Shown: positions 1 to 64,000 of the stretch, piece after piece | Position numbering within the stretch: the stretch's first letter is position 1 | Layout of the letters: every line of letters begins with the position of its first letter | Assembly (NCBI GenBank): GCA_028715785.1 | Contig: JAQURC010000002.1 | Span: 76,322-140,321 of the forward strand | DNA: 64,000 nucleotides | Source of the DNA: Candidatus Omnitrophota bacterium | Lineage (GTDB): Bacteria > Omnitrophota > Gorgyraeia > Gygaellales > Profunditerraquicolaceae | Reading direction: 5' to 3' | Position numbers and translations under genes: made by a program | The notes under the pieces: generated by a model | Told to the model about the DNA's origin: nothing | Databases searched by the model: none | The model's input: the letters and a program-made list of their open reading frames with translations, nothing else

Positions 1-5
1 GAGAA

Positions 6-1274
6 ATGAGAATAGTTCCAGTTGCAGGTTGGTTTTTAGCAGCGCAGTTGGTCCTGGCGACCTTGTCGTTTGCCGCTGAAACTGATGTGGACAGGCTGCT
101 TGAGTTTTTGATCAAGGAGAGAGTTATTACCCAGGAAAAAGCTACGGAATTCAGGGCGGATTTAGCGATAAAGAAACAGGATGAAAAGCAGCCATCGGCT
201 GTTCCTGATTGGGTGTCCAGGACAAAATTAAAAGGAGATTTTCGCCTGCGTTATGAGTGGGACCAGAATAAAGGCCAATCCGATTACAACAGGGCCAGAA
301 TCATGGCCAGGTTAGGCCTGGAAACCAAAGTTAATGAAAAAGTAAAACTGGGTATTGGAATAGCCACAGGTTCCTCAAGCGATCCCCGTACATCATATGT
401 CACCTTGGGCACTAACGTTGGCCAAACTAACACTCCGGACTCCGCTAAAAACGTGGTCTTGAATTATGCTTATGGAGAGTATACGCCTTTTAAAGAATTA
501 AGGCTCATCGGTGGAAAGTTCCAGGATGTAATTTGGCGGCCGTCGGATGTATTTTGGGACACGGACATAAATCCTGAAGGCGCGGGGTTTAACTTTGACT
601 ATAAGCTTAATTCCAAGGTTGGTTTATTTTGGAACGAACTGTTCAATGTATTGAGGAATGATGATCGTACTTCTAAGCAGGTGTTTATGTCAGTAACCCA
701 GCCGGGCGTAAACATTGCGGTTAATGATGAAATTAACCTTAAGTCAGCGTTGGCAGTCAATGTTTTTTCGAATATCAAAGGAGCGGCGAAATTTTCAAAT
801 TCCAGCGGCACCAACAGCTTAACTGCGGGAAATCAATACAAGTATAATTACAATTCTTTCCAACCTTCTTTGGAATTGAGCTTTAAGGAGCCTTTTGGCG
901 GGTTGGTTCCTTATGGGGCTTTATTCGGCGACTATGTCTATAATTTTAGTTTGCCCGATAGCGCCACCGGCAGAGGGGGTTATGATTTTGGCCTGAAATT
1001 CGGGAAAGCAAAAGTTGAAAATTGGAAGGATTGGCAGGCTAAGATTATCTATTCAAAAGTGGGCCGGGACGCCTGGTTGGATATTTTTCCGGATTCTTCC
1101 CGATATTCCGGAAAGACTAATGATCAGGTTGTTGAAACACAGTTTGATTTTGGCCTTGGTAAAAATACCTCGCTGACTCTAGACTACTATTATGGCTGGA
1201 ATCTTATTAAGTCAAACAGCGCCTCCAATGCGCCGGCGCAGGTCCTGCAGGTTGACTGGAATGTGAAATTCTAA
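6..1274 (+). CDS. outer-membrane anion/phosphate-selective porin (OprO/OprP-like)
   Basis: 422 aa. Signal peptide MRIVPVAGWFLAAQLVLATLSFAAE, then a charged coiled-coil segment and a beta-rich body ending in ...DWNVKF (C-terminal Phe typical of OM beta-barrels). Lies directly upstream of pstSCAB. Confidence 0.55.
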   Translation: MRIVPVAGWFLAAQLVLATLSFAAETDVDRLLEFLIKERVITQEKATEFRADLAIKKQDEKQPSAVPDWVSRTKLKGDFRLRYEWDQNKGQSDYNRARIMARLGLETKVNEKVKLGIGIATGSSSDPRTSYVTLGTNVGQTNTPDSAKNVVLNYAYGEYTPFKELRLIGGKFQDVIWRPSDVFWDTDINPEGAGFNFDYKLNSKVGLFWNELFNVLRNDDRTSKQVFMSVTQPGVNIAVNDEINLKSALAVNVFSNIKGAAKFSNSSGTNSLTAGNQYKYNYNSFQPSLELSFKEPFGGLVPYGALFGDYVYNFSLPDSATGRGGYDFGLKFGKAKVENWKDWQAKIIYSKVGRDAWLDIFPDSSRYSGKTNDQVVETQFDFGLGKNTSLTLDYYYGWNLIKSNSASNAPAQVLQVDWNVKF

Positions 1275-1275
1275 A

Positions 1276-1325
1276 CACCCCGCGCTTATAAGGTATTGCG
1301 CGGGTGTGCCCTTGTGGGCTAGGAG
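1276..1325 (+). repeat. intercistronic two-hairpin element, copy 1 of 5, immediately 5' of the pstS RBS and start
   Basis: CACCCCGCGC-TTATAAGGTATT-GCGCGGGTG (about 9-bp stem) + GCCC-TTGT-GGGC (4-bp stem) + AGGAG, 8 nt before the ATG. Near-identical copies at 6765, 46996 and 63701; a covarying copy at 41808. Confidence 0.7.
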
Positions 1326-1331
1326 CTAAAA

Positions 1332-2270
1332 ATGAAAAATATAATTATTAGTTTATTGGTAGCAAGTTTCTTGAGTGTTTCAGGAGGCAGTGTTTTAGCC
1401 CGGGATAAAGAGCCCGAGGGGACAATAACCCTGTCCGGCGCCTGGGCGATCTATCCAACGGCAGTGGCCTGGGCCGAGGCGTTTCAAAAGAAGTATTCTA
1501 AAGTAAAAATCGATGTTTCAGCCGGAGGCGCGGGAAAAGGCGCCGCCGATGCTATTGCCGGTTTAGTGGATATCGGGATGGTTTCGCGCGATCCGGATCC
1601 CGCGGAAATAAAAAAAGGGATAACTCCAATATATATCCTGCATGACGCGGTATTCCCTGTGACTAGCGACAAAAATCCGGCAGTTGCCGGGCTTCTAAAA
1701 AAAGGAGTGAAGCTGAGCACTTGGATTGGTATCTATATTGACGGATTGGTTACTACCTGGGATCAGGTAGTCGGCAGCAAGGTGGATAAAAAGATCCATG
1801 TTTATACCCGTTCGGATTCCTGCGGCGCGGCCCAAAGCTGGGCGGCATATTTAGGCAAGAAACAGGAGGATTTAAAGGGTGTAGGTATTTATGGCGACCC
1901 GGGCCTGCTGGAAGCAGCCAAAAGAGACCCTATAGGCCTTGGTTTTAATAACTTCAGTTATATTTTTACCCGGGATGGAAGTGTAGTTAACGGAGCAAGG
2001 ATAGTGCCGATTGATTCCAATGAAAATGGCATTGCCGATAGCGATGAAATCTATACAAACCGTGAAGCCGCCATTAAAGCCATCCGGGCCGGCAGGTACC
2101 CGGCGACAAGAAAAAATTATTTTTTTGTTAAAGGCAAGCCCGGCGGGTTAGTCAAGGAGTTTATCGAGTTTACGCTTTCTGAGGAAGGCGCAAAGATAGT
2201 TGATGAAACCGGGGCGAGTTTATCTTTGCCTCGGGCAGAAAGAGAAAAGATATTGAAAAATCTGGAATGA
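1332..2270 (+). CDS. pstS: phosphate ABC transporter substrate-binding protein PstS
   Basis: 312 aa with signal peptide; PBP-type motifs (TLSGAWAIYP, SAGGAGKGAADAIAGLVDIG); followed by pstC, pstA and pstB. Confidence 0.8.
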   Translation: MKNIIISLLVASFLSVSGGSVLARDKEPEGTITLSGAWAIYPTAVAWAEAFQKKYSKVKIDVSAGGAGKGAADAIAGLVDIGMVSRDPDPAEIKKGITPIYILHDAVFPVTSDKNPAVAGLLKKGVKLSTWIGIYIDGLVTTWDQVVGSKVDKKIHVYTRSDSCGAAQSWAAYLGKKQEDLKGVGIYGDPGLLEAAKRDPIGLGFNNFSYIFTRDGSVVNGARIVPIDSNENGIADSDEIYTNREAAIKAIRAGRYPATRKNYFFVKGKPGGLVKEFIEFTLSEEGAKIVDETGASLSLPRAEREKILKNLE

Positions 2271-2282
2271 TAGTAATAATAA

Positions 2283-2308
2283 GGGAGGGCAGTAAAAGCT
2301 GCCTTCCC
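2283..2308 (+). terminator. hairpin after pstS (terminator-like)
   Basis: GGGAGGGCAG-taaaag-CTGCCTTCCC inverted repeat just after the pstS stop; the downstream T-tract is weak. Confidence 0.35.
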
Positions 2309-2362
2309 TTACTGCAAAGATAGTTAATAAAATACTGCGCAAGCTACAGGGCAAGGAGAGAT

Positions 2363-3292
2363 TTGAATATCAGAATAATTAAAGAAAATTTGGTTCGCCG
2401 GGCCATGTTTGGTCTATGCCTTTTTGTGTTTAGCCTTATATTTCTGATGGCGTTTGGTTTGTACCAAAAGTCTAAACCAATACTGGCAATAGTAAGTTTA
2501 AAAGATTTACTGTTTTCTTCAAGCTGGCATCCGACTCAAGGCCATTTTGGTTTGAGTAGTTTTATCGCCGGTACATTTTGGGTAACGGCAATCGCGGTGA
2601 TTATTGCCGTGCCTTTAAGTATACTGACGGCCATATATATTTCAGAATATGCCTCTGGCTGCGTACGGAGGCTTGCTAAACCGATAATTGATTTGCTCGC
2701 AGGTATTTCGCCGATTATCTTCGGTGTCTGGGGTATAATCGCGGTTGTGCCTTTGGTGCGGGATTATCTGATGCCCTTTTTTAGCAGGAGATTTTCGTTT
2801 TTTCCATTTGTTTCTGATAATTATACCGGTTTTTCCGCCTTAACCGGGGGCATTGTTTTGGCGGTAATGACTTTTCCGATAATAATTTCCGTTGTCGAAG
2901 AGGTATTAAGAACCGTGCCCTTTGAAATTAGAGAAGCTTCATTGGCATTAGGGGCGACTAAATGGCAAACCATAAAATATGCTGTTTTGAAGAAAGCCAG
3001 GCCCGGAATAATTGCGGCGGTAATCCTGGGGGTTTCGCGCGCCTTTGGGGAAACAATGGCGGTTTTAATGGTGGCAGGTTGTTCTCTGGGCGTATTTCCT
3101 AAATCCGTCTTTGATCCTGCTTATCCGTTGCCGGCCTTGATTGCCAATACCTACGGTGAAATGATGTCTATACCGTTATATGATTCAGCGGTGCTTTTGG
3201 CGGCATTTATCTTATTGATCGTAACCGCTTTATTTAATATGGTTGGCTGGGGAATACTGCTTTACATTGAAAGGAAACAAGCCAGTGGATAA
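2363..3292 (+). CDS. pstC: phosphate ABC transporter permease PstC
   Basis: 309-aa polytopic membrane protein with the ABC permease EAA-like region (EASLALGATKWQTIKYAVL). TTG start per ORF track; an alternative ATG at 2405. Confidence 0.75.
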   Translation: MNIRIIKENLVRRAMFGLCLFVFSLIFLMAFGLYQKSKPILAIVSLKDLLFSSSWHPTQGHFGLSSFIAGTFWVTAIAVIIAVPLSILTAIYISEYASGCVRRLAKPIIDLLAGISPIIFGVWGIIAVVPLVRDYLMPFFSRRFSFFPFVSDNYTGFSALTGGIVLAVMTFPIIISVVEEVLRTVPFEIREASLALGATKWQTIKYAVLKKARPGIIAAVILGVSRAFGETMAVLMVAGCSLGVFPKSVFDPAYPLPALIANTYGEMMSIPLYDSAVLLAAFILLIVTALFNMVGWGILLYIERKQASG

Positions 3293-4136
3293 AAGAAGGA
3301 TTGAAGAGAATGTATTTAAAGGGCTCATGGTATTTTCTACGTTTATTGTGGCCAGCAGCTTAGTTCTTATTTTGATAACTATATTTATAAAAGGATTTCC
3401 CGCGTTAAATTTAGACATGATCATTAAGACGCCTAAGGGCGGGTATTATCTGGGTAAAGAAGGCGGGGTGCTCAATGCTATCTTAGGGTCGCTTATTTTA
3501 GGAACAGCAGCGACATTTTTGGCTTTATTGGTCAGCTTACCTTTAGTTTTTTATTTAAATTTATACCTGAAGAAAAATTCAAGGCTTGCTTTATCCGTGC
3601 GTTTCATCCTGGACGTGCTCTGGGGTATACCGTCCATTGTTTATGGCGCGTTTGGTTTTACCTTGATGGTATTTTTCGGACTGCGGGCCTCGCTCTTAGC
3701 CGGCATAATTACCGTGGCGTTATTAATAATTCCCATTATGGCAAGAAGCATAGATGAGGTTTTAAAGATGATTCCTTTTGAATTAAAAGAAGCCTCATAC
3801 GCTTTGGGGGCGACTAAATTAGAAACGTCAATTAAGGTGATTTTCAGGCAAGCCCTGCCGGGCATATTAACGGCAATCCTGATTGCCTTTGGCAGAGGCA
3901 TAGGGGATGCGGCCTCGGTTTTATTTACAGCCAGCTTTACCGATTCCCTGCCTTATTCTTTATTTAAACCGGTAGCTACGCTGCCTTTGTCCATATTTTT
4001 TCAATTAGGCACTCCTTTTCCTGAAGTTCAGCAGCGCGGCTACGCCTCCGCGTTAATCTTAACGGTGATAATTCTATTCATAAGCATATTATCCAGGATT
4101 TTATCCGGGAAATTTACCAAGCATACGATCAAATAA
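3285..4136 (+). CDS. pstA: phosphate ABC transporter permease PstA
   Basis: Membrane protein with EASYALGATKLETSIKVIFRQALPG permease signature. Probable GTG start at 3285 in the ORF that begins at 3243 and overlaps the pstC 3' end. Confidence 0.75.
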   Translation: MDKRRIEENVFKGLMVFSTFIVASSLVLILITIFIKGFPALNLDMIIKTPKGGYYLGKEGGVLNAILGSLILGTAATFLALLVSLPLVFYLNLYLKKNSRLALSVRFILDVLWGIPSIVYGAFGFTLMVFFGLRASLLAGIITVALLIIPIMARSIDEVLKMIPFELKEASYALGATKLETSIKVIFRQALPGILTAILIAFGRGIGDAASVLFTASFTDSLPYSLFKPVATLPLSIFFQLGTPFPEVQQRGYASALILTVIILFISILSRILSGKFTKHTIK

Positions 4137-4148
4137 GAGGTGAAAACA

Positions 4149-5162
4149 ATGAAATTTAAGACTCACATAAGCGTAAAAAATTTAAGCGTCTGGTATGGCC
4201 GGCATCAGGCGTTGAATAATATCTCCATCGATATCCCGGATAAAAAGATAACCGCGATAATCGGGCCTTCCGGCTGCGGAAAGTCTACTTTGCTTAAGTC
4301 CTTTAACCGTTTGGTCGAGTTGCAGGACGGGGCTAAGGTCGCCGGGGAGGTATTGGTTGATGGAGAAGATATCTATAATCCTAAAGTCGAAGTTACGCAT
4401 TTAAGAAAAAAGATGGGCTTGCTTTCTCAGCGGCCCCAGGTTTTGCCGGCATCTATTTATGAGAATGTGGCTTATGGGTTAAGAATACACGGCATAAAGG
4501 ATAAGAGAAAATTAGATGAAGTTGTGCGGCATTATTTAAAAGAGTCAAATCTTTGGGATGAAGTAAAGGATAGGCTGCATAGTTCCGCTTCGAAATTATC
4601 TATCGGCCAGCAGCAAAGGCTCTGCCTGGCAAGAGGTTTAGCGGTTGAGCCGGAGGTAATCTTGGGGGATGAGCCTACCTCGGCATTAGACCCGCTTTCT
4701 GCGGAATGCATTGAACAACGTTTATTAGAGCTTAAAAATCAATACACCATAGTTTTGGTTACCCATATTTTAAGGCAGGCCAGGCGCCTTGCCGACCACA
4801 TTATTTTTTTGTATTTAGGCAACCTCATTGAGCATGGCCCGGCAGAGGAGGTTTTAAAGAACCCCAGGTATCTAAAAACTAAAAGTTATCTTGAGGGCAA
4901 ATTTATCGAAGAGCCAAAAATCGATAAAGAACTGAATTTAAGAGGGGTCATTTACCCGGATAATTTAATAGCGGCAAAATTGGCATTGGGGGATTTACAA
5001 TTTGGCCAAATATTAAAGATCATCGTTGATTATGAGCAGGCGGCAAGCGAACTTCCCAAAGCAATCGAGCATGAAGGCCACAAGATCCTTGAAGTAACAA
5101 AACTTGACAAAAACGATGGGGCGATAATTGTTCAGAAACATAATGGCGGCTATGTGATATAA
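4149..5162 (+). CDS. pstB: phosphate ABC transporter ATPase PstB with C-terminal Cys-less TusA-like domain
   Basis: Walker A GPSGCGKST, signature LSIGQQQRL, Walker B ILGDEPTSALD. An extra 85 aa follow the PstB core (ELNLRGVIYPDNLIAAKLALGDLQFGQILKIIVDYEQAASELPKAIEHEGHKILEV...) that match the TusA fold pattern, but the CP of the CPxP motif is replaced by YP. RBS AAGAGGTG sits 6 nt before the ATG at 4149. Confidence 0.8.
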   Translation: MKFKTHISVKNLSVWYGRHQALNNISIDIPDKKITAIIGPSGCGKSTLLKSFNRLVELQDGAKVAGEVLVDGEDIYNPKVEVTHLRKKMGLLSQRPQVLPASIYENVAYGLRIHGIKDKRKLDEVVRHYLKESNLWDEVKDRLHSSASKLSIGQQQRLCLARGLAVEPEVILGDEPTSALDPLSAECIEQRLLELKNQYTIVLVTHILRQARRLADHIIFLYLGNLIEHGPAEEVLKNPRYLKTKSYLEGKFIEEPKIDKELNLRGVIYPDNLIAAKLALGDLQFGQILKIIVDYEQAASELPKAIEHEGHKILEVTKLDKNDGAIIVQKHNGGYVI

Positions 5163-5210
5163 TCAGATAAGAGAGAGTATAATATTTTAGGCTAAAAGAG
5201 AGGCTCAAGC

Positions 5211-6176
5211 GTGAATTTTTATCTTATCGGAACAGATTGTCAAAGCGCGGATTTAATTAAACGCGAGCAGATCAGCGCAAGGCGCCGGCAGATCAGCCTT
5301 TACTGGGCAAAGTTTTTTTCTGAAATGGCGGCATTATCTACCTGTAATCGTTTTGAGCTTTATGGAATTGCCGGTGAATCAATAAAATTTCCGCGGATTG
5401 AGGCGGGTTGGTATTTTATAGAGGGCAAGGTAAATGTTTTTGCTCACGCTTTGAGGGTGGCTGTCGGCCTTGAGTCCCGCCTTAAAGGGGAATTACAAAT
5501 TTTAGAGCAGATAAATTCCTGGTCTAATAAGATTCCCGCAAGCTTAGCCGGACTTTGGAACAGGGCTTACTCCGACGCTCTTCTTATACGCGGGGAATCA
5601 GGGCTCAATGGCCGGGATAATATTGCTACTTTTGTATTCGATGACATGAAAAAAAAATTAACCCGGGGAAATGAATTGAGAATTGTGGTAATCGGAACAG
5701 GCAAGATTGCCGGGCTTTTGGCGGAGCACCGGCCTGCTAAGGCGCGTTTAATTTTTGCGGCCCATAAAAATAAATTTGCCGCCGAAAAACTGGCGGAATC
5801 AGCCCGCGGCGTAACGGTATCTTTAAGTGGCTTAGCTGAAGTTTTAGCTGAAGCGGATTTTTTAGTCAGCGCTACCGCAAGCCCGCATTTTATTCTTAAG
5901 GCGGAAGAATTGGAAAGGATAGCTTGGCGGCGCAAGAGGCCATTGTATATTTATGATTTAGCCGTCCCCAGGGATATCGAGCCGGCGGCAGGCCAAATAG
6001 CGGGGATAGTTTTAAAGAACCTTGATGATTTATCTTTTGTTTTCAAAGAGCATAATGATAGAATAAAAAATAATTTGTTTCTGGCGGAATACCTTGTCGG
6101 AGAAAAGATTAAAGAATATGAAAAAAACTTTAAGGTTGGGAGCCCGCCCAAGCCCGCTATCCTTAAAACAGGTTGA
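5211..6176 (+). CDS. hemA: glutamyl-tRNA reductase HemA (short; C-terminal dimerization domain apparently absent)
   Basis: LSTCNRFELYG catalytic-Cys motif and NADPH-binding VIGTGKIAGLLAEH. Only 321 aa versus about 420 canonical. GTG start. Confidence 0.65.
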   Translation: MNFYLIGTDCQSADLIKREQISARRRQISLYWAKFFSEMAALSTCNRFELYGIAGESIKFPRIEAGWYFIEGKVNVFAHALRVAVGLESRLKGELQILEQINSWSNKIPASLAGLWNRAYSDALLIRGESGLNGRDNIATFVFDDMKKKLTRGNELRIVVIGTGKIAGLLAEHRPAKARLIFAAHKNKFAAEKLAESARGVTVSLSGLAEVLAEADFLVSATASPHFILKAEELERIAWRRKRPLYIYDLAVPRDIEPAAGQIAGIVLKNLDDLSFVFKEHNDRIKNNLFLAEYLVGEKIKEYEKNFKVGSPPKPAILKTG

Positions 6177-6831
6177 TGAAATAAAGGATATTTTCCCCTT
6201 TATTGATTTTGAGGTTCTTACTTATCAAACGCAGGGGGATAGGGATAAACATACGCCTTTTACGGGCTTGGAAGGCAGTGATTTTTTTACCCGCCGGCTT
6301 GAAGAGGCGTTGTTAAAAAACGAGATAGATGTTGCGGTGCATAGCGCTAAAGATTTAGAAGAAAATCCGCCTTCCGGATTAACAATTGCCGCGATCACCG
6401 CCTCCATAAGCCCTTATGAATGCCTGGTTTCTTGCGGCAATAAACTTTTGGGGGCGCTTAAGCCGGGCAGCAAGGTTGCTACCAGCAGCTCCAAACGCAA
6501 AAACGCGCTTTTACGCTATCGCAGCGATCTTGAAATATGCGATGTGCGCGGCAATATCGAAGAACGTTTATATCAGTTGGATGCGGGGAAGTTTGACGCT
6601 CTCATTGTGGCGCATGCGGCCCTGATTAGGCTTGGGCTTGAAAATAGGATCGCGGAAATTATCCCTGATTGGATTATTCCCGCGCACCCTTTGCAAGGGT
6701 CTTTAGCCCTGCAGGTGCGCAGTGATAATCAAGGTTTAATAGATCTATTCAGTGTAGTAAGCAACACCCCGCGCTTAAAGGAATTGCGCGGGTGCGCCCT
6801 TGCGGGCAAGGAGAAAAAGAATGCGGATTAA
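6118..6831 (+). CDS. hemC: porphobilinogen deaminase HemC (short; most of domain 3 missing)
   Basis: MKKTLRLGARPSPLSLKQ N-terminus with HSAKDL and ALIVAHAALIRLGLE motifs. About 237 aa versus about 310. The last ~20 codons are encoded by repeat-element copy 2. Overlaps the hemA 3' end by about 59 nt in another frame. Confidence 0.65.
   Translation: MKKTLRLGARPSPLSLKQVDEIKDIFPFIDFEVLTYQTQGDRDKHTPFTGLEGSDFFTRRLEEALLKNEIDVAVHSAKDLEENPPSGLTIAAITASISPYECLVSCGNKLLGALKPGSKVATSSSKRKNALLRYRSDLEICDVRGNIEERLYQLDAGKFDALIVAHAALIRLGLENRIAEIIPDWIIPAHPLQGSLALQVRSDNQGLIDLFSVVSNTPRLKELRGCALAGKEKKNAD
6765..6813 (+). repeat. intercistronic two-hairpin element, copy 2 (overlaps hemC 3' codons; 5' of thiS-metY start)
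   Basis: CACCCCGCGC-TTAAAGGAATT-GCGCGGGTG + GCCC-TTGC-GGGC + AAGGAG, then ATG at 6821. Confidence 0.7.
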
Positions 6832-8260
6832 AATAAACGGCAAAGAACAATTGGTTGATGATCGGGATCCATCGATTACCGGATTACTAAAGGCGGCTAA
6901 TGTGGAAAATCCCCAGATGGTCTCTGTTCAGCTCAACGGGAAATTTGTTGACCGGTCGAAATTTGACAAGCTGCGTTTGAAAGAGGGTGACCATCTGGAT
7001 TTTCTTTATTTTATGGGAGGAGGGAACGGATTAAGATTTATCACTAAAATTTTGCATACTAAATTTTCAAAAGAAGATCCGCACGGGTCTTTGCATATGC
7101 CGGTCTATGACAATGTGGCTTTTGAGTTTAAGACCGCCGAGGACCTGGAGCTTGCCTTCCAGGGCAAGAAACCTTCACATATGTACAGCCGCATAAGTAA
7201 TCCTACGGTCGAACATTTTGAACAAAGAATCAAGGCTATAACCGCTGGCGCGGGTGTAATCGCGCTTTCTTCCGGAATGGCGGCTATCTCCAATACCATT
7301 TTAACCGTTGCCAGGAGCAAAGATAATATCATTACTTCCAAACACCTTTTCGGCAACACCTATTCTTTATTTGAAAATACGCTTAAAGAGTGGGGTTTAG
7401 AGACCCGCTATGTTGATTTGACCAGGCCGGAAAAAGTAAGCCGGCTTATCGACGCAAAAACCAAAGCGATATTCCTTGAGACAATTACCAATCCCCAGCT
7501 TGAGGTGGCGGATATCAAGGCTCTTTCTGAAATAGCTGGAAGAAAAAATATCCTGCTTATTGCCGATACTACCATGACCCCGCCGTATATTTTTTCAGCC
7601 AAGGAATTCGGCGTGGATATTGAAGTTATCTCAAGCACCAAGTGGATTTCCGGAGGCGCAACCAGCGTCGGAGGTTTAATTATCGACCATGGGCTTTATG
7701 ATTGGAAAAAGAATGATAAGCTGCATAGTGACGCGGTTAAGTTCGGCCCTTTTGCTTTTATCAGCCGGCTCAGGCGTGAGGTGTACAGGAACATCGGGGC
7801 CTGTATGTCCGCGCATAACGCCTATCTTCAAGGCTTGGGGCTGGAAACATTGCCGTTGAGGCTTGATATTGCCTGCGCCAATACGCTTAAGATCGCGGAA
7901 TTTTTAAAAGAGGCCTCCCGGGTGAAATCCGTAAATTATCCCGGGCTTGGCGATTCTGCTTACTATGAAACTGCCCGTAAGCAATTCGGGGATAAGCCGG
8001 GGGCGGTTTTAACTTTTGACCTGGCATCGAAAAAAGAGTGTTTTTGTTTCCTGAATAACTTAAAACTTATCCGCAGGGCTACGAATTTACATGATAACCG
8101 CTCGCTGATTTTGCATCCGGGATCAACGATCTTTTGCGAATACGACGACGCGCTTAAAAATGAGATGGGGGTAAGGGACACTTTGATCAGGCTTGCCGTG
8201 GGTATCGAGGATTACCGGGATTTAATTTCCGATATACAACAGGCCCTGGAGGGTTTATGA
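6821..8260 (+). CDS. ThiS/MoaD-like sulfur-carrier domain (ends FMGGG) fused to O-acetylhomoserine sulfhydrylase (MetY)
   Basis: The N-terminal 66 aa have the ThiS pattern and end in Gly-Gly-Gly. The remainder is PLP-dependent OAH sulfhydrylase (HMYSRISNPTV, SSTKWISGGATSVGG). The ATG is preceded by the element RBS. Confidence 0.75.
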   Translation: MRIKINGKEQLVDDRDPSITGLLKAANVENPQMVSVQLNGKFVDRSKFDKLRLKEGDHLDFLYFMGGGNGLRFITKILHTKFSKEDPHGSLHMPVYDNVAFEFKTAEDLELAFQGKKPSHMYSRISNPTVEHFEQRIKAITAGAGVIALSSGMAAISNTILTVARSKDNIITSKHLFGNTYSLFENTLKEWGLETRYVDLTRPEKVSRLIDAKTKAIFLETITNPQLEVADIKALSEIAGRKNILLIADTTMTPPYIFSAKEFGVDIEVISSTKWISGGATSVGGLIIDHGLYDWKKNDKLHSDAVKFGPFAFISRLRREVYRNIGACMSAHNAYLQGLGLETLPLRLDIACANTLKIAEFLKEASRVKSVNYPGLGDSAYYETARKQFGDKPGAVLTFDLASKKECFCFLNNLKLIRRATNLHDNRSLILHPGSTIFCEYDDALKNEMGVRDTLIRLAVGIEDYRDLISDIQQALEGL

Positions 8261-9066
8261 TGAGTTTTACCGAACAGCAGATAGAGCGTTATAGCCGCCA
8301 CATCATTCTTGGCGACGTCGGAGTTGAGGGGCAGGAAAAAATTTCGAATGGAAAGGTGCTGATTATCGGTACCGGAGGGCTTGGCGCGCCGGCTGCTTTA
8401 TATTTGGCAGCCGCCGGTGTCGGCACGATTGGTTTAGTTGACGGGGATAATGTCGAGCTGTCAAACTTGCAGCGGCAGGTCATTCACTTTACTCCCGATG
8501 TCGGTAAGCCTAAAGTATTGTCGGCCCAAGAAAAAATCGCTTCTATTAATCCGGATGTCAAAGTCGTTACCTATCAGAGCAGGGTTTATTCAGGCAATAT
8601 CGCCGGAATTATTAAAGGTTACGATTTTATTATCGACGGGACGGATAATTTTGCCGCTAAATTTTTAATTAATGATGCCTGTGTTTTCGCTGCTAAGCCG
8701 TTTTCACACGGGGGAATTTTACGTTTTGACGGACAGAGCATGACTTATCTTCCGGGCCAGACATGTTATAGGTGTATATTTACCGGGCCTCCTCCTAAAG
8801 GGGCGGTTCCGACTTGTTCGCAAACCGGTATTTTAGGGGCGGTTGCCGGTATGCTGGGCACGATCCAGGCGGCTGAAGCCTTGAAATTTCTTATTGGAAA
8901 AGGGGAGCTTCTGGTGAACCGGCTGCTGATCTTTAATGCTTTGGATATGAAGTTCCGCCAGGCGCAGTTCAAAAGAAATCCGGATTGTCCTGTGTGCGGA
9001 AATAATCCGACAATTAAGGGATTGATTGATGAAGAACTGCCTGCTTGTGATTTAAAACATAAATGA
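8257..9066 (+). CDS. E1-like adenylyltransferase (MoeB/ThiF/HcyF-type)
   Basis: GTGGLGAPAALYLAAAGVG nucleotide-binding loop; C-terminal CxxC...CxxC zinc motif (CYRC, CPVC). Confidence 0.8.
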   Translation: MMSFTEQQIERYSRHIILGDVGVEGQEKISNGKVLIIGTGGLGAPAALYLAAAGVGTIGLVDGDNVELSNLQRQVIHFTPDVGKPKVLSAQEKIASINPDVKVVTYQSRVYSGNIAGIIKGYDFIIDGTDNFAAKFLINDACVFAAKPFSHGGILRFDGQSMTYLPGQTCYRCIFTGPPPKGAVPTCSQTGILGAVAGMLGTIQAAEALKFLIGKGELLVNRLLIFNALDMKFRQAQFKRNPDCPVCGNNPTIKGLIDEELPACDLKHK

Positions 9067-9470
9067 AAATAACCAGGAAAGTAATTAAAGAGATAGTGGA
9101 GCAGGCTAAAAAGGAGGCGCCGCTTGAGGCCTGCGGGTATCTTGGCGCCAAAGACGGTATTATTACAAAAATATACGCGTTGACCAATATCGATAAAAGT
9201 AATGAGCATTTTTCTTTTGAGCCAAAAGAACAATTCCTGGCAGTTAAAGATGCCCGCGCTCAAGGACTGGAGATTTGCGCTGTCTATCATAGCCATCCAG
9301 CCAGCCCGGCCCGGCCGTCAGAGGAGGATATAAAACTGGCATATGATCCGGATAAGAGTTACTTTATTATTTCTCTGGCCGGATCTAACGAAGAGTTACG
9401 GGCATTTTCAATAAAGAGCGGTGTTGTTACTGAAATTAATCTGGAGGTCATTGATGATCAAAGGGTATGA
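9063..9470 (+). CDS. JAMM/MPN+ metalloprotease (Mec+/HcyD-like; would cleave after Gly-Gly)
   Basis: EACGYL ... HSHPASPARPSEED JAMM motif; 135 aa; adjacent to the E1 and to the ThiS-MetY fusion. Confidence 0.75.
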   Translation: MKITRKVIKEIVEQAKKEAPLEACGYLGAKDGIITKIYALTNIDKSNEHFSFEPKEQFLAVKDARAQGLEICAVYHSHPASPARPSEEDIKLAYDPDKSYFIISLAGSNEELRAFSIKSGVVTEINLEVIDDQRV

Positions 9471-11817
9471 TTTGCCTCTTGGGTTGGATGAGGAAATCAG
9501 CCAGCTTGAAGAGCTGATACGTAAATATAGGGCAGGCGAGGTTTCGGCAACCGAACTTAAGGCGCATCGCGTGCCTTTTGGCGTATATGAACAGCGCCAG
9601 GCTGACACCTACATGGTGAGGATCAGGTGCGCCGGAGGTTTTGTTACCCCCTTACAGCTGGAAAGCGTTTCTGCCATTGCCCGGGAATACGGAGTAAACC
9701 AGCTGCATATTACCTCCCGGCAGGAGCTGCAAATTCATTATGTGAAATTGGATGATATTGTTAGCCTGATCAGGCGCTTAAAAGAGATCGGCCTTTCTAC
9801 AAGGGGAGGCGGCGGCAACACTGTGCGCAATATTGCCGCTTGCGATGACGCCGGAATTGACCCGCAGGAAGTCTTTGATGTGTCTTGGTATGTTGCGGCT
9901 TTGACCACAAGGATGATTGCCGAGGGGGATTCCTGGAATTTGCCGCGAAAATTTAAAATTGCTTTTTCCGGTTCCGCGGAGGATAAGGGGTATGCCACTC
10001 TTTCCGACCTGGGTTTTATCGCGAAAATAAAAAACGGGATAAAAGGATTCAGGGTTTACGCGGCCGGAGGCTTGGGCGCTAAATCAGCCGAGGGGAAACT
10101 TTTATTTGATTTTATTGAAGCAGGCCAGGTTTATCCAATTGCCGAGGCGCTGAAAAATGTTTTTTTCAAATTTGGCAACCGCAGGAATAAGCATGCGGCC
10201 CGCCTGCGTTTCTTATGGCAGAACCTCGGTGAAGAGGAGTTTAAGAAAAAGTTTAATCAAGAGTATGAACGGATTAAAGCCGAAGGTTTTAGGCCCTTAG
10301 ATATTGTTGAACAGGAGCAGGGGCCTGGATTTTTCTCCGGTTTACCCAAAGATAAACCTTTTGATGCCGGCGGGTTTTTATTATGGAAAACGCGCTTTGT
10401 AAGAAAGCAAAAACAGGAGGGATTATTCTCGGTATTAATCCCTATAGAGCTGGGTTTTATTTCTTGCGTAGAAGCCGCTAAACTAGGCCGGTTCCTGAAA
10501 CCCTTTGGCAGCGATATGTTGAGGATGACGCGGGACCAGAATTTCCTCATACGCAATATCCCTTTGGATTATTTAGGCGCGGCCTATAATTTCTTGAAAG
10601 AAACTATACCCGAGGCAAGCCGGCCTGCTCTCTACGGCAAAATATTATCCTGCGCCGGAGCTGCTACCTGCCAGCTTGGGATCTGCCTTTCCCGCCAGGC
10701 AGCAGGCGTTTTGATCGCTGAACTTAAAAAAAGCAATTTGGACCTGGATAAAATAGGAGATATTAAAATCAATATTTCCGGATGCCCTAATTCCTGCGGC
10801 CATCATCCGGCGGCTGATCTGGGTTTTTCGGGCAAGGCATTGAGGAATGGCGACCGGTTGTATCCGGCTTATAATGTGTTTGCCGGAGCGGTTATTGGCG
10901 ATGGCAAAACTAAGCTGGCAGAACATAGCGGCGAGATCCCTGCCAAGGCCTTGGCCCTGCTGGTAAAGGATTTTCTTAAAGGTTATCTCTCCAAGTCCGG
11001 GCAGTTTAAGGATTTTCGGGAGTATATTCACGGCGAAGGAAAAAGCGATCTAAAAGAAATCATTTCGCACTACTCTAAGGCGCCTGATTTTGATGAAGAT
11101 AAAAATTATTATTTTGACTGGGAAGCGGATACGCTTTTTTCTTTGGCCGAGCGTAAGGCAGGGGAATGTTCCGCCGGATTCTTCGATCTTTTGGAAATGG
11201 ATTTAAATAATCTAAAAAATACTCAGGCGGCGCTTGCAGCAGGCGCGCAGGATGAAGAGGAAAAAAAGAAATCACTCGGCGAGCTTGTATTTTATGCCAG
11301 CCGGGCGCTTTTGATTACCCGCGGGCTTGATGCAAAAAGCCAGGAGGAGGTGTATACGGGATTCCTCAAATATTTTATCGAAACAGGGCTGATCGATGGC
11401 TCATTTAGGGAGATCATCACTATTGCCCAGCGCGGCGATTATAAAGAGATTTTAGCAAAGCAGGCTCAGGCGCTTGAACTGGCCAAGGCAGTGCAGGCGC
11501 TGTATGAAACTATGGATAATAGCTTTAATTTTTCCCGCCCATCGGTAAATATATCGGGCGGGATCCCGCCGGAGGCGGGAAAAACGATTATATCGCCTAT
11601 CATTGTTAAAGATCTCCGCGGAGTTGCCTGTCCGCTTAATTTTGTCAAGACTAAGATCGAGCTTGCCAAGCTAAAATCCGGAGAGGCATTGGAAATTTGG
11701 CTCGATGACGGGGCTCCGATTGAGAATGTCCCCGGCTCGGTAAAAGCCGAAGGCCACAGGATTATTTCGCAGAAAAAGATCGCCAATTACTGGTCGGTAG
11801 TAATTAATAAAAAATAA
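9454..11817 (+). CDS. assimilatory sulfite (nitrite/sulfite-family) reductase hemoprotein with C-terminal TusA domain
   Basis: NiR/SiR siroheme-4Fe4S cysteine cluster (SCAGAATCQLGICLS...SGCPNSCGHHP). The C-terminal 70 aa form a canonical TusA domain (LRGVACPLNFVKTK). Starts MIKGYDL at 9454. Confidence 0.75.
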   Translation: MIKGYDLPLGLDEEISQLEELIRKYRAGEVSATELKAHRVPFGVYEQRQADTYMVRIRCAGGFVTPLQLESVSAIAREYGVNQLHITSRQELQIHYVKLDDIVSLIRRLKEIGLSTRGGGGNTVRNIAACDDAGIDPQEVFDVSWYVAALTTRMIAEGDSWNLPRKFKIAFSGSAEDKGYATLSDLGFIAKIKNGIKGFRVYAAGGLGAKSAEGKLLFDFIEAGQVYPIAEALKNVFFKFGNRRNKHAARLRFLWQNLGEEEFKKKFNQEYERIKAEGFRPLDIVEQEQGPGFFSGLPKDKPFDAGGFLLWKTRFVRKQKQEGLFSVLIPIELGFISCVEAAKLGRFLKPFGSDMLRMTRDQNFLIRNIPLDYLGAAYNFLKETIPEASRPALYGKILSCAGAATCQLGICLSRQAAGVLIAELKKSNLDLDKIGDIKINISGCPNSCGHHPAADLGFSGKALRNGDRLYPAYNVFAGAVIGDGKTKLAEHSGEIPAKALALLVKDFLKGYLSKSGQFKDFREYIHGEGKSDLKEIISHYSKAPDFDEDKNYYFDWEADTLFSLAERKAGECSAGFFDLLEMDLNNLKNTQAALAAGAQDEEEKKKSLGELVFYASRALLITRGLDAKSQEEVYTGFLKYFIETGLIDGSFREIITIAQRGDYKEILAKQAQALELAKAVQALYETMDNSFNFSRPSVNISGGIPPEAGKTIISPIIVKDLRGVACPLNFVKTKIELAKLKSGEALEIWLDDGAPIENVPGSVKAEGHRIISQKKIANYWSVVINKK

Positions 11818-11819
11818 AA

Positions 11820-13217
11820 ATGGGAAGAGCTAAAGTGTATTTAATCGGCGCCGGCCCCGGAGCCAAGGATTTGATCAGCTTAAGGGGCCGGCAGGCGCTT
11901 GAGCAGGCAGAAGTCATAATCTATGATTATCTTGTGGATAGGGAGGTGCTTGAGGATGTAAACCCGCAGGCAAAGCTGATCTGCTGCGATAAGTTAGGCA
12001 AGAGGCAGCCGCAAGAGGGATCTTTTGACTCCCAGGCTAAAGTCAACTTGGCGATGGTAAAATTTGCCAAAGGCGGAAAACTAGTGGCGCGTTTAAAAAA
12101 CGGAGACCCTTTTATTTTTGGCCGGGCGCAGGAAGAGATAGAAGCGCTTTTAAAAAATCGCATAGAATTTGAGGTTATTCCGGGAATTACCGCCTCCCAA
12201 GCTGCCGCTTGTTTTTCCGGCATACCTTTGACCAGCCGCAAAATTTCATCCAGCGTTATCTATGTCAGCGGCCAACAGGCAAAAGGAGAAAAACCGGCTA
12301 TTGATTGGAGTTCCATTGCTAAAAATGAAACTATCGTCTTATATATGGCGGTAAAAAATATCCGCCAAATAGCCGAACAGCTGATTAAAAATGGCAAGCC
12401 CGCGGATACTCCGGCGGCTGCGATTGCCCGGGCAGGAAAGATCGACCAGAGAGTTGCCATCGCTAAACTTGAGGATATCGCCGGGAGGGTTAAGAAAGAT
12501 AAGATTAGTGCGCCGGCTATTTTTATTATCGGCCCGGTTGTGCGTCTGAGCCGGAGATTGAATTGGTTTAAAAAAAATAAGCGTATTTTGTTTACGGGGC
12601 TTTCGGCAAGACGGTTTTTTTTAAAAGGAAATTATTTCCATTTGCCGATGATTAAGATTGCCCCTGCCGGTAATTATGCGGATTTTGACAGGCAGATTAA
12701 GGCAATCCGGAGTTTTGACTGGATAATTTTTACCAGCCGTTATGCTGTGCAGTATTTTTTCCAGCGCCTGGATAAAATCGGCCTGGATGCGCGTTCACTG
12801 CAGAATATTAAAATTGCGGCAATCGGAGCTTCTACGGCCGCCAGGCTTAGGGGCTTGGGGATTATTGCGGATTTAATTCCCAAAGTTGAGAGATCAAAAG
12901 GCCTGCTTGGCGCCTTAAAAAGGATTCCCTTAACAGGCAGAAGGATTTTTTTGCCTCATTCCGATATTTCGGACAAAGGATTGGCAAAAGGATTAAAGAG
13001 TCTGGGCGCCAGAGTTACCGCTTCTGTTGCCTATAGAAATATCATGCCTGAAAAACTTCCTGACTTTGCTGTGGATACATTTGACGAAATAGTTTTTACC
13101 AGCCCATCCTGCGTGCGTAATTTCGTTAAACGTTACGGGAAACCGCCAAAAAAAGTGGCTATAAAGTGCATAGGGGATGTTACCCTTGCCCAGGCTAAAA
13201 AGTTACGTTTATTATAA
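11820..13217 (+). CDS. uroporphyrinogen-III C-methyltransferase (CobA) fused to uroporphyrinogen-III synthase (HemD)
   Basis: The N-terminal half has the SAM-dependent MTase VYLIGAGPGAKDLISLRG motif. The C-terminal half is a HemD-like fold. A known cobA-hemD fusion architecture. Confidence 0.75.
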   Translation: MGRAKVYLIGAGPGAKDLISLRGRQALEQAEVIIYDYLVDREVLEDVNPQAKLICCDKLGKRQPQEGSFDSQAKVNLAMVKFAKGGKLVARLKNGDPFIFGRAQEEIEALLKNRIEFEVIPGITASQAAACFSGIPLTSRKISSSVIYVSGQQAKGEKPAIDWSSIAKNETIVLYMAVKNIRQIAEQLIKNGKPADTPAAAIARAGKIDQRVAIAKLEDIAGRVKKDKISAPAIFIIGPVVRLSRRLNWFKKNKRILFTGLSARRFFLKGNYFHLPMIKIAPAGNYADFDRQIKAIRSFDWIIFTSRYAVQYFFQRLDKIGLDARSLQNIKIAAIGASTAARLRGLGIIADLIPKVERSKGLLGALKRIPLTGRRIFLPHSDISDKGLAKGLKSLGARVTASVAYRNIMPEKLPDFAVDTFDEIVFTSPSCVRNFVKRYGKPPKKVAIKCIGDVTLAQAKKLRLL

Positions 13218-13219
13218 AA

Positions 13220-14152
13220 ATGCAAAACCTGTCTTCCAAAAACCTGATTATGCCGTATTTTGTTATTGAAGGGCGCAATAAAAAAGAACCTGTTGCCAAT
13301 ATGCCGGGTATTTCCAGGCTGACTGTTGATAATCTGTTAAAAGAAGTATCAGAGTCAAAGCAGCTGGGTGTATCCAAAGCGCTTCTTTTTGGAGTCTGCC
13401 CTCGGCACTATAAAAATGAACTGGCAAATTATGCCTATGCCAAAAACAATATCGTATCCAGGGCAGTGGCAGAATTAAAGCGCAAGATAAAAGGCTTATC
13501 TGTCATTACCGACGTATGCCTTTGCGCCTACACTTCGCACGGCCATTGCGCCATCCTTGATAAAAAAAATAAAATAGACGGCAAGAAAACTCTGGAGGCG
13601 CTTTCTAAAATTGCCCTTTCCCATGCTGCCAGCGGAGCAGATTGGGTTGCCCCTTCGGCAATGGCTAAAAAACAAGTTTTGGCGATAAGGGAAGCATTGG
13701 ATAAAAACGGATTTTCTAATGTGAAGATTATGGGCTATTCGGCTAAATTCGCCTCGAACTTTTACGGCCCATTCCGCGACGCGGCGGATTCGGCCCCTAA
13801 ATTCGGAGACAGAAAGGCTTATCAATTGGATTATAGCGACGCAAAAAAGGCGTTAAAGGAAATAGGGGATGATATCCGGGAAGGCGCGGATATGGTCATG
13901 GTTAAGCCGGCGCTAAGCTACCTGGATATTGTTAAAGAAGCAAAACAGAAATTTAATTATCCGCTGGCCGCTTATAATGTCAGCGGAGAGTATGTCTTGG
14001 TAAAAATGGGAGCTGGTATCGGGCTTTGGCAGGAGAAGAAAATTGTTTTTGAAATCACTGCTTCTATAAAACGCGCCGGAGCCGATTATATCATTACCTA
14101 CCACGCAAAGGACATTGCGCGATGGATAAAACAAAAGAATTATTTAACCTAG
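13220..14152 (+). CDS. hemB: porphobilinogen synthase (delta-aminolevulinate dehydratase)
   Basis: 310 aa with conserved HemB blocks (DVCLCAYTSHGHC metal-binding, active-site Lys region MVKPA). Confidence 0.85.
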   Translation: MQNLSSKNLIMPYFVIEGRNKKEPVANMPGISRLTVDNLLKEVSESKQLGVSKALLFGVCPRHYKNELANYAYAKNNIVSRAVAELKRKIKGLSVITDVCLCAYTSHGHCAILDKKNKIDGKKTLEALSKIALSHAASGADWVAPSAMAKKQVLAIREALDKNGFSNVKIMGYSAKFASNFYGPFRDAADSAPKFGDRKAYQLDYSDAKKALKEIGDDIREGADMVMVKPALSYLDIVKEAKQKFNYPLAAYNVSGEYVLVKMGAGIGLWQEKKIVFEITASIKRAGADYIITYHAKDIARWIKQKNYLT

Positions 14153-15381
14153 CCAGGCGTTATTTAGTCGGCGGCGTAGACAGCCCGGTGCGCAGCTTTA
14201 AGTATGCAGGCGGCCGCCCGCTGCTGCTTAAGTCCGGCAGAGGCGCTAAGGTATTTGATTATAATAATAAAGAATACCTGGATTATGTCCTTTCCTGGGG
14301 CGCGGCAATCTTAGGGCATGCTCATCCGGCTGTGCTTAAAACCATTAAGCAAAAATTAGGATTGGGTTTAGGTTTTGGCACAACTAACCAAGCTGAAATC
14401 GAGTTAGCGCAGGAGATTGCCCGGGCGATTCCTCTTATTGAGAAAATACGTTTTGTCAATTCCGGGACTGAAGCAGTGATGGGAGCAATAAGGCTGGCCC
14501 GTGCCTATACGGGAAGAGATAAAATCATAAAGTTTGCGGATTCTTACCATGGCCACGCGGATTATCTTTTGGTTAAGGCCGGCTCCGGGCTGGCAACTTT
14601 GGGGATTCCGGCAAGCGCTGGAGTGCCGAAAGATTTTATTAAGCATACACTGGTAGTTCCCTTTGGCGATGAAGAAGCGCTTGAGAAAGTATTTAAAAAA
14701 TATAAAAATGAAATCGCCGCGGTTTTGCTTGAGCCAGTAGGCGCAAATTACGGTGTTTTACCGGCAGATACCGGATTTTTGAAGAGAGTAAGGAGCCTGA
14801 CCAGAAAATATAACTCTTTACTGATCTGCGATGAAATAATTACCGGATTTCGTTTTAGATTCGGGGCAGCTTCCCATGATTTCGGGATTATTCCGGATTT
14901 AATCTGCTTGGGAAAGATTATCGGAGGAGGTTTGCCTATCGGGGCTTATGGCGGAAGCGCAAAAATCATGAATAACTTAGCTCCTTTGGGGAAGGTTTAT
15001 CAAGCTTCTACTTTTGCCGGTAATCCTGTTGTCATGCAGGCAGGCCTGGCTGCGCTTAAAATACTTAAAAATTTAAGCGACGGCTATCTGCGGATTAAGG
15101 ATTTAACCGAATATTTGTGCGCCAATTTAAAGGAAGCGGCGTTGGCTTCCGGAGTGGATTTAGAAATAAATTACTATGAGAGCATGTTCAGTTTGAAATT
15201 TAAATCAAGGTTTGAGTTTAGCAAATTTTACAGGCCAATGCTTGATAAGGGCGTATTTTTTGCGCCTTCGGAGTTTGAAGCGAACTTTTTATCTTTTGCC
15301 CACACAAAGAGTGATGTGGATAAAACTTTATATGCCGCAAAAGAGATTTTTAAAAAACTAGAAAAAAGACTTGACAAATAA
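14122..15381 (+). CDS. hemL: glutamate-1-semialdehyde 2,1-aminomutase
   Basis: 419 aa class-III aminotransferase (DSPVRSF, LICDEIITGFR, NSGTEA). Confidence 0.85.
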   Translation: MDKTKELFNLARRYLVGGVDSPVRSFKYAGGRPLLLKSGRGAKVFDYNNKEYLDYVLSWGAAILGHAHPAVLKTIKQKLGLGLGFGTTNQAEIELAQEIARAIPLIEKIRFVNSGTEAVMGAIRLARAYTGRDKIIKFADSYHGHADYLLVKAGSGLATLGIPASAGVPKDFIKHTLVVPFGDEEALEKVFKKYKNEIAAVLLEPVGANYGVLPADTGFLKRVRSLTRKYNSLLICDEIITGFRFRFGAASHDFGIIPDLICLGKIIGGGLPIGAYGGSAKIMNNLAPLGKVYQASTFAGNPVVMQAGLAALKILKNLSDGYLRIKDLTEYLCANLKEAALASGVDLEINYYESMFSLKFKSRFEFSKFYRPMLDKGVFFAPSEFEANFLSFAHTKSDVDKTLYAAKEIFKKLEKRLDK

Positions 15382-15440
15382 TTTTTTTCTGTTAAACTCC
15401 TTATTGTCAATTGAGAATATAGAGAATAGGTGAAATTCAG

Positions 15441-15902
15441 ATGAAGATATCAAAAAAAGGTGAATACGCATTAAAAGCGCTGATCGAGTTAGCAATTAAT
15501 TACGATAAGGGAGTAGATGTGACATTAATTAATGAGATTGCTAACCAGGAAAATATTCCCCCGAGATATTTAGAGCAGATTCTTCTTAGGCTTAAAAATG
15601 CCGGGATATTGGTAAGTAAGCGCGGGGTAGGCGGTGGATATTCTTTAAGCAAGGCCCCGGAAAATATAAGCCTGGGAGAAATAATAAGAATAGTAGAAGG
15701 CCCTTTGGCGCCTTTGGATTGCGTAAGCGTAAGCCGGCATGTAGATTGTTCCGAGCAATCGCGTTGCGGCATATATAGTGTTATGCATGAGGTCAGAGAC
15801 GCGATTGCAAATATCCTGGATAATATTTCATTAAAAGATGTGGCAAAAAGAACCCTTGATTTAAGAGAGAAGAACCAGCTTGTTTTGAGTTACGCTATAT
15901 AA
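15441..15902 (+). CDS. Rrf2-family transcriptional regulator (IscR/CymR-like)
   Basis: 153 aa; wHTH EIANQENIPPRYLEQILLRLKNAGILVSKRGVGGGYSL; three C-terminal Cys (C-x5-C-x5-C) consistent with an Fe-S sensing Rrf2 protein. Confidence 0.75.
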   Translation: MKISKKGEYALKALIELAINYDKGVDVTLINEIANQENIPPRYLEQILLRLKNAGILVSKRGVGGGYSLSKAPENISLGEIIRIVEGPLAPLDCVSVSRHVDCSEQSRCGIYSVMHEVRDAIANILDNISLKDVAKRTLDLREKNQLVLSYAI

Positions 15903-15985
15903 ATATAATTTTGTAGGACGGGACAACCCGCTACCAAGTAATAAGCAAAACGGTTAGTGGGTTTTTTGTTATTAAGGAGAGGGTA

Positions 15986-16177
15986 ATGAGTTTAAGGCAA
16001 AATCAGAGAAGCATTGTAAATGAGGCAATCATAAAAGAAATAATCGAAGCGTTGAATAGCTTAAAATACGGGTACGTTCAAATAACCGTGCATAATTCAA
16101 GGGTAGTCCAAATAGATAAGACAGAAAAGACGCGTTTGGATGATATCTGGCGCCTAGAGAATGGCGCAGGGATTTAG
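15986..16177 (+). CDS. small DUF2292 (YezD-like) protein
   Basis: 63 aa; YGYVQITVHNSRVVQIDKTEKTRL matches my recollection of the DUF2292 signature (VQDGRVVQIEKTEK). Confidence is limited. Confidence 0.4.
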   Translation: MSLRQNQRSIVNEAIIKEIIEALNSLKYGYVQITVHNSRVVQIDKTEKTRLDDIWRLENGAGI

Positions 16178-16216
16178 CAGTAATTGATCTAAGAATATTA
16201 AGCTGACCGGTCAACT

Positions 16217-16273
16217 GGAGGCTAAGAATACATCCTGGAATCGCAGGATGAGTTTTTAGCCTCCTTTATTTTC
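16217..16273 (+). terminator. compound hairpin followed by T-tract (intrinsic terminator)
   Basis: GGAGGCTAA ... TTAGCCTCC stem enclosing a CATCCTG-gaatcg-CAGGATG hairpin, then TTTATTTTC. Confidence 0.45.
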
Positions 16274-16285
16274 AAGGAGTTGGAT

Positions 16286-16552
16286 GTGGAGTATAAAACT
16301 GTAACCGTGGAAAATCCTAATGGAATTCACTTAAGGCCTGCGGCAAAGATAGTGAATATTTCTAAAAAATATAATTCAAGGATTTCGCTATCCTGCAAAA
16401 ACTGCCCTTTTGTGGATGCGGACTCAATTATGCAATTGCTGCTTCTCCAGGCGACAAAAGGAGCGCAAGTTACGGTTAAAGCTGAAGGGCCGGATGAGAA
16501 AGAGGCGGTAAAAGAGATAACGCATTTTTTTACTGACGGGGCGGGGATATGA
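16286..16552 (+). CDS. HPr-family phosphocarrier protein
   Basis: NGIHLRPAAKIV active-site His region; about 88 aa. Probable GTG start, 9 nt after AAGGAG. Confidence 0.6.
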   Translation: MEYKTVTVENPNGIHLRPAAKIVNISKKYNSRISLSCKNCPFVDADSIMQLLLLQATKGAQVTVKAEGPDEKEAVKEITHFFTDGAGI

Positions 16553-16586
16553 GTTGTGGGGAGATATTGAAACAAGGAGGATATTA

Positions 16587-17966
16587 ATGATAAAGATATT
16601 TAGGATTTTAGCCATAGGCGTGTTTCTTTTTGTAAACTTTAATTCTCTGCTATTTGCCGCTGAACTTGAAGATTTAAAAAGCGAAGTTCAGGTATTGCGG
16701 GAGGAAGTTAAAAGCTTAAGGGAGGAATTAAGGGCTGTTAAGAAAGAGCAGCCTGTGGCAGCGGCGCAAAAAGAAACAGTTACGCAGGTGGATTTACAAG
16801 GTGTAAGAACCGAGGTAGAAACCTTGCGTGACCAATGGCAAAGGACGCTGGATAAAAAGACCGCTCAGACGACAAGATCCCTTACTTTTGGCGGGACTGT
16901 TGCGACCAGATATACGCAAACCAGAGATGAAACTACAAAAAGCGGCTTTAGCCTTAGTTCGCTTATCCTCAGCTTCAAGGGAAACTTAAGAAGGGATTAT
17001 GAATTAGGAAGGAATCTTGATTATGCATTTAGCCTATCCAGCGATACAACTGATAATTACAGGGTAAAGCCGCTCGATGCCTACCTTACTTATTCACCTT
17101 TGCCTTCTCTCGACCTTGAAAAACCACGTCTTACTCTGGCTCTTGGCCAACAGAAGAAACCTTTTGGCCGCGATCCTCAGACCACTGAAGAATATAAGCC
17201 TACGCTTAGGAGCGCGCAATTTGATACAAATTTAGGCCTGGGCACGCGCGATATCGGTTTTATTGCGAAGGGAGATTTATTTCCCATTGTTGATTATGGG
17301 TTTAATTACCGGGCGCCTTTGTTTGAGTATGCTGTTGGGGTAATTAACGGTGCTGGCCCAAACACGACCGATAATAATAATCAAAAAGATTTTGTGGGAA
17401 GGATTGGCATTAATGCTCCAGTAGAATACAATTCCATCTTTAGGGGGCTTTCTGCCGGGATTTCAGGGTGGACTGGGCAAAAGAGCCTAAGCTTAGGCTC
17501 AGGTGCTACCGCAATTACTCGCCGGGGCCATAAAAATAGATGGGGTTATGATCTGGCTTATAACCGTACGCCTATCGGAGTAACAGCGGAATATGCTCAA
17601 GGCACGGATGCGACTCTCTCGGGCAGCGTAGCAAATCCTGTTTTGGGCGCTGTTAAGAGTGATGGTTATGCCGCTACCGTATTCTATAATTTCGGGCAGC
17701 AGTTTGTAAAAGGATTTAAGGGGCAGAATAGATATGATGATTGGTATCCTTTAACTTATCAGCCGTTCGTGAGATTTGATAGCTGGGATCCCAATACGCA
17801 TCTTGGTAATGACCGGATTAATGTGACAACTTTAGGTTTTAACTGGTTTTTTGCCGAGACCACGAAACTGCAATTCAACTATAACATTGTCAAAAAACAA
17901 GATAAATCCGGTTCCAATGGAAGCGGCTATAACGAATTCCTAGCCCAATTCCAGTATGGATTTTAA
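16587..17966 (+). CDS. outer-membrane porin (OprO/OprP-like) with N-terminal coiled coil
   Basis: Signal peptide MIKIFRILAIGVFLFVNFNSLLFAA, a coiled coil (ELEDLKSEVQVLREEVKSLREELRAVKKE), a beta-rich body and a C-terminal ...QFQYGF. Directly upstream of the Ssu-type importer. Confidence 0.5.
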   Translation: MIKIFRILAIGVFLFVNFNSLLFAAELEDLKSEVQVLREEVKSLREELRAVKKEQPVAAAQKETVTQVDLQGVRTEVETLRDQWQRTLDKKTAQTTRSLTFGGTVATRYTQTRDETTKSGFSLSSLILSFKGNLRRDYELGRNLDYAFSLSSDTTDNYRVKPLDAYLTYSPLPSLDLEKPRLTLALGQQKKPFGRDPQTTEEYKPTLRSAQFDTNLGLGTRDIGFIAKGDLFPIVDYGFNYRAPLFEYAVGVINGAGPNTTDNNNQKDFVGRIGINAPVEYNSIFRGLSAGISGWTGQKSLSLGSGATAITRRGHKNRWGYDLAYNRTPIGVTAEYAQGTDATLSGSVANPVLGAVKSDGYAATVFYNFGQQFVKGFKGQNRYDDWYPLTYQPFVRFDSWDPNTHLGNDRINVTTLGFNWFFAETTKLQFNYNIVKKQDKSGSNGSGYNEFLAQFQYGF

Positions 17967-17981
17967 AGAGAGGAGGACAAA

Positions 17982-19058
17982 GTGAAAAAGTTATTAAATA
18001 GCTTGTTAATCGCGGGTTTGTTAATAGGGGTGACGGGAGTGAATTCCATTTTTGCCGAAGGAAAGAAACCAAAAGTCATTCGTCTGGGTTCTGCTTATGG
18101 CGGGGGTTACGGCAAACCCTTTTCATCGGGAACTATCGGTATTGTTCACGCGAAAGGATTGTTAGAAGAAGAGTTTAAAAAAGACGGCGTCAAAATCGAC
18201 TGGTATTTTTTTAAAGGCGCCGGCCCGGCTACAAATGAGGCTATTGCCAATAATACCCTTGATTTTGGCTATATCGGAGATTTGCCGTCAATCGTTGGAA
18301 GGGCAGGCGGATTAAAGACTAAACTTCTTGCTGCCGGCTCGGTGCGGGCGGAAATTTACATATTGATTCCGGCGGATTCCCCGGTTACCTCAATAAAGGA
18401 ATTAAAAGGTAAAAAGGTGGGAATATTTAAGGGGATAAATTCTCATCTGGGAATTACCAGGATTTTAGAAGCAAATGGTTTAACGGAAAAGGATTTGAAA
18501 GTATATAACTTAGGGACAGCAGATATTGAGGCGGCTCTGGCTTCTAAAGATATCGATGCCGGCGGAGGCGGCTTGCGTTTGCGTGACTTAGGTCTGGTGA
18601 AAGTACTTCTTTCGACAAATCCCGTCCTGCCAGGGATAGATGCTTCATTAAAAGTGCCGATTCAATGGAAACCTACAGGCGGGCTATTTGTTACGGAGAA
18701 ATTTGCTAATGAATATCCGGATATAGTTAAACGGGTGGTAAGGGTTTATGTGGAGGCCGCAAAGTGGGGCTCAGAGGAGAAAAACAGGGAAGAAGTGTTT
18801 CAACTCTGGTCAAAAGTGGGAACACCTCTTAGTCAAATTAAAGAAACTAATGCTGGTAAAACGCTGAAACAGTTAAATACCCCGCTTATTGACGGATTTT
18901 ATGTTACTCATTATAAAGACGCCTTGCTTTATAGTAAAGAACATAAATTTATCAGGAATACTTTTGATGTGGATAGTTGGATAGATAGAAGCTATTTGAA
19001 TGCGGCGTTAAAAGAATTGGGATTAGAGAATTTTTGGCAACCATACGAAGCAGAATAA
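17982..19058 (+). CDS. ABC transporter substrate-binding protein, NitT/TauT (SsuA/TauA-like) family
   Basis: Signal peptide; SsuA-like blocks (KVIRLGSAYGGGYGKPF, DFGYIGDLPSIVGRAGG). Confidence 0.7.
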   Translation: MKKLLNSLLIAGLLIGVTGVNSIFAEGKKPKVIRLGSAYGGGYGKPFSSGTIGIVHAKGLLEEEFKKDGVKIDWYFFKGAGPATNEAIANNTLDFGYIGDLPSIVGRAGGLKTKLLAAGSVRAEIYILIPADSPVTSIKELKGKKVGIFKGINSHLGITRILEANGLTEKDLKVYNLGTADIEAALASKDIDAGGGGLRLRDLGLVKVLLSTNPVLPGIDASLKVPIQWKPTGGLFVTEKFANEYPDIVKRVVRVYVEAAKWGSEEKNREEVFQLWSKVGTPLSQIKETNAGKTLKQLNTPLIDGFYVTHYKDALLYSKEHKFIRNTFDVDSWIDRSYLNAALKELGLENFWQPYEAE

Positions 19059-19072
19059 AAGGAGAAGAGAAA

Positions 19073-20377
19073 ATGAGCAAGAATAACGGTGAATTGAATT
19101 TAAAGCAAGTTGCGGAGAAACACACGGATTTCCCTCAACTAATCATTCGTAAAATTGATACCGCTCTTCGTGGGGTAAATTTTACTGAAAGGGCCGTGAA
19201 AAAAGCTTGGGATTTAAATGCTTTGTATGACGCGGCTCCTGAGCTTGAAACAAAGGGAGCAGGGTTAGTTTTTGGCGGGGCTTTATTCAGAGATGGGACT
19301 TTAGTGCAGGGGGTTGAATCCATATCTTCGCTGCGGGGTAGAATTTTAAGAAAAGATAAAGCCGCGCCCTATACCTTAGATGCGATTGACGGAAAATTAT
19401 GGCTCTTAGACGATAAACAGCCTGTGGAGGAGATTGATTTTGTGCCTATTCCCGAATATTACGGTAAAAAAACCAGCCGGGGAACTCCCATGATTAAGGT
19501 GGTAAGGACAGGCCCGCCGGACTGCTTGAATGTCAATGTATATGGTTACTGCCTTTTTTGGAAAGAAAAACTTCCCTGCAAATATTGCTGCTTTCAGGAG
19601 AGTTTATTGCGGGAGGGCCTGCACACGCAGGAAAGTTTAGACGATATTTATGAAACAGTAAGCGAGGCGTTAAAAGAAAAGGGCAGGTGGACAGGAATGC
19701 GTTTGATTGCCGGCTCTGATTTTAGGGGGAAAACTCCTTACGAGAATGATTCTAACGAGTATATCAGGGTATTAAAAACATTGCAGAGATCGTTTGGCAC
19801 GAAAAATATTTACGCGCGGTTAGTTGCCAGCGCCGTTCCCAAAGAACATCTTGAGAGGGTAAAAGAAGCGGGCGCAGTTGCTTATGAGCCGCATATCGAA
19901 GTATGGGATAAAAAAGTATTCGGGAAAATCTGCCCCGGAAAGGCAAAGTTTTTTGGATGGCAGTATTGGGTGGATAATATTATTGACGCGGTAAAGGTTT
20001 TCGGCAGAGGCAATGTTTGCTCCCAGCTTGTAGCTGGAGCCGAATTGGCCCAGCCATATGGCTTTAAAAGCGTTGAGAAAGCCTTAAAATCAAATCTTGA
20101 GGGCGTTGAATTTCTTGCCCAGCACGGAGCGAATGTTTCTTTTTGCGTCCTCTGGGTAGGTCAGGGTTCCGTATTTTTCGCGGAAAAGCAAACAGCGGCG
20201 CCATTAGAATATTATGTGAGATTAGCCAAGGGAATCCGGGATATCCGTAAAAAATATAAGCTGGCCGTGGATTTCAACGACTACAGGCGCTGCGCGATTC
20301 ATCCGGATACTGATTTAGCCAGGCTTGACTATAACGAAGTATCGTATGAGCCTGTTGGGGCAGGGGAGGGAAGATAA
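19073..20377 (+). CDS. uncharacterized Cys-rich protein, paralog 1 (Cx8Cx2C motif; possible Fe-S / radical-SAM-like)
   Basis: 434 aa; CLFWKEKLPCKYCC motif and further Cys conserved with the paralog at 20909 (about 45% identity; shared DYYGKKTSRG, ICPGK, GFK[ST][IV][DE][EK]ALKSN). Confidence 0.5.
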   Translation: MSKNNGELNLKQVAEKHTDFPQLIIRKIDTALRGVNFTERAVKKAWDLNALYDAAPELETKGAGLVFGGALFRDGTLVQGVESISSLRGRILRKDKAAPYTLDAIDGKLWLLDDKQPVEEIDFVPIPEYYGKKTSRGTPMIKVVRTGPPDCLNVNVYGYCLFWKEKLPCKYCCFQESLLREGLHTQESLDDIYETVSEALKEKGRWTGMRLIAGSDFRGKTPYENDSNEYIRVLKTLQRSFGTKNIYARLVASAVPKEHLERVKEAGAVAYEPHIEVWDKKVFGKICPGKAKFFGWQYWVDNIIDAVKVFGRGNVCSQLVAGAELAQPYGFKSVEKALKSNLEGVEFLAQHGANVSFCVLWVGQGSVFFAEKQTAAPLEYYVRLAKGIRDIRKKYKLAVDFNDYRRCAIHPDTDLARLDYNEVSYEPVGAGEGR

Positions 20378-20412
20378 CTTAATAAGTAAAAAAATTTTAA
20401 GGAGGAATAAAA

Positions 20413-20886
20413 ATGTCTAAATTGTCAAAAGAAGTGGTGGATTTAATTAAAGATTGTGCATCAATCAAAATTGTTACTACGACCGATGAAAACGGCAATC
20501 CGCATGCCGCTTTTAAAGGGTGCTTAACCGTGCTTGAGGACGGGAATTTGGCTTTTGCCGAGACCCTTGAGGGCTCACAAAACAATATTAACCTGGTGCG
20601 CAGCCTTTGGTTTGATAAAAATGTGCAGCTAACCGTCCGGGGCAAGGACGGGAAAACCTTTCAGATTAAAGGTAAGCCGTATAAGTATAGTTATACAGGG
20701 CCGCTATATAAGAAGTTTTATCTTGCGGCAAGAAAAAAACGGGGGCAGGATTCTGAGATTTCCGGCGTATGGGTTATTGTGCCGGAAGAAGTCAGAGATG
20801 AAACCTACGAGGCAAGGAAAAAAATAGAGGATGAACTGCACCCGTTCTTTAGGCATTTTGACCGGGAGAGTGTTTTGGTTAAATAA
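20413..20886 (+). CDS. pyridoxamine-5'-phosphate-oxidase-like FMN-binding split-barrel protein
   Basis: 157 aa; N-terminal KEVVDLIKDCASIKIVTTTDENGNPH typical of the PNPOx-like family. Confidence 0.6.
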   Translation: MSKLSKEVVDLIKDCASIKIVTTTDENGNPHAAFKGCLTVLEDGNLAFAETLEGSQNNINLVRSLWFDKNVQLTVRGKDGKTFQIKGKPYKYSYTGPLYKKFYLAARKKRGQDSEISGVWVIVPEEVRDETYEARKKIEDELHPFFRHFDRESVLVK

Positions 20887-20908
20887 AATTATGAAAGGGG
20901 AAAATAGA

Positions 20909-22159
20909 ATGGGTAAGAATAACGGTAAGTTAGGCGTGGAAGAGTTGGTAAGCAAGTACCCGGATATATCACGGTTTATTATCCTTAAACTTGATGTGCA
21001 AAAAAGGGGGATTGAGTTAACGGAAAACGCCCAGGAAGCGGTTCAGGATTCTAAGTATCGTTTCAGGCCCAGGAGCGCGGCTTATAGCGGAGACGACGGT
21101 TCTAAGAAAGCTAATCCGGGGCCGTTATTACTGCGTGACGGCACAACTGTGCTTAGCGGGGCGGGGCTTAAATACGAAGATCCTTATAGAGTGCATCATG
21201 TTGATGGCAAATTTTTTCTTTTTGATAAAGGTAAAAAAATTGAGGAGGTGGATTTTACTCCCAGGCCGGATTATTACGGCAAAAAAACAAGCCGGGGAGT
21301 CCCTATGGAATCAATTGCTTCGGCCCGGCCGCAGCGGTTAGATATTTCTCCTTACCGTTATTGCCATTTTTGGGATACGGGTGATCAGTGCAAATATTGC
21401 GCGTTTTTCACGGATATGGAAGAACAAAGGCAATTAGCGGATAAGAATTTTCCGAAGGTTATTGATCCGGAAGATATTTATGAAACAGTAAGGGAAGCTT
21501 TAAAAGAGCCGGGGAGGATTTCACAGATAAACCTGACTGCCGGCGCGGATTACAGCGGCGATCCGCCTTTTGAAAATGAAGTGAACCGGTATATAAAGGT
21601 TTTGCAGGCTATCGGCAGGAATTTTAAGTCAAGAAGGTTTCCCAGCCAGCTAATTGCGCCTGCGTATACTAAAAGGCAGATTAAAAGAATTTATGACGAA
21701 ACTGGCCTTTCTTCATACTGCCCGGATATTGAGGTATGGGATGAAAAGTTGTTTAAGTGGATCTGCCCGGGAAAAGAAAAATGGCTGGGAAGGGACCATT
21801 GGATAAAGTCAGCTCTTGACGCGGTTGAGATTTTTGGAAAAGGCAATGTTTATACAAACTTTGTCGCGGGGGCAGAGACCGCTAAACCTTATGGGTTTAA
21901 GACCATTGACGAAGCTTTGAAGTCCAATTTTGAAGCCTGCGAATTTTTTTCTAAACACGGTGTAGTGTTTTTAAGCTTAGTTTGGCGGCCGTGGAAAAGT
22001 TCCAAATTTGCCGGCCAGAAACAGCCGCCCCTTGAATATTATGTGCGGCTGGTAAAAGGACTACACGAAATAAGGAAAGCACATGGCCTGACTTCTGACA
22101 ATGATGATTACAAACATTGCGGTAACCATGGGGACAGCGATTTAGAAAGAATAGACTAA
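20909..22159 (+). CDS. uncharacterized Cys-rich protein, paralog 2 (Cx8Cx2C)
   Basis: 416 aa; CHFWDTGDQCKYC; homologous throughout to the 19073 gene. Confidence 0.5.
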   Translation: MGKNNGKLGVEELVSKYPDISRFIILKLDVQKRGIELTENAQEAVQDSKYRFRPRSAAYSGDDGSKKANPGPLLLRDGTTVLSGAGLKYEDPYRVHHVDGKFFLFDKGKKIEEVDFTPRPDYYGKKTSRGVPMESIASARPQRLDISPYRYCHFWDTGDQCKYCAFFTDMEEQRQLADKNFPKVIDPEDIYETVREALKEPGRISQINLTAGADYSGDPPFENEVNRYIKVLQAIGRNFKSRRFPSQLIAPAYTKRQIKRIYDETGLSSYCPDIEVWDEKLFKWICPGKEKWLGRDHWIKSALDAVEIFGKGNVYTNFVAGAETAKPYGFKTIDEALKSNFEACEFFSKHGVVFLSLVWRPWKSSKFAGQKQPPLEYYVRLVKGLHEIRKAHGLTSDNDDYKHCGNHGDSDLERID

Positions 22160-22176
22160 AATAAGGAGAAAACAAA

Positions 22177-22668
22177 ATGTCAAAGTTACCTAAAGAATTA
22201 GTTGATTTATTAAAAGACCGCGAAAGCGTAAAAGTGTTGGCAACATTAAATCAGGACGGTTCTCCGCATACAGTAATTAAAGGTTCATTAACTACTTTGG
22301 ACGGAGAAGCGATAGCTTTAAGTGAAGGGCTGGACACTTATCAGAGCAATAAGAATTTAGTAAGAAGTATCTGGTTCGATAAATCCGTATCAATTAATAT
22401 TACTAAGGGGCCGGTCAGCTATCAAATAAAAGGCAAACCTTATAAATGTTTGATTACCGGAGAGATTTTTAAACAGTTTCTTCTTAAAGCCAGAGAAAAA
22501 AAAGGGCCTGACGCGGATATTGCCGCGGTTTGGATAATTACGCCTGAGGAAGTCAGGAATGAATCTCCGGCAATTCGAAGAAAAGAAGAGGAAGAAAAAA
22601 GGCCGTATTTTAACCGGCATCTAGACAGGGAAAGTTTAATAAATAGAGAGCTTTCTTCAGCAAGATAA
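22177..22668 (+). CDS. PNPOx-like FMN-binding split-barrel protein (paralog of the 20413 gene)
   Basis: 163 aa; KELVDLLKDRESVKVLATLNQDGSPH; same domain order as 20413. Confidence 0.6.
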   Translation: MSKLPKELVDLLKDRESVKVLATLNQDGSPHTVIKGSLTTLDGEAIALSEGLDTYQSNKNLVRSIWFDKSVSINITKGPVSYQIKGKPYKCLITGEIFKQFLLKAREKKGPDADIAAVWIITPEEVRNESPAIRRKEEEEKRPYFNRHLDRESLINRELSSAR

Positions 22669-22716
22669 AAATACGCCAATAACCAGAAGAGAAGTAGTCA
22701 AAGAGGATGCCTTAAA

Positions 22717-23244
22717 ATGGATATTTATGAAATTATTTCAGCCAGGCACAGTATAAGAAAGTATAAATCTATTCCTATAGAAGAGGAAAAGTTAAACCGG
22801 GTTTTAGAAGCAGCCAGGATTGCTCCGTCCGCGGGAAATCGGCAGCCTTGGCACTTTATCGTGATAAAGGATGAAGAGGTGAAAAAACAGCTTAAAGAAG
22901 CGCAAGTTTATATCTCTCCTAAAGGAGGAGATTGGTTTTACTCCGCGCCGGTGATAATTTGCGCCTGTGGCGAATCTTCTAAAAGCTGGATAAGAAAAGA
23001 CGGAAAGGATTATCGCGATGTGGATCTGGCTATTGCTTTTGACCATCTTATTCTGGCCGCGACAGCAGAGGGCCTTGGGACCTGTTGGATAGGCGCCTTT
23101 GATCCAATACCGGCTAAAAAAGTTCTTGGGATTCCTGAAGGCATTGAGCCTATTGTTTTTACTCCTTTGGGATATTCCGATGATTCTCCACAGGACAGAG
23201 GGCGCAAATCCAAGAGTGAAATTATTCACCAGAATAGATGGTAA
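22717..23244 (+). CDS. nitroreductase-family FMN oxidoreductase
   Basis: RHSIRKYK ... APSAGNRQPWHFIVI signature. Confidence 0.7.
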   Translation: MDIYEIISARHSIRKYKSIPIEEEKLNRVLEAARIAPSAGNRQPWHFIVIKDEEVKKQLKEAQVYISPKGGDWFYSAPVIICACGESSKSWIRKDGKDYRDVDLAIAFDHLILAATAEGLGTCWIGAFDPIPAKKVLGIPEGIEPIVFTPLGYSDDSPQDRGRKSKSEIIHQNRW

Positions 23245-23271
23245 TCAGTTAACCATAGAAGGGAATTTATT

Positions 23272-23910
23272 ATGGTAAAGATAGTCGGTTTATCCGGGAG
23301 CCCGCGTAAAGACGGTAATACTGAGATTTTGGTAAAAGAGGCTTTAAAAGCGGCAAAAAGCCGCGGCGCGGAAACAGAATTTGTCAGTTTGGCTGGAAAA
23401 GAAATACAACCTTGCCAGGCTTGTTATACCTGCCGTTTAGAAGAGTCTAAAGGCGAATGCGCGATTGAGGATGATTTAGCGGAAATATTCGAAAAATTTA
23501 AAGAAGCAGACGGGATAATTATCGGCAGCCCCGTATATTTTCTTACAGTTACCGCGCAATTAAAAGCGTTATTTGACCGGAGCCTTGTTTTGAGATACGG
23601 AAAGGGCAAAGTTAAAGGAAAACCCGGGATCAAGAGAACGCCTGACTTTTTGCTCAGCAATAAAGCCGGCGGCGCTATTTCTGTTGCCGGCAGCACTGGG
23701 CAGCAGCTTACTATTTTAGAAATATTAAAATGGATGGTCTTCCAAGATATGGTTGTAGTCGGTAACGAGTTTGATTTAGGCACAAACGCACGCGCGGGAC
23801 TAAAAGGTGGTGCGCGTAAAGATAAAGCAGCTTTGCAGCAGGCGCGGCATACCGGGTTAAGAGTGGCTGAGATTGCTAAAAGATTAAACCCGGGGAAAAT
23901 AACGGGATGA
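23272..23910 (+). CDS. NADPH-dependent FMN reductase / iron-sulfur flavoprotein (Isf-like)
   Basis: [13 protein letters not shown] flavodoxin-like N-terminus plus compact CQACYTC...C motif. Confidence 0.65.
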   Translation: MVKIVGLSGSPRKDGNTEILVKEALKAAKSRGAETEFVSLAGKEIQPCQACYTCRLEESKGECAIEDDLAEIFEKFKEADGIIIGSPVYFLTVTAQLKALFDRSLVLRYGKGKVKGKPGIKRTPDFLLSNKAGGAISVAGSTGQQLTILEILKWMVFQDMVVVGNEFDLGTNARAGLKGGARKDKAALQQARHTGLRVAEIAKRLNPGKITG

Positions 23911-25073
23911 AAAATCTCTTTGCCAATAATAAATTTATTCTAAACTTGATGCTTTTAGGGGTTTTCGGCGGTATTAATATGGGGATTTTACATATTGTTA
24001 TCAATCTCTATTGCATAAATTTAGGGGCAACATCATCGCAGTTAGGAATAATAAGAAGCGCACAAGGCTTAAGCGTATTATTGATGGTTTTACCGGTTGG
24101 ATTTTTTATTGACCATTTTGGGGCAAGAAAATTATTTATGCTTGGCGGGTGGGTGAGCGCGTTAGTAATTTTGTTCTTTCCGTTAGTAAAAAGTGTGCAG
24201 ATTATCCCATTTTTTACGGCAATTATGGGGCTCGTGGGCTCAATGCGTTTTACTTCAATGAGTTCGGTTTTCTTGACTCATTTAAAAGGGATGGGAAACG
24301 GAAAAGCCGGATGGTTCCGGGGGTCGCAATCCATAGGCCTGATGTTTCTTGGGCCCTTATTAGCGGGGTATTTGGTAAAAAGCCTGAATTTCACCATGAG
24401 TTTTGTTTTGTTAAGCGTTTTTACGGTGGCTATTGTAATTTTTGCTTTTTTTGTTTTTGCCAAAAAATCAGATTACGAAAAAAAATTTTTTGATCCAGTG
24501 GTTTTTTCTTTTAAAGATATAGTTAAAAATTTAAAGCTGCTATTAAGGAATAGAACCTTGGTTAGGGCATCTGCCGCCGAAGGAGTAAGTATAATGTGTT
24601 TTTCTTGTTATACTACTTTTATTATAGCCATGGCGTTACGCGTTTTTGGCCTGTCACAGCAGGCAGCCGTTAGTTTAGTGGCTGCGCAAGGATTGGCCTT
24701 TATATCAACGGTTTTTTTAGGCGGTTTTTTATTGGATAAATACCCGGTAAAAAAACTTTACTTAGTCAGTTTATTAATATTGGCCCTAGCTTCCCTTATT
24801 CTTGGTTTAACCAAAGAAGTAAAATTTTTATGGCTAGGCGCTTTCATTTTCGGAATAGGATTGGGAGTGGTTAATGTGATTAATCTAGCATGCCTGGCGA
24901 ATATCGAGGGTAAAAAGGGTAAAATAACCGGTTTTTTTTCTTTGAGTACCAGCATGGGTATAGTGTTGGGCTCTTTTTTGGGCGGGATTATCGGAGATGT
25001 TTTTGGGATACAGGCTATTTTTTTGGCATTGGCGCCGGTGTGTTTAATTGCCGGATTAATATTGCATAAGTAA
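23907..25073 (+). CDS. MFS transporter
   Basis: 388 aa with about 12 predicted TM helices in a 6+6 arrangement. Confidence 0.55.
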   Translation: MKNLFANNKFILNLMLLGVFGGINMGILHIVINLYCINLGATSSQLGIIRSAQGLSVLLMVLPVGFFIDHFGARKLFMLGGWVSALVILFFPLVKSVQIIPFFTAIMGLVGSMRFTSMSSVFLTHLKGMGNGKAGWFRGSQSIGLMFLGPLLAGYLVKSLNFTMSFVLLSVFTVAIVIFAFFVFAKKSDYEKKFFDPVVFSFKDIVKNLKLLLRNRTLVRASAAEGVSIMCFSCYTTFIIAMALRVFGLSQQAAVSLVAAQGLAFISTVFLGGFLLDKYPVKKLYLVSLLILALASLILGLTKEVKFLWLGAFIFGIGLGVVNVINLACLANIEGKKGKITGFFSLSTSMGIVLGSFLGGIIGDVFGIQAIFLALAPVCLIAGLILHK

Positions 25074-25128
25074 TACTCCTTACTAAAAGCACAAGTTATA
25101 AACGAGCTGAAAGAAAGAGGCGTGAAAA

Positions 25129-25902
25129 ATGATTTTAAATAAGATCAAAGATAAATTATGGGGGTTCGTTCTTCCTCTGTTAGTACTTATAACTTGGGAG
25201 ATAGTAACCCGTTTAGAATTGTTTCCTATTCAGTTGTTAGTTCCGCCTAAACAGGTAGTTTTTACTTTTATAGATTTACTTAAAAAAGGAGATTTATTAA
25301 CCCATTTAAGGATAAGTTTTATGAGGGTGTTAGCCGGATTCGCGATAGGCACATCAATCGGATTTATTTTTGGGACTGCGATGGGTTTATCAAGAAGGAT
25401 AGAAAAATATTTCGGGCCGTTATTTCACGCGGTCAGGCAGGTTCCTTTGCTAGGCTGGATGCCTTTGTTGATGTTATGGCTGGGAATTGGAGAAGCCTTT
25501 AAGGTAGTGCTTATTTCCATAGGCGCTTTTTATCCGGTAGTCTTGAATACTTTTGAAGGGGTAAGAAGCGTGCCGAAGGAGTATGCGGAAGTAGCGCAGG
25601 TATTTGAATATAGTAAATTTAAACTCTTGCGAAAAGTTATTATTCCGGCAGCTTTGCCATCAATTCTTACCGGCATAAGGATTGCTTTGAGTATGTCCTG
25701 GTTATTATTGGTGGGCGCTGAGCTTATGGCTGCTAGCGAGGGAGTAGGTTTTTTGATGACGCAAGGCAGGCGGTTTTTTCAAACAGACGTGGTAATGGTG
25801 GGGGTGCTTATTATTGGCGTTATCGGCTTGGTTATAAATAATACGGTAGCAAGGATAGAAAAATATTTTCTGCGCTGGAGCAGGACATTTGAGGCCGGAT
25901 AA
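25129..25902 (+). CDS. ABC transporter permease (SsuC/TauC-like)
   Basis: Six TM helices; EAA-like loop AASEGVGFLMTQGRRFFQTD. Confidence 0.75.
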   Translation: MILNKIKDKLWGFVLPLLVLITWEIVTRLELFPIQLLVPPKQVVFTFIDLLKKGDLLTHLRISFMRVLAGFAIGTSIGFIFGTAMGLSRRIEKYFGPLFHAVRQVPLLGWMPLLMLWLGIGEAFKVVLISIGAFYPVVLNTFEGVRSVPKEYAEVAQVFEYSKFKLLRKVIIPAALPSILTGIRIALSMSWLLLVGAELMAASEGVGFLMTQGRRFFQTDVVMVGVLIIGVIGLVINNTVARIEKYFLRWSRTFEAG

Positions 25903-25903
25903 T

Positions 25904-26683
25904 ATGACTAAAATTACTTTAGGCCGGTTATGGGAAAAATTCCAAAGCAGTTTTGTTTTTTGGGTGTTATTAGCAATTTGGTGGGCGGCAGCCGGATGGA
26001 AATTAGTTTCTCCCGCGATACTTCCGGCGCCAAGTCAAGTTGTCAGTACCTTTATTGATTTAGTTAAGAACGGTATTTTGATTTTTAATCTCAAGGCAAG
26101 CCTCTTGAGAGTGATTAGCGGATTCCTTATAGGGGCATCTATAGGGTTTGTTTTAGGCGTTTTAATGGGGTTATCAAAGATTATAGAAAAGCTGGTTGCG
26201 CCTTCATTCCACGCGATCAGGCAGGTGCCATTATTGGGCTGGATACCTTTAATAATATTGTGGTGCGGTATCGGAGAAATTTCCAAAATAGTTTTTATTG
26301 CTCTTGGGGCTTTTTATCCGGTGGTTCTGAATACCTTTCAGGGAATCAGGAGCGTAAAGAAAGAGTATATAGAGTTATCCCAAGTATTTGAATATAGTAA
26401 AATTAAGCTTTTACGAAAAGTGGTCTTTCCGGCGGCACTGCCATCTATTCTTACCGGAATAAGATTTAGCCTGAGTGTCTCGTGGCTATTGGTAGTGGGC
26501 GCGGAAATGTTTACCGCCGCAGCCGGGGGCATTGGCAGTATGATGACGGAAGGCAGGGAGCAATGGCGGATGGATATTGTTTTTGTGGGAATAATTGTTA
26601 TAGGAGTAATAGGGTTTATTATGAATAACTCTATAGGGTTATTAGAAAGGCGGTTTTTACGCTGGAGAAAAACTTTTTGTTAA
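25904..26683 (+). CDS. ABC transporter permease (second SsuC/TauC-like paralog)
   Basis: Close paralog of the 25129 gene (FEYSK[FI]KLLRKV[IV]PAALPSILTGIR). Confidence 0.75.
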   Translation: MTKITLGRLWEKFQSSFVFWVLLAIWWAAAGWKLVSPAILPAPSQVVSTFIDLVKNGILIFNLKASLLRVISGFLIGASIGFVLGVLMGLSKIIEKLVAPSFHAIRQVPLLGWIPLIILWCGIGEISKIVFIALGAFYPVVLNTFQGIRSVKKEYIELSQVFEYSKIKLLRKVVFPAALPSILTGIRFSLSVSWLLVVGAEMFTAAAGGIGSMMTEGREQWRMDIVFVGIIVIGVIGFIMNNSIGLLERRFLRWRKTFC

Positions 26684-26767
26684 AGGAGGTGGTTTATCTT
26701 AGTACTTACGTTGAAGATTATATTTTGAAAGTTAACTGAACCGGTGAATTAAATTAAGGAGGCAAAA

Positions 26768-27259
26768 ATGTCTTTCGACAAAGAAGAAATCAAGTCTTAT
26801 ATCAATAACACAAAATTGTTTACCCTGGCTACAATAGATAGCGGGAATGGAGAAATTTATCCCGCTTTAAGGGTGATTGGCGCGTTTGCCACGAATGGTT
26901 TTACCATTTATTTTTCAACCGGCAAAGACAGCGCTAAGTCAAAGCAGATTGAGAATAACCCGAATGTTACGGCTTATTTTCAGCAGGAAGGCCAGGCGCT
27001 GCCGAATTTCCGCAACGTAACTGTAATTGGTAAAGCCAGGCTTTTGCAGTGTGAAGGCGAGTTTAATAAAGCATTAGAGCTTATCGGTAACAGAAACCCC
27101 CGATTTAAAGAACGGATTAAAAATAACGGCAGGGACAAAGTCGCCATTTTTAAGATTAAACCGGAAACAATTAAAAGCTTGGATTATGGCCGTGGCCACG
27201 GGGCTCAGGCTGTTGAAAAAATTAAGATTGATTCCGCCTGTTGCGCCAGCACAAAATAG
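26768..27259 (+). CDS. PNPOx-like FMN-binding protein (general-stress-protein-26-like)
   Basis: 163 aa; LFTLATIDSGNGEIYPALRV and NPNVTAYF blocks. Confidence 0.55.
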   Translation: MSFDKEEIKSYINNTKLFTLATIDSGNGEIYPALRVIGAFATNGFTIYFSTGKDSAKSKQIENNPNVTAYFQQEGQALPNFRNVTVIGKARLLQCEGEFNKALELIGNRNPRFKERIKNNGRDKVAIFKIKPETIKSLDYGRGHGAQAVEKIKIDSACCASTK

Positions 27260-27310
27260 CCGAGGGTAAATTGATAGTACTTGGTAGGGTTTGAAATGGA
27301 GGCGCGCAAA

Positions 27311-28087
27311 ATGGAAAAATTAGGAACTTTAAGAGTAGAAAATCTAAATAAAAAATTTCAAGTTGAAAACAAGGAAATCTCAGTTCTTGAGAATATCAAC
27401 TTAACCGTTTCTCCGGGTGAATTTGTCAGTATTGTCGGCACAAGCGGCTGCGGCAAGAGCACCCTCTTGAGGTTAATTGTCGGATTGGGAGATGAATATC
27501 AAGGCAATATTCTTTTAGACGGCAAAAGGATTAACGGCCCCAGCGTCAATAGAGGCATAGTATTCCAGGATCCCAGGCTTCTACCGTGGCTGACAGTGGA
27601 AGAAAACGTGGGTTTTGGTTTGGACGGCAAGAAAAGCATTGATAGGAGGAAAATTATCCAGGAACACATCAATTTAGTAGGCCTGAAGGGTTTTGAGAAG
27701 GTATATCCTTATAAGTTATCCGGCGGCATGGCTCAACGGGCAGCTATCGCCCGAGCTTTAGTAAACAGGCCGGAGATTTTATTGTTGGATGAACCTTTAG
27801 GGGCATTAGATGCTTTAACGCGTATGTATATGCAGGAGGAATTAGAAAAGATCTGGAAAAGAGAAGGAATTGCCAATATCATGGTTACCCACGATATTGA
27901 AGAGGCGATTTATCTTGGCGACAAGGTTATAATTATATCCTGCCGTCCGGGAAAAATAAAAAGAACTATCCCTGTGCCGTTATCACGGCCGCGCGACCGG
28001 GATAGCCTTGATTTCATAAGGATAAAAGAAGAGGTGTTAAAAGAGTTTCATTTGCAGGCAGAGCAGTATTTTAGTTACGCCATATAA
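27311..28087 (+). CDS. ABC transporter ATP-binding protein (SsuB/TauB-like)
   Basis: Walker [10 protein letters not shown], signature LSGGMAQR, Walker [12 protein letters not shown]. Confidence 0.8.
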
Positions 28088-28112
28088 AACAGGGATAAAG
28101 GAGAAGAACAAT

Positions 28113-29042
28113 ATGGGCAGAATTTATGAAGATATCACCAAGACAATCGGCAATACCCCGCTTGTGCGCTTAAACAGAGTTGCCAAAGGAATTGGGGCAA
28201 CGGTGTTGGCAAAGTTAGAATTCTTTAATCCGCTTTCAAGCGTCAAAGATAGGATAGGTGTGTCAATGATTGAAACAGCTGAAAAAGACGGGCTGCTGAA
28301 GAAAGATACGATTATAGTCGAACCGACAAGCGGAAACACGGGAATCGCCTTGGCGTTTGTTGCTGCGGCAAAAGGGTATAAATTGATTCTGACTATGCCG
28401 GAGACTATGAGTATAGAAAGAAGGCAGTTACTTTCACTTTTCGGCGCGGAGCTTGTGCTTACTCCGGGAACAGAAGGCATGACCGGAGCAGTTAAAAAGG
28501 CGGAGGAGATTACGAAGAATACGCCGAATTCTTTTATGCCCCAGCAATTTAAGAATCCGGCAAATCCGGAAATCCATAGAAAGACTACCGCTGAAGAAAT
28601 TTGGAAAGACACGGATGGTAAGGTAGATATCTTGATTTCAGGTGTCGGCACAGGCGGGACCATTACCGGCGTAGCAGAGGTGATAAAAAAGCGAAAGCCG
28701 GAATTTAAGGCTATTGCCGTAGAGCCCGTTGATTCGCCTGTGCTTTCAGGAGGAATGGCTGGAGCACATAAGATTCAGGGGATAGGTGCGGGGTTTATAC
28801 CGGAAATTTTAAATACCGGGATAATCGATGAGATAGTAAAAGTAAGCAATGATGATGCGGGTGAATTTGCCCGACGGTTAGCTAAAGAAGAAGGGATATT
28901 AGCAGGGATATCAAGCGGCGCTGCTACCTGGGCAGCTTTGGAAATAGCAAAGAGGCCAGAGAATAAAGGTAAGCTTATTGTTGTTATCTTGCCCGATACA
29001 GGTGAGAGGTATTTGAGCACCTGGATTTTCCAGCAAACATAA
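28113..29042 (+). CDS. cysK: cysteine synthase (O-acetylserine sulfhydrylase) CysK
   Basis: PLP-Lys motif [24 protein letters not shown]. Confidence 0.85.
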
Positions 29043-29079
29043 AATTTTCTAATACACTTTTTAACAGAAAGGAGCTACA

Positions 29080-30237
29080 ATGCAGGGTAATTATTTAATC
29101 ACTTCTGAATCCGTTGGTAACGGCCATCCGGATAAGGTTTGCGATCAGATCTCAGATGCTGTTTTGGACGCTGTTTTAAAAGACGACCCTAAGGGCCGTG
29201 TGGCATGCGAAACTTTTATCAGCGCGGGTTTGGTGATTGTGGGCGGCGAAATCACGACCTCAGCTTTTATTGATGTTCACCGTCTTGTGCGCGGGGTTTT
29301 GAATGAAATCGGCTATACGAACCCTGTGTACGGATTTGATGCCCATACGGCCGCGATTTTGAATGCCATCAATCCTCAATCTCCGGATATCGCTCAGGGA
29401 GTGGATGTAGGCGGAGCGGGTGATCAGGGGATCATGTACGGTTATGCGACTGATGAAACTAAAGAACTTATGCCGCTGCCGATCACTCTTGCGCACAAGC
29501 TTGTGAAACGAATTGAGGAGGTTAGGACCAAGAAAATCCTTGATTATCTCGGCCCTGACTGTAAAAGCCAGGTAACTGTGGAATATGTTAAGGGGTGGCC
29601 GAAGCGTATTGATTCTGTTGTTATTGCCGCACAGCATACGGAGAAAATCTTGGATAAAACCGGCAAAAGGATTACGGATAAAGCACGTAAAGAGATTATT
29701 GGAGTTGTTGTGCGGCCTATTGTTGGAAAACTTGTCGATAAGAATACGAAATACTATATTAACCAGACTGGTAAATTTGTAGTCGGCGGACCCCAGTCTG
29801 ATACGGGGGTTACGGGCCGTAAGATTATCGTTGATACTTACGGCGGGATTGTCCCGCATGGCGGTGGGGCTTTTTCCGGAAAAGATCCGACCAAGGTGGA
29901 TCGTTCAGCAGCCTATGTGGCGCGTTATATTGCTAAAAATATTGTCGCGGCAGGAATTGCTAAGAAAGTGCTTATTCAGCTAAGTTATGTTATCGGTAAG
30001 GCTGAACCTTTGAGCATTTTTGTGGATACCTTCGGTACCGGAAAGATCTCGGAACAAAAGATCGTTGAACTTATTCGCAAGAATTTTGACTTGACGCCCC
30101 GGGGGATTATTGAAAGCTTGGATCTTCGTAAGCCGATCTTCCGCCGGACCGCGGTATACGGCCATTTTGGTAACTCGGAGTTTAGGTGGGAAAAGACGGA
30201 TAAGGCAGCGAAGCTTAAGAAAGATGCAGGGGTATAG
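29080..30237 (+). CDS. metK: S-adenosylmethionine synthetase
   Basis: [31 protein letters not shown]. Confidence 0.9.
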
Positions 30238-30253
30238 TGAGAAAATATAACTT

Positions 30254-30726
30254 ATGGAAAAAGATAAAAAAGTAGCTAATTCAGTGTTAGATTTAATTGG
30301 CTCTACGCCTATGGTAAAACTAAATAAAGTAGTAGATAAAAAAAGTGCAACCATCTATGCAAAATTAGAATCTTTTAATCCTGGTGGCAGCGTGAAAGAC
30401 AGGATTTGTCTGAGTATGATTGAAGATGCTGAGAAGAAGAGTATATTAAAACCCGGCTCAACTATTGTTGAATCCACAAGCGGCAACACTGGTATCGGTT
30501 TAGCCATCGTTTGCGCTGTGAAATTATTCAGGTTGATAATAATGATGCTCACGCTACTTCAAGGCGTTTAGCCAGGGAGGAGGGTTTATTTGTGGGTATA
30601 TCAGCAGGAGCGGCAACTTGGGCAGCTTTACAGGTAACTCGTCAATTAGGCCGAGGGAAATTAGTGGTTACAATTTTACCTGATACCGGAGAAAGGTATT
30701 TCAGTATGGAACAATATTTTACTTAA
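30254..30726 (+). pseudogene. cysK paralog with internal deletion/frameshift (N- and C-terminal fragments only)
   Basis: The 30254 ORF encodes the CysK N-terminal 90 aa ([13 protein letters not shown]...[12 protein letters not shown]). The 30511 ORF, in another frame, encodes the CysK C-terminal 65 aa ([12 protein letters not shown]...[11 protein letters not shown]). About 150 central residues are missing. Confidence 0.7.
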
Positions 30727-30769
30727 ATGTTTGTTAAGATATGAAGGAAAAGGTGGGCCGGATAATAAT

Positions 30770-31354
30770 ATGAAAGTAGCAGCGATTAACGGAAGCCCCA
30801 GGAAAGATGGGAATACATATATTCTTATAAACCGTGTTCTTGATGAGCTTAAAAAATCCGGGATAGACACAGAGATAATTCAGCTCGGCGGAGAGAAAAT
30901 TAGAGGATGCCTGGCTTGTAATATCTGTTGGAAGAATAAAAATAAACGATGCGCTATCGAAGACGATATTATAAACACCTGTATTGAAAAGATGTTAAAA
31001 GCGGATGGCATTATTATAGGTTCCCCAACTTATTTCTCAAATGTTACTACAGAAATAAAAGCATTGATAGACCGGGCGGGATCTGTTGGATGCGCCAACG
31101 GTAATATGTTTAAACGCAAGATTGGCGCGGCGGTAGTCGCGGTTAGAAGAGAAGGCGCGATTCACGTTTTTAATTCAATTAATCATTTTTTTTTGATAGA
31201 AGAAATGATTGTCCCTGGATCCTGTTATTGGAATATAGGTATTGGATTCGATAAGGGCGAAGTAAATAACGATACAGAAGGTTTGCAAACAATGAAAATT
31301 CTTGGCCAAAATATGGCATGGTTGTTAAAGAATATAAATAAACAGCGGGGATAA
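30770..31354 (+). CDS. NADPH-dependent FMN reductase / iron-sulfur flavoprotein (Isf-like), second copy
   Basis: [13 protein letters not shown] plus [15 protein letters not shown]. Confidence 0.65.
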
Positions 31355-31560
31355 CCTATTAGAATATGTTTATGTGGTTTCTCTGGTAAACTGATATGGA
31401 AATCCATCAATTACCGCATTCGGGAACGGCAAAGCCGCTTTTGTTCCCACTGTGCCGGAAAGATGGAAAGAATTGACGGCACCTGGGCTAAGCGCTGCGT
31501 GGCGTGCCGTGTAGAACATTTTCCTCTGAATAAATCTGATTTACAATAAAGGGAATTAAT

Positions 31561-33405
31561 ATGTCAGGATGGCGTATAGTTTGGTCATATGTTTACAAGC
31601 ACCGCTTTGTCTATTTTTTCGGAGTAATGCTTGTTGCGGCATCAAGTTTATTAGCGGTATGGATCCCGCGGCTGCTTGGCAGTTTTACGGATAGTTTACA
31701 ACATGGCTCTTTGAGTTTTTCAGGAATAGCGAATTTCGCCTGGATGATAATTGTTATTGGTATCATCCGTGTGTTTGCGGGTTGGTCTGGCCGTATTCTT
31801 GTTCATCGTCATGGCCGTATTCTGACATATAAGTTGCGGCAGGAGTTGTTTTTAAAATGGGGGACTCTTTCACAGGCTTATTACCACCGGCAGAGCATCG
31901 GTAATTTATTGTCTCATGCTTTAAGCGACGTAGAAGTTGTGCGGGAATTGGTAACGATGGGTATAAATGTGTCAATCGGCGGCCTTTCTATGCTTGCAGC
32001 CGCGCTTTATATGATGGTGATATATATGGATTGGCGCCTGGCTCTGGCCGGTTTAGGGCCGTTGGTTGCCATCCCGGTTATTATCAGATATTTAGGCCCA
32101 AAAATCAGGAATCAGTTTCTGCGTTCCCAAGCGGCTCTTGGCAGTATGGCCCAGACGGTTGAAGAGTCCATTAGCGGTATCCGCGCTGTCAAAGCATTTG
32201 GCAATGAACGAGTGTCCATCAACCGGTTTGAACAAAAAATAGATACTATTGTTCAGGAAAAGATAAAATTTGTCCGTCTTTCTTCTCTTTTTGGTTCTCT
32301 TGTCCCTTTAATGGCTGCTTTAGGTTTCATTATTGTTATGGGCTACGGTGGTTTTCTGACGATCAAAAAAGTCATTAGCCTTGGTGATTTTATTGCATTC
32401 ACCCTGTATTTAGCGATGTTGCGTATGCCTTTGGAGCAGTTTGGCCGGGTGCTCAACATTATTCAAGGCGCGTCCGCATCGCTCAATAGGCTCTCTGAAC
32501 TGTTACAGGTTGTTCCGGCAGTCACCGACAGACAAGGGGCCTTACTTAACCGGAATGTCCGGGGAGAGGTAAAGATTGAAAAACTGACATTTCGTTATCC
32601 CGGAACAGAGAGGGATGTGCTGACAGATATTTCTTTTACCGTTAAGCCGGGTCAAACGTTGGGCATTGTTGGTTCTATAGGCAGCGGCAAGACCACATTG
32701 GTAGATTTGTTATTGCGTTTATACGACCCGCCGGAAGGAACGGTTTTTATTGACGGCGAGGATATACTCAGTTATCCTTTAGCCCGGCTAAGGCAGGGTA
32801 TTGCTTACGTACCGCAGGACGGTTTCCTATTTTCTACTACTGTCCTTGAGAATATCGGATTTTCAGATGAGGAGCCCGATAGGGAACGGGCAGAACATTC
32901 TGCCAGAATTACCATGGTTTATGACGACATAAAGCGGTTTCCTGAAGATTTTGAAACAGAGATTGGAGAACGGGGGGTGCGGTTGTCCGGCGGGCAAAAG
33001 CAGCGTGTCGCCATAGCAAGAATGATTTATAAAGATGCGCCTATTCATATTCTGGATGACAGTTTGAGCGCGGTAGACACAAAAACAGAACGGATAATCC
33101 TGAAAAATTTACGGGGAATCAAGAACAAGACGACTATTGTTATCTCGCACCGGCTAAGCGCTATTCGGCATGCGGATAAAATTCTTGTTCTTGAGGAAGG
33201 CCGCATTGTAGGGCGGGGGAACCATGCTGAGTTGATTAAGTCTAGCGGTTTATACTCCAGGCTCTGGTATATGCAGTCTGGTTTGACAGAAGGAGCGGAA
33301 TCCATAAAGCCCGTCGTGACAGAAGAAGTAGGATCCCTGCAGTCCGGTTTAACAGAAGGCATAGGATTCATACAGCCCGATGTGACGGAAGAAGGTGACG
33401 CATGA
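31561..33405 (+). CDS. ABC exporter, fused permease-ATPase subunit (MdlA/CydD-like)
   Basis: Six TM helices plus a nucleotide-binding domain (GSIGSGKTT, LSGGQKQR, ILDDSLSAVD). C-terminal 2 x 22-aa tandem repeat. Confidence 0.75.
   Translation: MSGWRIVWSYVYKHRFVYFFGVMLVAASSLLAVWIPRLLGSFTDSLQHGSLSFSGIANFAWMIIVIGIIRVFAGWSGRILVHRHGRILTYKLRQELFLKWGTLSQAYYHRQSIGNLLSHALSDVEVVRELVTMGINVSIGGLSMLAAALYMMVIYMDWRLALAGLGPLVAIPVIIRYLGPKIRNQFLRSQAALGSMAQTVEESISGIRAVKAFGNERVSINRFEQKIDTIVQEKIKFVRLSSLFGSLVPLMAALGFIIVMGYGGFLTIKKVISLGDFIAFTLYLAMLRMPLEQFGRVLNIIQGASASLNRLSELLQVVPAVTDRQGALLNRNVRGEVKIEKLTFRYPGTERDVLTDISFTVKPGQTLGIVGSIGSGKTTLVDLLLRLYDPPEGTVFIDGEDILSYPLARLRQGIAYVPQDGFLFSTTVLENIGFSDEEPDRERAEHSARITMVYDDIKRFPEDFETEIGERGVRLSGGQKQRVAIARMIYKDAPIHILDDSLSAVDTKTERIILKNLRGIKNKTTIVISHRLSAIRHADKILVLEEGRIVGRGNHAELIKSSGLYSRLWYMQSGLTEGAESIKPVVTEEVGSLQSGLTEGIGFIQPDVTEEGDA
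33274..33402 (+). repeat. 66-nt tandem duplication at the 3' end of the exporter gene
   Basis: QSGLTEGAESIKPVVTEEVGSL / QSGLTEGIGFIQPDVTEEGDA. Confidence 0.55.
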
Positions 33406-35162
33406 ACACTCAACGCCTGCCACCGGGAACTTGGGGATTTTTTTCTCCTTACATCCAAAGATACCGTTTGCGGATTATCTTTCTGCTTGGACTGATAATC
33501 ACCGTGGTCACCATTGATTTGGCTCAGCCTTATCTGGTTAAAGAGGCTATTGATCGTTATATTGCTGTTGCCAATCCCAATGCCGCGGCTATCCTGCGGA
33601 TGGCCGCGATTTACCTCGGGTTGGTCTTATTTTCCTTCGGATTAACATATTACCAGGATATTCTCCTGCAGTATACCGGCCAGTCTATTGTCCGGGCAAT
33701 CCGTGTTGACTTGTTTAAACACATTCAAAGCTTATCCTTAAGATTTTTCGATCAAACCGCTTCAGGCCGTATTATTACCAATGTTGTCAATGACACAGAA
33801 GCACTCAATAACTTTTTTACCCAGTTTTTAACGAATACTCTTCGCGGCGTCCTTTCGCTGTTCCTGATTATGTTTTTTATGCTGCGGTTGAATGTGACTA
33901 TTGCATTATACTGTTTTATCTTAGTTCTGGCAATTGTAACAATTTCTTTTTTCTTTCAGAGGATTTTACGTAAGATTAACGGGCAGATACGCAGTCGTTT
34001 GGCTACGGCAATTGCCTTTTTAGCTGAGAACCTCAATGGTATGGCTATTGTCCAGATTTTTCATCAGGAGGCAAAACAGCAAAAAGAATTTGATAACCGA
34101 AACCAGGCTTTGCTTAAGGCGACAATCAAGGAGAATAGGATAATGCTTCTTTTTTTTAATTTCACAGAGTTATTTGGCGACCTGGGAGTAGCCGCCCTGA
34201 TCTGGTTTGGCGGCCAGGCGGTCATCCGGGAAGCAATCTCCTTTGGCGTGCTTTATGCTTTTGTCGGGTATATCCGGCGTTTTTTTCAGCCGGTCGTCAT
34301 GATTACTCAGCAGCTTAACACATTACAATCTACGATTGTCGCTACAGAGCGTATTGCCCGGACTCTACAGGAACAACCGGATATTAAGGAGTTTTCGGGA
34401 GCATCGGCTCCGGTGGTGCGGGGACAGATAACCTTTGAACATGCCTATCTTGCTTATCGGCCGGGACAGACTATTCTTAATGATATCTGTCTGGCAATTA
34501 AACCCGGGGAAAGGGTCGGTTTTGTGGGAGCTTCGGGCGCCGGTAAAACATCGTTGATGAATTTGCTGGCCAGGTTTTATGATACGACAAAAGGGTCTGT
34601 GATTATTGACGGTAAGGATATTAGGCAATGGCCATTGGTAGACCTGAAGCGGACAGTGGGTATAGTCCAGCAGGATGCGACTCTTTTTTCCGGGACAATT
34701 CTTGATAACCTACGTTTTTTTCGGGAGGAAATTCCGGAAGACCGGGTGCTGGCGGCTAGCCGGTTAGTTGGAGCGGAACCATTTATCTTGAAGTTACCGC
34801 AAGGATATAATACCGTATTGTCTGAGCGCGCAAGTACGTTGTCGGCTGGTGAAAGGCAGCTGCTGTCATTTGCCAGGGCGATGGTGTTTGACCCTAAGAT
34901 ATTAATTTTAGATGAAGCGACAGCTAGTCTTGATTCCGAAAGCGAAGCAGTATTACAGGAGGCAATTCACAAGGTGTCGGCTGGGCGTACCTTATTGGTC
35001 ATTGCCCACCGGCTATCCACAGTGCAACAAATGGATTATATCGTCGTTCTCGATCATGGCAAGATTGTTGAAAGCGGAACTCATAGCGAGTTATTAGGGC
35101 GCCAGGGCTATTATCAGCGGCTGTATCAATCAGGAATACTGCTGGAGGAAGCTGTATTTTAA
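33402..35162 (+). CDS. ABC exporter, fused permease-ATPase subunit (MdlB/CydC-like partner)
   Basis: TMD plus NBD (GASGAGKTS, LSAGERQL, ILDEATASLD). The 4-nt overlap with the preceding gene suggests a heterodimer. Confidence 0.75.
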   Translation: MNTQRLPPGTWGFFSPYIQRYRLRIIFLLGLIITVVTIDLAQPYLVKEAIDRYIAVANPNAAAILRMAAIYLGLVLFSFGLTYYQDILLQYTGQSIVRAIRVDLFKHIQSLSLRFFDQTASGRIITNVVNDTEALNNFFTQFLTNTLRGVLSLFLIMFFMLRLNVTIALYCFILVLAIVTISFFFQRILRKINGQIRSRLATAIAFLAENLNGMAIVQIFHQEAKQQKEFDNRNQALLKATIKENRIMLLFFNFTELFGDLGVAALIWFGGQAVIREAISFGVLYAFVGYIRRFFQPVVMITQQLNTLQSTIVATERIARTLQEQPDIKEFSGASAPVVRGQITFEHAYLAYRPGQTILNDICLAIKPGERVGFVGASGAGKTSLMNLLARFYDTTKGSVIIDGKDIRQWPLVDLKRTVGIVQQDATLFSGTILDNLRFFREEIPEDRVLAASRLVGAEPFILKLPQGYNTVLSERASTLSAGERQLLSFARAMVFDPKILILDEATASLDSESEAVLQEAIHKVSAGRTLLVIAHRLSTVQQMDYIVVLDHGKIVESGTHSELLGRQGYYQRLYQSGILLEEAVF

Positions 35163-35197
35163 CAAAATACTTTTAAACAAACATAATCGTAGTATAA

Positions 35198-36529
<1,332 letters not shown>

Positions 36530-36544
36530 GATTATTTAAAATCA

Positions 36545-36601
36545 AGGGGACGGTTCTATTTTTCCGTCGTCCGGATGAGCTAAAAAATAGAACCGTCCCC
36601 C
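36545..36601 (+). terminator. 19-bp perfect-stem hairpin after metY (terminator/attenuator)
   Basis: AGGGGACGGTTCTATTTTT ... AAAAATAGAACCGTCCCCT, followed by TATTT; directly precedes the cysK RBS. Confidence 0.5.
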
Positions 36602-36619
36602 TTATTTCAGGAGGAAGTC

Positions 36620-37555
36620 ATGGGAAAAATATTTTCTGATATTACTAAAACAGTTGGGAATACCCCGTTAGTCAAGCTTAACCGTATCGGAGAAGGTTTG
36701 GGGGTAACCTTGCTGGTTAAATTAGAATCTTTTAATCCGCTCTCCAGCGTAAAAGACAGGATCGGAGTGGCGATGATCGAAGACGCGGAGAAAAGAGGGG
36801 TGCTTAAAAAAAATACCACGATCATTGAGCCGACCAGCGGCAATACGGGGATTGCTTTGGCGTTTGTCGCCGCGGCCAAAGGTTACAAGTTAATTCTGAC
36901 TATGCCCGATACAATGAGCATAGAGAGAAGGCAGCTTTTGGCGATTTTTGGCGCGCAGTTAGTTTTGACTCCGGGGGTAGAAGGGATGAAGGGGGCGGTA
37001 AAAAAAGCCGAGGAATTAGCTAAAGAGACTCCTGATGCGATTATTTTGCAACAGTTTAATAATCCGGCTAATCCGCAGATCCATCGTAAAACTACCGCCG
37101 AAGAGATTTGGGATGATACTGATGGTAAAGTGGATATCCTTGTGTCCGGAGTCGGCACAGGCGGGACAATTACCGGCGTTGCTGAAGTGATCAAAAAAAG
37201 AAAACCAAGCTTTAAGGCGATCGCGGTTGAACCCGATGCTTCGCCGGTTTTATCCGGAGGCACTGCCGGGCCGCATAAGATCCAGGGGATTGGCGCCGGA
37301 TTTATTCCTCAGGTTTTAAACCGCCAGGTTATTGATGAGGTTATCCGGGTGACTAATGAGGATTCCGGAGAAACCGCCCGGCGCCTGGCCAGGCTTGAGG
37401 GAATATTGGCCGGTATTTCCAGCGGAGCGGCATTGTGGGCGGCATTAGAGGTGGCTAAGCGCAAGGAAAATAAAGGGAAAGTCATTGTGGTTGTTCTTCC
37501 CGATACCGGCGAGCGGTATCTAAGCACCTGGCTTTTCCAAGAGGTTAAAGTATGA
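36620..37555 (+). CDS. cysK: cysteine synthase CysK (second copy, about 80% identical to the 28113 gene)
   Basis: Same motifs as the first copy. Confidence 0.85.
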
Positions 37556-38709
37556 TCAAAGAAAAAATAAACCCGGCCAATAGCGTAGGGGTGGTTAAAA
37601 CTCAAAGTTTTACTTTTGAGTCTTTAAAACTTGAGAGCGGGGAGAAGTTTGGCCCGGTTACTTTGGCTTATGAGACATACGGCGTTTTAAATAAAGAAAA
37701 ATCCAATGCTGTTCTTATTGTGCATGCCCTTTCAGGCGATGCCCATGCCGCCGGTGTGCATGAAGGGAGCAATGATTTAGGCTGGTGGGATTCTTTTATC
37801 GGCCCGGGTAAAGCTTTCGATACGGAAAAATACTTTGTGATCTGTTCAAATATACTCGGCGGCTGTAAGGGGTCAACCGGGCCCTCAAGCATAAACCCTA
37901 AAACCAATAAGCCGTATGCTTTGGATTTTCCGTTAATCAGCATTAATGACATAGTCAATGCCCAGAGGCATTTGATTACTCATTTAGGTATCGAAAAATT
38001 GCTTTCTGTGGTCGGCGGCTCGATGGGCGGCCAGCAGGTTTTATCGTGGCTGGCTAACCACGCGGACATAATTCATAGCGCCATTCCGATTGCCACCACG
38101 ATTAAACATTCGCCGCAGCAGATAGCATTTAATGAGGTCGGCCGCCAGGCGATTATGGCCGATGCCCATTGGAAATCCGGCAATTATTATGACGGCCCGT
38201 TTCCTTTAAAAGGATTAGCCGTAGCCAGGATGATCGGCCATATTACATATATGAGCGACAGCTCGATGGCTGAGAAATTCGGCCGCCAGAAAAAAGGCGG
38301 CGCCGAACCGTTTAAATTTACGGCTGATTTTGAAGTCGAGGGATATTTGCGTTATCGCGGCGATAATTTTGTCAAGCGCTTTGACGCAAATTCCTATCTT
38401 TATATAACCAAGGCAATGGATAATTTTGACGCTTCAGGCGGCAGGCCATTTTCCGAAGTCCTGCGCGGTATCAAGGCCAAGGTTATGGTCATATCTTTTA
38501 AATCCGATTGGCTGTATCCGGCTTATCAGTCAAAAGAGATCGTTAAGGCCTGCAAGCTTGCCGGCATTGCGACAACCTATTGCGAGATCGATTCGAATTA
38601 CGGACATGACGCTTTCCTTTTGGAAGTTGAAGAGGAGACGCATTTGATCAAACATTTCCTTAAAAAAATATTTTATGCTTATGAGGTGACCGGTGCCTAC
38701 GGAGAGTAA
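37552..38709 (+). CDS. metX: homoserine O-acetyltransferase MetX
   Basis: alpha/beta-hydrolase fold with GGSMGG nucleophile elbow. Confidence 0.85.
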
Positions 38710-39292
38710 AGGGATTCAGTTGGACCATCAAGTCATACTGGATTTAGTTGACCAGCAATCCAGCGTTTTAGATTTAGGCTGCGGCACAGGGGATCTTTTG
38801 TATCTTTTGATTAAAGAAAAAAAAGTGAGTGGCCAGGGCATTGAGATTGACGACCAGGCAATCTATAAATGCGTGGCCAAGGGCTTAAATGTTTTCCACG
38901 GAGATATCGACAGCGGCCTTGCCGAATTCAGCGATAAATCTTTTGACTACGTGGTGCTTAATCAAAGCATGCAGCAGATTTTGCATGTCGATAAGGTGCT
39001 TACCGACGCCTTGCGGGTGGGTAAAAAGGTGATCGTGGGATTTCCCAATTTTGCCTATTATAAGTCCAGGCTGCAGATGTTTTTTCAGGGCAGGTCCCCG
39101 GTAACCGCAAGCCTCCCTTATCAATGGTATGAAACCCCGAACCTGCATTTTTTAAGCATAAGCGACTTTAAGGATTATTGCCGCGTGAAGAAAATTAATA
39201 TCGAACGCAGCGTTTGTATCGGGGAAAGAAGGAAAATTCCGTTCTTACCTAATTTATTCGGACAGACCGGGATATTTTTGATTTCAAAATAG
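38693..39292 (+). CDS. metW: methionine biosynthesis protein MetW
   Basis: [12 protein letters not shown] methyltransferase-like motif; 17-nt overlap with metX (the metXW pair). Confidence 0.8.
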
Positions 39293-39311
39293 GAGAAAGG
39301 GGAAGGGTTAA

Positions 39312-39491
39312 ATGCCTTATATAAATTTAAAGCTAGTCGGTAAACTCACCAAGGAGCAAAAAGAAAAGATCGCCAAAGAATTTTCTGATACCCTTTTAAA
39401 AGTAGCCGGAAAACCCAAAGAGAGCCTTTATTTGGTTATCGATGAGGTTAGCGGCGAAAACTGGGCAAAAGGCGATAAGTTTTTTGGCTAA
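39312..39491 (+). CDS. 4-oxalocrotonate-tautomerase-family protein (not in supplied ORF track; 59 aa)
   Basis: MPYINLKLVGKLTKEQKEKIAKEFSDTLLKVAGKPKESLYLVIDEVSGENWAKGD: Pro1 and overall 4-OT pattern. Confidence 0.6.
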   Translation: MPYINLKLVGKLTKEQKEKIAKEFSDTLLKVAGKPKESLYLVIDEVSGENWAKGDKFFG

Positions 39492-39514
39492 TGCCAGCGC
39501 AGGAAGAATATAGG

Positions 39515-39546
39515 CCCTTATGCTTTGGCATAAGGGTTTTGTTTTT
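39515..39546 (+). terminator. intrinsic terminator (9-bp stem + T-tract) just upstream of thiS
   Basis: CCCTTATGC-tttg-GCATAAGGG followed by TTTTGTTTTT. Confidence 0.65.
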
Positions 39547-39558
39547 AAGGGAGATAAA

Positions 39559-39813
39559 ATGCTAATCAACATTAACGGTAAACCTGAAGAAGTCAAAATG
39601 AAAGCCAATCTCGCTGAACTTATTTTATCCAAAGGTTTGTGCGCGGAGAAAGTAGTTATTGAGCATAATCTCCGGATTGTCCCCAGGCAAGAGTGGAATA
39701 AAGTATTTTTGGGTGAAAATGATAATATCGAAATAGTAAGTTTTGTCGGGGGCGGTACTGAGCCTCCGATAAATAATGGAGACTCAGTAATATGGAAGAT
39801 TTTTTGGAGATAG
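39559..39813 (+). CDS. thiS: ThiS sulfur-carrier protein with 18-aa extension after Gly-Gly
   Basis: [12 protein letters not shown]...[10 protein letters not shown], then [18 protein letters not shown]. Overlaps the thiG start. Confidence 0.7.
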
Positions 39814-40562
39814 CCGGAGAAAAATTAAATAACCGGCTTTTTATCGGAACGGGAAAGTTTTCCAGCTACCCGATAATGAAGCAGGCTTTGGAAGAGGCAG
39901 GCACCCAGGTTGCTACAGTGGCTTTAAGAAGGGTGGATGAGGGCTCTAAAACAGAGAATATTATGGCTTATATTCCACGGGGCTGTAAAGTTATGATCAA
40001 TACTTCCGGAGCCAGGGACGCGCAGGAAGCCCTGCGTATTGCCCATCTGGCAAAAGCAGCCGGAGCCGGAAACTGGATAAAAATAGAGGTTATCCGTGAT
40101 AATAAATATTTGCTTCCCGACAGCCTTGAGACTTTAAAGGCGGTTGAAGTTTTGGCCAAAGAAGGTTTTATTGTGTTTCCGTATATGAGCCCGGATTTAT
40201 CGATTGCCAGGAGAATGGTTGATGCCGGAGCCAGCGCGATTATGCCTCTAGGCTCTCCGATAGGCAGCAATCGCGGGGTAAAAACCCGCGAGCTGATCGA
40301 AATAATGGTTAATGAAATTAAACTGCCGGTTATCGTTGATGCCGGCCTTGGAAGGCCTTCGCAAGCTTGTGAATGTATGGAACTGGGGGCTGCGGCAGTG
40401 TTGGTTAATACCGCAATTGCCGTTTCAGAGGATCCGGTAAAGATGGCTAAGGCCTTTGCTCAAGCAGTTTATGCGGGCAGGCTTGCCTATTTATCGGGAA
40501 TCCCGTCAGCAGTAAAAACAGCCCGCGCTTCCAGCCCCCTGACCGGATTTTTAAGGCAGTGA
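39792..40562 (+). CDS. thiG: thiazole synthase ThiG
   Basis: 256 aa; LFIGTGKF and VMINTSGA blocks. Confidence 0.85.
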
Positions 40563-40572
40563 TTTTTTCTAG

Positions 40573-40605
40573 ACCGTAGCGGAGGTTTAAACCTCCGCTA
40601 CGGTC
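40573..40605 (+). repeat. 33-bp perfect palindrome between thiG and thiH (hairpin or operator)
   Basis: GACCGTAGCGGAGGTTT|AAACCTCCGCTACGGTC. Confidence 0.5.
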
Positions 40606-40646
40606 CTGATGGAGATCTATTTTTTGACAATCTAACTGAAACTATA

Positions 40647-41762
40647 ATGAATTTTTATGGCATCTATTCCCAAAATAAAGATTTAAACCTGGGGAAAGCT
40701 TTTAGTTTTATTTCACCTGTCTCTATCCAGGAATCCCTGGAAGAAAATAATCTGGATACAAAGCAGTTCCTGGGGTTACTTTCTCCACAAGCCGAAAATG
40801 ATCTTGAAAGTATGGCCCAGAGAGCGCGGGCAATCACCAGGAATTATTTCGGCAATACCATCCAGCTTTATGCCCCGATGTATCTATCCAACTATTGCGA
40901 TAATTCCTGCCTTTATTGTGGTTTTAACCTGGACAATGAAATTCAAAGGAGAAAGCTTACCCTGGAGGAAGTGGAAAAAGAGGCGCAATTTATTTCCTCT
41001 TCGGGTTTAAAGCACATCCTTATTTTAACCGGGGAATCAAGGCTTCAGAGCCCGGTCAGCTATATCCAGGATTGCGTCAATGTCTTAAAAAAATATTTTA
41101 CTTCGATATCCATTGAAGTGTATCCTTTGACTGAAGATGAATATGTTTGCTTGGTTGCCGGCGGGGTGGATGGCCTGACAATCTATCAAGAAGTATATGA
41201 TGAGCGGCTTTACGCAAAAATGCATATTTTTGGCCCTAAAAAAGATTATCTATTCCGCCTGGATGCCCCGGAAAGAGGCGCAAAAGCCAGGATGAGAAGT
41301 GTTTCTATCGGGACATTGCTTGGTTTAGGTGACTGGAGAAAGGAAGCGTTCTTTCTGGGGTTGCACGCAAAATACCTGCTGGATAAGTTTCCGGATGTAG
41401 AAATTGGGATATCTGTTCCCAGGATTCAGCCGCAGGTCGGAGGTTTTAAACCAATTTGCCGGGTAAGCGACAAAAACCTCGTCCAGATAATTTTGGCTCT
41501 CAGGATTTTTCTGCCCCGGCTTGGGATTACGATCTCAACGCGGGAAAATCCGGAATTCAGGGAGAATCTCATACCCCTTGGTATTACTAGGATGTCGGCA
41601 GGTTCAACGACTAATGTCGGCGGCCACACTCTTTACGGAGAGGAAAAAGGGCAGTCTTCTCAGTTTCAGATCCAGGACCAAAGATCCGTGGGTCAGATTA
41701 AGGCTGCGCTTGAGAGAAAGGGGTATCAGCCGGTTTTTAAGGACTGGTTGTGTTTATTGTAG
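40647..41762 (+). CDS. thiH: 2-iminoacetate synthase ThiH (radical SAM)
   Basis: CDNSCLYCGF CxxxCxxC motif; 371 aa. Confidence 0.8.
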   Translation: MNFYGIYSQNKDLNLGKAFSFISPVSIQESLEENNLDTKQFLGLLSPQAENDLESMAQRARAITRNYFGNTIQLYAPMYLSNYCDNSCLYCGFNLDNEIQRRKLTLEEVEKEAQFISSSGLKHILILTGESRLQSPVSYIQDCVNVLKKYFTSISIEVYPLTEDEYVCLVAGGVDGLTIYQEVYDERLYAKMHIFGPKKDYLFRLDAPERGAKARMRSVSIGTLLGLGDWRKEAFFLGLHAKYLLDKFPDVEIGISVPRIQPQVGGFKPICRVSDKNLVQIILALRIFLPRLGITISTRENPEFRENLIPLGITRMSAGSTTNVGGHTLYGEEKGQSSQFQIQDQRSVGQIKAALERKGYQPVFKDWLCLL

Positions 41763-41807
41763 ATTATTTTTGTTAGATTTTTCGCCTTCCTGCGTCAATT
41801 GGGGCAG

Positions 41808-41858
41808 ACACCCGGCGCTAAGCAGAATTACGCCGGTGCGTGTCTCTACACAGGGAGG
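41808..41858 (+). repeat. intercistronic two-hairpin element, copy 5 (covarying variant)
   Basis: ACACCCGGCGC-TAAGCAGAATTA-CGCCGGTGCGT + GTGT-CTCT-ACAC + AGGGAGG, 8 nt before ATG 41866. Both stems differ in sequence from copies 1-4 yet keep their pairing. Confidence 0.6.
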
Positions 41859-41865
41859 TGACAAA

Positions 41866-43440
41866 ATGCGGAAAATAGTCATTGGTTTTGCCGTGGTTTG
41901 GTTGGGGGCGCTGGCTGGTGTTATTTGGGCCCAGGATCTGAATTGGGATGACCTAAGCAGTGGCAATCATAATGCCCAGGTGATTTTAGTTAACCCAAAC
42001 GATAGCAAAATTATTTTTGCCGGGATGCCGGGGAGCATATTAAAAAGCGAGGATGGCGGCAATAGCTGGCGAACTGTTCTATCCATAAGAAGCGCAGCGC
42101 GCAATATTAATGCTTTAACAATGAATCCTTCAAATCACAATGTCGTTTATGCGGCTGCCGATAATGGCCTATACCGCAGCAATAATTCAGGCGGCCGATG
42201 GGACAGGATATTTAGAGGCAGAAATAATTTAGAGAATCGATGTTTGGCGGTGTTGAATACTCCACTTGCCCTGTTTGCCGGTACCAGCGCCGGACTTTTT
42301 ATAAGCCGGGATAACGGCCGCAGCTGGGATAAGGAAAATAAAATAATCGGCAATACCGCCGTTCTTAACCTTGATTATTGCCATAATCAAAATTCAGTCA
42401 TTTATTTAGCCGCCGCAAGCGGGATATTTAAATCTTCGGATTATGGTAAAAACTGGGAGAGGATTTTTTTGAGTCATCCCGGAGAAGATAATCAGAACGA
42501 ATTTGACGGTGAAGAAGCAGATATTCCGGAGGAGTCATCGGATATCCGTTTTGTAAAGGCAGGTATTAATAACGCAAACCTGGTATATTTTTCATGCGCC
42601 AAAGGAGTTTATCGAAGCTTGGACCAAGGCAGAAGTTGGGATAAATTATCCGAGCATGGTTTGTTAAACCGGGATGTGAAAATGCTTTGTTTATCGGGTA
42701 GCCTTCAGATTTTTGCGCTTAGCCAATCGGGTGTTTTTATTTATGAAGATGGGCGCTGGAGAGAAGTTTCTTTCGGTTTGTCAGCGGGAAAATTAAATTA
42801 TTTTACGTTAGATACTATGGATAATATTTATGTTGCCGCAGAAGGGGGAATATTTAAGGCCAAGCAAGATAGCCAGGCAGTCTTTATCCGGCAGGGTTTA
42901 ATCCAGGAGTATATTAAGGATGAGCCAAAAATAAAAGAGGTACAGGAGGCGGCAATAAAATACGCAGAAGTTGGCCCTGAAAAAATATCTCAATGGAGAA
43001 AGAAAGCGGCAAAAAAAGCGTTATTGCCGCAGGTCAGCGTCGGCCTGGACCGCAACACGACTGACTTATGGCACTGGGAGGGTGGTTCGACTACTAAAAC
43101 CGACGATGATATTCTGCGGCGGGGCAGGGATAACCTGGATTGGGATGTTTCTTTAAGCTGGGATTTAAGCAATTTGATCTGGGATGATGCCCAGACAAGC
43201 ATCGATGTGCGGTCAAAGCTGATGGTGGAGCTGCGCGATGATATTTTAGACCAGGTAAACAAGCTCTATTTTGAGCGCTTGAGGATAAAATCTGAGCTGA
43301 ATAATTTAGCCATTGAAGACAGGAATAAAAGATTCGATAAACAGTTAAAACTTGAGGAGTTAACCGCTTCCCTGGACGCGCTTACATCCGGGTATTACTC
43401 GCAACAACTGCGCAAGTTATCCCCAAAAAAGCAAAGCTAA
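41866..43440 (+). CDS. secreted BNR/Asp-box repeat beta-propeller protein (Ycf48-like) with C-terminal coiled coil
   Basis: Signal peptide; repeated SxDxGxxW motifs (SEDGGNSW, SNNSGGRW, SRDNGRSW, SSDYGKNW, SLDQGRSW). True start at 41866 after GGGAGGTG. Confidence 0.6.
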   Translation: MRKIVIGFAVVWLGALAGVIWAQDLNWDDLSSGNHNAQVILVNPNDSKIIFAGMPGSILKSEDGGNSWRTVLSIRSAARNINALTMNPSNHNVVYAAADNGLYRSNNSGGRWDRIFRGRNNLENRCLAVLNTPLALFAGTSAGLFISRDNGRSWDKENKIIGNTAVLNLDYCHNQNSVIYLAAASGIFKSSDYGKNWERIFLSHPGEDNQNEFDGEEADIPEESSDIRFVKAGINNANLVYFSCAKGVYRSLDQGRSWDKLSEHGLLNRDVKMLCLSGSLQIFALSQSGVFIYEDGRWREVSFGLSAGKLNYFTLDTMDNIYVAAEGGIFKAKQDSQAVFIRQGLIQEYIKDEPKIKEVQEAAIKYAEVGPEKISQWRKKAAKKALLPQVSVGLDRNTTDLWHWEGGSTTKTDDDILRRGRDNLDWDVSLSWDLSNLIWDDAQTSIDVRSKLMVELRDDILDQVNKLYFERLRIKSELNNLAIEDRNKRFDKQLKLEELTASLDALTSGYYSQQLRKLSPKKQS

Positions 43441-43605
43441 TTAGGGAACGTTTCTATTTTTCCTGGTCTCTTGGGGACCCCATTTCCCGATTAGCCAGGA
43501 AACTGTTTCGCCTTTCGCCTTTTTTGCTTGCAATTGTCAAATGTTTGTGATAATTTAAATAAACCTGCCAATTTTATTAACCCTTTTAATACTAAGGAAT
43601 AAAGT

Positions 43606-43929
43606 ATGAGTACTTTACATTTTACGGACGTCAATTTCAAGAAAGAGGTCCTGGAGTCGGATCTGCCGGTTTTAGTCGATTTTTGGGCTGCCTGGTGCGG
43701 CCCGTGCAAGATGATCGCTCCTTTTATCGATGATCTGGCCAAGGAATATGCCGGAAAAATGAAAATCGGTAAAGTGGATGTTGATTCCAATTCTAAAGTA
43801 GTTACCCAATACGGGGTGATGTCAATACCGACGGTAATAATCTTTAAAAAGGGCAGGGTGATGAGCCAGCTGGTCGGAGCGGTAAGCAAGCTTGATTTGA
43901 AGCATAAAATAGAAGAAAACCTACAGTAA
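43606..43929 (+). CDS. trxA: thioredoxin
   Basis: WAAWCGPCK active site; 107 aa. Confidence 0.9.
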   Translation: MSTLHFTDVNFKKEVLESDLPVLVDFWAAWCGPCKMIAPFIDDLAKEYAGKMKIGKVDVDSNSKVVTQYGVMSIPTVIIFKKGRVMSQLVGAVSKLDLKHKIEENLQ

Positions 43930-45017
43930 TGCGCAAGATCTTTATCGCCGCCACCAAACAAAATGACGGCAAAACCACGGTTTCCCTGGGGATAATCAGG
44001 AACCTGCAGCAGAAATTCGGCAGAGTCGGTTTTATCAAGCCGATCGGCCAAAGGTATCTTGAAGAAGAAGGCTTAAAGATCGATGAAGATTCGGTTCTTA
44101 TCGAGGAGGTTTGCGGGATAAAATGCGGGCTTAAAGATATGAGCCCGATCGCGGTGGAAAAAGGCTTTACCGAAAAATATATTGCCAAGCCGGATAAAAA
44201 TAATATTTCCAGGCAGATCCAGGATTCTTTCCGCAGGATCTCTAAAAACCAGGAGCTGGTGGTAATCGAGGGGACAGGCCATGCCGGAGTGGGCTCGGTA
44301 TTTGACCACTCTAATGCGGCTGTCGCCAAACTTTTGGGCTCCAAGGTAATTATCATCTCTTCCGGAGGAGTCGGCCGCCCGATAGACGAGATAGTTTTAA
44401 ATAAGGCGCTTTTTGAAAAAGAGGGGGTCAAGGTTTTGGGGGTGATTATCAATAAGGTCCTTCCCGGAAAATTCGAGAAGATTAACCGCCTGGTAAGAAA
44501 GGGCCTGGAGAGAAAGGGGATCGACGTGTTAGGCGTGCTCCCTTATGACCCCATGCTGGCAAAGCCTTCGATTGAACAGATCTTGGAAGAAACGGATTTT
44601 GAAGTCCTTTGCGGAGAGCAATATCTGGAGCGGTCGGTGGCCAAAGTGATTGTCGCGGCAATGGAGCCGCGCGATGCCGAGCGCTATATCACCGAAGACG
44701 CCCTGATGATTACTCCCGGCGACCGGGAGGATATGATTAATATTGCTCTTAACTGTTTTCGTGATTCCGGCAGTAAAAAATTGAAGATTTGCGGGATAGT
44801 TTTGACTTGCGGCATTACTCCGCAAGGGCCGATTATGGAACTTTTAGCAAAAGCCGAGATTCCGGTTTTATTGGCTGACTCCGATACTTATGATGTGGCT
44901 ACTTGCGTGCACGATCTAACGGTAAAGATCAGGCCATGCGATACTGAAAAAATTAACGCCGTAGTAAAATTAATGAAAGAGAATGTGGATTTCAATAAAA
45001 TTTTGAAAGGGATTTAA
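43929..45017 (+). CDS. phosphotransacetylase N-terminal-type domain protein (P-loop/CobQ-like + DRTGG), standalone
   Basis: ATKQNDGKTTVSLG P-loop; resembles the about 350-aa N-terminal region of long Pta enzymes. Separate gene, 1 nt before the pta catalytic gene. Confidence 0.55.
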   Translation: MRKIFIAATKQNDGKTTVSLGIIRNLQQKFGRVGFIKPIGQRYLEEEGLKIDEDSVLIEEVCGIKCGLKDMSPIAVEKGFTEKYIAKPDKNNISRQIQDSFRRISKNQELVVIEGTGHAGVGSVFDHSNAAVAKLLGSKVIIISSGGVGRPIDEIVLNKALFEKEGVKVLGVIINKVLPGKFEKINRLVRKGLERKGIDVLGVLPYDPMLAKPSIEQILEETDFEVLCGEQYLERSVAKVIVAAMEPRDAERYITEDALMITPGDREDMINIALNCFRDSGSKKLKICGIVLTCGITPQGPIMELLAKAEIPVLLADSDTYDVATCVHDLTVKIRPCDTEKINAVVKLMKENVDFNKILKGI

Positions 45018-45018
45018 G

Positions 45019-45948
45019 ATGGATGCTGTCATGAGGATCAGGAAGCTGGCGAAAAGAAAAATCAAAACGATAGTTTTGCCGGAATACGATGACGATCGGA
45101 CGCTTGAGGCCGCCCGGATTATTGAAAAGGAGAAGTTAGCCAAGCCTTTGGTTTTGACTCCGGATATGGTCGATAAGAATGAATTGGAGCGTTACATCGA
45201 GGGGTATTATAAATTATACCAGTCAAAAGATATCGATTTGGACACGGTCAAAAAACTTTTTTCGGATAATCTCTATTATGCGGCGATGATGACCAGAGAA
45301 GGAAAGGCCGACGGCCTGGTTGCCGGAGCAATCCATACTACCGCGGATATGGCCCGCGCCTGTATCCGTTGTATCGGCTTGGAAGAAAGGTTTACCATTG
45401 CTTCAAGTTGTTTTATTATGGATGTGCCCAACTGCCAGTATGGCGATAACGGCACATTTATTTTTGCCGATTGCGGAGTTATCCCCGATCCTAATGCCCG
45501 CCAGCTATCCTGCATTGCTTTAACCGCCGCGGAACTGGCCGCTAAAGTCCTGGATCTTACTCCGCGCGTGGCATTTTTGAGTTATTCCACGAAAGGATCG
45601 GCAAAAACAAAATCTGCCGAAAAAATCAGCCAGGCCCTGGCTTCACTCAGAGAGTTATCGCCGACAATATTAGCTGACGGAGAAATCCAGGCGGACGCGG
45701 CAATTGTCCCGGAAGTTGCCAGGATAAAATGCCCGGACAGCCCGATTAACGGAGAGGCGAACGTGCTGATTTTTCCAAACCTGGAAGCCGGCAATATCAG
45801 CTATAAGCTTGTGCAGCGGCTAAGCGGATGCCGGGCAATCGGGCCGCTATTTTTGGGTTTAAATAAACCGGCAAGTGATTTATCGCGCGGTTGTTTCGTC
45901 GAAGATATCGTTGACAGCGTGGCAGTTACGGCAATCAGGGCGCAATGA
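45019..45948 (+). CDS. pta: phosphate acetyltransferase (catalytic PTA_PTB domain)
   Basis: 309 aa; SYSTKGSAK and GNISYKL motifs. Confidence 0.8.
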   Translation: MDAVMRIRKLAKRKIKTIVLPEYDDDRTLEAARIIEKEKLAKPLVLTPDMVDKNELERYIEGYYKLYQSKDIDLDTVKKLFSDNLYYAAMMTREGKADGLVAGAIHTTADMARACIRCIGLEERFTIASSCFIMDVPNCQYGDNGTFIFADCGVIPDPNARQLSCIALTAAELAAKVLDLTPRVAFLSYSTKGSAKTKSAEKISQALASLRELSPTILADGEIQADAAIVPEVARIKCPDSPINGEANVLIFPNLEAGNISYKLVQRLSGCRAIGPLFLGLNKPASDLSRGCFVEDIVDSVAVTAIRAQ

Positions 45949-47009
45949 TGAAGATACTGGTAATTAACAGCGGAAGCTCATCGATTAAATATAAACTTTT
46001 TGATATGCCTTCCCAGCGCCTGATTACAAAAGGATTGATCGATCGTATCGGTGAAGCAGGTTCAAAGTTTAGCAACCATTATTCAGGTTTAAAGGTCATA
46101 CTGGAGAAGATCAAATCGGTGGACGCGGTGGGCCATCGCGTAGTCCACGGAGCGGAAAAATTTAAAAAGCCCACACTGGTTGACCAAAACGTGATTAAGG
46201 GGATTAAAAAATGCTGCGCGATCGCTCCTTTGCATAATCCGGCAAATTTATCGGGTATACTTGCCTGCCAAAAGCTTCTGCCCGGGACAAAACAGGTTGC
46301 GGTTTTTGATACCGCGTTCCACCAGAGCATCCCGGAGCATGCTTATATCTACGGGTTGCCGTATGAGTATTATCAAAGATTAGGTGCCCGAAAATATGGT
46401 TTTCACGGCACCAGCCACGAGTATGTTGCCGCCGAGGCCAGCCGTATTTTAAAGAAACCTCTGAATAAGTTAAAATTGATTACCTGCCACCTGGGCAATG
46501 GCTGCAGTATTACCGCTATTGACAAAGGCAAATCCGTTGATACCAGCATGGGCTTTACTCCTTTAGAGGGCTTGGTTATGGGCACCCGCTGCGGCGATAC
46601 GGACCCGGCCTTAATCATTCATATTATGCGCAAGAAAAAATTGGATACCAAACAAATGGACCGTATTTTGAATAAAGAAAGCGGGTTAAAAGGGATATCC
46701 GGCATCAGCAATGATGTGCGTTTGCTGGAGGAGAAGGTAGGCGCCGGGAACAAGCGGGCCAAACTGGCTTTGGATATATTTGTTTACCGGATCAGGAAAT
46801 ATATCGGCGCCTACCTGTCGGTTTTAGGCGGGCTTGACGCTTTGATATTTACCGCAGGTATCGGCGAGAACCAGGCTGATATCAGGGAGAATATTTGCCG
46901 CGGCTTGTTTGGCTGCTTAGGAAAAAAACCAAAAATCATGATAATCCCTACGAATGAAGAGCTGATGATCGCCCGGCAGACCTTTAAGTTGATAACACGC
47001 CGCGCTTAG
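45945..47009 (+). CDS. ackA: acetate kinase
   Basis: ILVINSGSSSIKYKLFDM, HRVVHG, PTNEELMIARQT. The stop codon lies inside element copy 3. Confidence 0.85.
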   Translation: MMKILVINSGSSSIKYKLFDMPSQRLITKGLIDRIGEAGSKFSNHYSGLKVILEKIKSVDAVGHRVVHGAEKFKKPTLVDQNVIKGIKKCCAIAPLHNPANLSGILACQKLLPGTKQVAVFDTAFHQSIPEHAYIYGLPYEYYQRLGARKYGFHGTSHEYVAAEASRILKKPLNKLKLITCHLGNGCSITAIDKGKSVDTSMGFTPLEGLVMGTRCGDTDPALIIHIMRKKKLDTKQMDRILNKESGLKGISGISNDVRLLEEKVGAGNKRAKLALDIFVYRIRKYIGAYLSVLGGLDALIFTAGIGENQADIRENICRGLFGCLGKKPKIMIIPTNEELMIARQTFKLITRRA

Positions 47010-47064
47010 CGGAATTGCGCGCCTGCCTGCCGGCAGGCAGGGGTGTGCCCTTCTGGGCAAGGAG
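46996..47064 (+). repeat. intercistronic two-hairpin element, copy 3 (with nested 20-bp palindrome insertion)
   Basis: CACGCCGCGC-TTAGCGGAATT-GCGCG [CCTGCCTGCC|GGCAGGCAGG] GGTG + GCCC-TTCT-GGGC + AAGGAG, then ATG of panD at 47073. Confidence 0.65.
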
Positions 47065-47072
47065 AAAATAGA

Positions 47073-47423
47073 ATGTTAAGGACAATGTTAAAATCAAAGA
47101 TCCACCGGGCAACCGTAACCGAGGCCAACCTTTATTATGAAGGCAGTATCACCATTGATGCCGATTTGATCCGGGCAGCCGATATCCTGGAGCACGAAAA
47201 AGTGGAGGTGTTGAACCTTAATAACGGCCAGCGTATTGAAACTTATGTGATTAAAGGCAAGGCCGGCAGCGGGGTGATTTGCCTGAATGGGCCGGCAGCC
47301 CGCGGTTCATGCCCCGGCGACACCGTGATTATTGTTTCGTACGTATCAGTGGAAGATAAGGAAACCAAATCTTTAAAGCCCAAGATCATTAAAGTAAATG
47401 CCAGGAACAAAATTAAAAATTAG
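47073..47423 (+). CDS. panD: aspartate 1-decarboxylase
   Basis: [29 protein letters not shown] (pyruvoyl Gly-Ser cleavage site). Confidence 0.85.
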
Positions 47424-47916
47424 AGTATTCGGCGACCCTGTTTTACGCAAAAAGGCAAGGCCGGTCAGCAGGATTACTGGCGAACACCGGGAGATCTTAA
47501 GCCAGATGTCCGGCTCCATGTATGAAGGAGGCGGCATCGGTTTGGCTGCTCCGCAAATCGGCATAAGCGCGCAATTAATTGTCGTAGATATCGGAGAAGG
47601 GCTTTATAAATTAATTAACCCTAAGATTGTCAAGAAGCTGGGGTCGCAGGCTATCCAGGAGGGTTGTTTGAGCGTGCCCGGCGTTTGTATAAAGGTCAAG
47701 CGCGCCCGGCAGGTTTGGGTGGAGGCCAAAGATGAAAATAATAATTTGGTAAACATTCACGCCAGGGATCTTTTTGCCTGTGTTTTACAGCATGAGATCG
47801 ACCACTTGAAAGGCAAGCTGATAATTGATTACGCCTCATTCCTGGAAAAGTTACGGATTAAAAGAAAACTGGCGGCGCTAAAAACAACTGCCAAAGCCTG
47901 TAAATTACAGCTTTAA
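47398..47916 (+). CDS. def: peptide deformylase
   Basis: [22 protein letters not shown] motifs. Confidence 0.85.
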
Positions 47917-47937
47917 TGAAAAGAGGGAATTAGATCA

Positions 47938-48849
47938 ATGCTTGATTTAATTATTATCGGAGGCGGGCCGGCGGGATTGACCGCGGCTATCTATGCCGGG
48001 CGCAGCCGGCTTGAGACATTGTTGATTGAGAAACTGGCTGTCGGCGGCAGGATCCTGATGAGCGAGACCATTGAAAATTATCCGGGTTTTCCCGGAGGGG
48101 TCTCTACGCAGGAGTTGATGGGGCGCATGGAAGCGCAAGTTAAAGAGTTAGGGGTAAAAATCGTAAGCGATGAAGTTTTAGATCTGGACTGCCATAAGAA
48201 AACGGTTAAGGTAACAAATGAAATTTATCAAGCCCGCGCGGTTATAATTGCCAGCGGAGCCAGGCCGCGTAAGTTAAATATACCGGGTGAGGAGAAATAT
48301 ACCGGCCGGGGTGTTTCTTACTGCGCTACCTGCGACGGGCCTTTTTTTAAAGAAAAGAAAGTGGTCATTGTCGGAGGAGGGAACGCGGTTGCCGAAGAAG
48401 CGATATATTTGAGCCGTTTTGCCAGCTCGGTGAGCGTAATCCACCGCCGCCAGGACCTGCGCGCTGCCGCGATACTTCAGGAAAAAATGCAGGAGAATAA
48501 AAAAATAAATTTTATTTTAAGCAGCGTGGTCACCGGGATTAAAGGATTGCAAAAGGTGGAGGCGGTTACGATCAAGGATGTCGCAAGCGGTAAAGAAAAG
48601 GATTTTAATTGCGACGGAGTTTTTATCTACATTGGCTATGAGCCGGAAACAACTTTCCTGAAAGGTAAATTAGGAATGGATGAAGCCGGATTTATGGTTA
48701 CGGATGAGAATATGGCTACTTCTGCCGAAGGCGTATTTGCTTGCGGCGATTGCCGTAAAAAAGGGTTATATCAGGTGATTAACGCTTGTGCTGACGGGGC
48801 AGTGGCAGCTGATTCCGCCTACAAGTTTATCGCAGCTAAGGGTAAATAG
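47938..48849 (+). CDS. trxB: thioredoxin reductase
   Basis: IIGGGPAG FAD site; CATC redox motif. Confidence 0.85.
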   Translation: MLDLIIIGGGPAGLTAAIYAGRSRLETLLIEKLAVGGRILMSETIENYPGFPGGVSTQELMGRMEAQVKELGVKIVSDEVLDLDCHKKTVKVTNEIYQARAVIIASGARPRKLNIPGEEKYTGRGVSYCATCDGPFFKEKKVVIVGGGNAVAEEAIYLSRFASSVSVIHRRQDLRAAAILQEKMQENKKINFILSSVVTGIKGLQKVEAVTIKDVASGKEKDFNCDGVFIYIGYEPETTFLKGKLGMDEAGFMVTDENMATSAEGVFACGDCRKKGLYQVINACADGAVAADSAYKFIAAKGK

Positions 48850-50646
48850 ATGAATAAGGTTCCGACAACCAATAAAAAGCTTATCGATTGGGTAAATAAA
48901 ATGGCCAAGCTTTGCGGGCCGCAGGATATTGTCTGGATCGACGGCAGCGAAGAGCAAAAATTAGCTTTGGAAAAACAATCGGTGAGCTCCGGTGAATTGA
49001 TCCGTTTGAACCAGGAAAAACTGCCGGGTTGTTTTTTGCACCGCACTGCCCACGATGATGTCGCCCGTACCGAACACCTGACTTTTATCTGCACTAAGAA
49101 GAAACACGATGCCGGGCCGAATAATAACTGGATGTCGCCGGCTTTGGCATACCGGAAAGCCAAAGCCATATTTAAAGGAGCTATGGCCGGCAGGACAATG
49201 TATGTTATTCCTTTTTCAATGGGGCCGGTGGGTTCTCCTTTTAGCAAAATCGGAGTAGAGCTGACTGATTCCCGATACGTAGTTTTGAATATGTTGATTA
49301 TGACCCGTTGCGGAGAGCCGGTTTTAAGGCAGCTTGAAAAAGACGACGGTTTTACCAAATGCCTTCACTCTAAAGCCCAATTAGATATCAAAAAGAGATT
49401 AATTTTACATTTTCCGGAGGATAATACTATTTGGAGCGTAGGTTCCGGTTACGGCGGAAATGTCCTCTTGGGCAAGAAATGCCTTTCCCTGCGGATTGCC
49501 AGTTTTATCGCCAGGAAAGAAAAGTGGATGGCTGAGCATATGCTGATTATGGGTATCGAGGAGCCCAACGGCCATGTTGAATATATCGCCGCGGCTTTTC
49601 CCAGCGCTTGCGGAAAAACAAACCTGGCGATGACGATCCCTCCGGAAGGGCTTAAAAATAAAGGTTACCGTATTTGGACCGTGGGTGATGATATTGCCTG
49701 GATACGGGTTGATTCCGATGGTTCTCTTTGGGCGATTAACCCGGAAACCGGTTTTTTTGGGGTTGCTCCCGGAACAAACTCCAAAGCAAATCCAAATATG
49801 GTCGAAACTATTAAAAAAGACACTATTTATACAAACGTTCTTTTAAAGCCGGATAATACGGTTTGGTGGGAAGGGGCTGACGGAGAAGTGCCCAGCCAGG
49901 GTATCGATTGGAAAGGCCATCCTTGGAAACCAAATACTTTGGACGCGCAAGGCAAAGTGGTTAAAGGCGCCCATCCTAATTCGCGTTTTACCACTCCGAT
50001 TACTAACTGTCCTTCGGCGTCATTCCGCCTGGAGCAGCATCACGGTGTGCCGATTTCGGCGATTGTTTTTGGAGGAAGGCGGGAGCATGTCGCTCCGCTG
50101 GTTTATGAATCATTTAATTGGCAGCACGGCGTCTTTGTCGGGGCGACGATGGGCTCAGAGTTAACTGCCGCCCAGGTTGGTAAGCTGGGGCAGGTACGCC
50201 GGGATCCCATGGCCATGCTTCCTTTTTGCGGCTATAATATGGCGAAATATTTTCAGCATTGGTTAAATATGGGTAAGTTGATGGCCAAGCAGCCAAAGAT
50301 CTTTCACGTGAACTGGTTTCGCACGGACGATCAAGGCAAGTTTTTATGGCCGGGATTCTGCGAAAATCTAAGGATCTTAGAATGGATATTGGACCGCTGT
50401 AATAATAAAGTAAACGCGATGCAAACCCCGATAGGCTATCTTCCTTACGCGTTTGATATTGACCTGACCGGCCTTAATCTTGCCGAGGGGGCGCTGGAAA
50501 AATTATTTAAGATCAACAAGGATGAATGGCTGGAGGAGTTAAAGGGAGTAAATAAATTCTTTGGTGATTTTAAGAAGGACCTGCCCAAAGAGCTGTGGAA
50601 TGAGTATTACGCCTTATTGGAAAGGTTTAAGCGTTATGGGCAGTAA
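48850..50646 (+). CDS. pckG: phosphoenolpyruvate carboxykinase (GTP)
   Basis: [12 protein letters not shown] kinase P-loop; 598 aa. Confidence 0.85.
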
Positions 50647-51520
50647 TGTCCTTTTAAAAACCGACTTTAGAGATTTAAAGCTTTTTCGCCGCGGTAAAGT
50701 CAGGGATGTTTATGATTTAGGGGACAAGCTTTTAATTGTTTCTACCGACCGCATATCCTGTTTTGACGTTGTTTTGCCTTGCGGCATACCCGATAAGGGC
50801 AAGGTCTTAACCGCTATATCTGAATTCTGGTTTGATTTTATCAAAGATATAATCCCGCACCATTTAATTACTACTGAGGTCGATAAATTTCCCCTTGACC
50901 TGAAAAAATATAAATCGGATTTAGCCGGCCGCTCGATGCTGGTTTTAAAAACCAAGCCTTTGCCGGTTGAGTGCGTAGTGAGGGGTTATCTTTGCGGTTC
51001 AGCCTGGAAAGAATATCAAAAAAAGCAGTCAGTTTGCGGTATCAGCCTGCCTAAGGGTTTAAGGGAATCGGATAAGCTGCCGGAAGCGATATTTACTCCG
51101 TCGACTAAGGCGGATGCCGGGCATGATCAAAATGTTGACCAGAAATATGTCGAGGATTTAATAGGAGTGGATATGGCGGCAGGCTTGAAGAAAATAAGCA
51201 TAGATGTTTACCGCAAGGCCAGCGTTTATGCTTTACAAAAAGGGATTATTATTGCCGATACCAAATTTGAGTTTGGCATACATAACGGCCGCCTGATTAT
51301 TATCGATGAGGTGCTTACTCCGGATTCATCGCGTTTCTGGCCGCTGGATGGATATCAGCCGGGAGGCTCCCAGCCGAGCTTTGATAAACAATTTGTGCGC
51401 GATTACCTCGAGACCCTGGATTGGGATAAGACCCCGCCTGCTCCGGGGCTACCCGAAGAAATAATCAATAAGACAAGGGAAAAATACCTGGATGCTTACC
51501 GGAAATTGACCGCAAAATAA
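50636..51520 (+). CDS. purC: SAICAR synthetase
   Basis: [29 protein letters not shown]; true start MGSNVLLK at 50636. Confidence 0.8.
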
Positions 51521-51533
51521 ATTCAAGCTAAAA

Positions 51534-52520
51534 ATGATGAGGCTTAAAAGTATATTATCTGTTTTATTGAGGATTGGCGTAAGTATCATACTTCTAGTTC
51601 TTTTGTTCAAGTTTAACAAAATCGATTCCCATGCTTTGATCCGGGACATAAAAGGCGCGGATAAGTTGTTTTTATCTGTAGGTTTTATAATATATTTTCT
51701 TGTTTACCTTCTTGGTTTTTTCCGTTGGCGGATGCTGCTTAAGGCGGCAGGATTCGATATCCCTTTAAAGAGGCTGGTGAGTTCATTTTCCGGTGGGATT
51801 TTTTTCAGCATTTTCCTGCCTTCGACTATCGGCGGAGACCTGGTCAGGGCGGTTGACCTCGCCGGGCATACCCGGAAGGCAAAGGAGGTCATTGCCACGG
51901 TTTTTTTGGACAGGTTCAGCGGTTATATCGGTTTGGTGTTTGTAATCCTGCCCGCTTTATTACTGGGCAGAAACCTTATCCTGGATAAAGTCGTTTTCAC
52001 TTCTGTTTCCGTGATTGTAATTCTACTGGTGGTTATCCTGCTAGTCTTGTTTAATAATTCTATTTATTCCGGGATCAGCAGGTTTTTAACGGTGCCTAAC
52101 GCGGGAAAAATAAGAGAGACAATTAAGGATATGCACCGGGAAATCCACGTCTTTGGTAACCATAAAAAGATGATCCTTTTTAATTTAGCCATTTCATTTT
52201 TAATCCAGGCCCTTTGTCCGGTCTGCGTTTATTTTATCGGTTTGGCTTTGGGGGTAAAAATAAATTTTATCTATTTCCTCATCTTTTTACCTATTATCAG
52301 CGCGATTACCCTGCTTCCTATTGCCATAGGAGGGCTGGGGTTGAGAGAAAGTTTATTTGTAGTTTATTTTGCCAAGGCCGGGGTAATAAAACAGTTGGCT
52401 TTGGCCATGTCGCTTTTATCGTTTTCTTTTGTCGTTTTTTACGGTGCTATCGGAGGACTCATCTATGTCCTTACAGTACATCATCGACGGATACAATCTC
52501 ATAAACAACCCGCACTTTAG
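51534..52520 (+). CDS. membrane protein, lysylphosphatidylglycerol-synthase-TM / UPF0104 (flippase-like) family
   Basis: About 8 TM helices; FFRWRMLL and GDLVRAVDL blocks. Confidence 0.5.
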   Translation: MMRLKSILSVLLRIGVSIILLVLLFKFNKIDSHALIRDIKGADKLFLSVGFIIYFLVYLLGFFRWRMLLKAAGFDIPLKRLVSSFSGGIFFSIFLPSTIGGDLVRAVDLAGHTRKAKEVIATVFLDRFSGYIGLVFVILPALLLGRNLILDKVVFTSVSVIVILLVVILLVLFNNSIYSGISRFLTVPNAGKIRETIKDMHREIHVFGNHKKMILFNLAISFLIQALCPVCVYFIGLALGVKINFIYFLIFLPIISAITLLPIAIGGLGLRESLFVVYFAKAGVIKQLALAMSLLSFSFVVFYGAIGGLIYVLTVHHRRIQSHKQPAL

Positions 52521-52953
52521 GCCTGCCGTGAAACTACCTGCGAATGCCTGCCATTGCCTGGCAGATTTTATTAAGTTAAACAGGCTGACCGGCAGTAGAA
52601 ATAATACCCTTACCCTTGTTTTTGACGGCTATCCCCCAACCGGACAGGATATCCCGCAAGATGCCGGCCTGGTTTGTTTATTTTCGCGCATGATTGAAGC
52701 GGATGAACTGATAAAGCAGATAGTTGAAAAGTCGTCTTGCCCCAAAAATATTATCGTAGTTTCGGATGATAAGGAAGTGCGATTAATGAGCAGGTTTTTG
52801 CATGCGCGGACCTGCGGCGTGGAGGAGTTTATCCGCGGCAAGAAAAATAAGAAGCCAAATCCTGCTGCGGGAGCAGATGCAGCTGATTTCAAGTTGAATT
52901 TTTCTGCGATGCAGAAGATAAACGCGGAGTTAAAGAAAAAATGGCTGAAATAA
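52465..52953 (+). CDS. NYN/PIN-like (YacP-type) RNA-binding nuclease domain protein
   Basis: YIIDGYNLIN ... LVFDG ... VVSDDKEV pattern; start MSLQY at 52465. Confidence 0.5.
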   Translation: MSLQYIIDGYNLINNPHFRPAVKLPANACHCLADFIKLNRLTGSRNNTLTLVFDGYPPTGQDIPQDAGLVCLFSRMIEADELIKQIVEKSSCPKNIIVVSDDKEVRLMSRFLHARTCGVEEFIRGKKNKKPNPAAGADAADFKLNFSAMQKINAELKKKWLK

Positions 52954-52964
52954 GATGAATATTC

Positions 52965-52993
52965 TTGACATAACCGGTTAATCATGATAGAGT
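52965..52993 (+). promoter_or_regulatory. sigma70-like promoter (TTGACA-17-TAGAGT)
   Basis: CTTGACAtaaccggttaatcatgaTAGAGTtataaa upstream of the 53027 gene. Confidence 0.35.
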
Positions 52994-53026
52994 TATAAAA
53001 ATAGAAATACAAAAAAGGAGGGTAAT

Positions 53027-53704
53027 ATGAGCAGTTTGCAAGTAGTGTTATTAGAACCTGCGCGTGTAGTTTTGGCTCAAATCAGCCAATTCATGGTCAA
53101 CGCATTACTGGTGATCATTATTTTGATCATCGGCTGGTTACTTTCCAAAGTTATTAAATCTATCGTCAGTAAGGCCCTTAAACTAGTCAAGATCGATGAT
53201 ATTTCTAAACGTATTGAACTTGATAAGCTGTTTAGCAAGGGCGGAATAACATATTCCTTATCCGATTTAATCGCTGTAATTTGCTATTGGCTCGGGCTTT
53301 TGATAACCTTTATGGTCGCAATAAACGCCGTGGGCGTGACCATTGCCGCTGATTTGTTAAAACAAGTTATCCTTTATATCCCCAATGTTATTTCAGCTTT
53401 GTTCATCCTTGTCCTGGGGATGTTCGTGTCGACTTTATTGAAAAATATTGTGCGGACTGCGGTAAATAACGCCGGATTAGGCCACGGCAGGCTCCTGGCC
53501 CAGTTGGTGGAGACAGTGGTTATTGTTTTTGCAATTTTCGTGGCGCTAGAGCAGCTGCAAATCGGTATCCATATAACCGAATTGACCGTTTCGATAATTT
53601 TAGGTGCCGTGGGATTAGGCCTGGCCCTGGCTTTTGGTTTAGGGTGCAAAGATATCGCCGGAAGGTTTGTGGCCGAAACTATAGAAAAATTAAAAAAGAA
53701 ATAA
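53027..53704 (+). CDS. membrane protein with repeated conserved-TM-helix units (MscS-N-terminal-like)
   Basis: 225 aa; several amphipathic or TM segments; no enzymatic motifs. Confidence 0.4.
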   Translation: MSSLQVVLLEPARVVLAQISQFMVNALLVIIILIIGWLLSKVIKSIVSKALKLVKIDDISKRIELDKLFSKGGITYSLSDLIAVICYWLGLLITFMVAINAVGVTIAADLLKQVILYIPNVISALFILVLGMFVSTLLKNIVRTAVNNAGLGHGRLLAQLVETVVIVFAIFVALEQLQIGIHITELTVSIILGAVGLGLALAFGLGCKDIAGRFVAETIEKLKKK

Positions 53705-53730
53705 TGTATCCGGTTATCATTTAAGAAAAT

Positions 53731-53765
53731 AAACCCCGTGCCTTGCGGCGCGGGGTTTATTCTTT
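53731..53765 (+). terminator. intrinsic terminator
   Basis: AAACCCCG-tgccttgcggcg-CGGGGTTT followed by ATTCTTTGTG. Confidence 0.55.
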
Positions 53766-53775
53766 GTGTAAAACA

Positions 53776-55185
53776 ATGAAAAAAAAGAAACCTTTGCACG
53801 CTGGTAATCCCGGCGTATCCGGTACCCGCATTGTCGTCGCCAGCATGGTCGGCACGACGATCGAGTTCTACGATTTTTACATCTATGCTACGGCTGCGGT
53901 TTCGGTATTCCCGCTTCTTTTCTTCCCGAAGGCTGATGCGGGAGCATCTCTCCTTGCGTCCATGGCAACTTTTGGTGTTGCCTTTGTGGCGCGGCCGATC
54001 GGCTCGGTATTCTTCGGCCATTTTGGGGACCGGATCGGGCGTAAAGCAACTCTTGTCGGGTCGCTTTTGACTATGGGGATCGCCACATTCCTTATCGGCC
54101 TGCTGCCTACGGTCATGCGCATCGGCTTGCTGGCCCCCGCGTTGCTGACGATTTTGCGTTTCTGCCAGGGGCTTGGGCTTGGCGGTGAATGGTCGGGAGC
54201 GGCTCTCTTGGCGACCGAGACTGCCGCAGAGGGAAAAAGAGCAAGGGCGGCGATGTGGCCGCAATTGGGCGCGCCATTTGGGTTTATTCTGGCCAACGGT
54301 TCCTTCTTGCTGCTCACCATGTTCTTTAACTATAATTCTGCCGAGGCTGGCCTGCGGGGCGATTTTCTTGAGTGGGGCTGGCGGATCCCGTTTTTGGCTT
54401 CGGTTGTTATGGTGGCAGTGGGGTTGTATGTGCGATTTAAACTTGATGAGACCCCGGTATTTGCCCGGGCGCTGGCCCGCGGCGAAAAACTCAAAATCCC
54501 CTTGGCCGTTGCGATGAAGCATCATCTTAAGGAGCTTCTGCAGGGTGCTTTTATTATGCTTGCTACGTACGGTTTGTTTTATTTGATGACCACTTGGATA
54601 CTTTCCTACGCAATCGGGTCAACAGAGTTTGGTTTTTTAGGCATTGGTTACCGTGGTTTTCTAGTGCTGCAGCTTCTTTCCGTGCTTTTATTCGCGGGGA
54701 TGATCCCGGTTGCCGGTTGGCTGGCGGATAGGTACGGCCGCCGCGGTTTCCTTTTGCTGGTGACCGCTGCCATTATCCTCTTTGGTTTAACATTTAAATT
54801 TTTTCTTGATCCTGCGGTTATGGGAACAGGGAACGGGGCGAATATGGGGCTTATGCTGTTCTTTTTATGCATCGGTATGACGCTGATGGGCCTGACTTTT
54901 GGCCCGATGTCGGCAGTCCTGCCGGAATTGTTTCCCACGAATGTGCGCTATACCGGCTCGGGTATTTCCTATAACATGTCCTCTATTCTGGGCGCTGCCT
55001 TGACCCCCTTTGCGGCTGTCTGGCTTGCCCGTAATCACGGTGTTGGCGCTGTCGGGCTGTATCTTTCGGCGCTGGGAGTGTTGACATTTATTGCCCTGTG
55101 GTTTTCCAAAGAGACCAAGCATACCAACCTTGATACGCGGGAGGAAAGAAAAGCGGCCGTAGGCATTGAAACGACCTCGCCGTAG
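53776..55185 (+). CDS. MFS transporter, metabolite:H+ symporter (MHS/ProP-like) family; markedly GC-rich
   Basis: TIEFYDFYIYATAAV N-terminal signature and 12 TM helices. Local GC is about 58% versus about 44% in the flanks. The long antisense ORF at 53374..54525 is a GC artefact. Confidence 0.7.
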   Translation: MKKKKPLHAGNPGVSGTRIVVASMVGTTIEFYDFYIYATAAVSVFPLLFFPKADAGASLLASMATFGVAFVARPIGSVFFGHFGDRIGRKATLVGSLLTMGIATFLIGLLPTVMRIGLLAPALLTILRFCQGLGLGGEWSGAALLATETAAEGKRARAAMWPQLGAPFGFILANGSFLLLTMFFNYNSAEAGLRGDFLEWGWRIPFLASVVMVAVGLYVRFKLDETPVFARALARGEKLKIPLAVAMKHHLKELLQGAFIMLATYGLFYLMTTWILSYAIGSTEFGFLGIGYRGFLVLQLLSVLLFAGMIPVAGWLADRYGRRGFLLLVTAAIILFGLTFKFFLDPAVMGTGNGANMGLMLFFLCIGMTLMGLTFGPMSAVLPELFPTNVRYTGSGISYNMSSILGAALTPFAAVWLARNHGVGAVGLYLSALGVLTFIALWFSKETKHTNLDTREERKAAVGIETTSP

Positions 55186-55257
55186 GAAAACGTAAACACA
55201 GAATAAAGGAATTTTCGACACTGGTTATATTTTTTTTGGTTTTAATAAGGATAAGTT

Positions 55258-56088
55258 ATGAAAAATAAGATTACTGAAATACCGTCAAAGGGCGAAATTA
55301 TCATTTACCGGACCAAAGACAAGAAAATCCAGCTTGAAGTTAAATTGGAGCAGGAAACGGTTTGGCTTTCTCAGAAACAAATTGCCGATTTGTTTATTAA
55401 AGATATCCGGACGATTAATGAGCATATACAGAACATATTCAAAGAAAAGGAGTTAAAGAAAAATTCAGTTATCCGGAATTTCCGGATAACTGCCGCTGAT
55501 GGTAAAAGCTACGAGACAAATTTTTATAATCTTGATGTAATTATTTCGGTTGGGTATCGTATAAAATCTCAAAACGGCACACGGTTCCGTATTTGGGCTA
55601 CGAATGTGCTAAGAAGGCATCTTATAGATGGCTACACATTGAATGAAAAGCGATTAAAGGAGCAAACTCTAAAACTTCAGGCCTTGCAACGGGCAGTAAA
55701 GCTTATTGGCAGCATGAAGGATCGTAAACAACTTGAATATAAAGAGGCCATGGGGTTGCTTGAAGTTATCAGCGATTATAATTACGCGCTTGGATTATTA
55801 GACGACTACGATTATAAGCGGCTTAAGATAGGCAAAACGTCAAAAGAAGAGAAATTTGTCTTAAGCTACGAATTAGCGATAGAAGCCGTAGACAAGCTCA
55901 AGGAAAGAATCGGCACTTCAGATCTCTTCGGTACAGAGCGGGATAAATCGTTTAAGAGCTCGGTATCTTCGATTTATCAGACGTTTGACGGGAAAGATTT
56001 ATATCCAAGCATTGAGGAGAAGGCAGCTAATCTTCTTTATTTTATTGTCAAAAATCATTCTTTTGTTGATGGCAATAGGAATAATTAA
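55258..56088 (+). CDS. RhuM-family protein with Fic/Doc domain truncated inside the Fic motif
   Basis: N-terminus IIIYRTKDKKIQLEVKLEQETVWLSQKQIADLF ... YNLDVIISVGYRIKSQNGTRFRIWATNVL is the RhuM signature. The C-terminus ends ...LLYFIVKNHSFVDGNRNN* = HxFxDGN(K)R and then stops. Confidence 0.6.
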   Translation: MKNKITEIPSKGEIIIYRTKDKKIQLEVKLEQETVWLSQKQIADLFIKDIRTINEHIQNIFKEKELKKNSVIRNFRITAADGKSYETNFYNLDVIISVGYRIKSQNGTRFRIWATNVLRRHLIDGYTLNEKRLKEQTLKLQALQRAVKLIGSMKDRKQLEYKEAMGLLEVISDYNYALGLLDDYDYKRLKIGKTSKEEKFVLSYELAIEAVDKLKERIGTSDLFGTERDKSFKSSVSSIYQTFDGKDLYPSIEEKAANLLYFIVKNHSFVDGNRNN

Positions 56089-56120
56089 GACTGTGAAAAA
56101 AATCATTACACTTATATAAA

Positions 56121-56291
56121 ATGAATCGCAAAATTTTCCTAAAAACTTTCGGTTGCCAGATGGACAAATTGTTACACTCGGATTTTACACTCCTTGAGAG
56201 AATGGTATAATAAGAATTAATTATTTGCGGTATAAGGAGTTATAGAAAACCGCAAAGAGAAAACCGAACCTAAGTGGGAAGGGGAGAAGCG
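56121..56291 (+). repeat. direct repeat unit A: degenerate miaB 5' end + 48-bp core + leader
   Basis: ATGAATCGCAAAATTTTCCTAAAAACTTTCGGTTGCCAGATG (compare miaB ATGAACAAAAAAGTATTTATACGCACTTTCGGCTGCCAGATG), then TGGACAAATTGTTACACTCGGATTTTACACTCCTTGAGAGAATGGTAT. The unit repeats 760 bp downstream. Confidence 0.7.
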
Positions 56292-56891
56292 ATGAAAAAT
56301 ACGTTTTCGACTTTTTTCGTAGTATTTGTAACGCTTGTATTTGTCATAATTTGTTTGGGGCGGGCTGGAGTATATGCTCACTGCGATACTATGGGCGGTC
56401 CCGTGGTAAAAGACGCGAAAATGGCGTTAGAGAAAAAAGACGTTACGCCTGTTTTAAAGTGGGTTAGCAAGGAAAAAGTGCCTGAGGTTCGCGCAGCATT
56501 TGAAGCTGTCCTTCTTGAAAGAACTAAAAGTCCTGAAGCGAAAGAAAAAGTGGATATGAAATTTTTCGAGACCCTTGTCCGGATCCATCGTGAGGGGGAG
56601 GGCGTCACTTTCACTGGCATAAAGCCGGCAGATGCTATAGATCCCATTGAGGCAGAAACTGACAAGGCTTTAGAGGTTGGGTCAGTTGATGATCTGACAA
56701 CCGAGATGTCGCGGCATTTGACCAGCAGCATTAAAGAACGCTTCACCCGGGTTCTTGATAAAGAGAAACACATGAATGATAGCGTTGAGGCCGGGAGAGA
56801 ATATGTCGAGGCGTATGTGGAATATCTGCATTACGTAGTAGGTGTACATAAAGCGATAGCAGGAGAAGACGAACATCACCATGAAGAATAA
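56292..56891 (+). CDS. secreted protein with HCDTMGGPVV motif and His-rich C-terminus (possible metal-binding); cassette 1
   Basis: Signal peptide MKNTFSTFFVVFVTLVFVIICLG; ends GEDEHHHEE. Confidence 0.4.
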   Translation: MKNTFSTFFVVFVTLVFVIICLGRAGVYAHCDTMGGPVVKDAKMALEKKDVTPVLKWVSKEKVPEVRAAFEAVLLERTKSPEAKEKVDMKFFETLVRIHREGEGVTFTGIKPADAIDPIEAETDKALEVGSVDDLTTEMSRHLTSSIKERFTRVLDKEKHMNDSVEAGREYVEAYVEYLHYVVGVHKAIAGEDEHHHEE

Positions 56892-57041
56892 GGTTTTCAT
56901 CCGGACCCTGGGATGGCTGATGGACAAATTGTTACACTCGGATTTTACGCTCCTTGAGAGAATGGTATTATGTAGATTAACTGTAGGCAGAATAAAGGGT
57001 TATAAAGACTCATAGAAAGTGAAGCGAACGTAAGTGAGAAT
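56884..57041 (+). repeat. direct repeat unit B (47/48 identical core; more degraded miaB 5' remnant)
   Basis: AAGGTTTTCATCCGGACCCTGGGATGGCTGATG + TGGACAAATTGTTACACTCGGATTTTACGCTCCTTGAGAGAATGGTAT + homologous leader. Confidence 0.7.
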
Positions 57042-58154
57042 ATGACATTAATTGCAGGATTCTTAAAGGATGAATGCCCTATATTGATGGGAGATTTATT
57101 AATTTCCTCTCAAGGCGATTCCAATGATAAAGAGATCGTTTTCCCAACTGTCGGGAAGATTTCTAATAAAGATATTTCTTGTGGAGAGTATAAGCCGACC
57201 GGTTTTTGTCAAAAAGTAAATCTTTTAAGTCCGAAATTGGCTGTTGCATGGGCTGGAGCAAAGATATATGCATCGAGTTTTATGAAAGAAGTCATCAAGT
57301 GCAATTTACATAATACCCCTTCAAGGGAATCGCTATCCAAAGTGTTTAACGAGATTGATAAAGGTCAAGGAAAGTTTTCGATTATAGGATTATACAGAAA
57401 CGGAACAGAAATGATAGTTTTTGAGTTTAATACCGGTGGCAATGGTTCGCTGCCTTTAGGTTTTAAATGGTTTAAAGCAGATGGCACTGGTTATAAATTT
57501 CTCTTGGAAAGCCTTTCCAATTTAACAAATAGTAATATAACATCTGGACAGCCAAACAAATTGGAACGGGCAATATCTGAAGCAGTACATCTTATTACGG
57601 ATTTGATCTCGCAAGAGATTCTTACTGCAATTCCGCTCCAAAATCTGTTTGGAGCAGGTTATGAAATAGTGCATCCTTTAAGGAGAGATTTAGCAAAATT
57701 TTCTAATCTAACTTATTTATTTTGGAAGGCAGAAGAAGAAACTCAAGGAACTTGGAAGCTTCAACCATTTCCTTTTTTAGGGTCAAATTATTCATACTAT
57801 AAAGATATTTTAGTTATAAGAAGTATTCGTTTATCATCGAATGTGAAGCCTTTTTCTTGTAAAGTCGATAGTGATGAGTTGCACGTTATCTCACCAACAT
57901 ATCGCACTGTAGTTAAAGATGAGCTCGTTGGCTATGCTCCTGTTTCGCTTAATTCTAGTTGGATATGCAATACTTTTTTATGGAAAGATCATAATGGCAA
58001 TATGGGCGCATTTGCTACCTTTGGTCGTTATGTCTCACAATCGCCACCTCTAATATGGAAGAACGAGTTTAAGAGCGACGAAGGTATCGATGTTAATGCT
58101 CAATTTGTGCAATCATCTATTTCTAAAATAGCGGCACAGGCCTTAGAGAGATAA
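57042..58154 (+). CDS. hypothetical protein, AT-rich orphan (cassette 2)
   Basis: 370 aa with no motifs I recognise. Noticeably lower GC than the neighbours. Confidence 0.4.
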   Translation: MTLIAGFLKDECPILMGDLLISSQGDSNDKEIVFPTVGKISNKDISCGEYKPTGFCQKVNLLSPKLAVAWAGAKIYASSFMKEVIKCNLHNTPSRESLSKVFNEIDKGQGKFSIIGLYRNGTEMIVFEFNTGGNGSLPLGFKWFKADGTGYKFLLESLSNLTNSNITSGQPNKLERAISEAVHLITDLISQEILTAIPLQNLFGAGYEIVHPLRRDLAKFSNLTYLFWKAEEETQGTWKLQPFPFLGSNYSYYKDILVIRSIRLSSNVKPFSCKVDSDELHVISPTYRTVVKDELVGYAPVSLNSSWICNTFLWKDHNGNMGAFATFGRYVSQSPPLIWKNEFKSDEGIDVNAQFVQSSISKIAAQALER

Positions 58155-58245
58155 AATATATACGCAGTCGTGCTAATGTACGGTTCTCTGGATAACTTTT
58201 GACAGGTATTAAAAATTTATGCAATTCTAATTAATTTCATAAGTT

Positions 58246-59409
58246 ATGAACAAAAAAGTATTTATACGCACTTTCGGCTGCCAGATGAATGAGCGGGATT
58301 CGGAGGTGATCGGCGGCCTGCTGAAAAAATCAGGGTATCAAATCAGCGCAACCGATAAAGAGGCGGATGTTATTATTTTTAACACCTGTTCCGTGCGCAA
58401 GCACGCTGAAGACAGGGTATGGAGTTTAATCGGCAGTTATAAGGGCTCTAAAATAATCGGTTTAGTTGGGTGTATGGCCCAGAATTACAAAGAAAAGGCT
58501 TTTGAGCGGGATGCCAATATCAGTTTTGTTGTCGGGCCGCAGGATATCGATAAGATTCCGGAGGTGCTCGGGAAAATATTAGAAACAAGGGGACAGTCCC
58601 CGAAAAACGGGGACAGTCCCCTTTTATTGGAACGCAAGATTTGGGAGGCAGATAGTAGTATTCGACCAGAGGAGATTTACCACACTGGTTTTTATCAGGA
58701 TAAAAATCATGCCTATGTAGTTATTTCCGAGGGGTGCTCTAATTTTTGTTCTTATTGCGTAGTGCCTTATGTGCGCGGCCCGCTGCGCCACCGCAAAAGT
58801 AAAGACATACTGGCAGAAATTCAGGGCGCCATCGCGCAGGGAATCACTAGGGTGACTCTTTTAGGCCAGAATGTTAATGCCTATCTGGATGGAAAAATTA
58901 ATTTTAATAAGCTGCTTGCGCAGGTTAACGGCCTTACCGGTTTAAAGGAGTTTGATTTTTTTACCTCCCACCCCAAGGATGCTAACATTGATTCTTTTAA
59001 AGCAATCCGTGACCTGGATAAATTAGTTAAACGGCTGCATCTACCGTTGCAGTCAGGCTCCGACAGGATCCTTAAACTGATGAACCGCGGGTATCTGGCA
59101 AAAGAATACTTGGAATTAATCGATTCTTATCGTAAAATTGTTAAAGGCGGCTTGTTGACTACGGATATTATCGTAGGGTTTCCGACAGAAACCGAAAAAG
59201 AGTTCAAGGAAACTTGCAATCTGGTTAAAGAGACAGAGTTTAACGCGGCTTATCTTTTTAAATATTCATCCAGGCCGGGGACGCAGGCGGAAAAAATTGC
59301 CGGAGATCTAAGCCGGGAGGAAAAAGAAAAACGGCACAAACAGATCCTGGATTTACAGAGGGATATCTCAAAAAAATTAAGGCATAAGCGCTCGCATGAA
59401 AAAAAATAA
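58246..59409 (+). CDS. miaB: MiaB-type radical-SAM methylthiotransferase lacking a recognizable C-terminal TRAM domain
   Basis: MNKKVFIRTFGCQMNERDSE, EGCSNFCSYCVVPYVRG. 387 aa; ends soon after the radical-SAM core. Confidence 0.7.
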   Translation: MNKKVFIRTFGCQMNERDSEVIGGLLKKSGYQISATDKEADVIIFNTCSVRKHAEDRVWSLIGSYKGSKIIGLVGCMAQNYKEKAFERDANISFVVGPQDIDKIPEVLGKILETRGQSPKNGDSPLLLERKIWEADSSIRPEEIYHTGFYQDKNHAYVVISEGCSNFCSYCVVPYVRGPLRHRKSKDILAEIQGAIAQGITRVTLLGQNVNAYLDGKINFNKLLAQVNGLTGLKEFDFFTSHPKDANIDSFKAIRDLDKLVKRLHLPLQSGSDRILKLMNRGYLAKEYLELIDSYRKIVKGGLLTTDIIVGFPTETEKEFKETCNLVKETEFNAAYLFKYSSRPGTQAEKIAGDLSREEKEKRHKQILDLQRDISKKLRHKRSHEKK

Positions 59410-60163
59410 ATTATTTTTTGTGCTTTTAAATTTTTTCATAATCCCCGCAATCGCCCAGGCGGCGGATATGGACAGCTTAAAGGCTGACTTTCTGCAGGGA
59501 AATTACCGCCGGGTTATTTTTGAAGCCCAGGCGCAGCTTAACCGGGCTGATGCCGGCAGGGCCGAGGAATTAAACTATATTTTAGGTTTAAGTTATCTTA
59601 AAGAAGGCAGGTTAGAGCAGGCCCAGGATTGTTTCAAACGTATCCTAGGTGCTTCGTCCAATAAATTTAAGGCGCCTGCAAGCTTAGGGTTGGCTGATAC
59701 CTATTTAATGTCCGGCAGGTTTCAGGATGCCCAGGATATCTACGCTAAGCTGGTTATCGATGATCCAGACAACAGCCAGAAGGCAGCGGTATTGTACCGT
59801 TTGAGCCAATTAGAGTTTAAAAAAGGCAATACCCTGCAGGGCAGTGATTATCTGTCTAAGTTAAAGAATGATTTTCCTCTTAGCCCGGAGTTAAGGTTAG
59901 CCAAGGATTTGCCCTTAATTGCTCCGCCGGTTTCAATCGCAAAGGATACCGCAAAATATTCTGTGCAGGTAGGTTTTTTTACCAGCAGCGATAACGCGAA
60001 TAATTTTAAAAATAAATTACTGGCTGAAAATTATCCTGCCTACCTGGAAGATTCCGGCACAGGTTACCGGGTAAAGGTGGGAAGGTTTAAGAGCCAAAAA
60101 GAAGCATCCGATTTAGAAAGCAAGCTTTCCAAAGAAGGTTTCCAAACCAAGACCTGTCCGTAG
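59396..60163 (+). CDS. TPR-repeat protein with C-terminal SPOR (peptidoglycan-binding) domain
   Basis: Signal peptide; SPOR pattern VQVGFFTSSDNANNFKNKLLAENYPAYLEDSGTGYRVKVGRFKSQKEA. Confidence 0.6.
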   Translation: MKKNKLFFVLLNFFIIPAIAQAADMDSLKADFLQGNYRRVIFEAQAQLNRADAGRAEELNYILGLSYLKEGRLEQAQDCFKRILGASSNKFKAPASLGLADTYLMSGRFQDAQDIYAKLVIDDPDNSQKAAVLYRLSQLEFKKGNTLQGSDYLSKLKNDFPLSPELRLAKDLPLIAPPVSIAKDTAKYSVQVGFFTSSDNANNFKNKLLAENYPAYLEDSGTGYRVKVGRFKSQKEASDLESKLSKEGFQTKTCP

Positions 60164-60168
60164 TTCTT

Positions 60169-61089
60169 ATGCTGAAAAAAGAGATAATTTTCCTGGTTGG
60201 CCCTACCGGTATCGGTAAATCCGCCGTAGCCATAAGCCTGGCTAAAAAAATCAATGCCGAAATTGTGTCTTGCGATTCCATGCAGGTATACCGCAAGATG
60301 GATATTATCACTTCCAAGGCAACCCCGTTTCAAAGAAAAAAGGTCAAACATCATTTGCTCGGCATAATTGATCCCGCAAAAGAATACGATGCCGCTAAAT
60401 ACCGCAAGGATGTCTTGTTAATTTGCGATAAATTATTTTTAAAAGGCAAAACACCCCTGGTAGTCGGCGGCACCGGGCTTTACTATTCGATTCTCATCGA
60501 CGGGCTATTTTCGGCAGCCCCGCAGGACAAGAAGATCCGGGCGAAATTAAATAAACAGTTGGCGCTTAAGGGCAGCGCCTATCTTTATAAAAAATTAGCT
60601 GAGATCGATCCGCAGGCCAGTAAGAAAATCCACCCCAATGATGTCAGGAGGATTATCCGTGCCCTGGAAGTTTATTTAAAAACGGGCAAGCAAATTTCGG
60701 TGTTACAAAAAAACAGGATTGGGCTGGGCCGGGAATATGAAATAAAAGTTTTTGGATTAAATACCGACAGGGAATTTCTTTATGATAAGATCAATCAAAG
60801 AGTCGATAAAATGTTTGATTCAGGTTTAATTAACGAAGTTAGCCGGCTGTTTAAACAGAAATTAAGCAAGACTGCTGCCTGCGCAATCGGGATCCGCCAG
60901 TTAAAAGGGTATTTTGACGGTTTATATTCTTTAAGCGATGCCCGGGGCCTTATTCAGCGGGACAGCCGCCATTACGCTAAACGTCAGCTTACCTGGTTTA
61001 GAAAAGACAAGCGTATTCAGTGGATTAATATTAATAAAAAAGAATCTCCAGCCCAAGTTGCTTTAAAGATATGGAAAAAGCTCTCTTAG
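60169..61089 (+). CDS. miaA: tRNA dimethylallyltransferase
   Basis: IIFLVGPTGIGKSAVAISLAKKINAEIVSCDSMQVYR. Confidence 0.85.
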   Translation: MLKKEIIFLVGPTGIGKSAVAISLAKKINAEIVSCDSMQVYRKMDIITSKATPFQRKKVKHHLLGIIDPAKEYDAAKYRKDVLLICDKLFLKGKTPLVVGGTGLYYSILIDGLFSAAPQDKKIRAKLNKQLALKGSAYLYKKLAEIDPQASKKIHPNDVRRIIRALEVYLKTGKQISVLQKNRIGLGREYEIKVFGLNTDREFLYDKINQRVDKMFDSGLINEVSRLFKQKLSKTAACAIGIRQLKGYFDGLYSLSDARGLIQRDSRHYAKRQLTWFRKDKRIQWININKKESPAQVALKIWKKLS

Positions 61090-62330
61090 TCAGTATTCAA
61101 TTAAAAACAGATAAAGGCCATTGGCGCATCGAAGATATTTCCTCGGAGCTGGAGGAGCTGGCGTTTTCAACTTCGGTTGAGGTGGTTGAAAATATCATTT
61201 GTATCTGTGATAAAGCCACCGCCAATTATCTTGTCGGAAAAGGCAAGGTTGAGGAGATCAGCCTTATCGCCAATGAAGAAGGGGTGGATACGGTAATTTT
61301 TAGCCATGACCTAAGCGGAACGCAGCAGCGCAACCTGGAAAAGGCCATCGGTAAAAAAACCATCGACCGCACGCAGTTAATTTTAGATATTTTTAGCCAC
61401 CGGGCCAGGAGCCCCGAAGGCAAGATGCAGGTAGAGCTGGCGCAGTTGCAGTATTTGCTGCCGCGCTTGAGCGGCAAAGGGATAATGCTTTCAAATTTAG
61501 GCGGCGGTATCGGCACCCGCGGCCCCGGTGAAACCAAGCTTGAGGTTGACCGCCGTCAAATCCGCAAGAAAATCGGTAAATTAAAGAATGACCTTAATGT
61601 GTTTAGGCTCCACCGTTTGACCATGCATAAAAAGAGGAAGGCCAATAATCTGCCGGTGGTGGCGCTGGTGGGTTATACCAGCGCGGGCAAATCCACGCTG
61701 CTTAACCGGTTGACCGAATCTAACCAGGTTACCTCGGAAAAATTATTTACGACCTTGGACCCGCTCTCTAAAAGCCTGCAGCTTCCTAACGGGCAAAATA
61801 TTATTGTTTCCGATACGGTGGGGTTTTTGCATGATCTTCCGCACCATTTAATCGAGGCTTTTAAAGCAACGTTAGAAGAGGTTAATGACGCGGATTTATT
61901 AATCCACGTTTTAGATGTGGCTGACAGCCGGCTTTACCAGCATAACCAGGCTGTGCTTAGTGTTTTAGATGAATTGGGGGCAAAGGATAAGCCTGTCTTA
62001 ACGGCATTGAATAAAATTGATTTAGTCAAGGACCGTTCCTGGCTGGAAGTTTCAAAAAAAGATTTTTCCGGCTCTATCCTTTTGTCCGCCAAGACGGGAG
62101 AAAATTTAGGCGCATTGATTGCCGGGATTGAGGAATATTTTTCCGGGCTCATGTTAAGCTTAAAAATAATCATTCCTCATGGCCGGATGGAGCTGGTAGA
62201 CTTTTTTTACCGGTTGGCCAAAGTAAATAAAATCGATTACCTGCAAGAAGGGGTAGAAATTGATTTAACCATTCCCCGCAAGCTTTATGACAAAATCGCC
62301 CAAGACAAAGATATAAAAATTATAAATTAG
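61071..62330 (+). CDS. hflX: GTPase HflX
   Basis: GYTSAGKSTLLNRLT G1 motif, DTVGF G3; N-terminal HflX domain. Confidence 0.8.
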   Translation: MEKALLVSIQLKTDKGHWRIEDISSELEELAFSTSVEVVENIICICDKATANYLVGKGKVEEISLIANEEGVDTVIFSHDLSGTQQRNLEKAIGKKTIDRTQLILDIFSHRARSPEGKMQVELAQLQYLLPRLSGKGIMLSNLGGGIGTRGPGETKLEVDRRQIRKKIGKLKNDLNVFRLHRLTMHKKRKANNLPVVALVGYTSAGKSTLLNRLTESNQVTSEKLFTTLDPLSKSLQLPNGQNIIVSDTVGFLHDLPHHLIEAFKATLEEVNDADLLIHVLDVADSRLYQHNQAVLSVLDELGAKDKPVLTALNKIDLVKDRSWLEVSKKDFSGSILLSAKTGENLGALIAGIEEYFSGLMLSLKIIIPHGRMELVDFFYRLAKVNKIDYLQEGVEIDLTIPRKLYDKIAQDKDIKIIN

Positions 62331-62353
62331 CACTCTGGTGATTTAACTGCTAA
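62327..62353 (+). promoter_or_regulatory. degenerate CIRCE-like inverted repeat
   Basis: TTAGCACTC-N9-AACTGCTAA versus consensus TTAGCACTC-N9-GAGTGCTAA (7/9 in the right arm). Located upstream of hrcA. Confidence 0.4.
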
Positions 62354-62358
62354 TTTTG

Positions 62359-62386
62359 TTGACAAAATAGCAAATTATGTTAAAAT
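62359..62386 (+). promoter_or_regulatory. sigma70-like promoter TTGACA-16-TAAAAT for hrcA-grpE-dnaK
   Basis: Hexamers read directly from the sequence. Confidence 0.4.
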
Positions 62387-62433
62387 TACGGTTTAGCGTT
62401 AACGGTTAGAAAGTGTAAATAGGAGATAAAAAA

Positions 62434-63168
62434 GTGCGTACCGTTGATTATAGTTCCCGTAGAAAGTCAGTTTTGAACGCGGCGATCAACCGTTATATCA
62501 AAAACGCGCTTCCCGTGGCTTCGGATGAAATTGCCGAGGAGTTCGATTTAAGCCCGGCGACGATCAGGAATATCTTTTCCGAACTTGATGACTCAGGGTA
62601 CTTAAAGCATCCTTATACCTCAGGCGGCAGGGTCCCTACGGACAAGGGCTACCGTTATTATGTTGATTTTCTTGTCCAGCAGATGGAGTTAGTGGATGAT
62701 GAGAAGCAGCGTATCCTTAGGGATTGCAAAAGGCAAATGCGCCGGCTTGACGATGCCCTGGAGAATACTTCAGAGGTGATCTCCGAGATTACCCATTACG
62801 CCGGGATTGTTTCATTTTTAGAGTGGCAGGATAAATTTTTTTACAAAGGGATCGGCCGGATATTGGACCAGCCGGAGTTCAGGGATGTTGATAAGATACG
62901 CCTTCTGGTCAGGTTGATCGAGGACAAGAAGCGTTTACTGGATATCATTAACCGGGATTTCTCCGGCAAGGTGAAGGTTTATATCGGAAGCGAACTGGGT
63001 TTTCCGGATATTGAGAGTTGTTCTTTGGTTGTCTCCAGCTTTAAGCTTAAGAACCAGCCTTCAGGGAGGCTGGCGGTATTGGGCCCGATGCGCATGGAGT
63101 ATAATCATATTATTCCGGCAATGGAATATATTTCCGAGGTTTTAAGCCAGGTCTTGGAGGAGTTCTAA
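62434..63168 (+). CDS. hrcA: heat-inducible transcription repressor HrcA (short form)
   Basis: GTG start; N-terminal wHTH LPVASDEIAEEFDLSPATIRN; 244 aa. Confidence 0.7.
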   Translation: MRTVDYSSRRKSVLNAAINRYIKNALPVASDEIAEEFDLSPATIRNIFSELDDSGYLKHPYTSGGRVPTDKGYRYYVDFLVQQMELVDDEKQRILRDCKRQMRRLDDALENTSEVISEITHYAGIVSFLEWQDKFFYKGIGRILDQPEFRDVDKIRLLVRLIEDKKRLLDIINRDFSGKVKVYIGSELGFPDIESCSLVVSSFKLKNQPSGRLAVLGPMRMEYNHIIPAMEYISEVLSQVLEEF

Positions 63169-63172
63169 AAAA

Positions 63173-63700
63173 ATGGAAGAGCCTGAAAAGAAATCCGCCT
63201 CCGGCGGAAAGGAAGAAAAAACAGTTACCCTGAAAGAAGCGGAATATTTGGCGCTTTTGGAAGAGGTCAAAAAGGGCAAGGACAGCTGGGACAAAATGCT
63301 CCGGAACCAGGCTGACCTGGAAAATACCCGTAAGCGCTTAGACCGGGAAAAACAGGAATTTATAAAATTTGCCAATGAAGGTTTGGTGCTGGACCTGCTC
63401 AATGTGCTCGATGACCTTGAGCGGACGGTTAATTTAGCGGAATCAACCAAACAGGACCTTGCTGCTTTCTTAAAAGGCGTAGAGATGATTCTTGCGCACT
63501 TGTATGAAATGTTAAAAGAGCACGGAGTAAAGCCGATTGAGGCTGAGGGTAAAATATTTGATCCAAATTACCATGAAGCCTTGATGCAGGTTGAAAGCAA
63601 GGATTTACCGGAGCACACGATAATTGAGGTTTTGCAAAAAGGATATTTAATTCACGAGCGGGTACTGCGTACCGCCAAAGTAAAAGTTTCAAAAAAATAA
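63173..63700 (+). CDS. grpE: nucleotide exchange factor GrpE
   Basis: [13 protein letters not shown], then the C-terminal beta-domain. Confidence 0.85.
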
Positions 63701-63750
63701 CACCCCGCGCTTATAATGAATTGCGCGGGTGCGCCCTTGTGGGCAGGGAG
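63701..63750 (+). repeat. intercistronic two-hairpin element, copy 4 (between grpE and dnaK)
   Basis: CACCCCGCGC-TTATAATGAATT-GCGCGGGTG + GCCC-TTGT-GGGC + AGGGAGG, then ATG 63757. Confidence 0.7.
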
Positions 63751-63756
63751 GATAAT

Positions 63757-64000
63757 ATGGCAAAGGTAATCGGTATTGATTTAGGGACATCTAATTCAGC
63801 GGCAGCAGTTATGGAAGGCGGCAGGCCGGTAATTATTCCATCAGCCGAAGGCGCAGGCGTTGCTTCAGGCAAGGCGTTTCCTTCTTATGTCGCTTTTACT
63901 AAAGACGGACAGCGCCTGGTCGGTGAGCCGGCAAGGCGTCAGGCAGCCATTAATGCCGAAGGGACAATCCAGGCGGCTAAGCGCAAAATGGGCACGGATT
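63757..64000 (+). CDS. dnaK: chaperone DnaK (5' partial; runs off window)
   Basis: [18 protein letters not shown]. Confidence 0.9.

Follow-up and report, generated by a model that had tools for sequence, protein, structure and literature searches.

A family of small two-hairpin repeats positioned at the 5′ edge of Shine-Dalgarno sequences in Omnitrophota

Five sites in a 64-kb stretch of Omnitrophota DNA (the window, by which we mean the whole of the sequence analyzed) carry copies of a compact repeat that folds into two hairpins and lies directly upstream of a Shine-Dalgarno (SD) sequence. These copies appear to belong to a previously undescribed repeat family that is present in at least about 50 Omnitrophota species. 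We consider it rather likely that the family consists of small (about 46-48 nt), non-autonomous, interspersed hairpin repeats resembling those of the REP and PATE types, and alignments of orthologous gene junctions indicate that its members are gained and lost between congeners.

A covariance model of the two hairpins (hp1 followed by hp2), from which the SD was left out, was used to search both strands of the window and identified exactly five copies, all on the plus strand. These score 72.6, 68.0, 67.5, 44.5, and 32.1 bits (E 4e-15 to 2e-5), and the next match has an E-value of 0.2. A broader second covariance model recovered the identical five copies, and a strict hp1 pattern was found twice in the window, where 0.02 occurrences would be expected by chance. 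All of the two-hairpin copies that an earlier note on this DNA had described are present at the positions it gave, as located both by reading the sequence and by the covariance model. The repeat unit is 46-48 nt long and is composed of an optional A, hp1, and hp2, after which come (A/G)GGAG and, 5-8 nt further on, an ATG. hp1 is a 9-bp bulged hairpin in which the arms CACCCCGCGC and GCGCGGGTG enclose a loop of 11-12 nt with the conserved sequence TTA..GG(A/T)ATT; the 5′ arm has one C more than the 3′ arm, which leaves a single bulged C. hp2 is a variable, covarying mini-hairpin whose consensus in the window is T/C-GCCC-TTGT-GGGC-A.

The surroundings of the copies are given here on the plus strand unless otherwise indicated. 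Copy 1 (1275-1321; 72.6 bits) occupies the junction between a porin gene and pstS, with its first nucleotide, A1275, following the porin stop codon TAA (1272-1274). Its hp1 (1276-1306) is formed by the arm CACCCCGCGC, the loop TTATAAGGTATT, and the arm GCGCGGGTG, and its hp2 (1307-1321) has the core GCCC-TTGT-GGGC; the native SD core GGAG (1322-1325), a spacer, and the pstS start codon ATG (1332-1334) come next. Copy 2 (6764-6809; hp1 6765-6794, hp2 6795-6809; 67.5 bits) lies between hemC and thiS-metY and is followed by the native SD GGAG (6810-6813) and the thiS-metY start codon ATG (6821-6823). At the grpE-dnaK junction, copy 4 (63700-63745; hp1 63701-63731, hp2 63732-63745; 68 bits) contributes A63700, which completes a new grpE stop codon TAA (63698-63700), and precedes the native SD GGGAGG (63746-63751), a relic of the ancestral grpE stop codon TAA (63753-63755), and the dnaK start codon ATG (63757-63759).

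Copy 3 (46995-47060; 41.3 bits with the broader model), at the ackA-panD junction, is a composite. The ackA stop codon TAG (47007-47009) lies inside the loop of its hp1 (5′ arm and loop, 46996-47016), and the 3′ arm of hp1 is split by a perfect 20-nt palindrome, CCTGCCTGCCGGCAGGCAGG (47022-47041, no strand assigned), that represents a second repeat family; hp2 (47046-47060), the SD GGAG (47061-47064), and the panD start codon ATG (47073-47075) complete the arrangement. The same composite with this palindrome occurs in Ca. Velamenicoccus archaeovorus (L054), and stand-alone copies of the palindrome are found directly 5′ of an SD in three further loci (L047, L065, and L204).

Copy 5 (41808-41852; hp1 41809-41838, hp2 41839-41852; 44.5 bits) is a diverged member located upstream of a BNR/sortilin-like gene, with the SD GGGAGG at 41853-41858 and the start codon ATG at 41866-41868. 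Its hp1, CACCCGGCGC...ACGCCGGTG, shows one compensatory pair and a broken closing pair, and its hp2, GTGT-CTCT-ACAC, is a stem different from that of the other copies and fully compensatory. By Pfam, the genes flanking the five copies encode porin/PstS, HemC/ThiS-MetY, AckA/PanD, GrpE/DnaK, and radical-SAM/BNR proteins. GrpE assigns the window to a Candidatus Omnitrophota MAG, and a look-up of the exact PstS protein returned no record. The stop codon of the ORF before copy 5 lies 46 nt away from it, and in a relative (L200) a terminator-like hairpin precedes the copy; this copy is probably part of a 5′ leader rather than strictly intercistronic. Of the earlier description of five intercistronic sites, placement directly 5′ of the SD and start codon is retained for all five, but the word intercistronic probably does not apply to copy 5. 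Because almost all genes in the window are on the plus strand, the shared orientation of copies and genes is in itself little proof of polarity, and the evidence on this point is supplied by the wider data set described below.

The two-hairpin structure is real. Among 54 canonical copies, 96% of cells pair, hp2 covaries heavily, and the outermost pair of hp1 changes from C-G to U-A via U.G intermediates. Across 126 model matches, double-sided changes are seen in 10 of the 14 pairs (164 cells, vs 31 in shuffles), and slid controls collapse. Loci L001-L114 were found with the exact hp1 core pattern, so that the conservation of hp1 is overstated in that set; hp1 stems that were not forced by the search pattern include CTGGCGC/GCGCCAG, CCAACGC/GCGTTGG, CCGGCCC/GGGCCGG, and CCCACGC/GCGTGGG. 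While the stems vary, the loop stays TTA(n)nGG(A/T)ATT, with its GG present in 84-88% of copies and GGA in just 56-62%. Compensatory changes, whose absence from a larger alignment the earlier note had named as evidence against such an element, are abundant. RNAalifold and single-sequence folding both recover the two hairpins and leave the SD unpaired. Folding energy is equal on the two strands, and a wobble-asymmetry test for the functional strand yielded no significant difference between G.U (32) and A.C (22) pairs; the data are therefore neutral between RNA and single-stranded DNA as the selected form.

The pattern of covariation also bears on whether the repeat is recognized as double-stranded DNA. 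The inverted repeat CACCCCGCGC-N11/12-GCGCGGGTG is highly conserved and could in principle constitute an operator or a nucleoid-protein site for a dimeric DNA-binding protein. However, the two halves of the stem covary so as to preserve pairing and not the sequence of a half-site, one arm carries a conserved unpaired C, the loop is asymmetric, and a second hairpin follows that is conserved in structure only. Moreover, copies reside within operons at junctions between stop codons and SDs rather than at promoters, and they display a strict polarity. We therefore judge a double-stranded DNA site to be very unlikely.

A structured 5′ element beside a ribosome-binding site, with copies preceding dnaK and groES, also brings to mind the classical forms of cis-regulatory RNA, namely riboswitches, attenuators, RNA thermometers, and intrinsic terminators, yet the anatomy of the repeat does not resemble any of these. 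The SD is not sequestered, and the hairpins are followed by (A)GGAG and not by a T-run, so that the U-tract seen at a terminator-like hairpin elsewhere in the window (about 53727-53762) is lacking; promoter and thermometer readings were likewise ruled out on anatomy. The downstream genes are unrelated to one another, the distribution of copies is independent of gene identity, and presence or absence varies among congeners. Rfam provided no useful match: searching the whole window gave 0 matches at the gathering score, and a search with copy 1 at E<=10 returned E-values of 1.1 and 7.4, which are at the level of chance. The functional diversity of the downstream genes, from which the earlier note had argued against a metabolite riboswitch, was confirmed in the wider set, and that argument gains from the outcome of the Rfam search. 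A classical regulatory RNA thus seems to us scarcely credible. Two other classes of structured repeats were set aside. The copies are dispersed and, where clustered, irregularly spaced (47-560 nt), which does not correspond to CRISPR repeats, and they are devoid of the GTTRRRY core of integron attC sites and are flanked by housekeeping genes.

The exact hp1 core was found at no fewer than 114 loci in species-representative genomes. Among the matches listed, approximately 97 loci belong to Omnitrophota and derive from about 52 species, one of which, Ca. Velamenicoccus archaeovorus, is represented by a complete genome; this count includes a few loci that carry the full element and are labelled Planctomycetes or Bacillota. 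The remaining listed loci are chance matches that have none of the flanking features. A scan of viral contigs revealed none with the hp1 pattern, and no description of the repeat was found in the searched literature on Omnitrophota/Omnitrophica and Velamenicoccus, including genome papers on the phylum. Model matches in the loci from about 52 species, for which 2-20 kb per locus was available from metagenome-assembled genomes (MAGs), comprise 138 copies, most of them picked out by the exact hp1 core, and these form the wider data set on placement.

In this set, the SD core (GGAG or GAGG) begins at offset 0 from the end of the model in 60 of the 138 copies and at +1 in a further eight. It is found within ±3 nt of the model end in 74 of 138 copies, compared with an assumed chance rate of 6% (p about 1e-52); the background in the window for an SD offset of 0-4 nt was measured at 4.4%. 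The start codon is located 8-14 nt past the start of the SD core. Where the flanking genes are co-directional, 85 copies are in the sense orientation and two are antisense (98% sense), and the earlier note's observation that copies share the orientation of the downstream gene accordingly extends well beyond the window. Stop codons of upstream ORFs cluster at positions 0 to -3 and +13 to +18 relative to the start of the element, corresponding to the 5′ edge (TAA|CACC) or to the hp1 loop (CTTATAAGG). The element supplies such stops in two ways, by an A at its 5′ edge that finishes a TAA and by a TAA or TAG within the hp1 loop. The downstream genes are functionally diverse, and many are of a high-output kind (dnaK, groES, rplL, rpsP, rpmI, rplT, rpsF, rpsH, ssb, and HU).

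Some copies depart from this arrangement. Those located away from an SD are upstream members of tandem or nested arrays or belong to a subfamily with an hp2 of the GCnTTCTGC type, and approximately 10% of gene-proximal copies are without a canonical SD, as are some copies in convergent or divergent spacers. A few adjoin tRNA genes, among them an inverted pair that flanks a tRNA-Arg gene (L020). In two loci (L001 and L098), a copy is separated by 3 nt from a GGAGG that does not serve as an SD and corresponds to the antisense of a tRNA acceptor stem, in one case that of tRNA-Thr. This last arrangement lends some support to GGAG itself as a target for integration.

Comparison of filled and empty sites reveals how the copies in the window are likely to have arisen. 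The congener GCA_028716245.1 (about 86-87% nucleotide identity to the window) has no element at the sites of copies 1, 2, and 4 and has kept the SD and spacer. Its sequence at the site of copy 1 (L203) is AAATTTTA|AGGGAGGAAAAATG, with the junction ...TTTTA|AGGGAGG, and at the site of copy 2 (L203) it is GTAGTAGATACATAT|AAGGAGAAAAACAATG, with the junction ...GATACATAT|AAGGAG. At the site of copy 4 (L195) the congener has AAAAAAAC|GGGAGGTTGATATG, and its GrpE reads through the SD. The corresponding filled allele in the window, ...AAAAAAATAA-element-GGGAGGATAATATG, retains the SD, the spacer, and the old stop codon, and GrpE is three codons shorter in the window, since TAA is completed by the first A of copy 4. 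In another pair of loci, L139 and L147, grpE is 99% identical over its final 300 nt, and two tandem copies are present in L139 only, directly before GGAGGTTAA. The left junction is not exactly the same in filled and empty alleles, which differ there by a few additional bases. Because the same SD and spacer occur at empty sites, the SD is native and the element was inserted at its 5′ edge; the earlier proposal that the element brings its own SD is contradicted by four filled/empty comparisons. As judged from these alleles, the element has been inserted between the native SD and the end of the preceding ORF, and it often supplies that ORF with a new stop codon.

The effect on the upstream ORF is also apparent at copy 2, which lies in frame within the last codons of hemC, such that the hemC ORF runs through the element to the ancestral TAA (6829-6831). 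Most of the listed HemC homologues from Omnitrophota measure 215-224 aa (overall about 196-240), whereas the protein is 237-245 aa long in the window lineage, an excess of 13-20 aa, and this greater length relative to most homologues indicates that the filled state of copy 2 is derived. In 80 orthologous metagenome loci, the grpE-dnaK junction usually measures 1-20 nt, and GrpE often reads through the dnaK SD or terminates within the spacer between SD and ATG. About a dozen of these 80 junctions are filled, and others hold unrelated hairpin repeats. Within 356 kb surrounding grpE in these 80 relatives, all 12 of the 12 matches map to the grpE-dnaK junction, a clustering that hints at either a site-specific advantage or a hotspot.

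Other sites document loss and divergence in place. In two relatives (L200 and L201), all that remains of copy 3 is its 5′ arm together with the left half of its loop, fused to the SD (CACCCCGCGTTTATTATAAGG|AG), a remnant that would be explained by deletion between the AAGGA of the loop and the AAGGA of the SD, and at the same site in L202 there is a diverged but complete two-hairpin version. Copy 5 is conserved in L200 (91% nucleotide identity to the window), where its closing pair is intact. A copy that matches the consensus perfectly lies upstream of cysH in the congener whose sites for copies 1, 2, and 4 are empty, and the orthologous cysH copy in another genome has diverged in a compensatory manner (L203 vs L204). 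Such compensatory changes affect all helices in three pairs of orthologous copies (L139 vs L146, L203 vs L204, and window copy 3 vs L202). Judged from these alignments, changes of this kind suggest host selection on structure at least as well as they suggest re-insertion or gene conversion. Together with the clustering at grpE-dnaK, they point to selection on structure in situ and to some degree of domestication.

These observations raise the question of whether the element is primarily a cis-acting RNA module of the host, in which hp1 would be a hairpin that binds a protein, with hp2 as structural spacer; the pair would be under selection ahead of many genes, and its dispersal would be incidental. 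Such a module could stabilize the cistron that follows or shield it, break its coupling to the preceding ORF, or act as a landing site for the 30S subunit or a global post-transcriptional regulator. The loop sequence UAAGGA resembles both an SD and a CsrA site, and the loop sequence persists as the stem covaries, which also holds for 24 copies whose stems are non-canonical. Where orientation can be judged, 98% of copies are in the sense direction; the SD is always unpaired and abuts hp2; orthologous sites show compensatory evolution; the grpE-dnaK junction is occupied recurrently across lineages; and the downstream genes often need a high output relative to their upstream neighbors, as with dnaK after grpE, rplL, and groES. 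Several features stand against an RNA module as the origin of the family. At three of the five sites in the window, close relatives have the same genes and the same SD without the element, which argues against an essential role. Identical 45-mers, in which even the "free" positions of the loop and hp2 are the same, occur at unrelated genes of different species, and there are nested, tandem, truncated, and tRNA-flanking copies as well as others in convergent or divergent spacers that have no SD. The numbers of G.U and A.C pairs show no sign that selection has acted on RNA of the sense strand. A CsrA-type site, with GGA in the hairpin loop and in the SD, was rejected as an explanation in its own right because so many copies have no GGA in the loop, and it is kept here as one component of the RNA-module reading, against which the same figure also counts. 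As a primary explanation we hold the RNA module to be unlikely, if worth serious consideration, and it is compatible with the interspersed-repeat explanation that we prefer, as a repeat of this type could have been domesticated.

The interspersed-repeat explanation draws on the behavior of the sequences as a population, which has a "master copy" common to several species together with nested, tandem, and partly deleted forms. Five species each have the unaltered 45-nt consensus in front of a different gene, and ten genes have it with no more than one mismatch. Some copies are nested inside another copy's hp1 loop, invariably with ...A(A)GG on one side and AATT on the other, and tandem arrays and orphan 3′ halves are also present. 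For target-site duplications of k = 2-5, flanks match no better than in shuffled pairings, with the exception of one marginal result at k = 2, and no duplication is seen in the filled/empty pairs; an apparent "TAA...TAA" direct repeat was dismissed as a duplication, the second TAA being the retained ancestral stop codon 3′ of the SD. The ends of the element, (A)CACCCC... and ...GGGCA(A), are not terminal inverted repeats, the sole inverted repeats being the internal stems. A search for an autonomous parent with hp1 halves separated by 0.3-4 kb found just nested composites spanning 76-77 nt (up to about 125). Finally, a very limited phmmer search with IS608, IS200, and RAYT queries detected no transposase in 4,631 ORF segments (approximately 1.2 Mb, a tiny sample of each genome).

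Among known repeats, those of the REP/REPIN class, which are GTAG- or CGTC-tagged palindromes associated with RAYT transposases in Enterobacteria and Pseudomonas (PMC3733652), provide one close comparison. As in REPs, hp1 is a bulged, GC-rich palindrome of 30-31 nt that is repeated extragenically (five copies in 64 kb), is presumably transcribed with its neighbors, creates no target duplication, has a master sequence shared across related species, and occurs in nested or clustered copies. Unlike REPs, the Omnitrophota element has no terminal GTAG or CGTC tag, GTAG being found only inside some hp2 variants, and has instead the foot (A)CAC...GTG(T); its unit includes a second, variable hairpin; its copies are single, tandem-direct, or nested rather than inverted doublets; and they lie 5′ of an SD in one orientation, whereas REPs mostly reside downstream of genes or between convergent genes. 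The phmmer search detected no RAYT in the sampled DNA. The earlier designation of the element as REP-like therefore points to the right neighborhood but does not survive as strict membership, given the differences in tag, arrangement, and placement.

Elements mobilized as single strands by HUH/Y1 enzymes, such as IS200/IS605 and REP-RAYT, have hairpins, target 4-5 nt, and make no duplication. The resemblance of the Omnitrophota repeat to IS200/IS605 and PATE elements lies in hairpins that are not terminal inverted repeats, the lack of duplication, what would be strand-specific insertion beside a fixed tetra- or pentanucleotide, and the possibility of seamless loss. It differs from IS200/IS605 in that it is just ~47 nt long, its nested copies are flanked by AATT, and no Y1 transposase was identified in the sampled DNA. 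We know of no precedent for a target, here the putative CTCC/GGAG, that coincides with a ribosome-binding site. Correia (CREE), ERIC, BOX, and RUP sequences are also small, non-coding, co-transcribed repeats able to alter mRNA processing or stability, but they measure 100-150 bp, have terminal inverted repeats, and are not known to lie at a fixed distance from an SD, and Correia elements exhibit a TA duplication. Derivation from a DDE transposon, as in MITEs, was rejected because both terminal inverted repeats and target-site duplications are lacking.

With regard to possible consequences for the transcript, hairpins that act as 5′ stabilizers or in intercistronic regions include the ompA 5′ hairpin, the STAB-SD of B. 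thuringiensis cryIIIA, and the malE-malF REP, and REPs situated within 15 nt of a stop codon affect the upstream gene. What they share with the Omnitrophota repeat is a stable hairpin that immediately precedes an exposed SD or immediately follows a stop codon, and for this repeat an RNA-level consequence is, by analogy, likely. Those cases, however, are single-locus features or ordinary REPs and differ in this respect from a family that is known from sequence. It is plausible by the same analogy that the element insulates or stabilizes the downstream cistron or lowers upstream expression. On the whole, the element works most like the hairpin repeats of the REP/PATE type, and it is distinct from them in its two hairpins, its single orientation, its nucleotide-exact placement at the edge of the SD, and its built-in stop codons.

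Hairpin, bulge, conserved loop, polarity, and fixed tetranucleotide, together with the lack of terminal inverted repeats and duplications, lead us to propose a trans-acting enzyme similar to those of the HUH/Y1 class. This enzyme would recognize hp1 through its loop (TTA..GG(A/T)ATT), bulged C, and CAC/GTG foot, and would drive the spread of the repeat, with strand-specific integration beside the tetranucleotide GGAG (CTCC on the opposite strand). A GGAG target in its simple form does not account for every subfamily, since nested insertions are bordered by AATT instead on their hp2 side and some gene-proximal copies have no SD. Once inserted, the element would be co-transcribed, and its two compact mRNA hairpins would leave the SD single-stranded; the insertion could thereby be tolerated even as the upstream stop codon is separated from the downstream initiation site. 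The hairpins might also bring the upstream stop codon and downstream SD close together in space and would set a stable stem between that stop codon and the initiation region, immediately adjoining both. If there is a benefit, for example through protection of the 5′ end, a better insulated downstream cistron, or less read-through coupling, it would be secondary.

A more specific version of this proposal, which we advance tentatively and regard as somewhat doubtful, is that the ribosome-binding site itself (GGAG/CTCC) serves as the integration address of a hairpin transposon family. Its members would insert themselves one nucleotide 5′ of the SD core and in the orientation of the gene, with stop codons and a compact fold that keep the operon expressed, and would be maintained across the phylum by a hairpin-recognizing enzyme, with some copies, for example those at grpE-dnaK, perhaps partly domesticated. 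If this is true, the family would be the first known mobile element to target SDs and would furnish a natural "insulator" part.

For those working with Omnitrophota genomes, the element explains odd ORF ends in MAGs, in which GrpE, HemC, and AckA are truncated or extended by it, and adds noise to assembly and annotation where the genes of an operon meet. Filled/empty polymorphisms provide strain-level population markers for the phylum, and the element itself offers a handle for finding the protein that binds it. As a natural 47-nt module between stop codon and SD that presumably does not abolish downstream expression, it is also a candidate insulator or stabilizer. Its exact placement at the SD edge and its polarity, achieved without duplication, imply either a new mode of target recognition or unusually sharp selection, and either reading extends what is known of REP-RAYT and IS200/IS605 systems to an uncultivated phylum whose genomes are very compact and biased toward one strand.

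Within the window (1-64000), the + strand holds nearly all of the credible genes (about 65), and many of the junctions between genes overlap or are shorter than 20 nt. This strand bias and compaction is extreme, and restricts the sites at which insertions can be tolerated. Synteny between the window (about 58267) and L195, a locus from a congener, begins only past a prophage-like block at L195:1189-5099 (Terminase_2, Phage_rep_O, serine recombinase), which lies upstream of a radical-SAM/miaB-like gene.

At two of these junctions, element sequence encodes the end of the upstream ORF, namely hemC (6094-6831) and ackA (45945-47009). HemC in Omnitrophota is a short version, of 215-224 aa in most cases, without the C-terminal domain of porphobilinogen deaminase, and AckA is ~354 aa long, with a Pfam match ending at profile position 347 of 392. 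The single 479-aa ORF at 6821-8260 is a fusion of a ThiS-like domain with an O-acetylhomoserine sulfhydrylase (Cys_Met_Meta_PP). In relatives, ThiF and JAB genes reside downstream of the ThiS-like/O-acetylhomoserine sulfhydrylase ORF, an arrangement suggesting a homocysteine/methionine pathway that depends on a sulfur carrier.

In other genomes, some element copies adjoin tRNA genes (L020:909-1084, L103:4591-4704, L001:2752-2870 and L098:1405-1523). An inverted pair of copies flanks a tRNA-Arg(CCT) gene on both sides. At another site a copy and tRNA-Gly(CCC) share 4 nt at the 5′ end of the tRNA gene, and a further copy directly adjoins a tRNA-Thr gene, encoded on the opposite strand, at its 3′ end. 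Terminator-like hairpins were also observed. The window carries one of intrinsic-terminator type at about 53727-53762 (AAATAAACCCCGTGCCTTGCGGCGCGGGGTTTATT), which is bidirectional, with an A-tract and a T-tract; it gave weak model matches on both strands but is unrelated to the family. In L200 (700-760), from a relative sharing 91% nt identity with the window, a 44-nt terminator-like hairpin (AAGAGGGC...GCCCTCTT and a T-run) separates the radical-SAM gene from copy 5; the corresponding window site (41770) lacks it.

Besides the element, there is a second repeat family, a 20-nt perfect palindrome (CCTGCCTGCCGGCAGGCAGG). At 47022-47041 it is nested inside the 3′ arm of the first hairpin of copy 3, and this nesting is identical in Candidatus Velamenicoccus archaeovorus (L054:2150). 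Further sites are L047:4098, L065:4689, L204:2899 and 7655, L198:10560 and L049:1543. In several Omnitrophota genomes the palindrome stands alone immediately 5′ of the Shine-Dalgarno (SD) sequence and ATG, and at the L204 hemC to thiS-metY junction it stands where the window has copy 2. The grpE-dnaK junctions of other Omnitrophota lineages carry hairpin or short-tandem repeats unrelated to the element (L117, L123, L144; L126, L127, L129, L167; L160, L163, L164; L169, L194; L153, L171), the last two having a different, AT-rich hairpin followed by a GCCCTTnnGGGC hairpin, resembling the element's second, and an SD. It looks as though palindromic insertions generally collect at the stop/SD junction.

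Follow-up and report, generated by a model that had tools for sequence, protein, structure and literature searches.

In the Mycobacterium tuberculosis CysO/MoeZ/Mec+/CysM system, the thiocarboxylate of a carrier protein is used by a PLP-dependent sulfhydrylase, and the JAMM protease Mec+ hydrolyses the carrier-amino-acid adduct. In the Wolinella HcyS/HcyF/HcyD/MetY system, HcyD reportedly (i) removes a C-terminal alanine and (ii) hydrolyses HcyS-homocysteine, and a structure of the Wolinella MetY is said to be available. Eukaryotic ubiquitin-ribosomal protein and polyubiquitin precursors are N-terminal beta-grasp fusions that deubiquitinases cut after Gly-Gly. The mycobacterial cysteine pathway is mentioned in PMC6225789, and the operon type considered here has been catalogued by Iyer, Burroughs & Aravind (2006; Table 1, row 4e, neighbourhood 4e). 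Fusions of carrier and acceptor are known from molybdopterin synthesis: in M. tuberculosis MoaX, activity requires the cut that is made between Gly82 and Ser83 (PMC4326299), and the Deinococcus radiodurans MoaD-MoaE fusion DR2607 is cleaved by the JAMM protein DR0402, going by the citation of Yang et al. 2018 in PMC8832034.

We analyzed a 64,000-nt stretch of DNA (the window) from an Omnitrophota metagenome-assembled genome (MAG), in which one ORF (6821-8260, plus strand; 479 residues) joins a ThiS-fold carrier in frame to a MetY-like PLP enzyme (Table 1). We consider that the surrounding cassette probably encodes a protein-thiocarboxylate homocysteine (methionine) pathway whose carrier and acceptor are made as a single, JAMM-cleaved precursor. 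The fusion described in the initial annotation is borne out by a single frame that stays open from 6800 to 8260, with neither a stop nor a frameshift at the junction (DFLYFMGGG/NGLRFITKILH), and by Pfam matches to both ThiS and Cys_Met_Meta_PP. Its ATG at 6821 lies downstream of a GGAG (9 nt before it), and homologs begin at the equivalent MKIK. The ThiS match (PF02597) covers residues 6-68 with 30.1 bits (cutoff 22.5) and places its last profile position on G68; a carrier initially given as a 66-residue domain ending in FMGGG thus keeps that ending but measures 68 residues to its last glycine. This Gly-Gly is internal to the ORF and becomes C-terminal only once cleaved. The carrier profile matches PDB entries 2K5P (83 bits) and 3CWI, in which the same FLYFMGGG occurs. 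In an AlphaFold2 model, residues 1-63 form a folded beta-grasp-like domain, and pLDDT falls below 50 at residues 64-103, between the two folded domains, a drop that may simply come from modeling one subunit of an enzyme that is oligomeric and packs its N-terminal arm against a neighboring chain. We sought an internal MetY start codon between M65 and L78 and found none in frame, though the GGG codons spell GGAGGAGGG.

Table 1. Features of the fusion locus and of related genes elsewhere in the window
Feature	Position	Strand	Evidence
Upstream tetrapyrrole genes: HemA-like (5211..6176) and short HemC-like (6094..6831)	5211..6831	+	GlutR_N/Shikimate_DH, Porphobil_deam
HcyS-type ThiS-fold sulfur-carrier domain, aa 1-68, ending FLYFMGGG; predicted cleavage after G68	6821..7024	+	Pfam, alignment, PDB profile match, AF2
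Junction/linker NGLRF, aa 69-73, between carrier GGG and start of conserved MetY core (ITKILH)	7025..7039	+	Alignment, pLDDT
MetY-like PLP enzyme (O-acetylhomoserine sulfhydrylase family, putative carrier-dependent clade), same ORF as carrier	7040..8260	+	Pfam, PDB match, SSTK
E1-like adenylyltransferase, HcyF/MoeB/ThiF type, no rhodanese domain, 269 aa	8257..9066	+	ThiF PF00899, 270 bits
JAMM/MPN+ metalloprotease, HcyD/Mec+ type, predicted processing enzyme	9063..9470	+	Prok-JAB, 84 bits
Siroheme-type sulfite/nitrite reductase, two NIR_SIR modules and C-terminal TusA (aa 720-786)	9454..11817	+	NIR_SIR, NIR_SIR_ferr, TusA
Downstream tetrapyrrole genes: uroporphyrinogen-III methylase/synthase fusion, HemB, HemL	11820..15381	+	TP_methylase+HEM4, ALAD, Aminotran_3
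Canonical MetY paralog	35207..36529		TIGR01326, 678 bits
Thiamin-type ThiS-ThiG-ThiH set (ThiS 39559..39813)	39559..41762		

The MetY part matches Cys_Met_Meta_PP over residues 75-477 (348 bits) and carries the PLP-lysine motif SSTK at 271-274. Its closest solved relative in a PDB search is 3RI6 (442 bits versus 298 for the next), which we take to be the W. succinogenes enzyme. The W. succinogenes enzyme uses a carrier-protein thiocarboxylate in place of bisulfide (PMC8191291). The matches to solved structures are, as sequence matches, unambiguous, and they assign the MetY part to the carrier-dependent clade and not to the canonical, sulfide-using MetY. It falls below every NCBIfam cutoff (TIGR01326, 373 against 495; NF006096, homocysteine synthase, 332 against 726), and its substrate is therefore assumed; calling it a full MetY, as was done initially, applies at the family level, its scores lying below the equivalog cutoffs. 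The window also contains a canonical MetY that passes TIGR01326, a paralog 36% identical to the fused MetY, together with MetX (NF001209, 501 against a cutoff of 331) and MetW. Since the organism has this canonical MetY as well as CysK, methionine prototrophy can be explained without the thiocarboxylate pathway.

Downstream of the fusion lie the genes already named in the initial annotation, namely (i) a MoeB/ThiF-type E1, the only E1 in the window, whose start overlaps the fusion-gene stop and which contains GTGGLG and two CxxC pairs (CYRC170 and CPVC244); (ii) a JAMM protease with an intact HSHP...SxxD site (E22 and H76-S-H78-x7-S86-x2-D89), matching PDB 2KKS (108 bits) and PfJAMM1 (5LDA); and (iii) an adjoining sulfite reductase-TusA with CX5C and CX3C motifs. 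The E1 directly follows MetY in fused and unfused loci alike, all JAB ORFs of related loci (70/70) keep an intact JAMM motif, and SiR-TusA is kept 3' of JAMM in most of these loci. The domain calls and gene order (ThiS, MetY, rhodanese-less E1, JAMM, SiR-TusA) stand, as does the comparison with Wolinella and Mycobacterium made at the outset. The upstream tetrapyrrole genes, whose HemA-like/HemC-like arrangement recurs in two related loci (L003 and L084), are consistent with siroheme supply. Genes for sulfate activation and APS/PAPS reductase, sought in the window through the neighbors of related loci, yielded none; only an Rrf2 regulator matched. We also considered the fused carrier as a thiamin ThiS and rejected this assignment, there being no adjacent thi genes and a thiamin set lying elsewhere in the window.

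The survey of other genomes that had been suggested at the start found the same fusion in 42 of the 120 best homologs; these are at least 42 distinct fused proteins (61-100% identity) from independent assemblies of NCBI, JGI, ENA, and Logan. All 42 carry (D/E)F(L/V)YFMGGG, and F61-G68 is invariant in 31 aligned fused homologs. The linker after GGG varies in sequence and in length (1-18 residues) and is rich in indels, with Ser as the first residue in 26, Gly and Gln in 4 each, Asp in 3, Asn and Glu in 2 each, and Phe in 1. An invariant F61-G68 beside a hypervariable linker is the pattern expected if the Gly-Gly end must become a functional C terminus. E1, JAMM, and SiR/TusA lie directly downstream in 5/5 fused loci with context (the window, L004, L084, L085, and L086), and a stand-alone HcyS-type carrier is absent from all five. 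A search of representatives with residues 1-100 gave three fused fragments (P0121, P0123, and P0129) among hits that were mostly stand-alone carriers, a result in which the 50% clustering of representatives hides fused proteins, probably under MetY representatives. The divergent fused type P0123 comprises two fragments alone, on contigs under 1 kb and without taxonomy; fusions may therefore have arisen independently beyond Omnitrophota, if with scant documentation. A 1915-residue protein scored with 12 "ThiS" repeats (P0122) was set aside as a composition artefact: it is a cadherin/VCBS-like repeat adhesin lacking GG motifs. Our literature searches, which were noisy and leave absence unproven, turned up no earlier account of ThiS fused to MetY. 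The NCBI protein name, "sulfur carrier protein ThiS," is a domain-level label. Names for such proteins vary between "ThiS" and "O-acetylhomoserine (thiol)-lyase," which is an annotation problem.

In sister Omnitrophota, the orthologous carrier is a separate gene in the same position, with its stop overlapping the MetY start and with tails such as GGG-EEAL and AGG-IEELPVSEWRK before the stop. Tails of 1-17 residues follow GGG on 76 of 79 separate carriers in genomic loci across phyla, including a 1-residue tail on an FLYFMGGG-type carrier in Campylobacterales (L047), and a C-terminal tail is also present in about 140 of 148 carrier representatives at 50% identity. The FLYFMGGG (HcyS-type) family occurs in at least 590 species genomes from many phyla. 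Since a tail after GGG is the rule in this family, the fusion takes to an extreme a pro-carrier whose processing by JAMM would be obligatory in any case, and proteolytic maturation appears to be built into this methionine pathway. The initial contrast with separate carriers elsewhere holds, but the fusion is less unusual than it was first made out to be: tails are nearly universal, and the fused and unfused states alternate repeatedly in Omnitrophota. On a neighbor-joining tree of one protein, in which horizontal transfer could inflate the number, the state changes 14 times (9-17 over 200 bootstraps, versus 27-40 with shuffled labels). The fusion has thus been toggled about 9-17 times within Omnitrophota and is easily reversed. 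Where the stop of the carrier gene overlaps the start of the neighboring MetY gene, small changes could create or undo it, and the fused state looks near-neutral.

We infer the following sequence of events for the 53.5-kDa precursor. The adjacent JAMM would cut Gly68-Asn69 to separate a 45.8-kDa MetY from a 7.69-kDa carrier that ends in Gly-Gly-Gly, and the E1 would adenylate the glycine at the carrier's C terminus. The siroheme sulfite reductase would then supply, possibly by way of its TusA domain, the reduced sulfur that turns the carrier into a thiocarboxylate. MetY would move the thiocarboxylate sulfur onto O-acetylhomoserine, forming a carrier-homocysteine adduct, which the same JAMM would hydrolyse to free homocysteine and recycle the carrier. 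Cleavage of the fusion would then be a one-off maturation step that carries to an extreme the tail removal predicted for nearly all carriers of the family.

The MAG origin of the window and the overlapping carrier and MetY genes of sister genomes, which a 1-nt error could join, raise the question of whether the fusion came from a frameshift introduced by assembly or sequencing, or is a biologically meaningless accident like a pseudogene. This reading is effectively refuted by the 42 distinct fused proteins from several assembly sources with their diverse in-frame linkers, by the fused ORFs lacking the start Met of MetY seen in unfused ORFs, and by the four further fused loci that we read directly as DNA (L004, L084, L085, and L086). 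The fusion is confirmed as real and recurrent. It is quite unlikely, moreover, that the ThiS-like domain is never cleaved and stays on MetY for good as an N-terminal domain for docking or regulation, with sulfur coming from free sulfide or from another carrier, such as the ThiS of the thiamin set acting with the same E1. MetY-family enzymes generally accept sulfide, this second ThiS also has a GGG motif in a window with one E1 only, and ubiquitin-like domains fused to ThiF beside a separate ThiS have been presumed to have another role (Iyer et al. 2006). However, the second ThiS sits with thiG and thiH and is a poor match to the HcyS-type profile (27.9 bits, against 113.6), and the positional ortholog of the fused domain in sister loci is the stand-alone carrier. 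An exact GGG, invariant next to a free linker, would have no obvious need in an uncleaved protein, and all fused loci retain JAMM.

Cleavage is thus the best-supported source of a free glycine C terminus, and the adjacent JAMM is its most likely agent. Indirect support for cleavage comes from the pattern of conservation, the co-occurrence of JAMM, and the junction, which is flexible in the model. MoaX was not processed in E. coli, and its protease was described as "as yet unidentified" (PMC4326299); the responsible protease is therefore not always the obvious one, and we leave a slim chance that self-processing or a housekeeping protease cuts at Gly-Gly here, with JAMM hydrolysing only the carrier-homocysteine adduct. 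Against this stand the cleavage of the linear MoaD-MoaE fusion by the D. radiodurans JAMM and the cutting of linear SAMP fusions by archaeal JAMMs whatever the downstream partner, as well as the JAMM gene adjoining every fused locus and a variable +1 residue, which fits a protease that recognizes the carrier and not the leaving group. It is likewise unlikely that the fusion, beyond being a neutral variant of gene structure, is a zymogen-like control point, in which the attached carrier would block or mis-position the N-terminal arm of MetY and both parts would stay inactive until the Zn-dependent JAMM cuts. Cleavage would then be a regulated, stoichiometric (1:1) licensing of sulfur entry into methionine, a bacterial counterpart of SAMP1-MoaE inhibition and its reactivation by HvJAMM1 (PMC4443979), and it could be likened to ubiquitin-fusion precursors.

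If JAMM frees the carrier, as we favor, the fusion would be the second independent bacterial sulfur carrier-acceptor fusion precursor, after MoaD-MoaE, and the presence of protease, E1, and sulfur source in one operon would provide a compact system for studying substrate recognition by prokaryotic JAMM proteins. The repeated switching suggests that genes with overlapping stop and start easily become polyproteins where a processing protease is already present. The tail rule of HcyS-type carriers could prove of greater use than the fusion; the methionine pathway concerned is poorly annotated.

Compared with the Wolinella system, itself of neighborhood type 4e, the cassette has the same five components, including a siroheme sulfite reductase with TusA/SirA, and a carrier precursor that is predicted to need C-terminal trimming. 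It differs in that the "tail" is an entire 411-residue MetY, such that carrier and acceptor are one translation product, and in its order (carrier-MetY-E1-JAMM-SiR among siroheme genes) and its Omnitrophota lineage. With the CysO pathway it shares a ThiS-fold carrier, a PLP enzyme, and a JAMM, whereas that pathway makes cysteine via CysM, has an E1 (MoeZ) with a rhodanese domain, and keeps its carrier as a separate protein. The likeness to ubiquitin precursors, in which a beta-grasp protein is likewise the N-terminal fusion part, is an analogy only, since no sulfur chemistry is involved there and the partner does not act as the carrier-using enzyme. MoaD-MoaE fusions are the direct precedent for the present carrier-acceptor fusion: an N-terminal ubiquitin-fold carrier is joined through Gly-Gly to the enzyme served by its thiocarboxylate, and Ser, the +1 residue of MoaX (Ser83), is also the commonest +1 residue among the fused homologs. 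Unlike MoaD-MoaE, the locus described here combines an HcyS-type ThiS (not MoaD) with the PLP enzyme MetY (not MoaE), would lead to homocysteine and not to molybdopterin, and has the protease gene in the same operon, so that the resemblance, as we read it, is one of mechanism and not of family.

The fusion of a ThiS-like carrier to a MetY-type enzyme recorded in the initial annotation was borne out by the anatomy of the gene, in that a single frame, open and uninterrupted from 6800 to 8260, encodes a 479-aa product in which a Pfam search recovered both domains (see the table). The probable start is the ATG at 6821, which has GGAG 9 nt upstream and corresponds to the equivalent start (MKIK) of the homologs. 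The carrier's own end reads …YFMGGG, the junction (DFLYFMGGG/NGLRFITKILH, within …FLYFMGGGNGLR…) is stop-free, and the PLP-lysine motif SSTK lies at aa 271-274. In an AlphaFold model (mean pLDDT 77), the carrier (aa 1-63) and the MetY core are folded, and aa 64-103 have pLDDT <50, which agrees with an accessible junction, but may alternatively be an effect of modelling an oligomeric enzyme as a monomer.

Features of the fusion, its cassette and the surrounding genes
Feature	Position	Strand	Details
ThiS (PF02597)	aa 6-68 of fusion	+	30.1 bits vs cutoff 22.5; last profile position G68
Cys_Met_Meta_PP	aa 75-477 of fusion	+	348 bits
ThiF-type E1	8257..9066	+	269 aa; GTGGLG, CYRC170, CPVC244; without rhodanese domain
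Prok-JAB (JAMM) protease	9063..9470	+	E22, H76-S-H78-x7-S86-x2-D89
NIR_SIR reductase	9454..11817	+	two modules; TusA domain at C-terminus
PstB-like ATPase	4140..5162	+	C-terminal TusA domain, 43 bits
HemC-like porphobilinogen deaminase	6094-6831	+	245 aa; cofactor-binding domain, without C-terminal domain
Canonical MetY paralog	35207..36529	+	440 aa; TIGR01326 678 > 495
ThiS-ThiG-ThiH cluster	39559-41762	+	thiamin type

The same fusion was found in 42 of the 120 best homologs (475-493 aa; 61-100% identity), drawn from NCBI, JGI, ENA and Logan assemblies, and the identical protein, encoded on a 287-kb contig, is recorded from a Candidatus Omnitrophica MAG as "sulfur carrier protein ThiS". An assembly frameshift is thus excluded by 42 fused sequences from independent sources. 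All 42 carry (D/E)F(L/V)YFMGGG, and F61-G68 is invariant across 31 aligned fused homologs. The linker after GGG varies in sequence and length (1-18 aa, mode 3-4), its first residue being Ser in 26 proteins, Gly in 4, Gln in 4, Asp in 3, Asn in 2, Glu in 2 and Phe in 1. Four further fused loci read at the DNA level (L004, L084, L085 and L086) share the order fusion, ThiF, Prok-JAB and sulfite reductase, with TusA fused or separate, and none of these four cassettes contains a stand-alone HcyS-type carrier. The fusion is mostly restricted to Omnitrophota; a divergent fused form is represented by two tiny fragments.

The closest PDB match of the MetY part, by far, is 3RI6 (442 bits; next MetY, 298), reported as the structure of the Wolinella succinogenes MetY (Tran et al. 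2011). According to PMC8191291, the W. succinogenes enzyme is unusual in taking its sulfur from a carrier-protein thiocarboxylate and not from bisulfide. The MetY part falls under all curated NCBIfam cutoffs (TIGR01326, 373 < 495), and the canonical paralog, which shares only 36% identity with the MetY core of the fusion, is grouped with CysK, MetX (homoserine O-acetyltransferase, 501 > 331) and MetW at 35207-39292 (+). Judging from this second set, the organism can apparently make O-acetylhomoserine and appears to keep both sulfide-using and carrier-using homocysteine routes. A canonical MetY paralog also adjoins the fused cassette in L085 and L086. The best solved relatives are 2K5P/3CWI for the carrier profile, with an identical FLYFMGGG end, and 2KKS and PfJAMM1 for the JAMM.

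The E1 with CxxC pairs, the JAMM protease and the sulfite reductase-TusA annotated downstream of the fusion are all present with their motifs, as judged from Pfam domains and motif reading, and the stops and starts of these three genes overlap. Tetrapyrrole genes (HemA-like, short HemC-like, uroporphyrinogen-III methylase/synthase, HemB and HemL) flank the cassette, which fits the siroheme requirement of the reductase. The last 11 nt of the HemC-like gene are shared with the beginning of the fusion gene; its product is equally short in L003 (an unfused locus, 229 aa) and L084 (210 aa), which makes the short form a property of the lineage and not the result of truncation.

Unfused MetYs (409-413 aa, 68-83% identity) are intermingled with the fused proteins among the homologs. 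In two unfused Omnitrophota loci, a separate carrier gene of 72 or 79 aa occupies the same position, its stop overlapping the MetY start (ATGA; TGATG), and both carriers extend beyond Gly-Gly (GGG-EEAL, in L003, and AGG-IEELPVSEWRK, each followed by the stop). A carrier-profile scan of GTDB species genomes gave at least 590 loci, and among the best 80, which we classified, the carrier-MetY-E1-JAMM-SiR cassette, intact or rearranged, spans Omnitrophota, Bacteroidota, Desulfobacterota, SAR324, Fibrobacterota, Spirochaetota, Planctomycetota, Acidobacteriota, Verrucomicrobiota, Margulisbacteria, Bacillota, Campylobacterales and others. In the same 80 loci, one carrier is fused to MetY (L004, Omnitrophota) and one to a DsrE_2 domain (L005); of the 79 separate carriers, 76 run on past GGG for 1-17 aa, and three end at GGG. 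An exhaustive representative search agreed with this, with tails in ∼140 of 148 carriers. In the initial annotation, the fusion meant that the JAMM would have to cleave after GG to free the carrier; the need for processing is not peculiar to the fusion, because tails are the family norm. Further, the JAMM motif is intact in 70/70 JAB ORFs of related loci, and when fused loci are compared with unfused ones, the identities of the E1s and of the JAMMs parallel those of MetY, so that this comparison revealed no specialized "fusion" protease.

On a neighbor-joining tree of 119 MetY cores, we counted 14 fused/unfused changes (9-17 over 200 bootstraps, median 13), as against 27-40 with shuffled labels, and six fused proteins had an unfused nearest neighbor. 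The state is therefore heritable yet repeatedly switched, which fits both small indels at the overlapping stop/start junction and a functional equivalence of the two states; the fusion is evolutionarily labile and probably near-neutral. The reductase, too, varies: two divergent fused loci have, in place of the large NIR_SIR x2-TusA protein, a small NIR_SIR + ferredoxin-domain protein (285-296 aa) and a separate 77-aa TusA (L084 9663-10754; L086 9638-10751), which indicates an interchangeable sulfur-supply module beside a constant carrier-MetY-E1-JAMM set.

Because a thiocarboxylate can be made only at a C-terminal carboxylate that is free, the carrier would have to be released from MetY. The sequences argue that G68 becomes its C-terminus, since (i) GGG is invariant beside a freely varying linker, (ii) the cassette holds no other HcyS-type carrier, and (iii) a search near the junction found no alternative MetY start codon. 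A rival reading, in which the ThiS-like domain is permanent and uncleaved and another carrier performs the chemistry, could draw on the second ThiS in the window (39559..39813); this protein, however, is a thiamin-type ThiS encoded next to thiG/thiH, with a weak match to the HcyS profile, and a permanent domain leaves the invariant GGG unexplained.

The obvious candidate for the protease releasing the carrier is the adjacent JAMM, because nearly all carriers of the family need tail removal anyway, because HcyD reportedly trims an additional C-terminal Ala from HcyS and also hydrolyses the adduct of HcyS with homocysteine (Krishnamoorthy & Begley 2011), and because JAMMs are known to cut linear carrier fusions. 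Cleavage by something other than the JAMM is possible, as the protease responsible in the Mycobacterium tuberculosis fusion MoaX is unidentified (PMC4326299), but would be less economical. The chemical steps we infer for the cassette would begin with cleavage by the adjacent JAMM after G68 of the precursor (computed mass 53,492 Da), freeing the carrier (aa 1-68, Met retained, 7,694.8 Da) and MetY (aa 69-479, 45,815 Da). The E1 would then adenylate the released carrier, the SiR/TusA module would add sulfur to it (thiocarboxylate, 7,710.9 Da, +16 Da), MetY would move this sulfur onto O-acetylhomoserine, and the JAMM would hydrolyse the carrier-homocysteine adduct (∼7,812 Da).

Neither CysD/N/C nor APS/PAPS reductase, which are present beside the cassette in related loci, was found anywhere in the 64-kb window, so sulfite may come from another source. 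Upstream (6-5162, +), a porin precedes a PstS/PstC/PstA-like ABC transporter with the TusA-bearing PstB-like ATPase; a "phosphate-type" transporter that carries a sulfur-transfer domain and is encoded among sulfur-assimilation genes suggests an unannotated oxyanion importer, perhaps for sulfite, thiosulfate or sulfate. Downstream of the hem genes (15441-26683, +), an Rrf2 regulator, a porin, an NMT1/SsuA-like binding protein, an FMN reductase, an MFS transporter and an ABC permease resemble a sulfonate-uptake cluster; an Rrf2 regulator also accompanies the cassette in L001, L003 and L084. The thiamin-type ThiS extends past its GGG by an 18-aa tail overlapping the thiG start, and, with no ThiF or second JAMM in the window for this cluster, the cassette's E1 and JAMM (8257-9470) might also serve thiamin synthesis. 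In L085 (1386-2231), a 281-aa ThiE (TMP-TENI)-ThiS fusion with ThiS C-terminal, an orientation that leaves the GG end free, lies ahead of thiG and thiH; the same genome carries ThiS-MetY as well. In L005 (6501-12499 of Bacteroidetes MAG CAVSGB010000120.1), a 225-aa protein joins an N-terminal FLYFMGGG carrier to DsrE_2. Next come TusA, an SrpI-like type 2A encapsulin shell protein that includes a cNMP-binding domain, a class-V aminotransferase of 637 aa (cysteine-desulfurase-like and a possible encapsulin cargo), E1 and JAMM, a gene order that ties the thiocarboxylate carrier machinery to an encapsulin sulfur system.

The cassette's neighborhood type is catalogued in Table 1 (row 4e) of Iyer, Burroughs and Aravind 2006, and the carrier fusions brought up by a term search of that paper (sulfite reductase with a C-terminal ThiS, ThiS-ThiG and MoaD-MoaE) do not include ThiS-MetY. 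Searches of the literature turned up no description of a ThiS(HcyS)-MetY fusion, although it may be listed somewhere as a domain architecture; public annotation names these proteins ThiS or O-acetylhomoserine (thiol)-lyase. The pathway, the operon type and JAMM release at the GG of a carrier fused to its acceptor (MoaD-MoaE) are established. The fusion is real and experimentally attractive, but has a close mechanistic precedent. Archaeal JAMMs cleave SAMP fusions whatever the downstream partner, and in MoaX a cut between Gly82 and Ser83 is needed for activity (PMC4326299), Ser also being the commonest residue after GGG in the fused homologs. In Deinococcus radiodurans, the JAMM DR0402 cleaves a MoaD-MoaE fusion (Yang et al. 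2018, as cited in PMC8832034), whereas the predicted target here is an HcyS-type carrier-MetY.

Follow-up and report, generated by a model that had tools for sequence, protein, structure and literature searches.

The region spanning positions 19073-22668 of the 64,000-nucleotide stretch of DNA analysed here (the window) consists of a conserved two-gene cassette in two copies that diverged long ago, both of which lie inside one tightly packed operon set in a sulfur-assimilation island of approximately 40 kb. Each copy comprises a large subunit that, judged by its sequence, is a radical-SAM enzyme with [4Fe-4S] ligands spaced Cx8Cx2C, and a small subunit with a split-barrel fold of the flavin-binding type. 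Our analysis indicates that these cassettes are good candidates for the O2-free extraction of sulfur from organic sulfur compounds by anaerobes, the reaction itself being putative.

In line with an earlier note on this DNA, the four open reading frames of the tandem modules are present on the forward strand. Module 1 encodes a large subunit of 434 aa (big1, 19073-20377) and a small subunit of 157 aa (small1, 20413-20886), module 2 a large subunit of 416 aa (big2, 20909-22159) and a small subunit of 163 aa (small2, 22177-22668), and all four starts are preceded by an AAGGAG-type Shine-Dalgarno sequence at a distance of 6-10 nucleotides. The alignment of big1 with big2 yielded 42% identity over 429 columns (E 7e-113), which bears out their presumed paralogy at a figure somewhat below the previous estimate of 45%. 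In profile searches both proteins scored above the cutoff of NF045502 (163.8 bits for big1, cutoff 125), and big1 reached 22.1 bits with PF04055, which is below the cutoff. The family is already catalogued without a function, namely as variant_rSAM by NCBIfam and as the CX8CX2C and CX9CX2C subclusters of Megacluster 4-6 at RadicalSAM.org, and a literature search found no biochemical or genetic data for any member.

The cysteine triads of big1 and big2, CLFWKEKLPCKYC and CHFWDTGDQCKYC, conform to C-x8-C-x2-C. As previously proposed, the three residues are conserved: they occur without exception in the 24 homologs aligned and in the 97 sequences of our locus set, which covers 80 loci (25 from a thiamine-regulated clade and 55 outside it); four clades have x8 as the first spacing, and one has x9. 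The ICPGK motif (C286, K289) is universal in the family, and the GKKTSRG block, likewise recovered in the homolog alignment, forms a basic loop on the N-terminal beta-rich domain. The C-terminal C-x2-H-x-D motif, which had been considered kept as well, is invariant in the big2 clade (C404, H407 and D409, 20/20), and the thiamine-regulated clade retains C404 and H407 in 25/25 and D409 in 22/25 members, whereas the metK-linked clade keeps only C404 and H407 and mostly has Asn in place of D409. With a single universal extra cysteine, the large subunits thus offer no clear auxiliary cluster for carrying electrons.

The large subunit combines a complete TIM barrel with an additional domain of ~135 aa at its N-terminus, and its closest folds include the cofactor-building enzymes LipA, BioB, HydG and NifB. 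Identity to the BioB/LipA/ThiH/HydG/PylB class is 11-14%, the motif of that class is CxxxCxxC, and the large subunits have an N-terminal domain of their own but lack a BATS domain and any obvious auxiliary-cluster cysteine set. The nearest named family by profile is the MSMEG_0568-family radical-SAM protein of the Nit1C cluster (TIGR04043; E 1e-15 to 1e-18). This model yields 55-65 bits on the window proteins, far below its cutoff of 303.7, and the MSMEG_0568 neighbourhood is one of nitrilase and cyanide assimilation genes and differs from that of the window. Some Cx8Cx2C members are fused to a GNAT domain, which would echo the separate GNAT gene that presumably adjoins MSMEG_0568. Queuine lyase salvage, in which a radical-SAM protein and an ECF transporter are placed under a riboswitch, involves another radical-SAM subfamily, has no split-barrel partner and is irrelevant to the sulfur context of the window.

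The small subunits share 50% identity (E 4e-57), and small1 scores 20 bits with PF01243, below the cutoff. Their description as flavoprotein-like is upheld with regard to the fold, flavin binding itself being predicted; the best structural match is the heme-binding protein HupZ. The small gene lies 3' of the large gene in 76/80 loci, and the pairwise identities of the two subunits are correlated (r 0.64; permutation maximum 0.17), revealing that the small subunit co-evolves with its own large subunit. Correspondingly, the two window modules match different partner clades: small1, which contains 2 Cys and 0 Met, is 68-72% identical to small partners of the N clade, and big1, itself of the N clade, is closest to the first copy in a Chloroflexota locus (59%) and to Nitrospirae/Elusimicrobia proteins, while big2 belongs to the S clade.

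The neighbours of the modules were largely as described before, and those between 15441 and 31354 listed here are on the forward strand. Directly 5' of the operon, a gene for an Rrf2-family protein (15441-15902; PF02082 133.6 bits; TIGR00738 123.5 bits, above the cutoff) represents a candidate regulator; an identity as CymR is not assignable (103 bits, cutoff 195). The operon begins with an outer-membrane anion porin of the Porin_O_P type (16587-17966; PF07396 E 2.1e-10), which has same-position orthologs in 10 loci, and an SsuA-like periplasmic substrate-binding protein that carries a signal peptide (17982-19058). The latter scores 154 bits on SsuA_fam (TIGR01728), just below the cutoff of 163.5; among solved structures, SsuA 3uif (E 5.5e-44), 2x26 and 3e4r are its best relatives. 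The two cassettes are followed by a nitroreductase-family flavoprotein (22717-23244; PF00881 113 bits), which probably serves in electron transfer and is found at the same place 3' of small2 in Geobacteraceae and Chloroflexota loci, by an Isf-like FMN reductase (23272-23910; PF03358 110 bits) with a compact cysteine motif read in the translation (CQACYTC...C) and an ortholog in Geobacteraceae, and by an MFS transporter (23907-25073; PF07690 128 bits) that is kept 3' of small2 in Chlorobi loci. Next come two SsuC/TauC-like ABC permeases (25129-25902 and 25889-26683), which have orthologs with PF00528 and are of the NitT/TauT type (SsuC model NF008470 185 and 179 bits, equivalog cutoff 347). A third PNPOx-family protein (26768-27259; PF01243 53 bits) shows no similarity to small2 and is unrelated to either small subunit at the sequence level; in loci of Geobacteraceae and Chlorobi, its homologs come after nitrogenase-like genes. 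An SsuB/TauB-like ATPase (27281-28087; 215-250 bits with NitT/TauT-type ATPase models, all below equivalog cutoffs), the cysteine synthase CysK (28113-29042; TIGR01139 483.8 bits, cutoff 351) and the SAM synthetase MetK (29080-30237) complete the operon. Beyond it lies a second Isf-like FMN reductase (30731-31354; CLACNIC...C), a paralog of the first (98-100 bits). The neighbours further include metY, as well as ThiF and JAB genes for thiocarboxylate-type homocysteine synthesis, which are near the cassette in the window and six loci. The sulfite reductase, which had been placed downstream, is in fact located upstream of the operon (9421-11817) and is the sole window ORF exceeding 700 aa.

The postulated link to Ssu-type importers and sulfur genes is seen in members from different phyla; likewise, the Cys motif was missing from no homolog, and no characterised family with an unrelated role was matched. 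Outside the thiamine clade, an SsuA-like binding protein adjoins the cassette in 39 of 55 loci and at least one sulfur marker is present in 42, and SsuA_fam gives the cassette-adjacent binding proteins 173-225 bits. Genes often met near the cassette are cysK, metK (17 loci besides the window), metY (10 loci), sulfite reductase (7 loci outside the thiamine clade plus the window), those of nitrogenase-like C-S reductases, or TauD. The cassettes of the S and M clades are flanked by importer genes, with that for the binding protein on one side and those for the permeases on the other, and Methanoperedens harbors two binding-protein/large/small units. A GNAT-fused member is flanked by a YeeE-type transporter, an SrpI-like encapsulin with a desulfurase, and TauD.

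The operon proteins are, moreover, depleted of Cys and Met, which marks sulfur-starvation genes. The window porin contains neither residue in 458 positions after the initiator, the binding protein likewise has 0 Cys and 0 Met, and MetK has 3 Cys and 2 Met; the housekeeping proteins of the window have 3.5-5% Cys+Met. In the small subunits the content is 1.0% outside versus 4.2% inside the thiamine clade (p 2.7e-8). Of the 17 metK copies that adjoin the cassette, 12 encode no Cys or Met at all, compared with a background of 4.0%. This sparing occurs in the S and M clades but not in the thiamine clade.

Based on this context and these associations, we favour, at about even confidence, an O2-independent, SAM-consuming release of assimilable sulfur, probably of sulfite from sulfonates; substrate and product are pure inference. 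Organosulfur anions, most likely aliphatic sulfonates, would be imported, and each radical-SAM subunit would spend SAM stoichiometrically to form a 5'-deoxyadenosyl radical that takes a hydrogen adjacent to the C-S bond, the site of abstraction being purely conjectural. Either an alpha-carbon radical would be oxidised and, on hydration, give a 1-hydroxysulfonate that breaks down to an aldehyde and sulfite, or a beta-carbon radical would give an alkene and a sulfite radical that is then reduced. The small flavoprotein, supplied by the nitroreductase and the Isf reductases, might shuttle electrons to or from the enzyme; sulfite would pass via the upstream sulfite reductase to CysK/MetY, and MetK would restore the consumed SAM. 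SAM turnover is supported by the adjacency of metK and by two PNP_UDP_1 nucleosidase/phosphorylase genes 3' of the cassette in Chloroflexota. The two cassettes would serve different substrate classes.

The layout resembles SsuEADCB/TauABCD of the E. coli type in its SsuA-family binding protein, SsuC-like permeases, SsuB-like ATPase and flavin reductase genes, in its position among cysteine and methionine genes and in its sulfur-poor proteins. However, the window operon adds an outer-membrane porin, cysK and metK, and, in agreement with the earlier note, the scan of 66 window ORFs gave no match to the SsuD (FMNH2/O2 monooxygenase) or TauD families; two radical-SAM/split-barrel pairs fill the catalytic slot. 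The window reductases are Isf-like and nitroreductase-like, and an identity as SsuE was rejected (TIGR03567 34.7 bits, cutoff 164). IsrBHDK and MarBHDK, the characterised members of the nitrogenase-like class, are anaerobic C-S reductases for O2-independent sulfur acquisition with Ssu-type importers, and are induced when sulfur is limiting (PMC11423573, PMC13474568). In 10 loci (Chlorobi, Geobacteraceae, Desulfitobacterium) the cassette is accompanied by homologous NifHDK-like genes, whereas the window has none; IsrB is BciD-like and MarB NifB-like, both outside the Cx8Cx2C family, and in the window the radical-SAM protein would itself be the catalyst, with a flavoprotein partner instead of an ATP-driven Fe protein. 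The glycyl-radical sulfonate lyases IslAB and HpsGH with their radical-SAM activases also release sulfite by anaerobic radical C-S cleavage using SAM-derived radical chemistry, but the window, whose sole ORF above 700 aa encodes the sulfite reductase, contains no glycyl-radical enzyme, and its radical-SAM proteins are full TIM barrels with an N-terminal domain rather than small activases.

The same scavenging might proceed by other chemistry, with thioethers or methylthio compounds imported, or sulfide or methanethiol produced, for conversion to homocysteine/methionine by MetY and to SAM by MetK. This is possible but unlikely. In its favour, metK adjoins the cassette in 17 loci besides the window, metY is near it in 10, one locus has the order metY-large-small-SsuA-permease-ATPase-metK, and the co-occurring nitrogenase-like systems include the Mar type, which frees methanethiol from methylthio-alkanes for MetY (PMC13474568). 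In addition, sulfite reductase is within 10 kb in only 9 loci. Yet sulfite reductase and siroheme genes adjoin the operon in the window and three other lineages, the adjacent binding proteins exceed the cutoff of a curated aliphatic sulfonate family and resemble solved SsuA structures, and the TauD beside the GNAT-fused member is a sulfonate enzyme.

Quite improbable is a role of the pair in cofactor maturation or in the modification of tetrapyrroles or metalloclusters (of siroheme enzymes, cytochromes or nitrogenase-like proteins) rather than in the catabolism of an imported nutrient. Such a role would suit the match to HupZ, the folds of cofactor builders, the siroheme and heme genes just upstream in the window and the core NF045502 paralogs that directly adjoin NifHDK-like genes in Chlorobi. 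Most N-clade relatives of big1 are, furthermore, found beside ResB/CcsA cytochrome c biogenesis and B12-radical-SAM genes with no importer, in two phyla between ResB and CcsA. However, the placement of S/M-clade cassettes within importer genes is typical of enzymes whose substrate is imported, the window has two cassettes although nitrogenase-like genes are absent from it, and its heme genes are accounted for by the siroheme requirement of sulfite reductase.

The thiamine-regulated clade, sister to the big2 clade in the tree (50-56% identity), belongs to the thiamine regulon rather than to a sulfur regulon and has the operon ykoF-ykoEDC-large-small, which includes the thiamine transporter YkoEDC; a TPP riboswitch lies upstream in 23/80 loci, in three directly before the large gene, and two loci encode a fusion of the small subunit with YkoF, whose family binds thiamine/HMP. 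The members of this clade presumably act in thiamine precursor salvage or synthesis. That the window cassettes act in salvage or synthesis of thiamine (pyrimidine/thiazole) precursors, with an NMT1-type importer for a ThiY-like thiamine-related compound instead of a sulfur source, would fit this kinship, the thiamine-precursor proteins in the NMT1/THI5 family (Pfam name) and thiG and thiH 17 kb downstream, but is highly doubtful, since an Rfam scan found no TPP riboswitch in the window or in 21 S, M and N clade loci, the window binding protein matches SsuA and TauA with no ThiY match, sulfur sparing spares this clade, and none of its 25 loci has an SsuA-like gene.

Hence, the O2-free organosulfur release envisaged in the earlier note is partly supported: the importer and sulfur-gene association stands and the sulfur-depleted operon proteins add a new independent line, whereas the thiamine-clade regulation and the ResB/CcsA linkage of big1 relatives reveal that not every branch of the family is linked to sulfonates. 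A further member, in Schekmanbacteria, is located beside UbiD-family genes.

The four genes of the two modules, all on the + strand, lie where the earlier note had placed them, at 19073..20377 (big1) and 20413..20886 (small1) for module 1 and at 20909..22159 (big2) and 22177..22668 (small2) for module 2, and each is preceded by a good Shine-Dalgarno sequence. They encode large proteins of 434 and 416 aa and small proteins of 157 and 163 aa. The large proteins are indeed paralogs (E 7e-113), although they are 42% identical rather than about 45% as first estimated; small1 and small2 share 50% identity (E 4e-57). The C-x8-C-x2-C spacing described for the large proteins was recovered in both, as CLFWKEKLPCKYC and CHFWDTGDQCKYC. 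When aligned with 22 diverse homologs, the large proteins showed no variation at the Cys triad, the ICPGK Cys, H407 or D409, nor, within the GKKTSRG block, at G124, T127, S128 or G130. Moreover, the triad is invariant in 97/97 sequences; four clades space it as Cx8Cx2C and one as Cx9Cx2C. The canonical radical-SAM motif is CxxxCxxC, the three Cys residues of which hold the SAM-binding [4Fe-4S] cluster. Variant spacings are recognised within the superfamily, and RadicalSAM.org comprises CX8CX2C and CX9CX2C subclusters inside Megacluster 4-6 (PMC9477430). The match of the x8 spacing in four clades and the x9 spacing in one with these subclusters suggests that the family is perhaps catalogued there.

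Profile searches assigned the large proteins to a family, which the first reading had been unable to do: NCBIfam NF045502 (variant_rSAM) matched big1 with 163.8 and big2 with 226.1 bits (cutoff 125). The Pfam radical-SAM model PF04055 gave 22.1 and 27.6 bits, both under its cutoff of 29.5, and a weak second match to the MSMEG_0568 family (TIGR04043; 64.6 and 54.9 bits) fell far short of 303.7, the equivalog-level score of that family. Since a search of solved structures with the family profile found no true relative by sequence, yielding only two spurious retinol-binding-protein matches, a fold search was used. The AlphaFold model (pLDDT 86.6, pTM 0.89) consists of a beta-rich N-terminal domain of ~135 residues followed by a radical-SAM barrel, and the large subunit possesses the partial or full TIM-barrel fold of radical-SAM proteins. 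Taken together, the NF045502 score and the predicted barrel identify the large proteins as predicted true members of the radical-SAM superfamily that carry a variant cluster motif and belong to the BioB/ThiH/LipA structural class. An auxiliary Fe-S cluster built from the additional conserved Cys residues appears unlikely, since only C286 is universal, C271 and C344 being limited to two clades; C344 falls within a predicted barrel helix.

The small subunits scored 20.0 and 26.0 bits with PF01243, both under the cutoff of 28.1, and display the split beta-barrel fold of FMN-binding proteins. The third PNPOx-like protein of the window (26768-27259) is unrelated to small1 and small2. The reductase of the window is FMN_red/Isf-like instead of SsuE, the SsuE model TIGR03567 giving 34.7 bits against a cutoff of 164.

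The family of the large protein gave 775 database matches at E<=1e-5 and 211 clusters at 50% identity (E<=1e-30) among 1.84 billion representatives. The cassette of large and small gene occupies at least 471 places in one-genome-per-species collections, distributed over many phyla and nearly all in anaerobes, and the small gene lies 3' of the large one in 76 of the best 80 loci. Large and small proteins from 67 adjacent pairs gave identity matrices that correlate with an r of 0.64, the maximum of 200 label permutations being 0.17, and each small protein of the window most resembles those that are paired with large proteins from the clade of its own module. Thus, the two modules are old paralogs, and the small subunit is a predicted flavin-type partner that co-evolves with the large subunit. 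A recent tandem duplication is rejected because the modules fall into different deep clades and the same pairing is present in a Chloroflexota genome.

The clades were taken from a neighbour-joining tree. The S clade contains big2, its Geobacteraceae ortholog (76% identity), Chlorobi, some Bacillota and Chloroflexota copy 2, and its sister is the thiamine-regulated T clade of gut Clostridia and Coriobacteriia. Lachnospiraceae, Clostridium, Desulfitobacterium, Synergistaceae and Syntrophomonas form the M clade, and big1 groups with Chloroflexota copy 1, Nitrospirae and Elusimicrobia in the N clade. The more distant D paralogs represent the core of NF045502 (480 bits) and keep both Cx8Cx2C and ICPGK. 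Several modules at one locus were found in Chloroflexota (N and S types, as in the window), Methanoperedens and Lachnospiraceae.

From the porin (16587) to metK (30237), the genes around the modules form a single run with intergenic gaps of <90 bp. Upstream lie a sulfate-type ABC system with an ATPase fused to TusA, a ThiS-MetY fusion, ThiF, a JAB protease, a sulfite reductase fused to TusA, genes for siroheme and heme, and a regulator of the Rrf2 type. Downstream follow another Isf-like reductase, two paired ABC exporters, metY, another cysK, metX and metW; thiG and thiH come after these, and the remainder of the window is housekeeping. The earlier note had placed the sulfite reductase downstream, which is incorrect; the rest of its picture of the neighbourhood agrees with ours. 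This includes the lack of an O2-dependent desulfonating enzyme, as no match to luciferase-like monooxygenases (SsuD) or TauD was obtained with Pfam among 66 window ORFs. Likewise, no glycyl-radical enzyme was found in the window ORFs scanned. Promoter and terminator scans across the operon gave the same counts as shuffled sequence and were hence uninformative.

The upstream fusions ABC ATPase-TusA, ThiS-MetY and sulfite reductase-TusA, with ThiF and the JAB protease beside them, occupy 4140-5162, 6800-8260, 8257-9066, 9063-9470 and 9421-11817. In ThiS-MetY, a sulfur-carrier domain is fused to O-acetylhomoserine sulfhydrylase, and together with ThiF and JAB it looks like a protein-thiocarboxylate route to homocysteine, presumably similar to that described in Wolinella. 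A sulfite reductase/ThiF/JAB set recurs near the cassette in six homologous loci of other genomes (L010-L012, L015, L053, L075; L numbers denote such loci throughout).

The association of the cassette with importers, which the initial reading had drawn from a single genome, extends across phyla: curated SsuA-family importers lie beside it, and other sulfur-acquisition systems share its loci. Among 55 loci outside the T clade, 39 encode an SsuA-like binding protein and 38 SsuC-like permeases; metK is present in 17, metY in 10, sulfite reductase in 7 and NifHDK-like genes in 10, and 42 of the 55 carry at least one such marker. On the SsuA_fam model (cutoff 163.5), cassette-adjacent binding proteins elsewhere reach 173-225 bits and that of the window 154 bits; its best solved relatives are SsuA proteins, and ThiY is not among them. 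The closest synteny is seen in Geobacteraceae, with the order D-type radical SAM, BcrAD, two HGD-D genes, porin, SsuA, large, small, nitroreductase, FMN reductase, permeases, ATPase, aldo-keto reductase, NifH-like, two NifDK-like and PNPOx. The Chlorobi locus reads porin, SsuA, large, small, permeases, ATPase, D-type radical SAM, SDR, NifH/D/K-like, PNPOx and ABC exporter, and that of Desulfitobacterium metY, metK, large, small, SsuA, permease, ATPase, cysK, NifB-like radical SAM and a NifD-like gene. Around a GNAT-fused member lie genes for a sulfur transporter of the YeeE type, for an SrpI-like encapsulin accompanied by an aminotransferase-V protein, and for TauD.

The D paralogs, which have no split-barrel partner at these loci, are found beside NifH/D/K-like genes in Chlorobi (L083:14224-20020, and L041:15440-19272 with three tandem copies) and beside a BcrAD activator and two HGD-D dehydratase-like genes in a Geobacteraceae MAG (L081:2549-7048). 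In the archaeon Candidatus Methanoperedens (L086:6770-20471), a binding protein of the NMT1 type, a large gene and a small gene form a unit that is present twice. Additional NMT1 binding proteins at this locus are paired with HGD-D-like genes, and the whole looks like a battery of importer-plus-radical-enzyme modules.

A low content of Cys and Met is typical of proteins that cells make when starved of sulfur. Neither the window porin (458 residues past the initiator) nor the binding protein (357 residues) has any Cys or Met. Met is also absent from small1, small2 and the nitroreductase, and there are 2 Cys in small1 and 1 in small2; Cys plus Met amount to 3.5-5% in the housekeeping proteins of the window. 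Small subunits average 1.0% Cys plus Met outside the T clade (n=59) versus 4.2% within it (n=14; Mann-Whitney p 2.7e-8), and large subunits are likewise lower in Met outside the T clade (1.17% vs 1.68%, p 0.002). The corresponding Cys plus Met values are 0.37% for S-clade binding proteins, 0.24% for porins and 6.1% for T-clade YkoF. In the N clade, the small partners are at 0.9% Cys plus Met, and the large subunits are not Met-depleted (1.58% Met). Moreover, 12 of the 17 cassette-adjacent metK copies encode 0 Cys and, past the initiator, 0 Met over about 392-413 residues, the other ORFs of metK-bearing loci having a mean of 4.0% Cys plus Met. Judged by composition, the S- and M-clade operons thus resemble sulfur-starvation genes, and those of the T clade do not.

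Sulfur-free metK copies were observed in L049, L054, L055, L056, L057 (14512-15690, for example), L058, L061, L062, L068, L071 and L078. Their sequences suggest MetK isozymes that are free of sulfur and serve under sulfur starvation; our literature search found no published description of such copies, and these cassette-adjacent copies represent an unusually clean case of elemental sparing. SAM riboswitches were absent upstream of the metK-linked operons in the 7 loci scanned, where only an unrelated T-box and a lysine riboswitch were detected.

The T clade shows a different context. All eight gut-type loci first scanned contain a TPP riboswitch, and a profile of their aptamers matched 23 of the 80 loci (L018-L020, L022-L025, L027-L031, L033-L036, L038, L042-L044, L046, L047 and L059), always upstream and on the same strand; in three loci the aptamer lies immediately 5' of the large gene. 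The T-clade operon of gut Clostridia and Coriobacteriia, present also in the cultured Clostridium leptum DSM 753 and Pseudoflavonifractor capillosus ATCC 29799, comprises ykoF, the ECF-type ykoEDC genes (ykoE-ykoD-ykoC), large and small. In L043:5598-6689 and L047:1911-2990, the small protein is fused to a YkoF domain, with the TPP riboswitch directly 5' of the radical-SAM gene. YkoF belongs to a thiamine/HMP-binding family, and the ligand of YkoE is thiamine. YkoE is described as the S component of an ECF vitamin transporter (PMC5037267). In the window, no riboswitch of the TPP or any other class was found with Rfam at the gathering threshold, nor was a TPP aptamer found with an nhmmer profile of 8 sister-clade TPP aptamers identified by Rfam; 21 S-, M- and N-clade loci likewise gave no TPP match.

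The N-clade loci of Nitrospirae and Elusimicrobia read ResB, large, large, small, two CcsA-like genes and two B12-binding radical-SAM genes (L085:6613-17535; also L064, L067, L073 and L079), without importer and without sulfur genes; ResB and the CcsA-like proteins serve in cytochrome c biogenesis. A Schekmanbacteria member shares its locus with genes of the UbiD family, an HD protein and a flavin reductase. These thiamine-, cytochrome- and UbiD-linked relatives indicate that the family is functionally diverse. Module 1, a member of the N clade, is tied to sulfur less securely than module 2; its sulfur ties are its position directly 3' of the sulfur-free binding protein in the same operon and the Chloroflexota pairing with an S-type module.

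The anaerobic release of sulfur from organosulfur compounds that the earlier note had put forward is partly supported: the SsuA-family importers across phyla, the co-location with other sulfur-acquisition systems and the sulfur sparing strengthen it, the thiamine-regulated and cytochrome-associated relatives weaken it, and the function itself is predicted from gene context. To our knowledge, anaerobic sulfonate desulfuration is only partly understood, the known routes being glycyl-radical lyases, Xsc and the recently described nitrogenase-like Isr/Mar. We tentatively propose that the cassette represents a new enzyme class, in which a radical-SAM catalyst and its own flavoprotein partner desulfonate by C-S cleavage. 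It would be the long-sought way in which strict anaerobes such as Chlorobi, Geobacteraceae, Lachnospiraceae of rumen and gut, and Methanoperedens assimilate sulfonate sulfur independently of oxygen.

In the proposed mechanism, the large subunit would take the hydrogen adjacent to the C-S bond of the imported sulfonate. An alpha radical might be oxidised and hydrated to a 1-hydroxysulfonate that decays to aldehyde and sulfite, with the same net outcome as SsuD without oxygen; alternatively, a beta radical might fragment into an alkene and a sulfite radical that is later reduced. Electrons would be moved by the small subunit, the nitroreductase and the Isf-like proteins, and the basic, conserved GKKTSRG loop could, speculatively, bind an anionic group. 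The proposed stoichiometric use of SAM would account for the adjacency of metK and for the PNP_UDP_1 genes that follow the cassette in Chloroflexota.

An alternative is the same sulfur scavenging by other chemistry, in which thioethers or methylthio compounds are the substrates or sulfide or methanethiol the product. The product may then be a thiol or sulfide rather than sulfite; sulfite would fit the neighbouring sulfite reductases, and we regard such other chemistry as unlikely. That the pair is just a sulfur-poor stand-in for a housekeeping enzyme is improbable, since the large subunits retain 7-9 Cys and an Fe-S cluster. Isr and Mar are nitrogenase-like anaerobic C-S reductases for sulfur acquisition; they act together with importers of the SsuCAB type and are responsive to the supply of sulfur (PMC11423573, PMC13474568). 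Their NifH-, NifD- and NifK-like subunits were not found among the window ORFs scanned, yet adjoin the cassette in the 10 other loci; the large subunit is neither IsrB nor MarB, since these radical-SAM partners are BciD-like and NifB-like, respectively, and hence do not belong to the Cx8Cx2C family. An assignment of the importer to Haft's SAO organometallic system is dismissed, as SaoP and SaoA head the NCBIfam matches far under cutoff and the defining selenoproteins are absent.

The operon type, Ssu-like sulfur scavenging, is already known; its new part is the catalytic module, so far known only as a catalogued 'variant radical SAM' domain, for which the literature searched for motif, family, thiamine or sulfonate links contained no functional study. 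If the cassette is the catalytic module, radical-SAM chemistry would gain a new reaction type, and a new marker gene would become available for the cycling of organosulfur compounds in sediments, rumen and gut. If desulfonation by the cassette is true, the thiamine-regulated sister clade would act on a thiamine-derived compound. Sulfite reacts with thiamine to give pyrimidine methanesulfonate, which is, speculatively, one possible T-clade substrate. The occurrence of clades in sulfur, thiamine and cytochrome contexts constitutes a natural experiment in enzyme recruitment.

Several further features of the window were observed. Just past metK, a cysK-like ORF of 105 aa (30254-30571) covers no more than positions 1-85 of the PALP (cysteine synthase) domain and is probably a leftover gene fragment. 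The half-transporter ABC exporter pair (MsbA/CydDC-like) at 31561-35162 has a counterpart in Chloroflexota (L084:4007-7695), and one cut copy lies beside the cassette in the Chlorobi locus (L083:20487-21260). All genes with a family match in 1-64000 lie on the + strand, and each of the 32 two-kb bins has a positive GC skew. Finally, the GC content dips to 38% at 56-58 kb, by a RhuM/Fic-domain gene (55258-56088) and a family-less ORF (57042-58154); this stretch may be a small inserted element.

Follow-up and report, generated by a model that had tools for sequence, protein, structure and literature searches.

Directly before the Shine-Dalgarno (SD) sequence of a BNR/sortilin-like gene, the window (the whole stretch of 64,000 nucleotides that was analysed) contains two short hairpins in succession. 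The initial annotation took them for a diverged copy of an element present elsewhere in the window, in which compensatory base changes had kept both stems paired, and proposed selection on structure, of RNA or cruciform, rather than on sequence. What is this element, what keeps its hairpins paired, and why does it stand before ribosome-binding sites (RBS)?

The copy in question, called c3 here, occupies positions 41808-41857 of the + strand and reads ACAC-C-CGGCG(C) [TAAGCAGAATT(A)] CGCCG-GTG c GTGT-CTCT-ACAC AG GGAGG, with an ATG at 41866. There are exactly five same-strand (+) copies in the window, starting at 1275, 6764, 41808, 46995 and 63700. In the unit, a 31-nt hairpin (S1) is followed by a short one (H2) and then by GGAG. 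The features are the following.

41808..41838, + strand: hairpin S1 of c3, ACAC-C-CGGCG ... CGCCG-GTG, with a 13-nt loop; G-C allele at the variable pair, closing pair C·A, core helix P 0.92; the gene upstream of c3 encodes a radical SAM/BATS protein.
41840..41851, + strand: hairpin H2 of c3, GTGT-CTCT-ACAC, supported by covariation in the family and not by the minimum free energy (MFE) fold of c3 itself.
41852..41868, + strand: SD sequence AGGGAGG of c3 (GGAG at 41854-41857), directly abutting H2, with an 8-nt spacer and the ATG (41866) of the downstream BNR/sortilin-like gene.
1275..1325, + strand: copy c1 (S1 + H2 + GGAG), right after the TAA of the upstream porin gene and before a PBP_like_2 gene (ATG 1332).
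6764..6813, + strand: copy c2, within the 3' end of the upstream HemC ORF (6094-6831, which reads through) and before a ThiS-MetY fusion gene (ATG 6821).
46995..47064, + strand: copy c4, with S1 split by a 20-nt palindrome; the upstream AckA ORF stops at the TAG of the S1 loop, and panD (PanD) is next (ATG 47073).
47022..47041, + strand: module P, the perfect 20-nt palindrome CCTGCCTGCCGGCAGGCAGG, inserted in the 3' arm of c4 S1.
63700..63750, + strand: copy c5, between grpE (GrpE) and dnaK (DnaK, ATG 63757); the orthologous junction in locus L061 holds one intact and one decayed nested unit.

In two cases the reading frame of the preceding gene extends into the copy. The HemC ORF has no stop codon before c2, is read through the whole element and overlaps the start of the next gene. 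The AckA ORF (45945-47009) ends within c4, and its Pfam match reaches position 347 of a profile of 392. It seems that the repeats have altered the C-terminal ends of both upstream genes.

The membership of c3 in this family was judged with a covariance model built from homologues in other genomes, with which the whole window was scored with filters off. The matches were the same five copies (E 3e-18 to 8e-10), followed by a next best match at E 0.4. As c3 scores 56.9 bits (E 6e-15) and the next match that is not a copy only E 0.4, the similarity of c3 is far beyond chance. The idea that this similarity and the compensatory changes are fortuitous could draw on the shortness of H2, which has only 4 bp, and on the fold z-score of the single c3 sequence (-0.87; those of the single copies are all weak, -0.8 to -2.6). 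It has against it the score of the covariance model, an exact match to a 22-base pattern common to at least 114 loci, and an identical H2 in locus L066, so that the resemblance is not spurious and its chance origin is practically negligible.

The changes themselves were described correctly for both stems. Compared with the other copies, S1 of c3 carries a single compensatory pair change, C-G to G-C, and H2 is changed on both sides in three of its four pairs; the pair closing the S1 loop is lost (C·A). The spacing also agrees with the initial annotation, as each of the five window copies has 19 nt from GGTG to GGAG and 6-8 nt from GGAG to the ATG. The statement that the loop consensus is retained does not hold: the S1 loop is only partly conserved across the window copies (T.A....G.ATT), and TAAGCAGAATTA is the loop of c3 itself and not a consensus of the family.

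Folding of c3 by RNAfold gives a divided answer to the proposal that both hairpins form. The core of S1 forms with P 0.92, and H2 has P 0.003; the state with two hairpins lies at -13.1 kcal/mol, compared with -20.5 for the MFE. H2 is disfavoured by an alternative pairing, that of the 5' flank AGACAC with GUGUCU. The support for H2 of c3 is therefore the covariation over 70-133 homologues and not the thermodynamics of c3.

This covariation is strong. In an alignment of 70 sequences from other genomes, standard pairs are found in 98.1% of cells, as compared with 86.8% in shuffles and 26-59% when the partners are slid, and the covariation score is 0.313 against 0.114 in shuffles. Double changes occur in five of the six H2 pairs and in one S1 pair, the free one, which is CG in 39 sequences and GC in 28. 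RNAalifold independently predicts the same two hairpins. H2 was absent from the search pattern, and a hairpin of at least 5 bp nevertheless follows S1 directly in 104 of 118 listed copies (13% at random control positions), with 86 distinct H2 sequences among them.

S1 behaves differently. Here it is the sequence that is conserved across the phylum, in the stem, in the bulged C and in part of the loop, with the consensus ACAC.C.GCGCT.A...G.ATT.CGC.GGTG and the bulged C always on the 5' arm, part of this conservation being imposed by the search pattern. Matches of the model outside the pattern keep the CAC-C...GTG frame and have compensated stems, for example CCAGCC/GGCTGG and CGGCC/GGCCG. The idea of selection on structure rather than sequence is thus half right: pairing is kept under sequence change, but S1 is conserved in its sequence too. 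Such conservation throughout a phylum calls for a conserved partner.

The homologues come from a scan with a degenerate S1 pattern of 22 bases, in which H2 was left free and one genome per GTDB species was covered; the loci are 8-kb pieces selected by this pattern, and their gene calls are crude. The further copies that the initial annotation had suggested searching for were found outside the window in at least 114 loci, from at least 44 assemblies. The density is five copies in the 64 kb of the window, and single MAGs have up to at least nine loci. The matches listed are all labelled Omnitrophota/Omnitrophica or 'uncultured Planctomycetales' (TPA MAGs), and they include the complete genome of Ca. 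Velamenicoccus archaeovorus. The Planctomycetales label is taken as wrong, since several such loci align with Omnitrophota (L039 with L038; L005 with L016 and L019). The pattern scan found no copies in viral contigs (IMG/VR). Rfam 15 had no match in the window at the gathering score, and the elements of L021, L030, L041 and L080 matched no family even at E up to 1. In the Omnitrophota literature, genome papers included, nothing resembling a two-hairpin repeat was found under the topics of repeats, hairpins and RNA motifs.

With the family at hand, the origin of the differences in c3 can be described. Among the matches listed, the S1 allele of the c3 type (CGGCGC/GCGCCG) makes up about 40% of copies phylum-wide, and both S1 alleles and several H2 types coexist in single genomes in all combinations. 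The combination seen in c3, the GC allele with a GTGT-type H2, occurs at least 14 times elsewhere, and the H2 stem and loop of c3 (TGTGT-CTCT-ACACA) recur identically in the other genome represented by L066. As the allele and the H2 are both common elsewhere, c3 belongs to a second subfamily and has not drifted in place. It is a genuine family member, as the initial annotation had it, and what looked like divergence is a second S1 allele together with a common H2 type. Its 'compensatory changes' would be the differences between coexisting subfamilies of a palindromic repeat.

The next point is the nucleic acid in which the pairing matters. When a constraint acts on one RNA strand, G·U is expected to be tolerated far above A·C. 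The mismatch tally over the 1920 paired cells of the 133-sequence model alignment is G·U 25, A·C 18 and other 13, and in H2 alone G·U and A·C both number 11. The near-symmetry of G·U and A·C, the Watson-Crick pairing of 97% in the same alignment, and the antisense, nested and intragenic copies described below argue for a constraint that is DNA-level or strand-indifferent rather than RNA-specific. Of the two levels that had been proposed, RNA or cruciform, nothing favours RNA over DNA.

The position of the element with respect to genes can be read in another way. It is possible, though somewhat unlikely, that the unit is a cis-acting mRNA module of the host, a 'ribosome-binding-site cassette', selected for its structure at the RNA level and spread by duplication. 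Such a module might guard the 5' end of a primary or processed transcript, keep the SD apart from the coding sequence before it, or offer its S1 loop and bulge to a conserved RNA-binding protein or RNase specific to the phylum. The coupling to the SD speaks for it. GGAG or GAGG and then a start codon lie 22-31 nt past S1 (mode 27) in 73 of 118 listed copies (62%), the bases after H2 are (A)GGAG in about 64 of 114 listed copies, the GGTG-GGAG distance is exactly 19 nt in the five window copies, and the SD is unpaired in the predicted folds. The upstream stop codon lies at anything between -1 and 49 nt from the element, which is therefore tied to the SD and not just confined to a short spacer. 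About 80% of the listed copies are sense to their neighbours. Many downstream genes are of highly expressed kinds (L20 three times, S6, S16, L35, L25, L31, GroES, GroEL, DnaK, ACP, SSB, DnaN and Ndk). Distant genomes share occupied junctions (rplT three times; dnaK, dnaN, parB and rpsF twice each), in part at identities of only about 70%. The strong covariation and the phylum-wide conservation of the S1 sequence can be added to this list.

Several observations do not agree with an mRNA module. G·U shows no excess over A·C; copies are nested, tandem, decayed, antisense or in frame within genes, and turn over frequently between close relatives. The downstream genes have no common function, as their products are as different as ribosomal proteins, chaperones, lipoproteins, PanD, CysK and BNR. 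H2 of c3 is thermodynamically disfavoured, and there is no Rfam family. As to the sense bias, gene strand and replication strand are inseparable, because 108 of the 115 sequences (114 loci and the window) are essentially unidirectional. The remaining 7 of 115 have genes on both strands, and the sign of their GC skew is inconsistent. In the window itself, 62 of 63 called genes lie on the + strand and the coding-strand GC skew is about +0.13. An mRNA module and a selfish origin are not mutually exclusive, and both can hold.

Comparison of orthologous junctions, in which left and right flanks were aligned separately, shows the turnover directly. The parA-parB junction is empty in L073 (gcaaAAGGAGcga) and filled in L008 and L096 (...AAG[ACAC...AGACA]AGGAG...). 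Upstream of ndk, L096 has no unit, L008 has one and L073 has two in tandem, with flanks 80-93% identical. Upstream of rpsF, L012 and L037 are filled and L060 and L114 are empty, and L036 is filled at a site where L011 and L064 are empty. At one junction with flanks 94-97% identical, L011 has a single unit, L036 has a second unit exactly in the S1 loop, and L064 is multiply nested and tandem. Another junction holds a sense copy in L027 and an antisense copy in L084. L015 has one unit where L020 has two, each split by the 20-nt palindrome of module P; the grpE-dnaK junction of L061 has its decayed nested unit in addition; and the metY-cysK junction has the element in L067 but not in the window. 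A crude synteny mapping of 97 sites scored 55 as present and 42 as absent, some of the 'absent' ones being artefactual. Units appear and disappear between related genomes, which may reflect gain or precise loss.

Could this turnover arise without an enzyme, by replication slippage or template switching at the hairpins and at microhomologies (AAG/ACAC), with gene conversion to homogenise the copies and correction within the palindrome to produce the compensatory changes? Half-unit tandem duplications exist (GCACCCCGCCGCTTAAAAG is present twice in L064), one junction can hold different numbers of copies, and the stems are near-perfect in Watson-Crick pairing. ACAC/AGACA is common to the start of S1 and to H2 in its 3' arm, and a deletion between such repeats would fit two of the empty sites, ACACAAGGAG and ACGCAAGGAG. 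The direct repeats are missing at five of the seven empty sites, however, and slippage cannot put one 47-nt unit at unrelated loci or inside hydG and lnt. It also leaves the single conserved S1 sequence in at least 44 species unexplained. An origin of this kind is very improbable.

The sites of insertion share a common sequence. The junctions always lie, in one polarity, at the 5' edge of purine runs resembling (A)GGAG or GGAAT, and empty sites read CAAG|GAGC or similar. Four kinds of insertion motif are found: 1) the SD of a gene; 2) in nested copies, the loop of another S1, which is similar to AAGGAATT; 3) in tandem copies, the AAG at the end of the unit before; 4) a coding GGGAGAA. The S1 loop (AAGGAATT) itself resembles an SD, and nested copies lie between G and AATT of the loop in L030, L036, L041, L054, L065, L080 and L083. 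Inside a HydG homologue an in-frame copy adds 15 residues with respect to PDB 4wcx_A (E 3.9e-131), the pre-insertion sequence being GGGA|GAAAG; an antisense copy is in frame inside an Lnt-like ORF. The commonest bases 5' of S1 in 119 listed copies are AAG (27), TAG (12) and ATA (11). AG is found on both flanks in about 40% of listed copies. A fixed target-site duplication was considered and is not supported, as AG or TA flanks c1 and c3 at either end but does not do so for c4, for c5 or for the family overall; a duplication of AG or AAG may nevertheless exist. Among the matches listed, inverted pairs are rare (L016, L019) and arrays are mostly direct or nested. One tandem array of S1 and a 15-nt H2, in L018 from 821-877 onward, runs into a block of N, which suggests that the repeats break or confound short-read assemblies.

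The reading that we prefer, with a probability of roughly 0.55, is that the family is a mobile mini-palindrome similar to REP, PATE and MITE elements, which is inserted in a single polarity at SD-like purine motifs without damage to the RBS. The process could be pictured as follows. The unit of about 47 nt would be a non-autonomous mobile DNA repeat, or at least one that is rapidly gained, lost and amplified. S1, with its conserved sequence, bulged C and conserved loop, would be the recognition hairpin; H2 is a short hairpin conserved in structure only. The units lie directly 5' of GGAG-type motifs, and the RBS and its spacing to the ATG remain untouched. As both are left intact, insertions are tolerated even before ribosomal-protein and chaperone genes. 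The hairpins would be kept because the propagation machinery needs them. The most plausible machinery might be an enzyme of the HUH/Y1 type acting on single-stranded DNA, and its transposition onto the sense strand would correspond to the lagging-strand template for co-oriented genes. Perfect local hairpins may also be harmless in mRNA, and correction within the palindrome could itself produce paired changes. A tblastn search with IS200/IS608 TnpA queries gave no match at E<0.5 in 890 kb; this sample, taken from at least 44 genomes, amounts to less than half of a single genome and is too small to carry weight.

The mobile reading has its own difficulties. Neither a transposase nor another mobilising enzyme was found. 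S1 is conserved over the whole phylum, unlike the REPs, which are specific to a species or genus, and a conserved host partner, protein or RNA, fits this equally well. The recurrent junctions and the many highly expressed downstream genes fit function and selection as well as they fit targeting of strong SDs. That about 80% of listed copies are sense and 62% are exactly coupled to an SD also stands against it. Secondary effects on the mRNA, such as a 5' hairpin or the insulation of cistrons, are likely but unproven.

A bolder combination of the two ideas, which we regard as unlikely, would make the family a class of mini-elements that integrate at SD-like motifs, rebuild the RBS, are moved by a conserved, vertically inherited enzyme and have been co-opted before highly expressed genes. 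It would then be mobile DNA and at the same time a phylum-wide signal for translation or mRNA stability, and P, Q and the GGGGACGGTTC repeat would share its insertion logic.

Other small repeats are found at the same kinds of sites. The core of module P (18 nt searched, with flanking bases) occurs in seven other Omnitrophota loci: L020, L035, L079, L080, L091, L095 and L097. In Ca. V. archaeovorus (L080) its position is identical to that in c4, in L020 it lies within H2, and in L095 it lies directly before the SD. P looks like a second tiny mobile module. At 36544-36611 of the window, an inverted repeat GGGGACGGTTCTATTTTT ... AAAAATAGAACCGTCCCC with a 20-bp stem is followed by a T-rich stretch and AGGAGG. 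This repeat is phylum-wide, being present in 12 loci as well (e.g. L002, L021, L045 and L107), and in the window it holds the metY-cysK junction, where L067 has S1 and H2. This could represent a conserved terminator, or else a further family of repeats.

A repeat TTCCCCCTCGCGGGAGCTCGGGGTCATTTTTCCCCAAG...GGGGAAAAATGAGGAG is present on the minus strand of L032 (5500-5590) and L048 (6440-6600). In L032 it sits between the S1/H2 unit and the SD, its end also recreates GGAG, and it is missing in the close relative L056. On the minus strand of L012 at about 5090-5190, upstream of ssb, there is an inverted repeat GTCATCCTGAGCGTAGCGAAGGATC ... GGCCTCAGAATGAC where L060 has S1 and H2; it presumably resembles repeats of many MAGs of uncultured bacteria. 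The window also contains paralogous cysteine-synthase-like genes with neighbouring segments (28113-29042, 30254-30571 and 36620-37555), which form direct repeats 72-77% identical (families D1, D4, D6, D10 and D11). To judge from the sequence, this indicates a duplicated gene cluster for sulfur amino acids.

If the mobile reading is true, one palindromic unit of about 47 nt has kept its sequence across a deeply branching, uncultured phylum while moving between stop codons and ribosome-binding sites, and such retention throughout a phylum would be unusual for REP-like repeats. The family would then be a tractable case for asking what propagates REP-like mini-palindromes, and whether such a repeat is a parasite, a commensal or a co-opted expression signal. 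In practical terms, the elements lengthen or shorten annotated ORFs (HemC, AckA, HydG and Lnt) and create assembly breaks, as at the N run of L018. They could also serve to mark Omnitrophota contigs in metagenomes.

Some familiar identities do not fit the element. It is not a classical MITE, as its two ends, ACAC... and ...ACAA, do not form an inverted repeat with each other and each hairpin is closed in itself. An integron attC site is rejected because GTTRRRY is missing and because five of about 62 window junctions are occupied, the housekeeping junction grpE-dnaK among them. An intrinsic terminator would end in a T run, and each of the five window copies has AGGAG after H2. About one third of the loops, including those of c3 and c5, have GGT, TGA or AGA in place of the GGA that a two-site CsrA leader (GGA in the loop and in the SD) would present. 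For a sigma-54 or sigma-70 promoter the spacing and the hexamers misfit. A cis-regulatory RNA of the Rfam type would agree with the covariation, but there is no curated family, no excess of G·U, and no single gene family or pathway downstream.

Palindromic repeats have been the subject of reviews (PMC2229807, PMC3184786). Among the closest for our purpose are the REP, BIME and REPIN sequences of Enterobacteria and Pseudomonas with their RAYT transposases (PMC3116915, PMC2817692, PMC3733652), in which REPs carry a conserved GTAG or CGTC tetranucleotide at one end (PMC3733652). The Omnitrophota element resembles REPs in being a short, GC-rich, imperfect palindrome with many copies per genome, single or clustered in transcribed intergenic space, in keeping its pairing under sequence variation, and in differing in presence between relatives. 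It differs in having no GTAG/CGTC tag (GTAG lies 5' of S1 in 5 of 119 listed copies) and in being placed mostly at the 5' edge of an SD, whereas REPs are strictly extragenic and typically downstream, at 3' ends of genes. It consists of two unlike hairpins, whereas a REPIN is an inverted doublet of REPs; it is conserved across a phylum and not within a species or genus; and two of its copies are in frame inside genes. Membership in REP/RAYT is rejected on these grounds: the short, GC-rich, multi-copy palindrome is shared, and the tag, the 3'-extragenic placement, the doublet and the species-specificity are not.

PATEs of the IS200/IS605 group, and IS608 with its HUH transposition, have hairpins at their ends, lack terminal inverted repeats and use a defined tetranucleotide as target. 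The element likewise has hairpins at or near both ends, no terminal inverted repeats and an apparently fixed polarity beside a short motif, and its junctions are compatible with seamless integration and excision. Unlike PATEs, it is only about 47 nt long, its target is purine-rich and SD-like instead of a defined tetranucleotide, and no parent element or TnpA has been seen. Very small nested repeats of cyanobacteria, inserting into one another and into hairpins and having no known enzyme, are said to have been described by Elhai et al. in 2008. They are similarly tiny, mutually nesting and arranged in mosaics, but have another sequence and another host phylum, and to our knowledge are not coupled to ribosome-binding sites.

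The RPE of Rickettsia, ERIC/IRU and the Correia elements of Neisseria are genus-specific elements of 100-150 nt, with inverted repeats at their ends and with duplications, of TA or others. RPE share with the element the in-frame position of a palindromic repeat inside ORFs, and ERIC and Correia elements share co-transcription with flanking genes and the ability to alter the fate of mRNA; none of them adjoins an SD at a fixed 0-1 nt. The 5' hairpin of ompA and the RNase III sites of phage T7 likewise place a stable hairpin close before an accessible SD and recur between cistrons, but these stabilising or processing hairpins are not dispersed, nested or mobile, and their sequence is unrelated. 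In its behaviour the Omnitrophota element resembles a REP or mini-MITE. We know of no described counterpart to its fixed contact with the SD, to its nesting within its own SD-like loop and to its conservation throughout a phylum.
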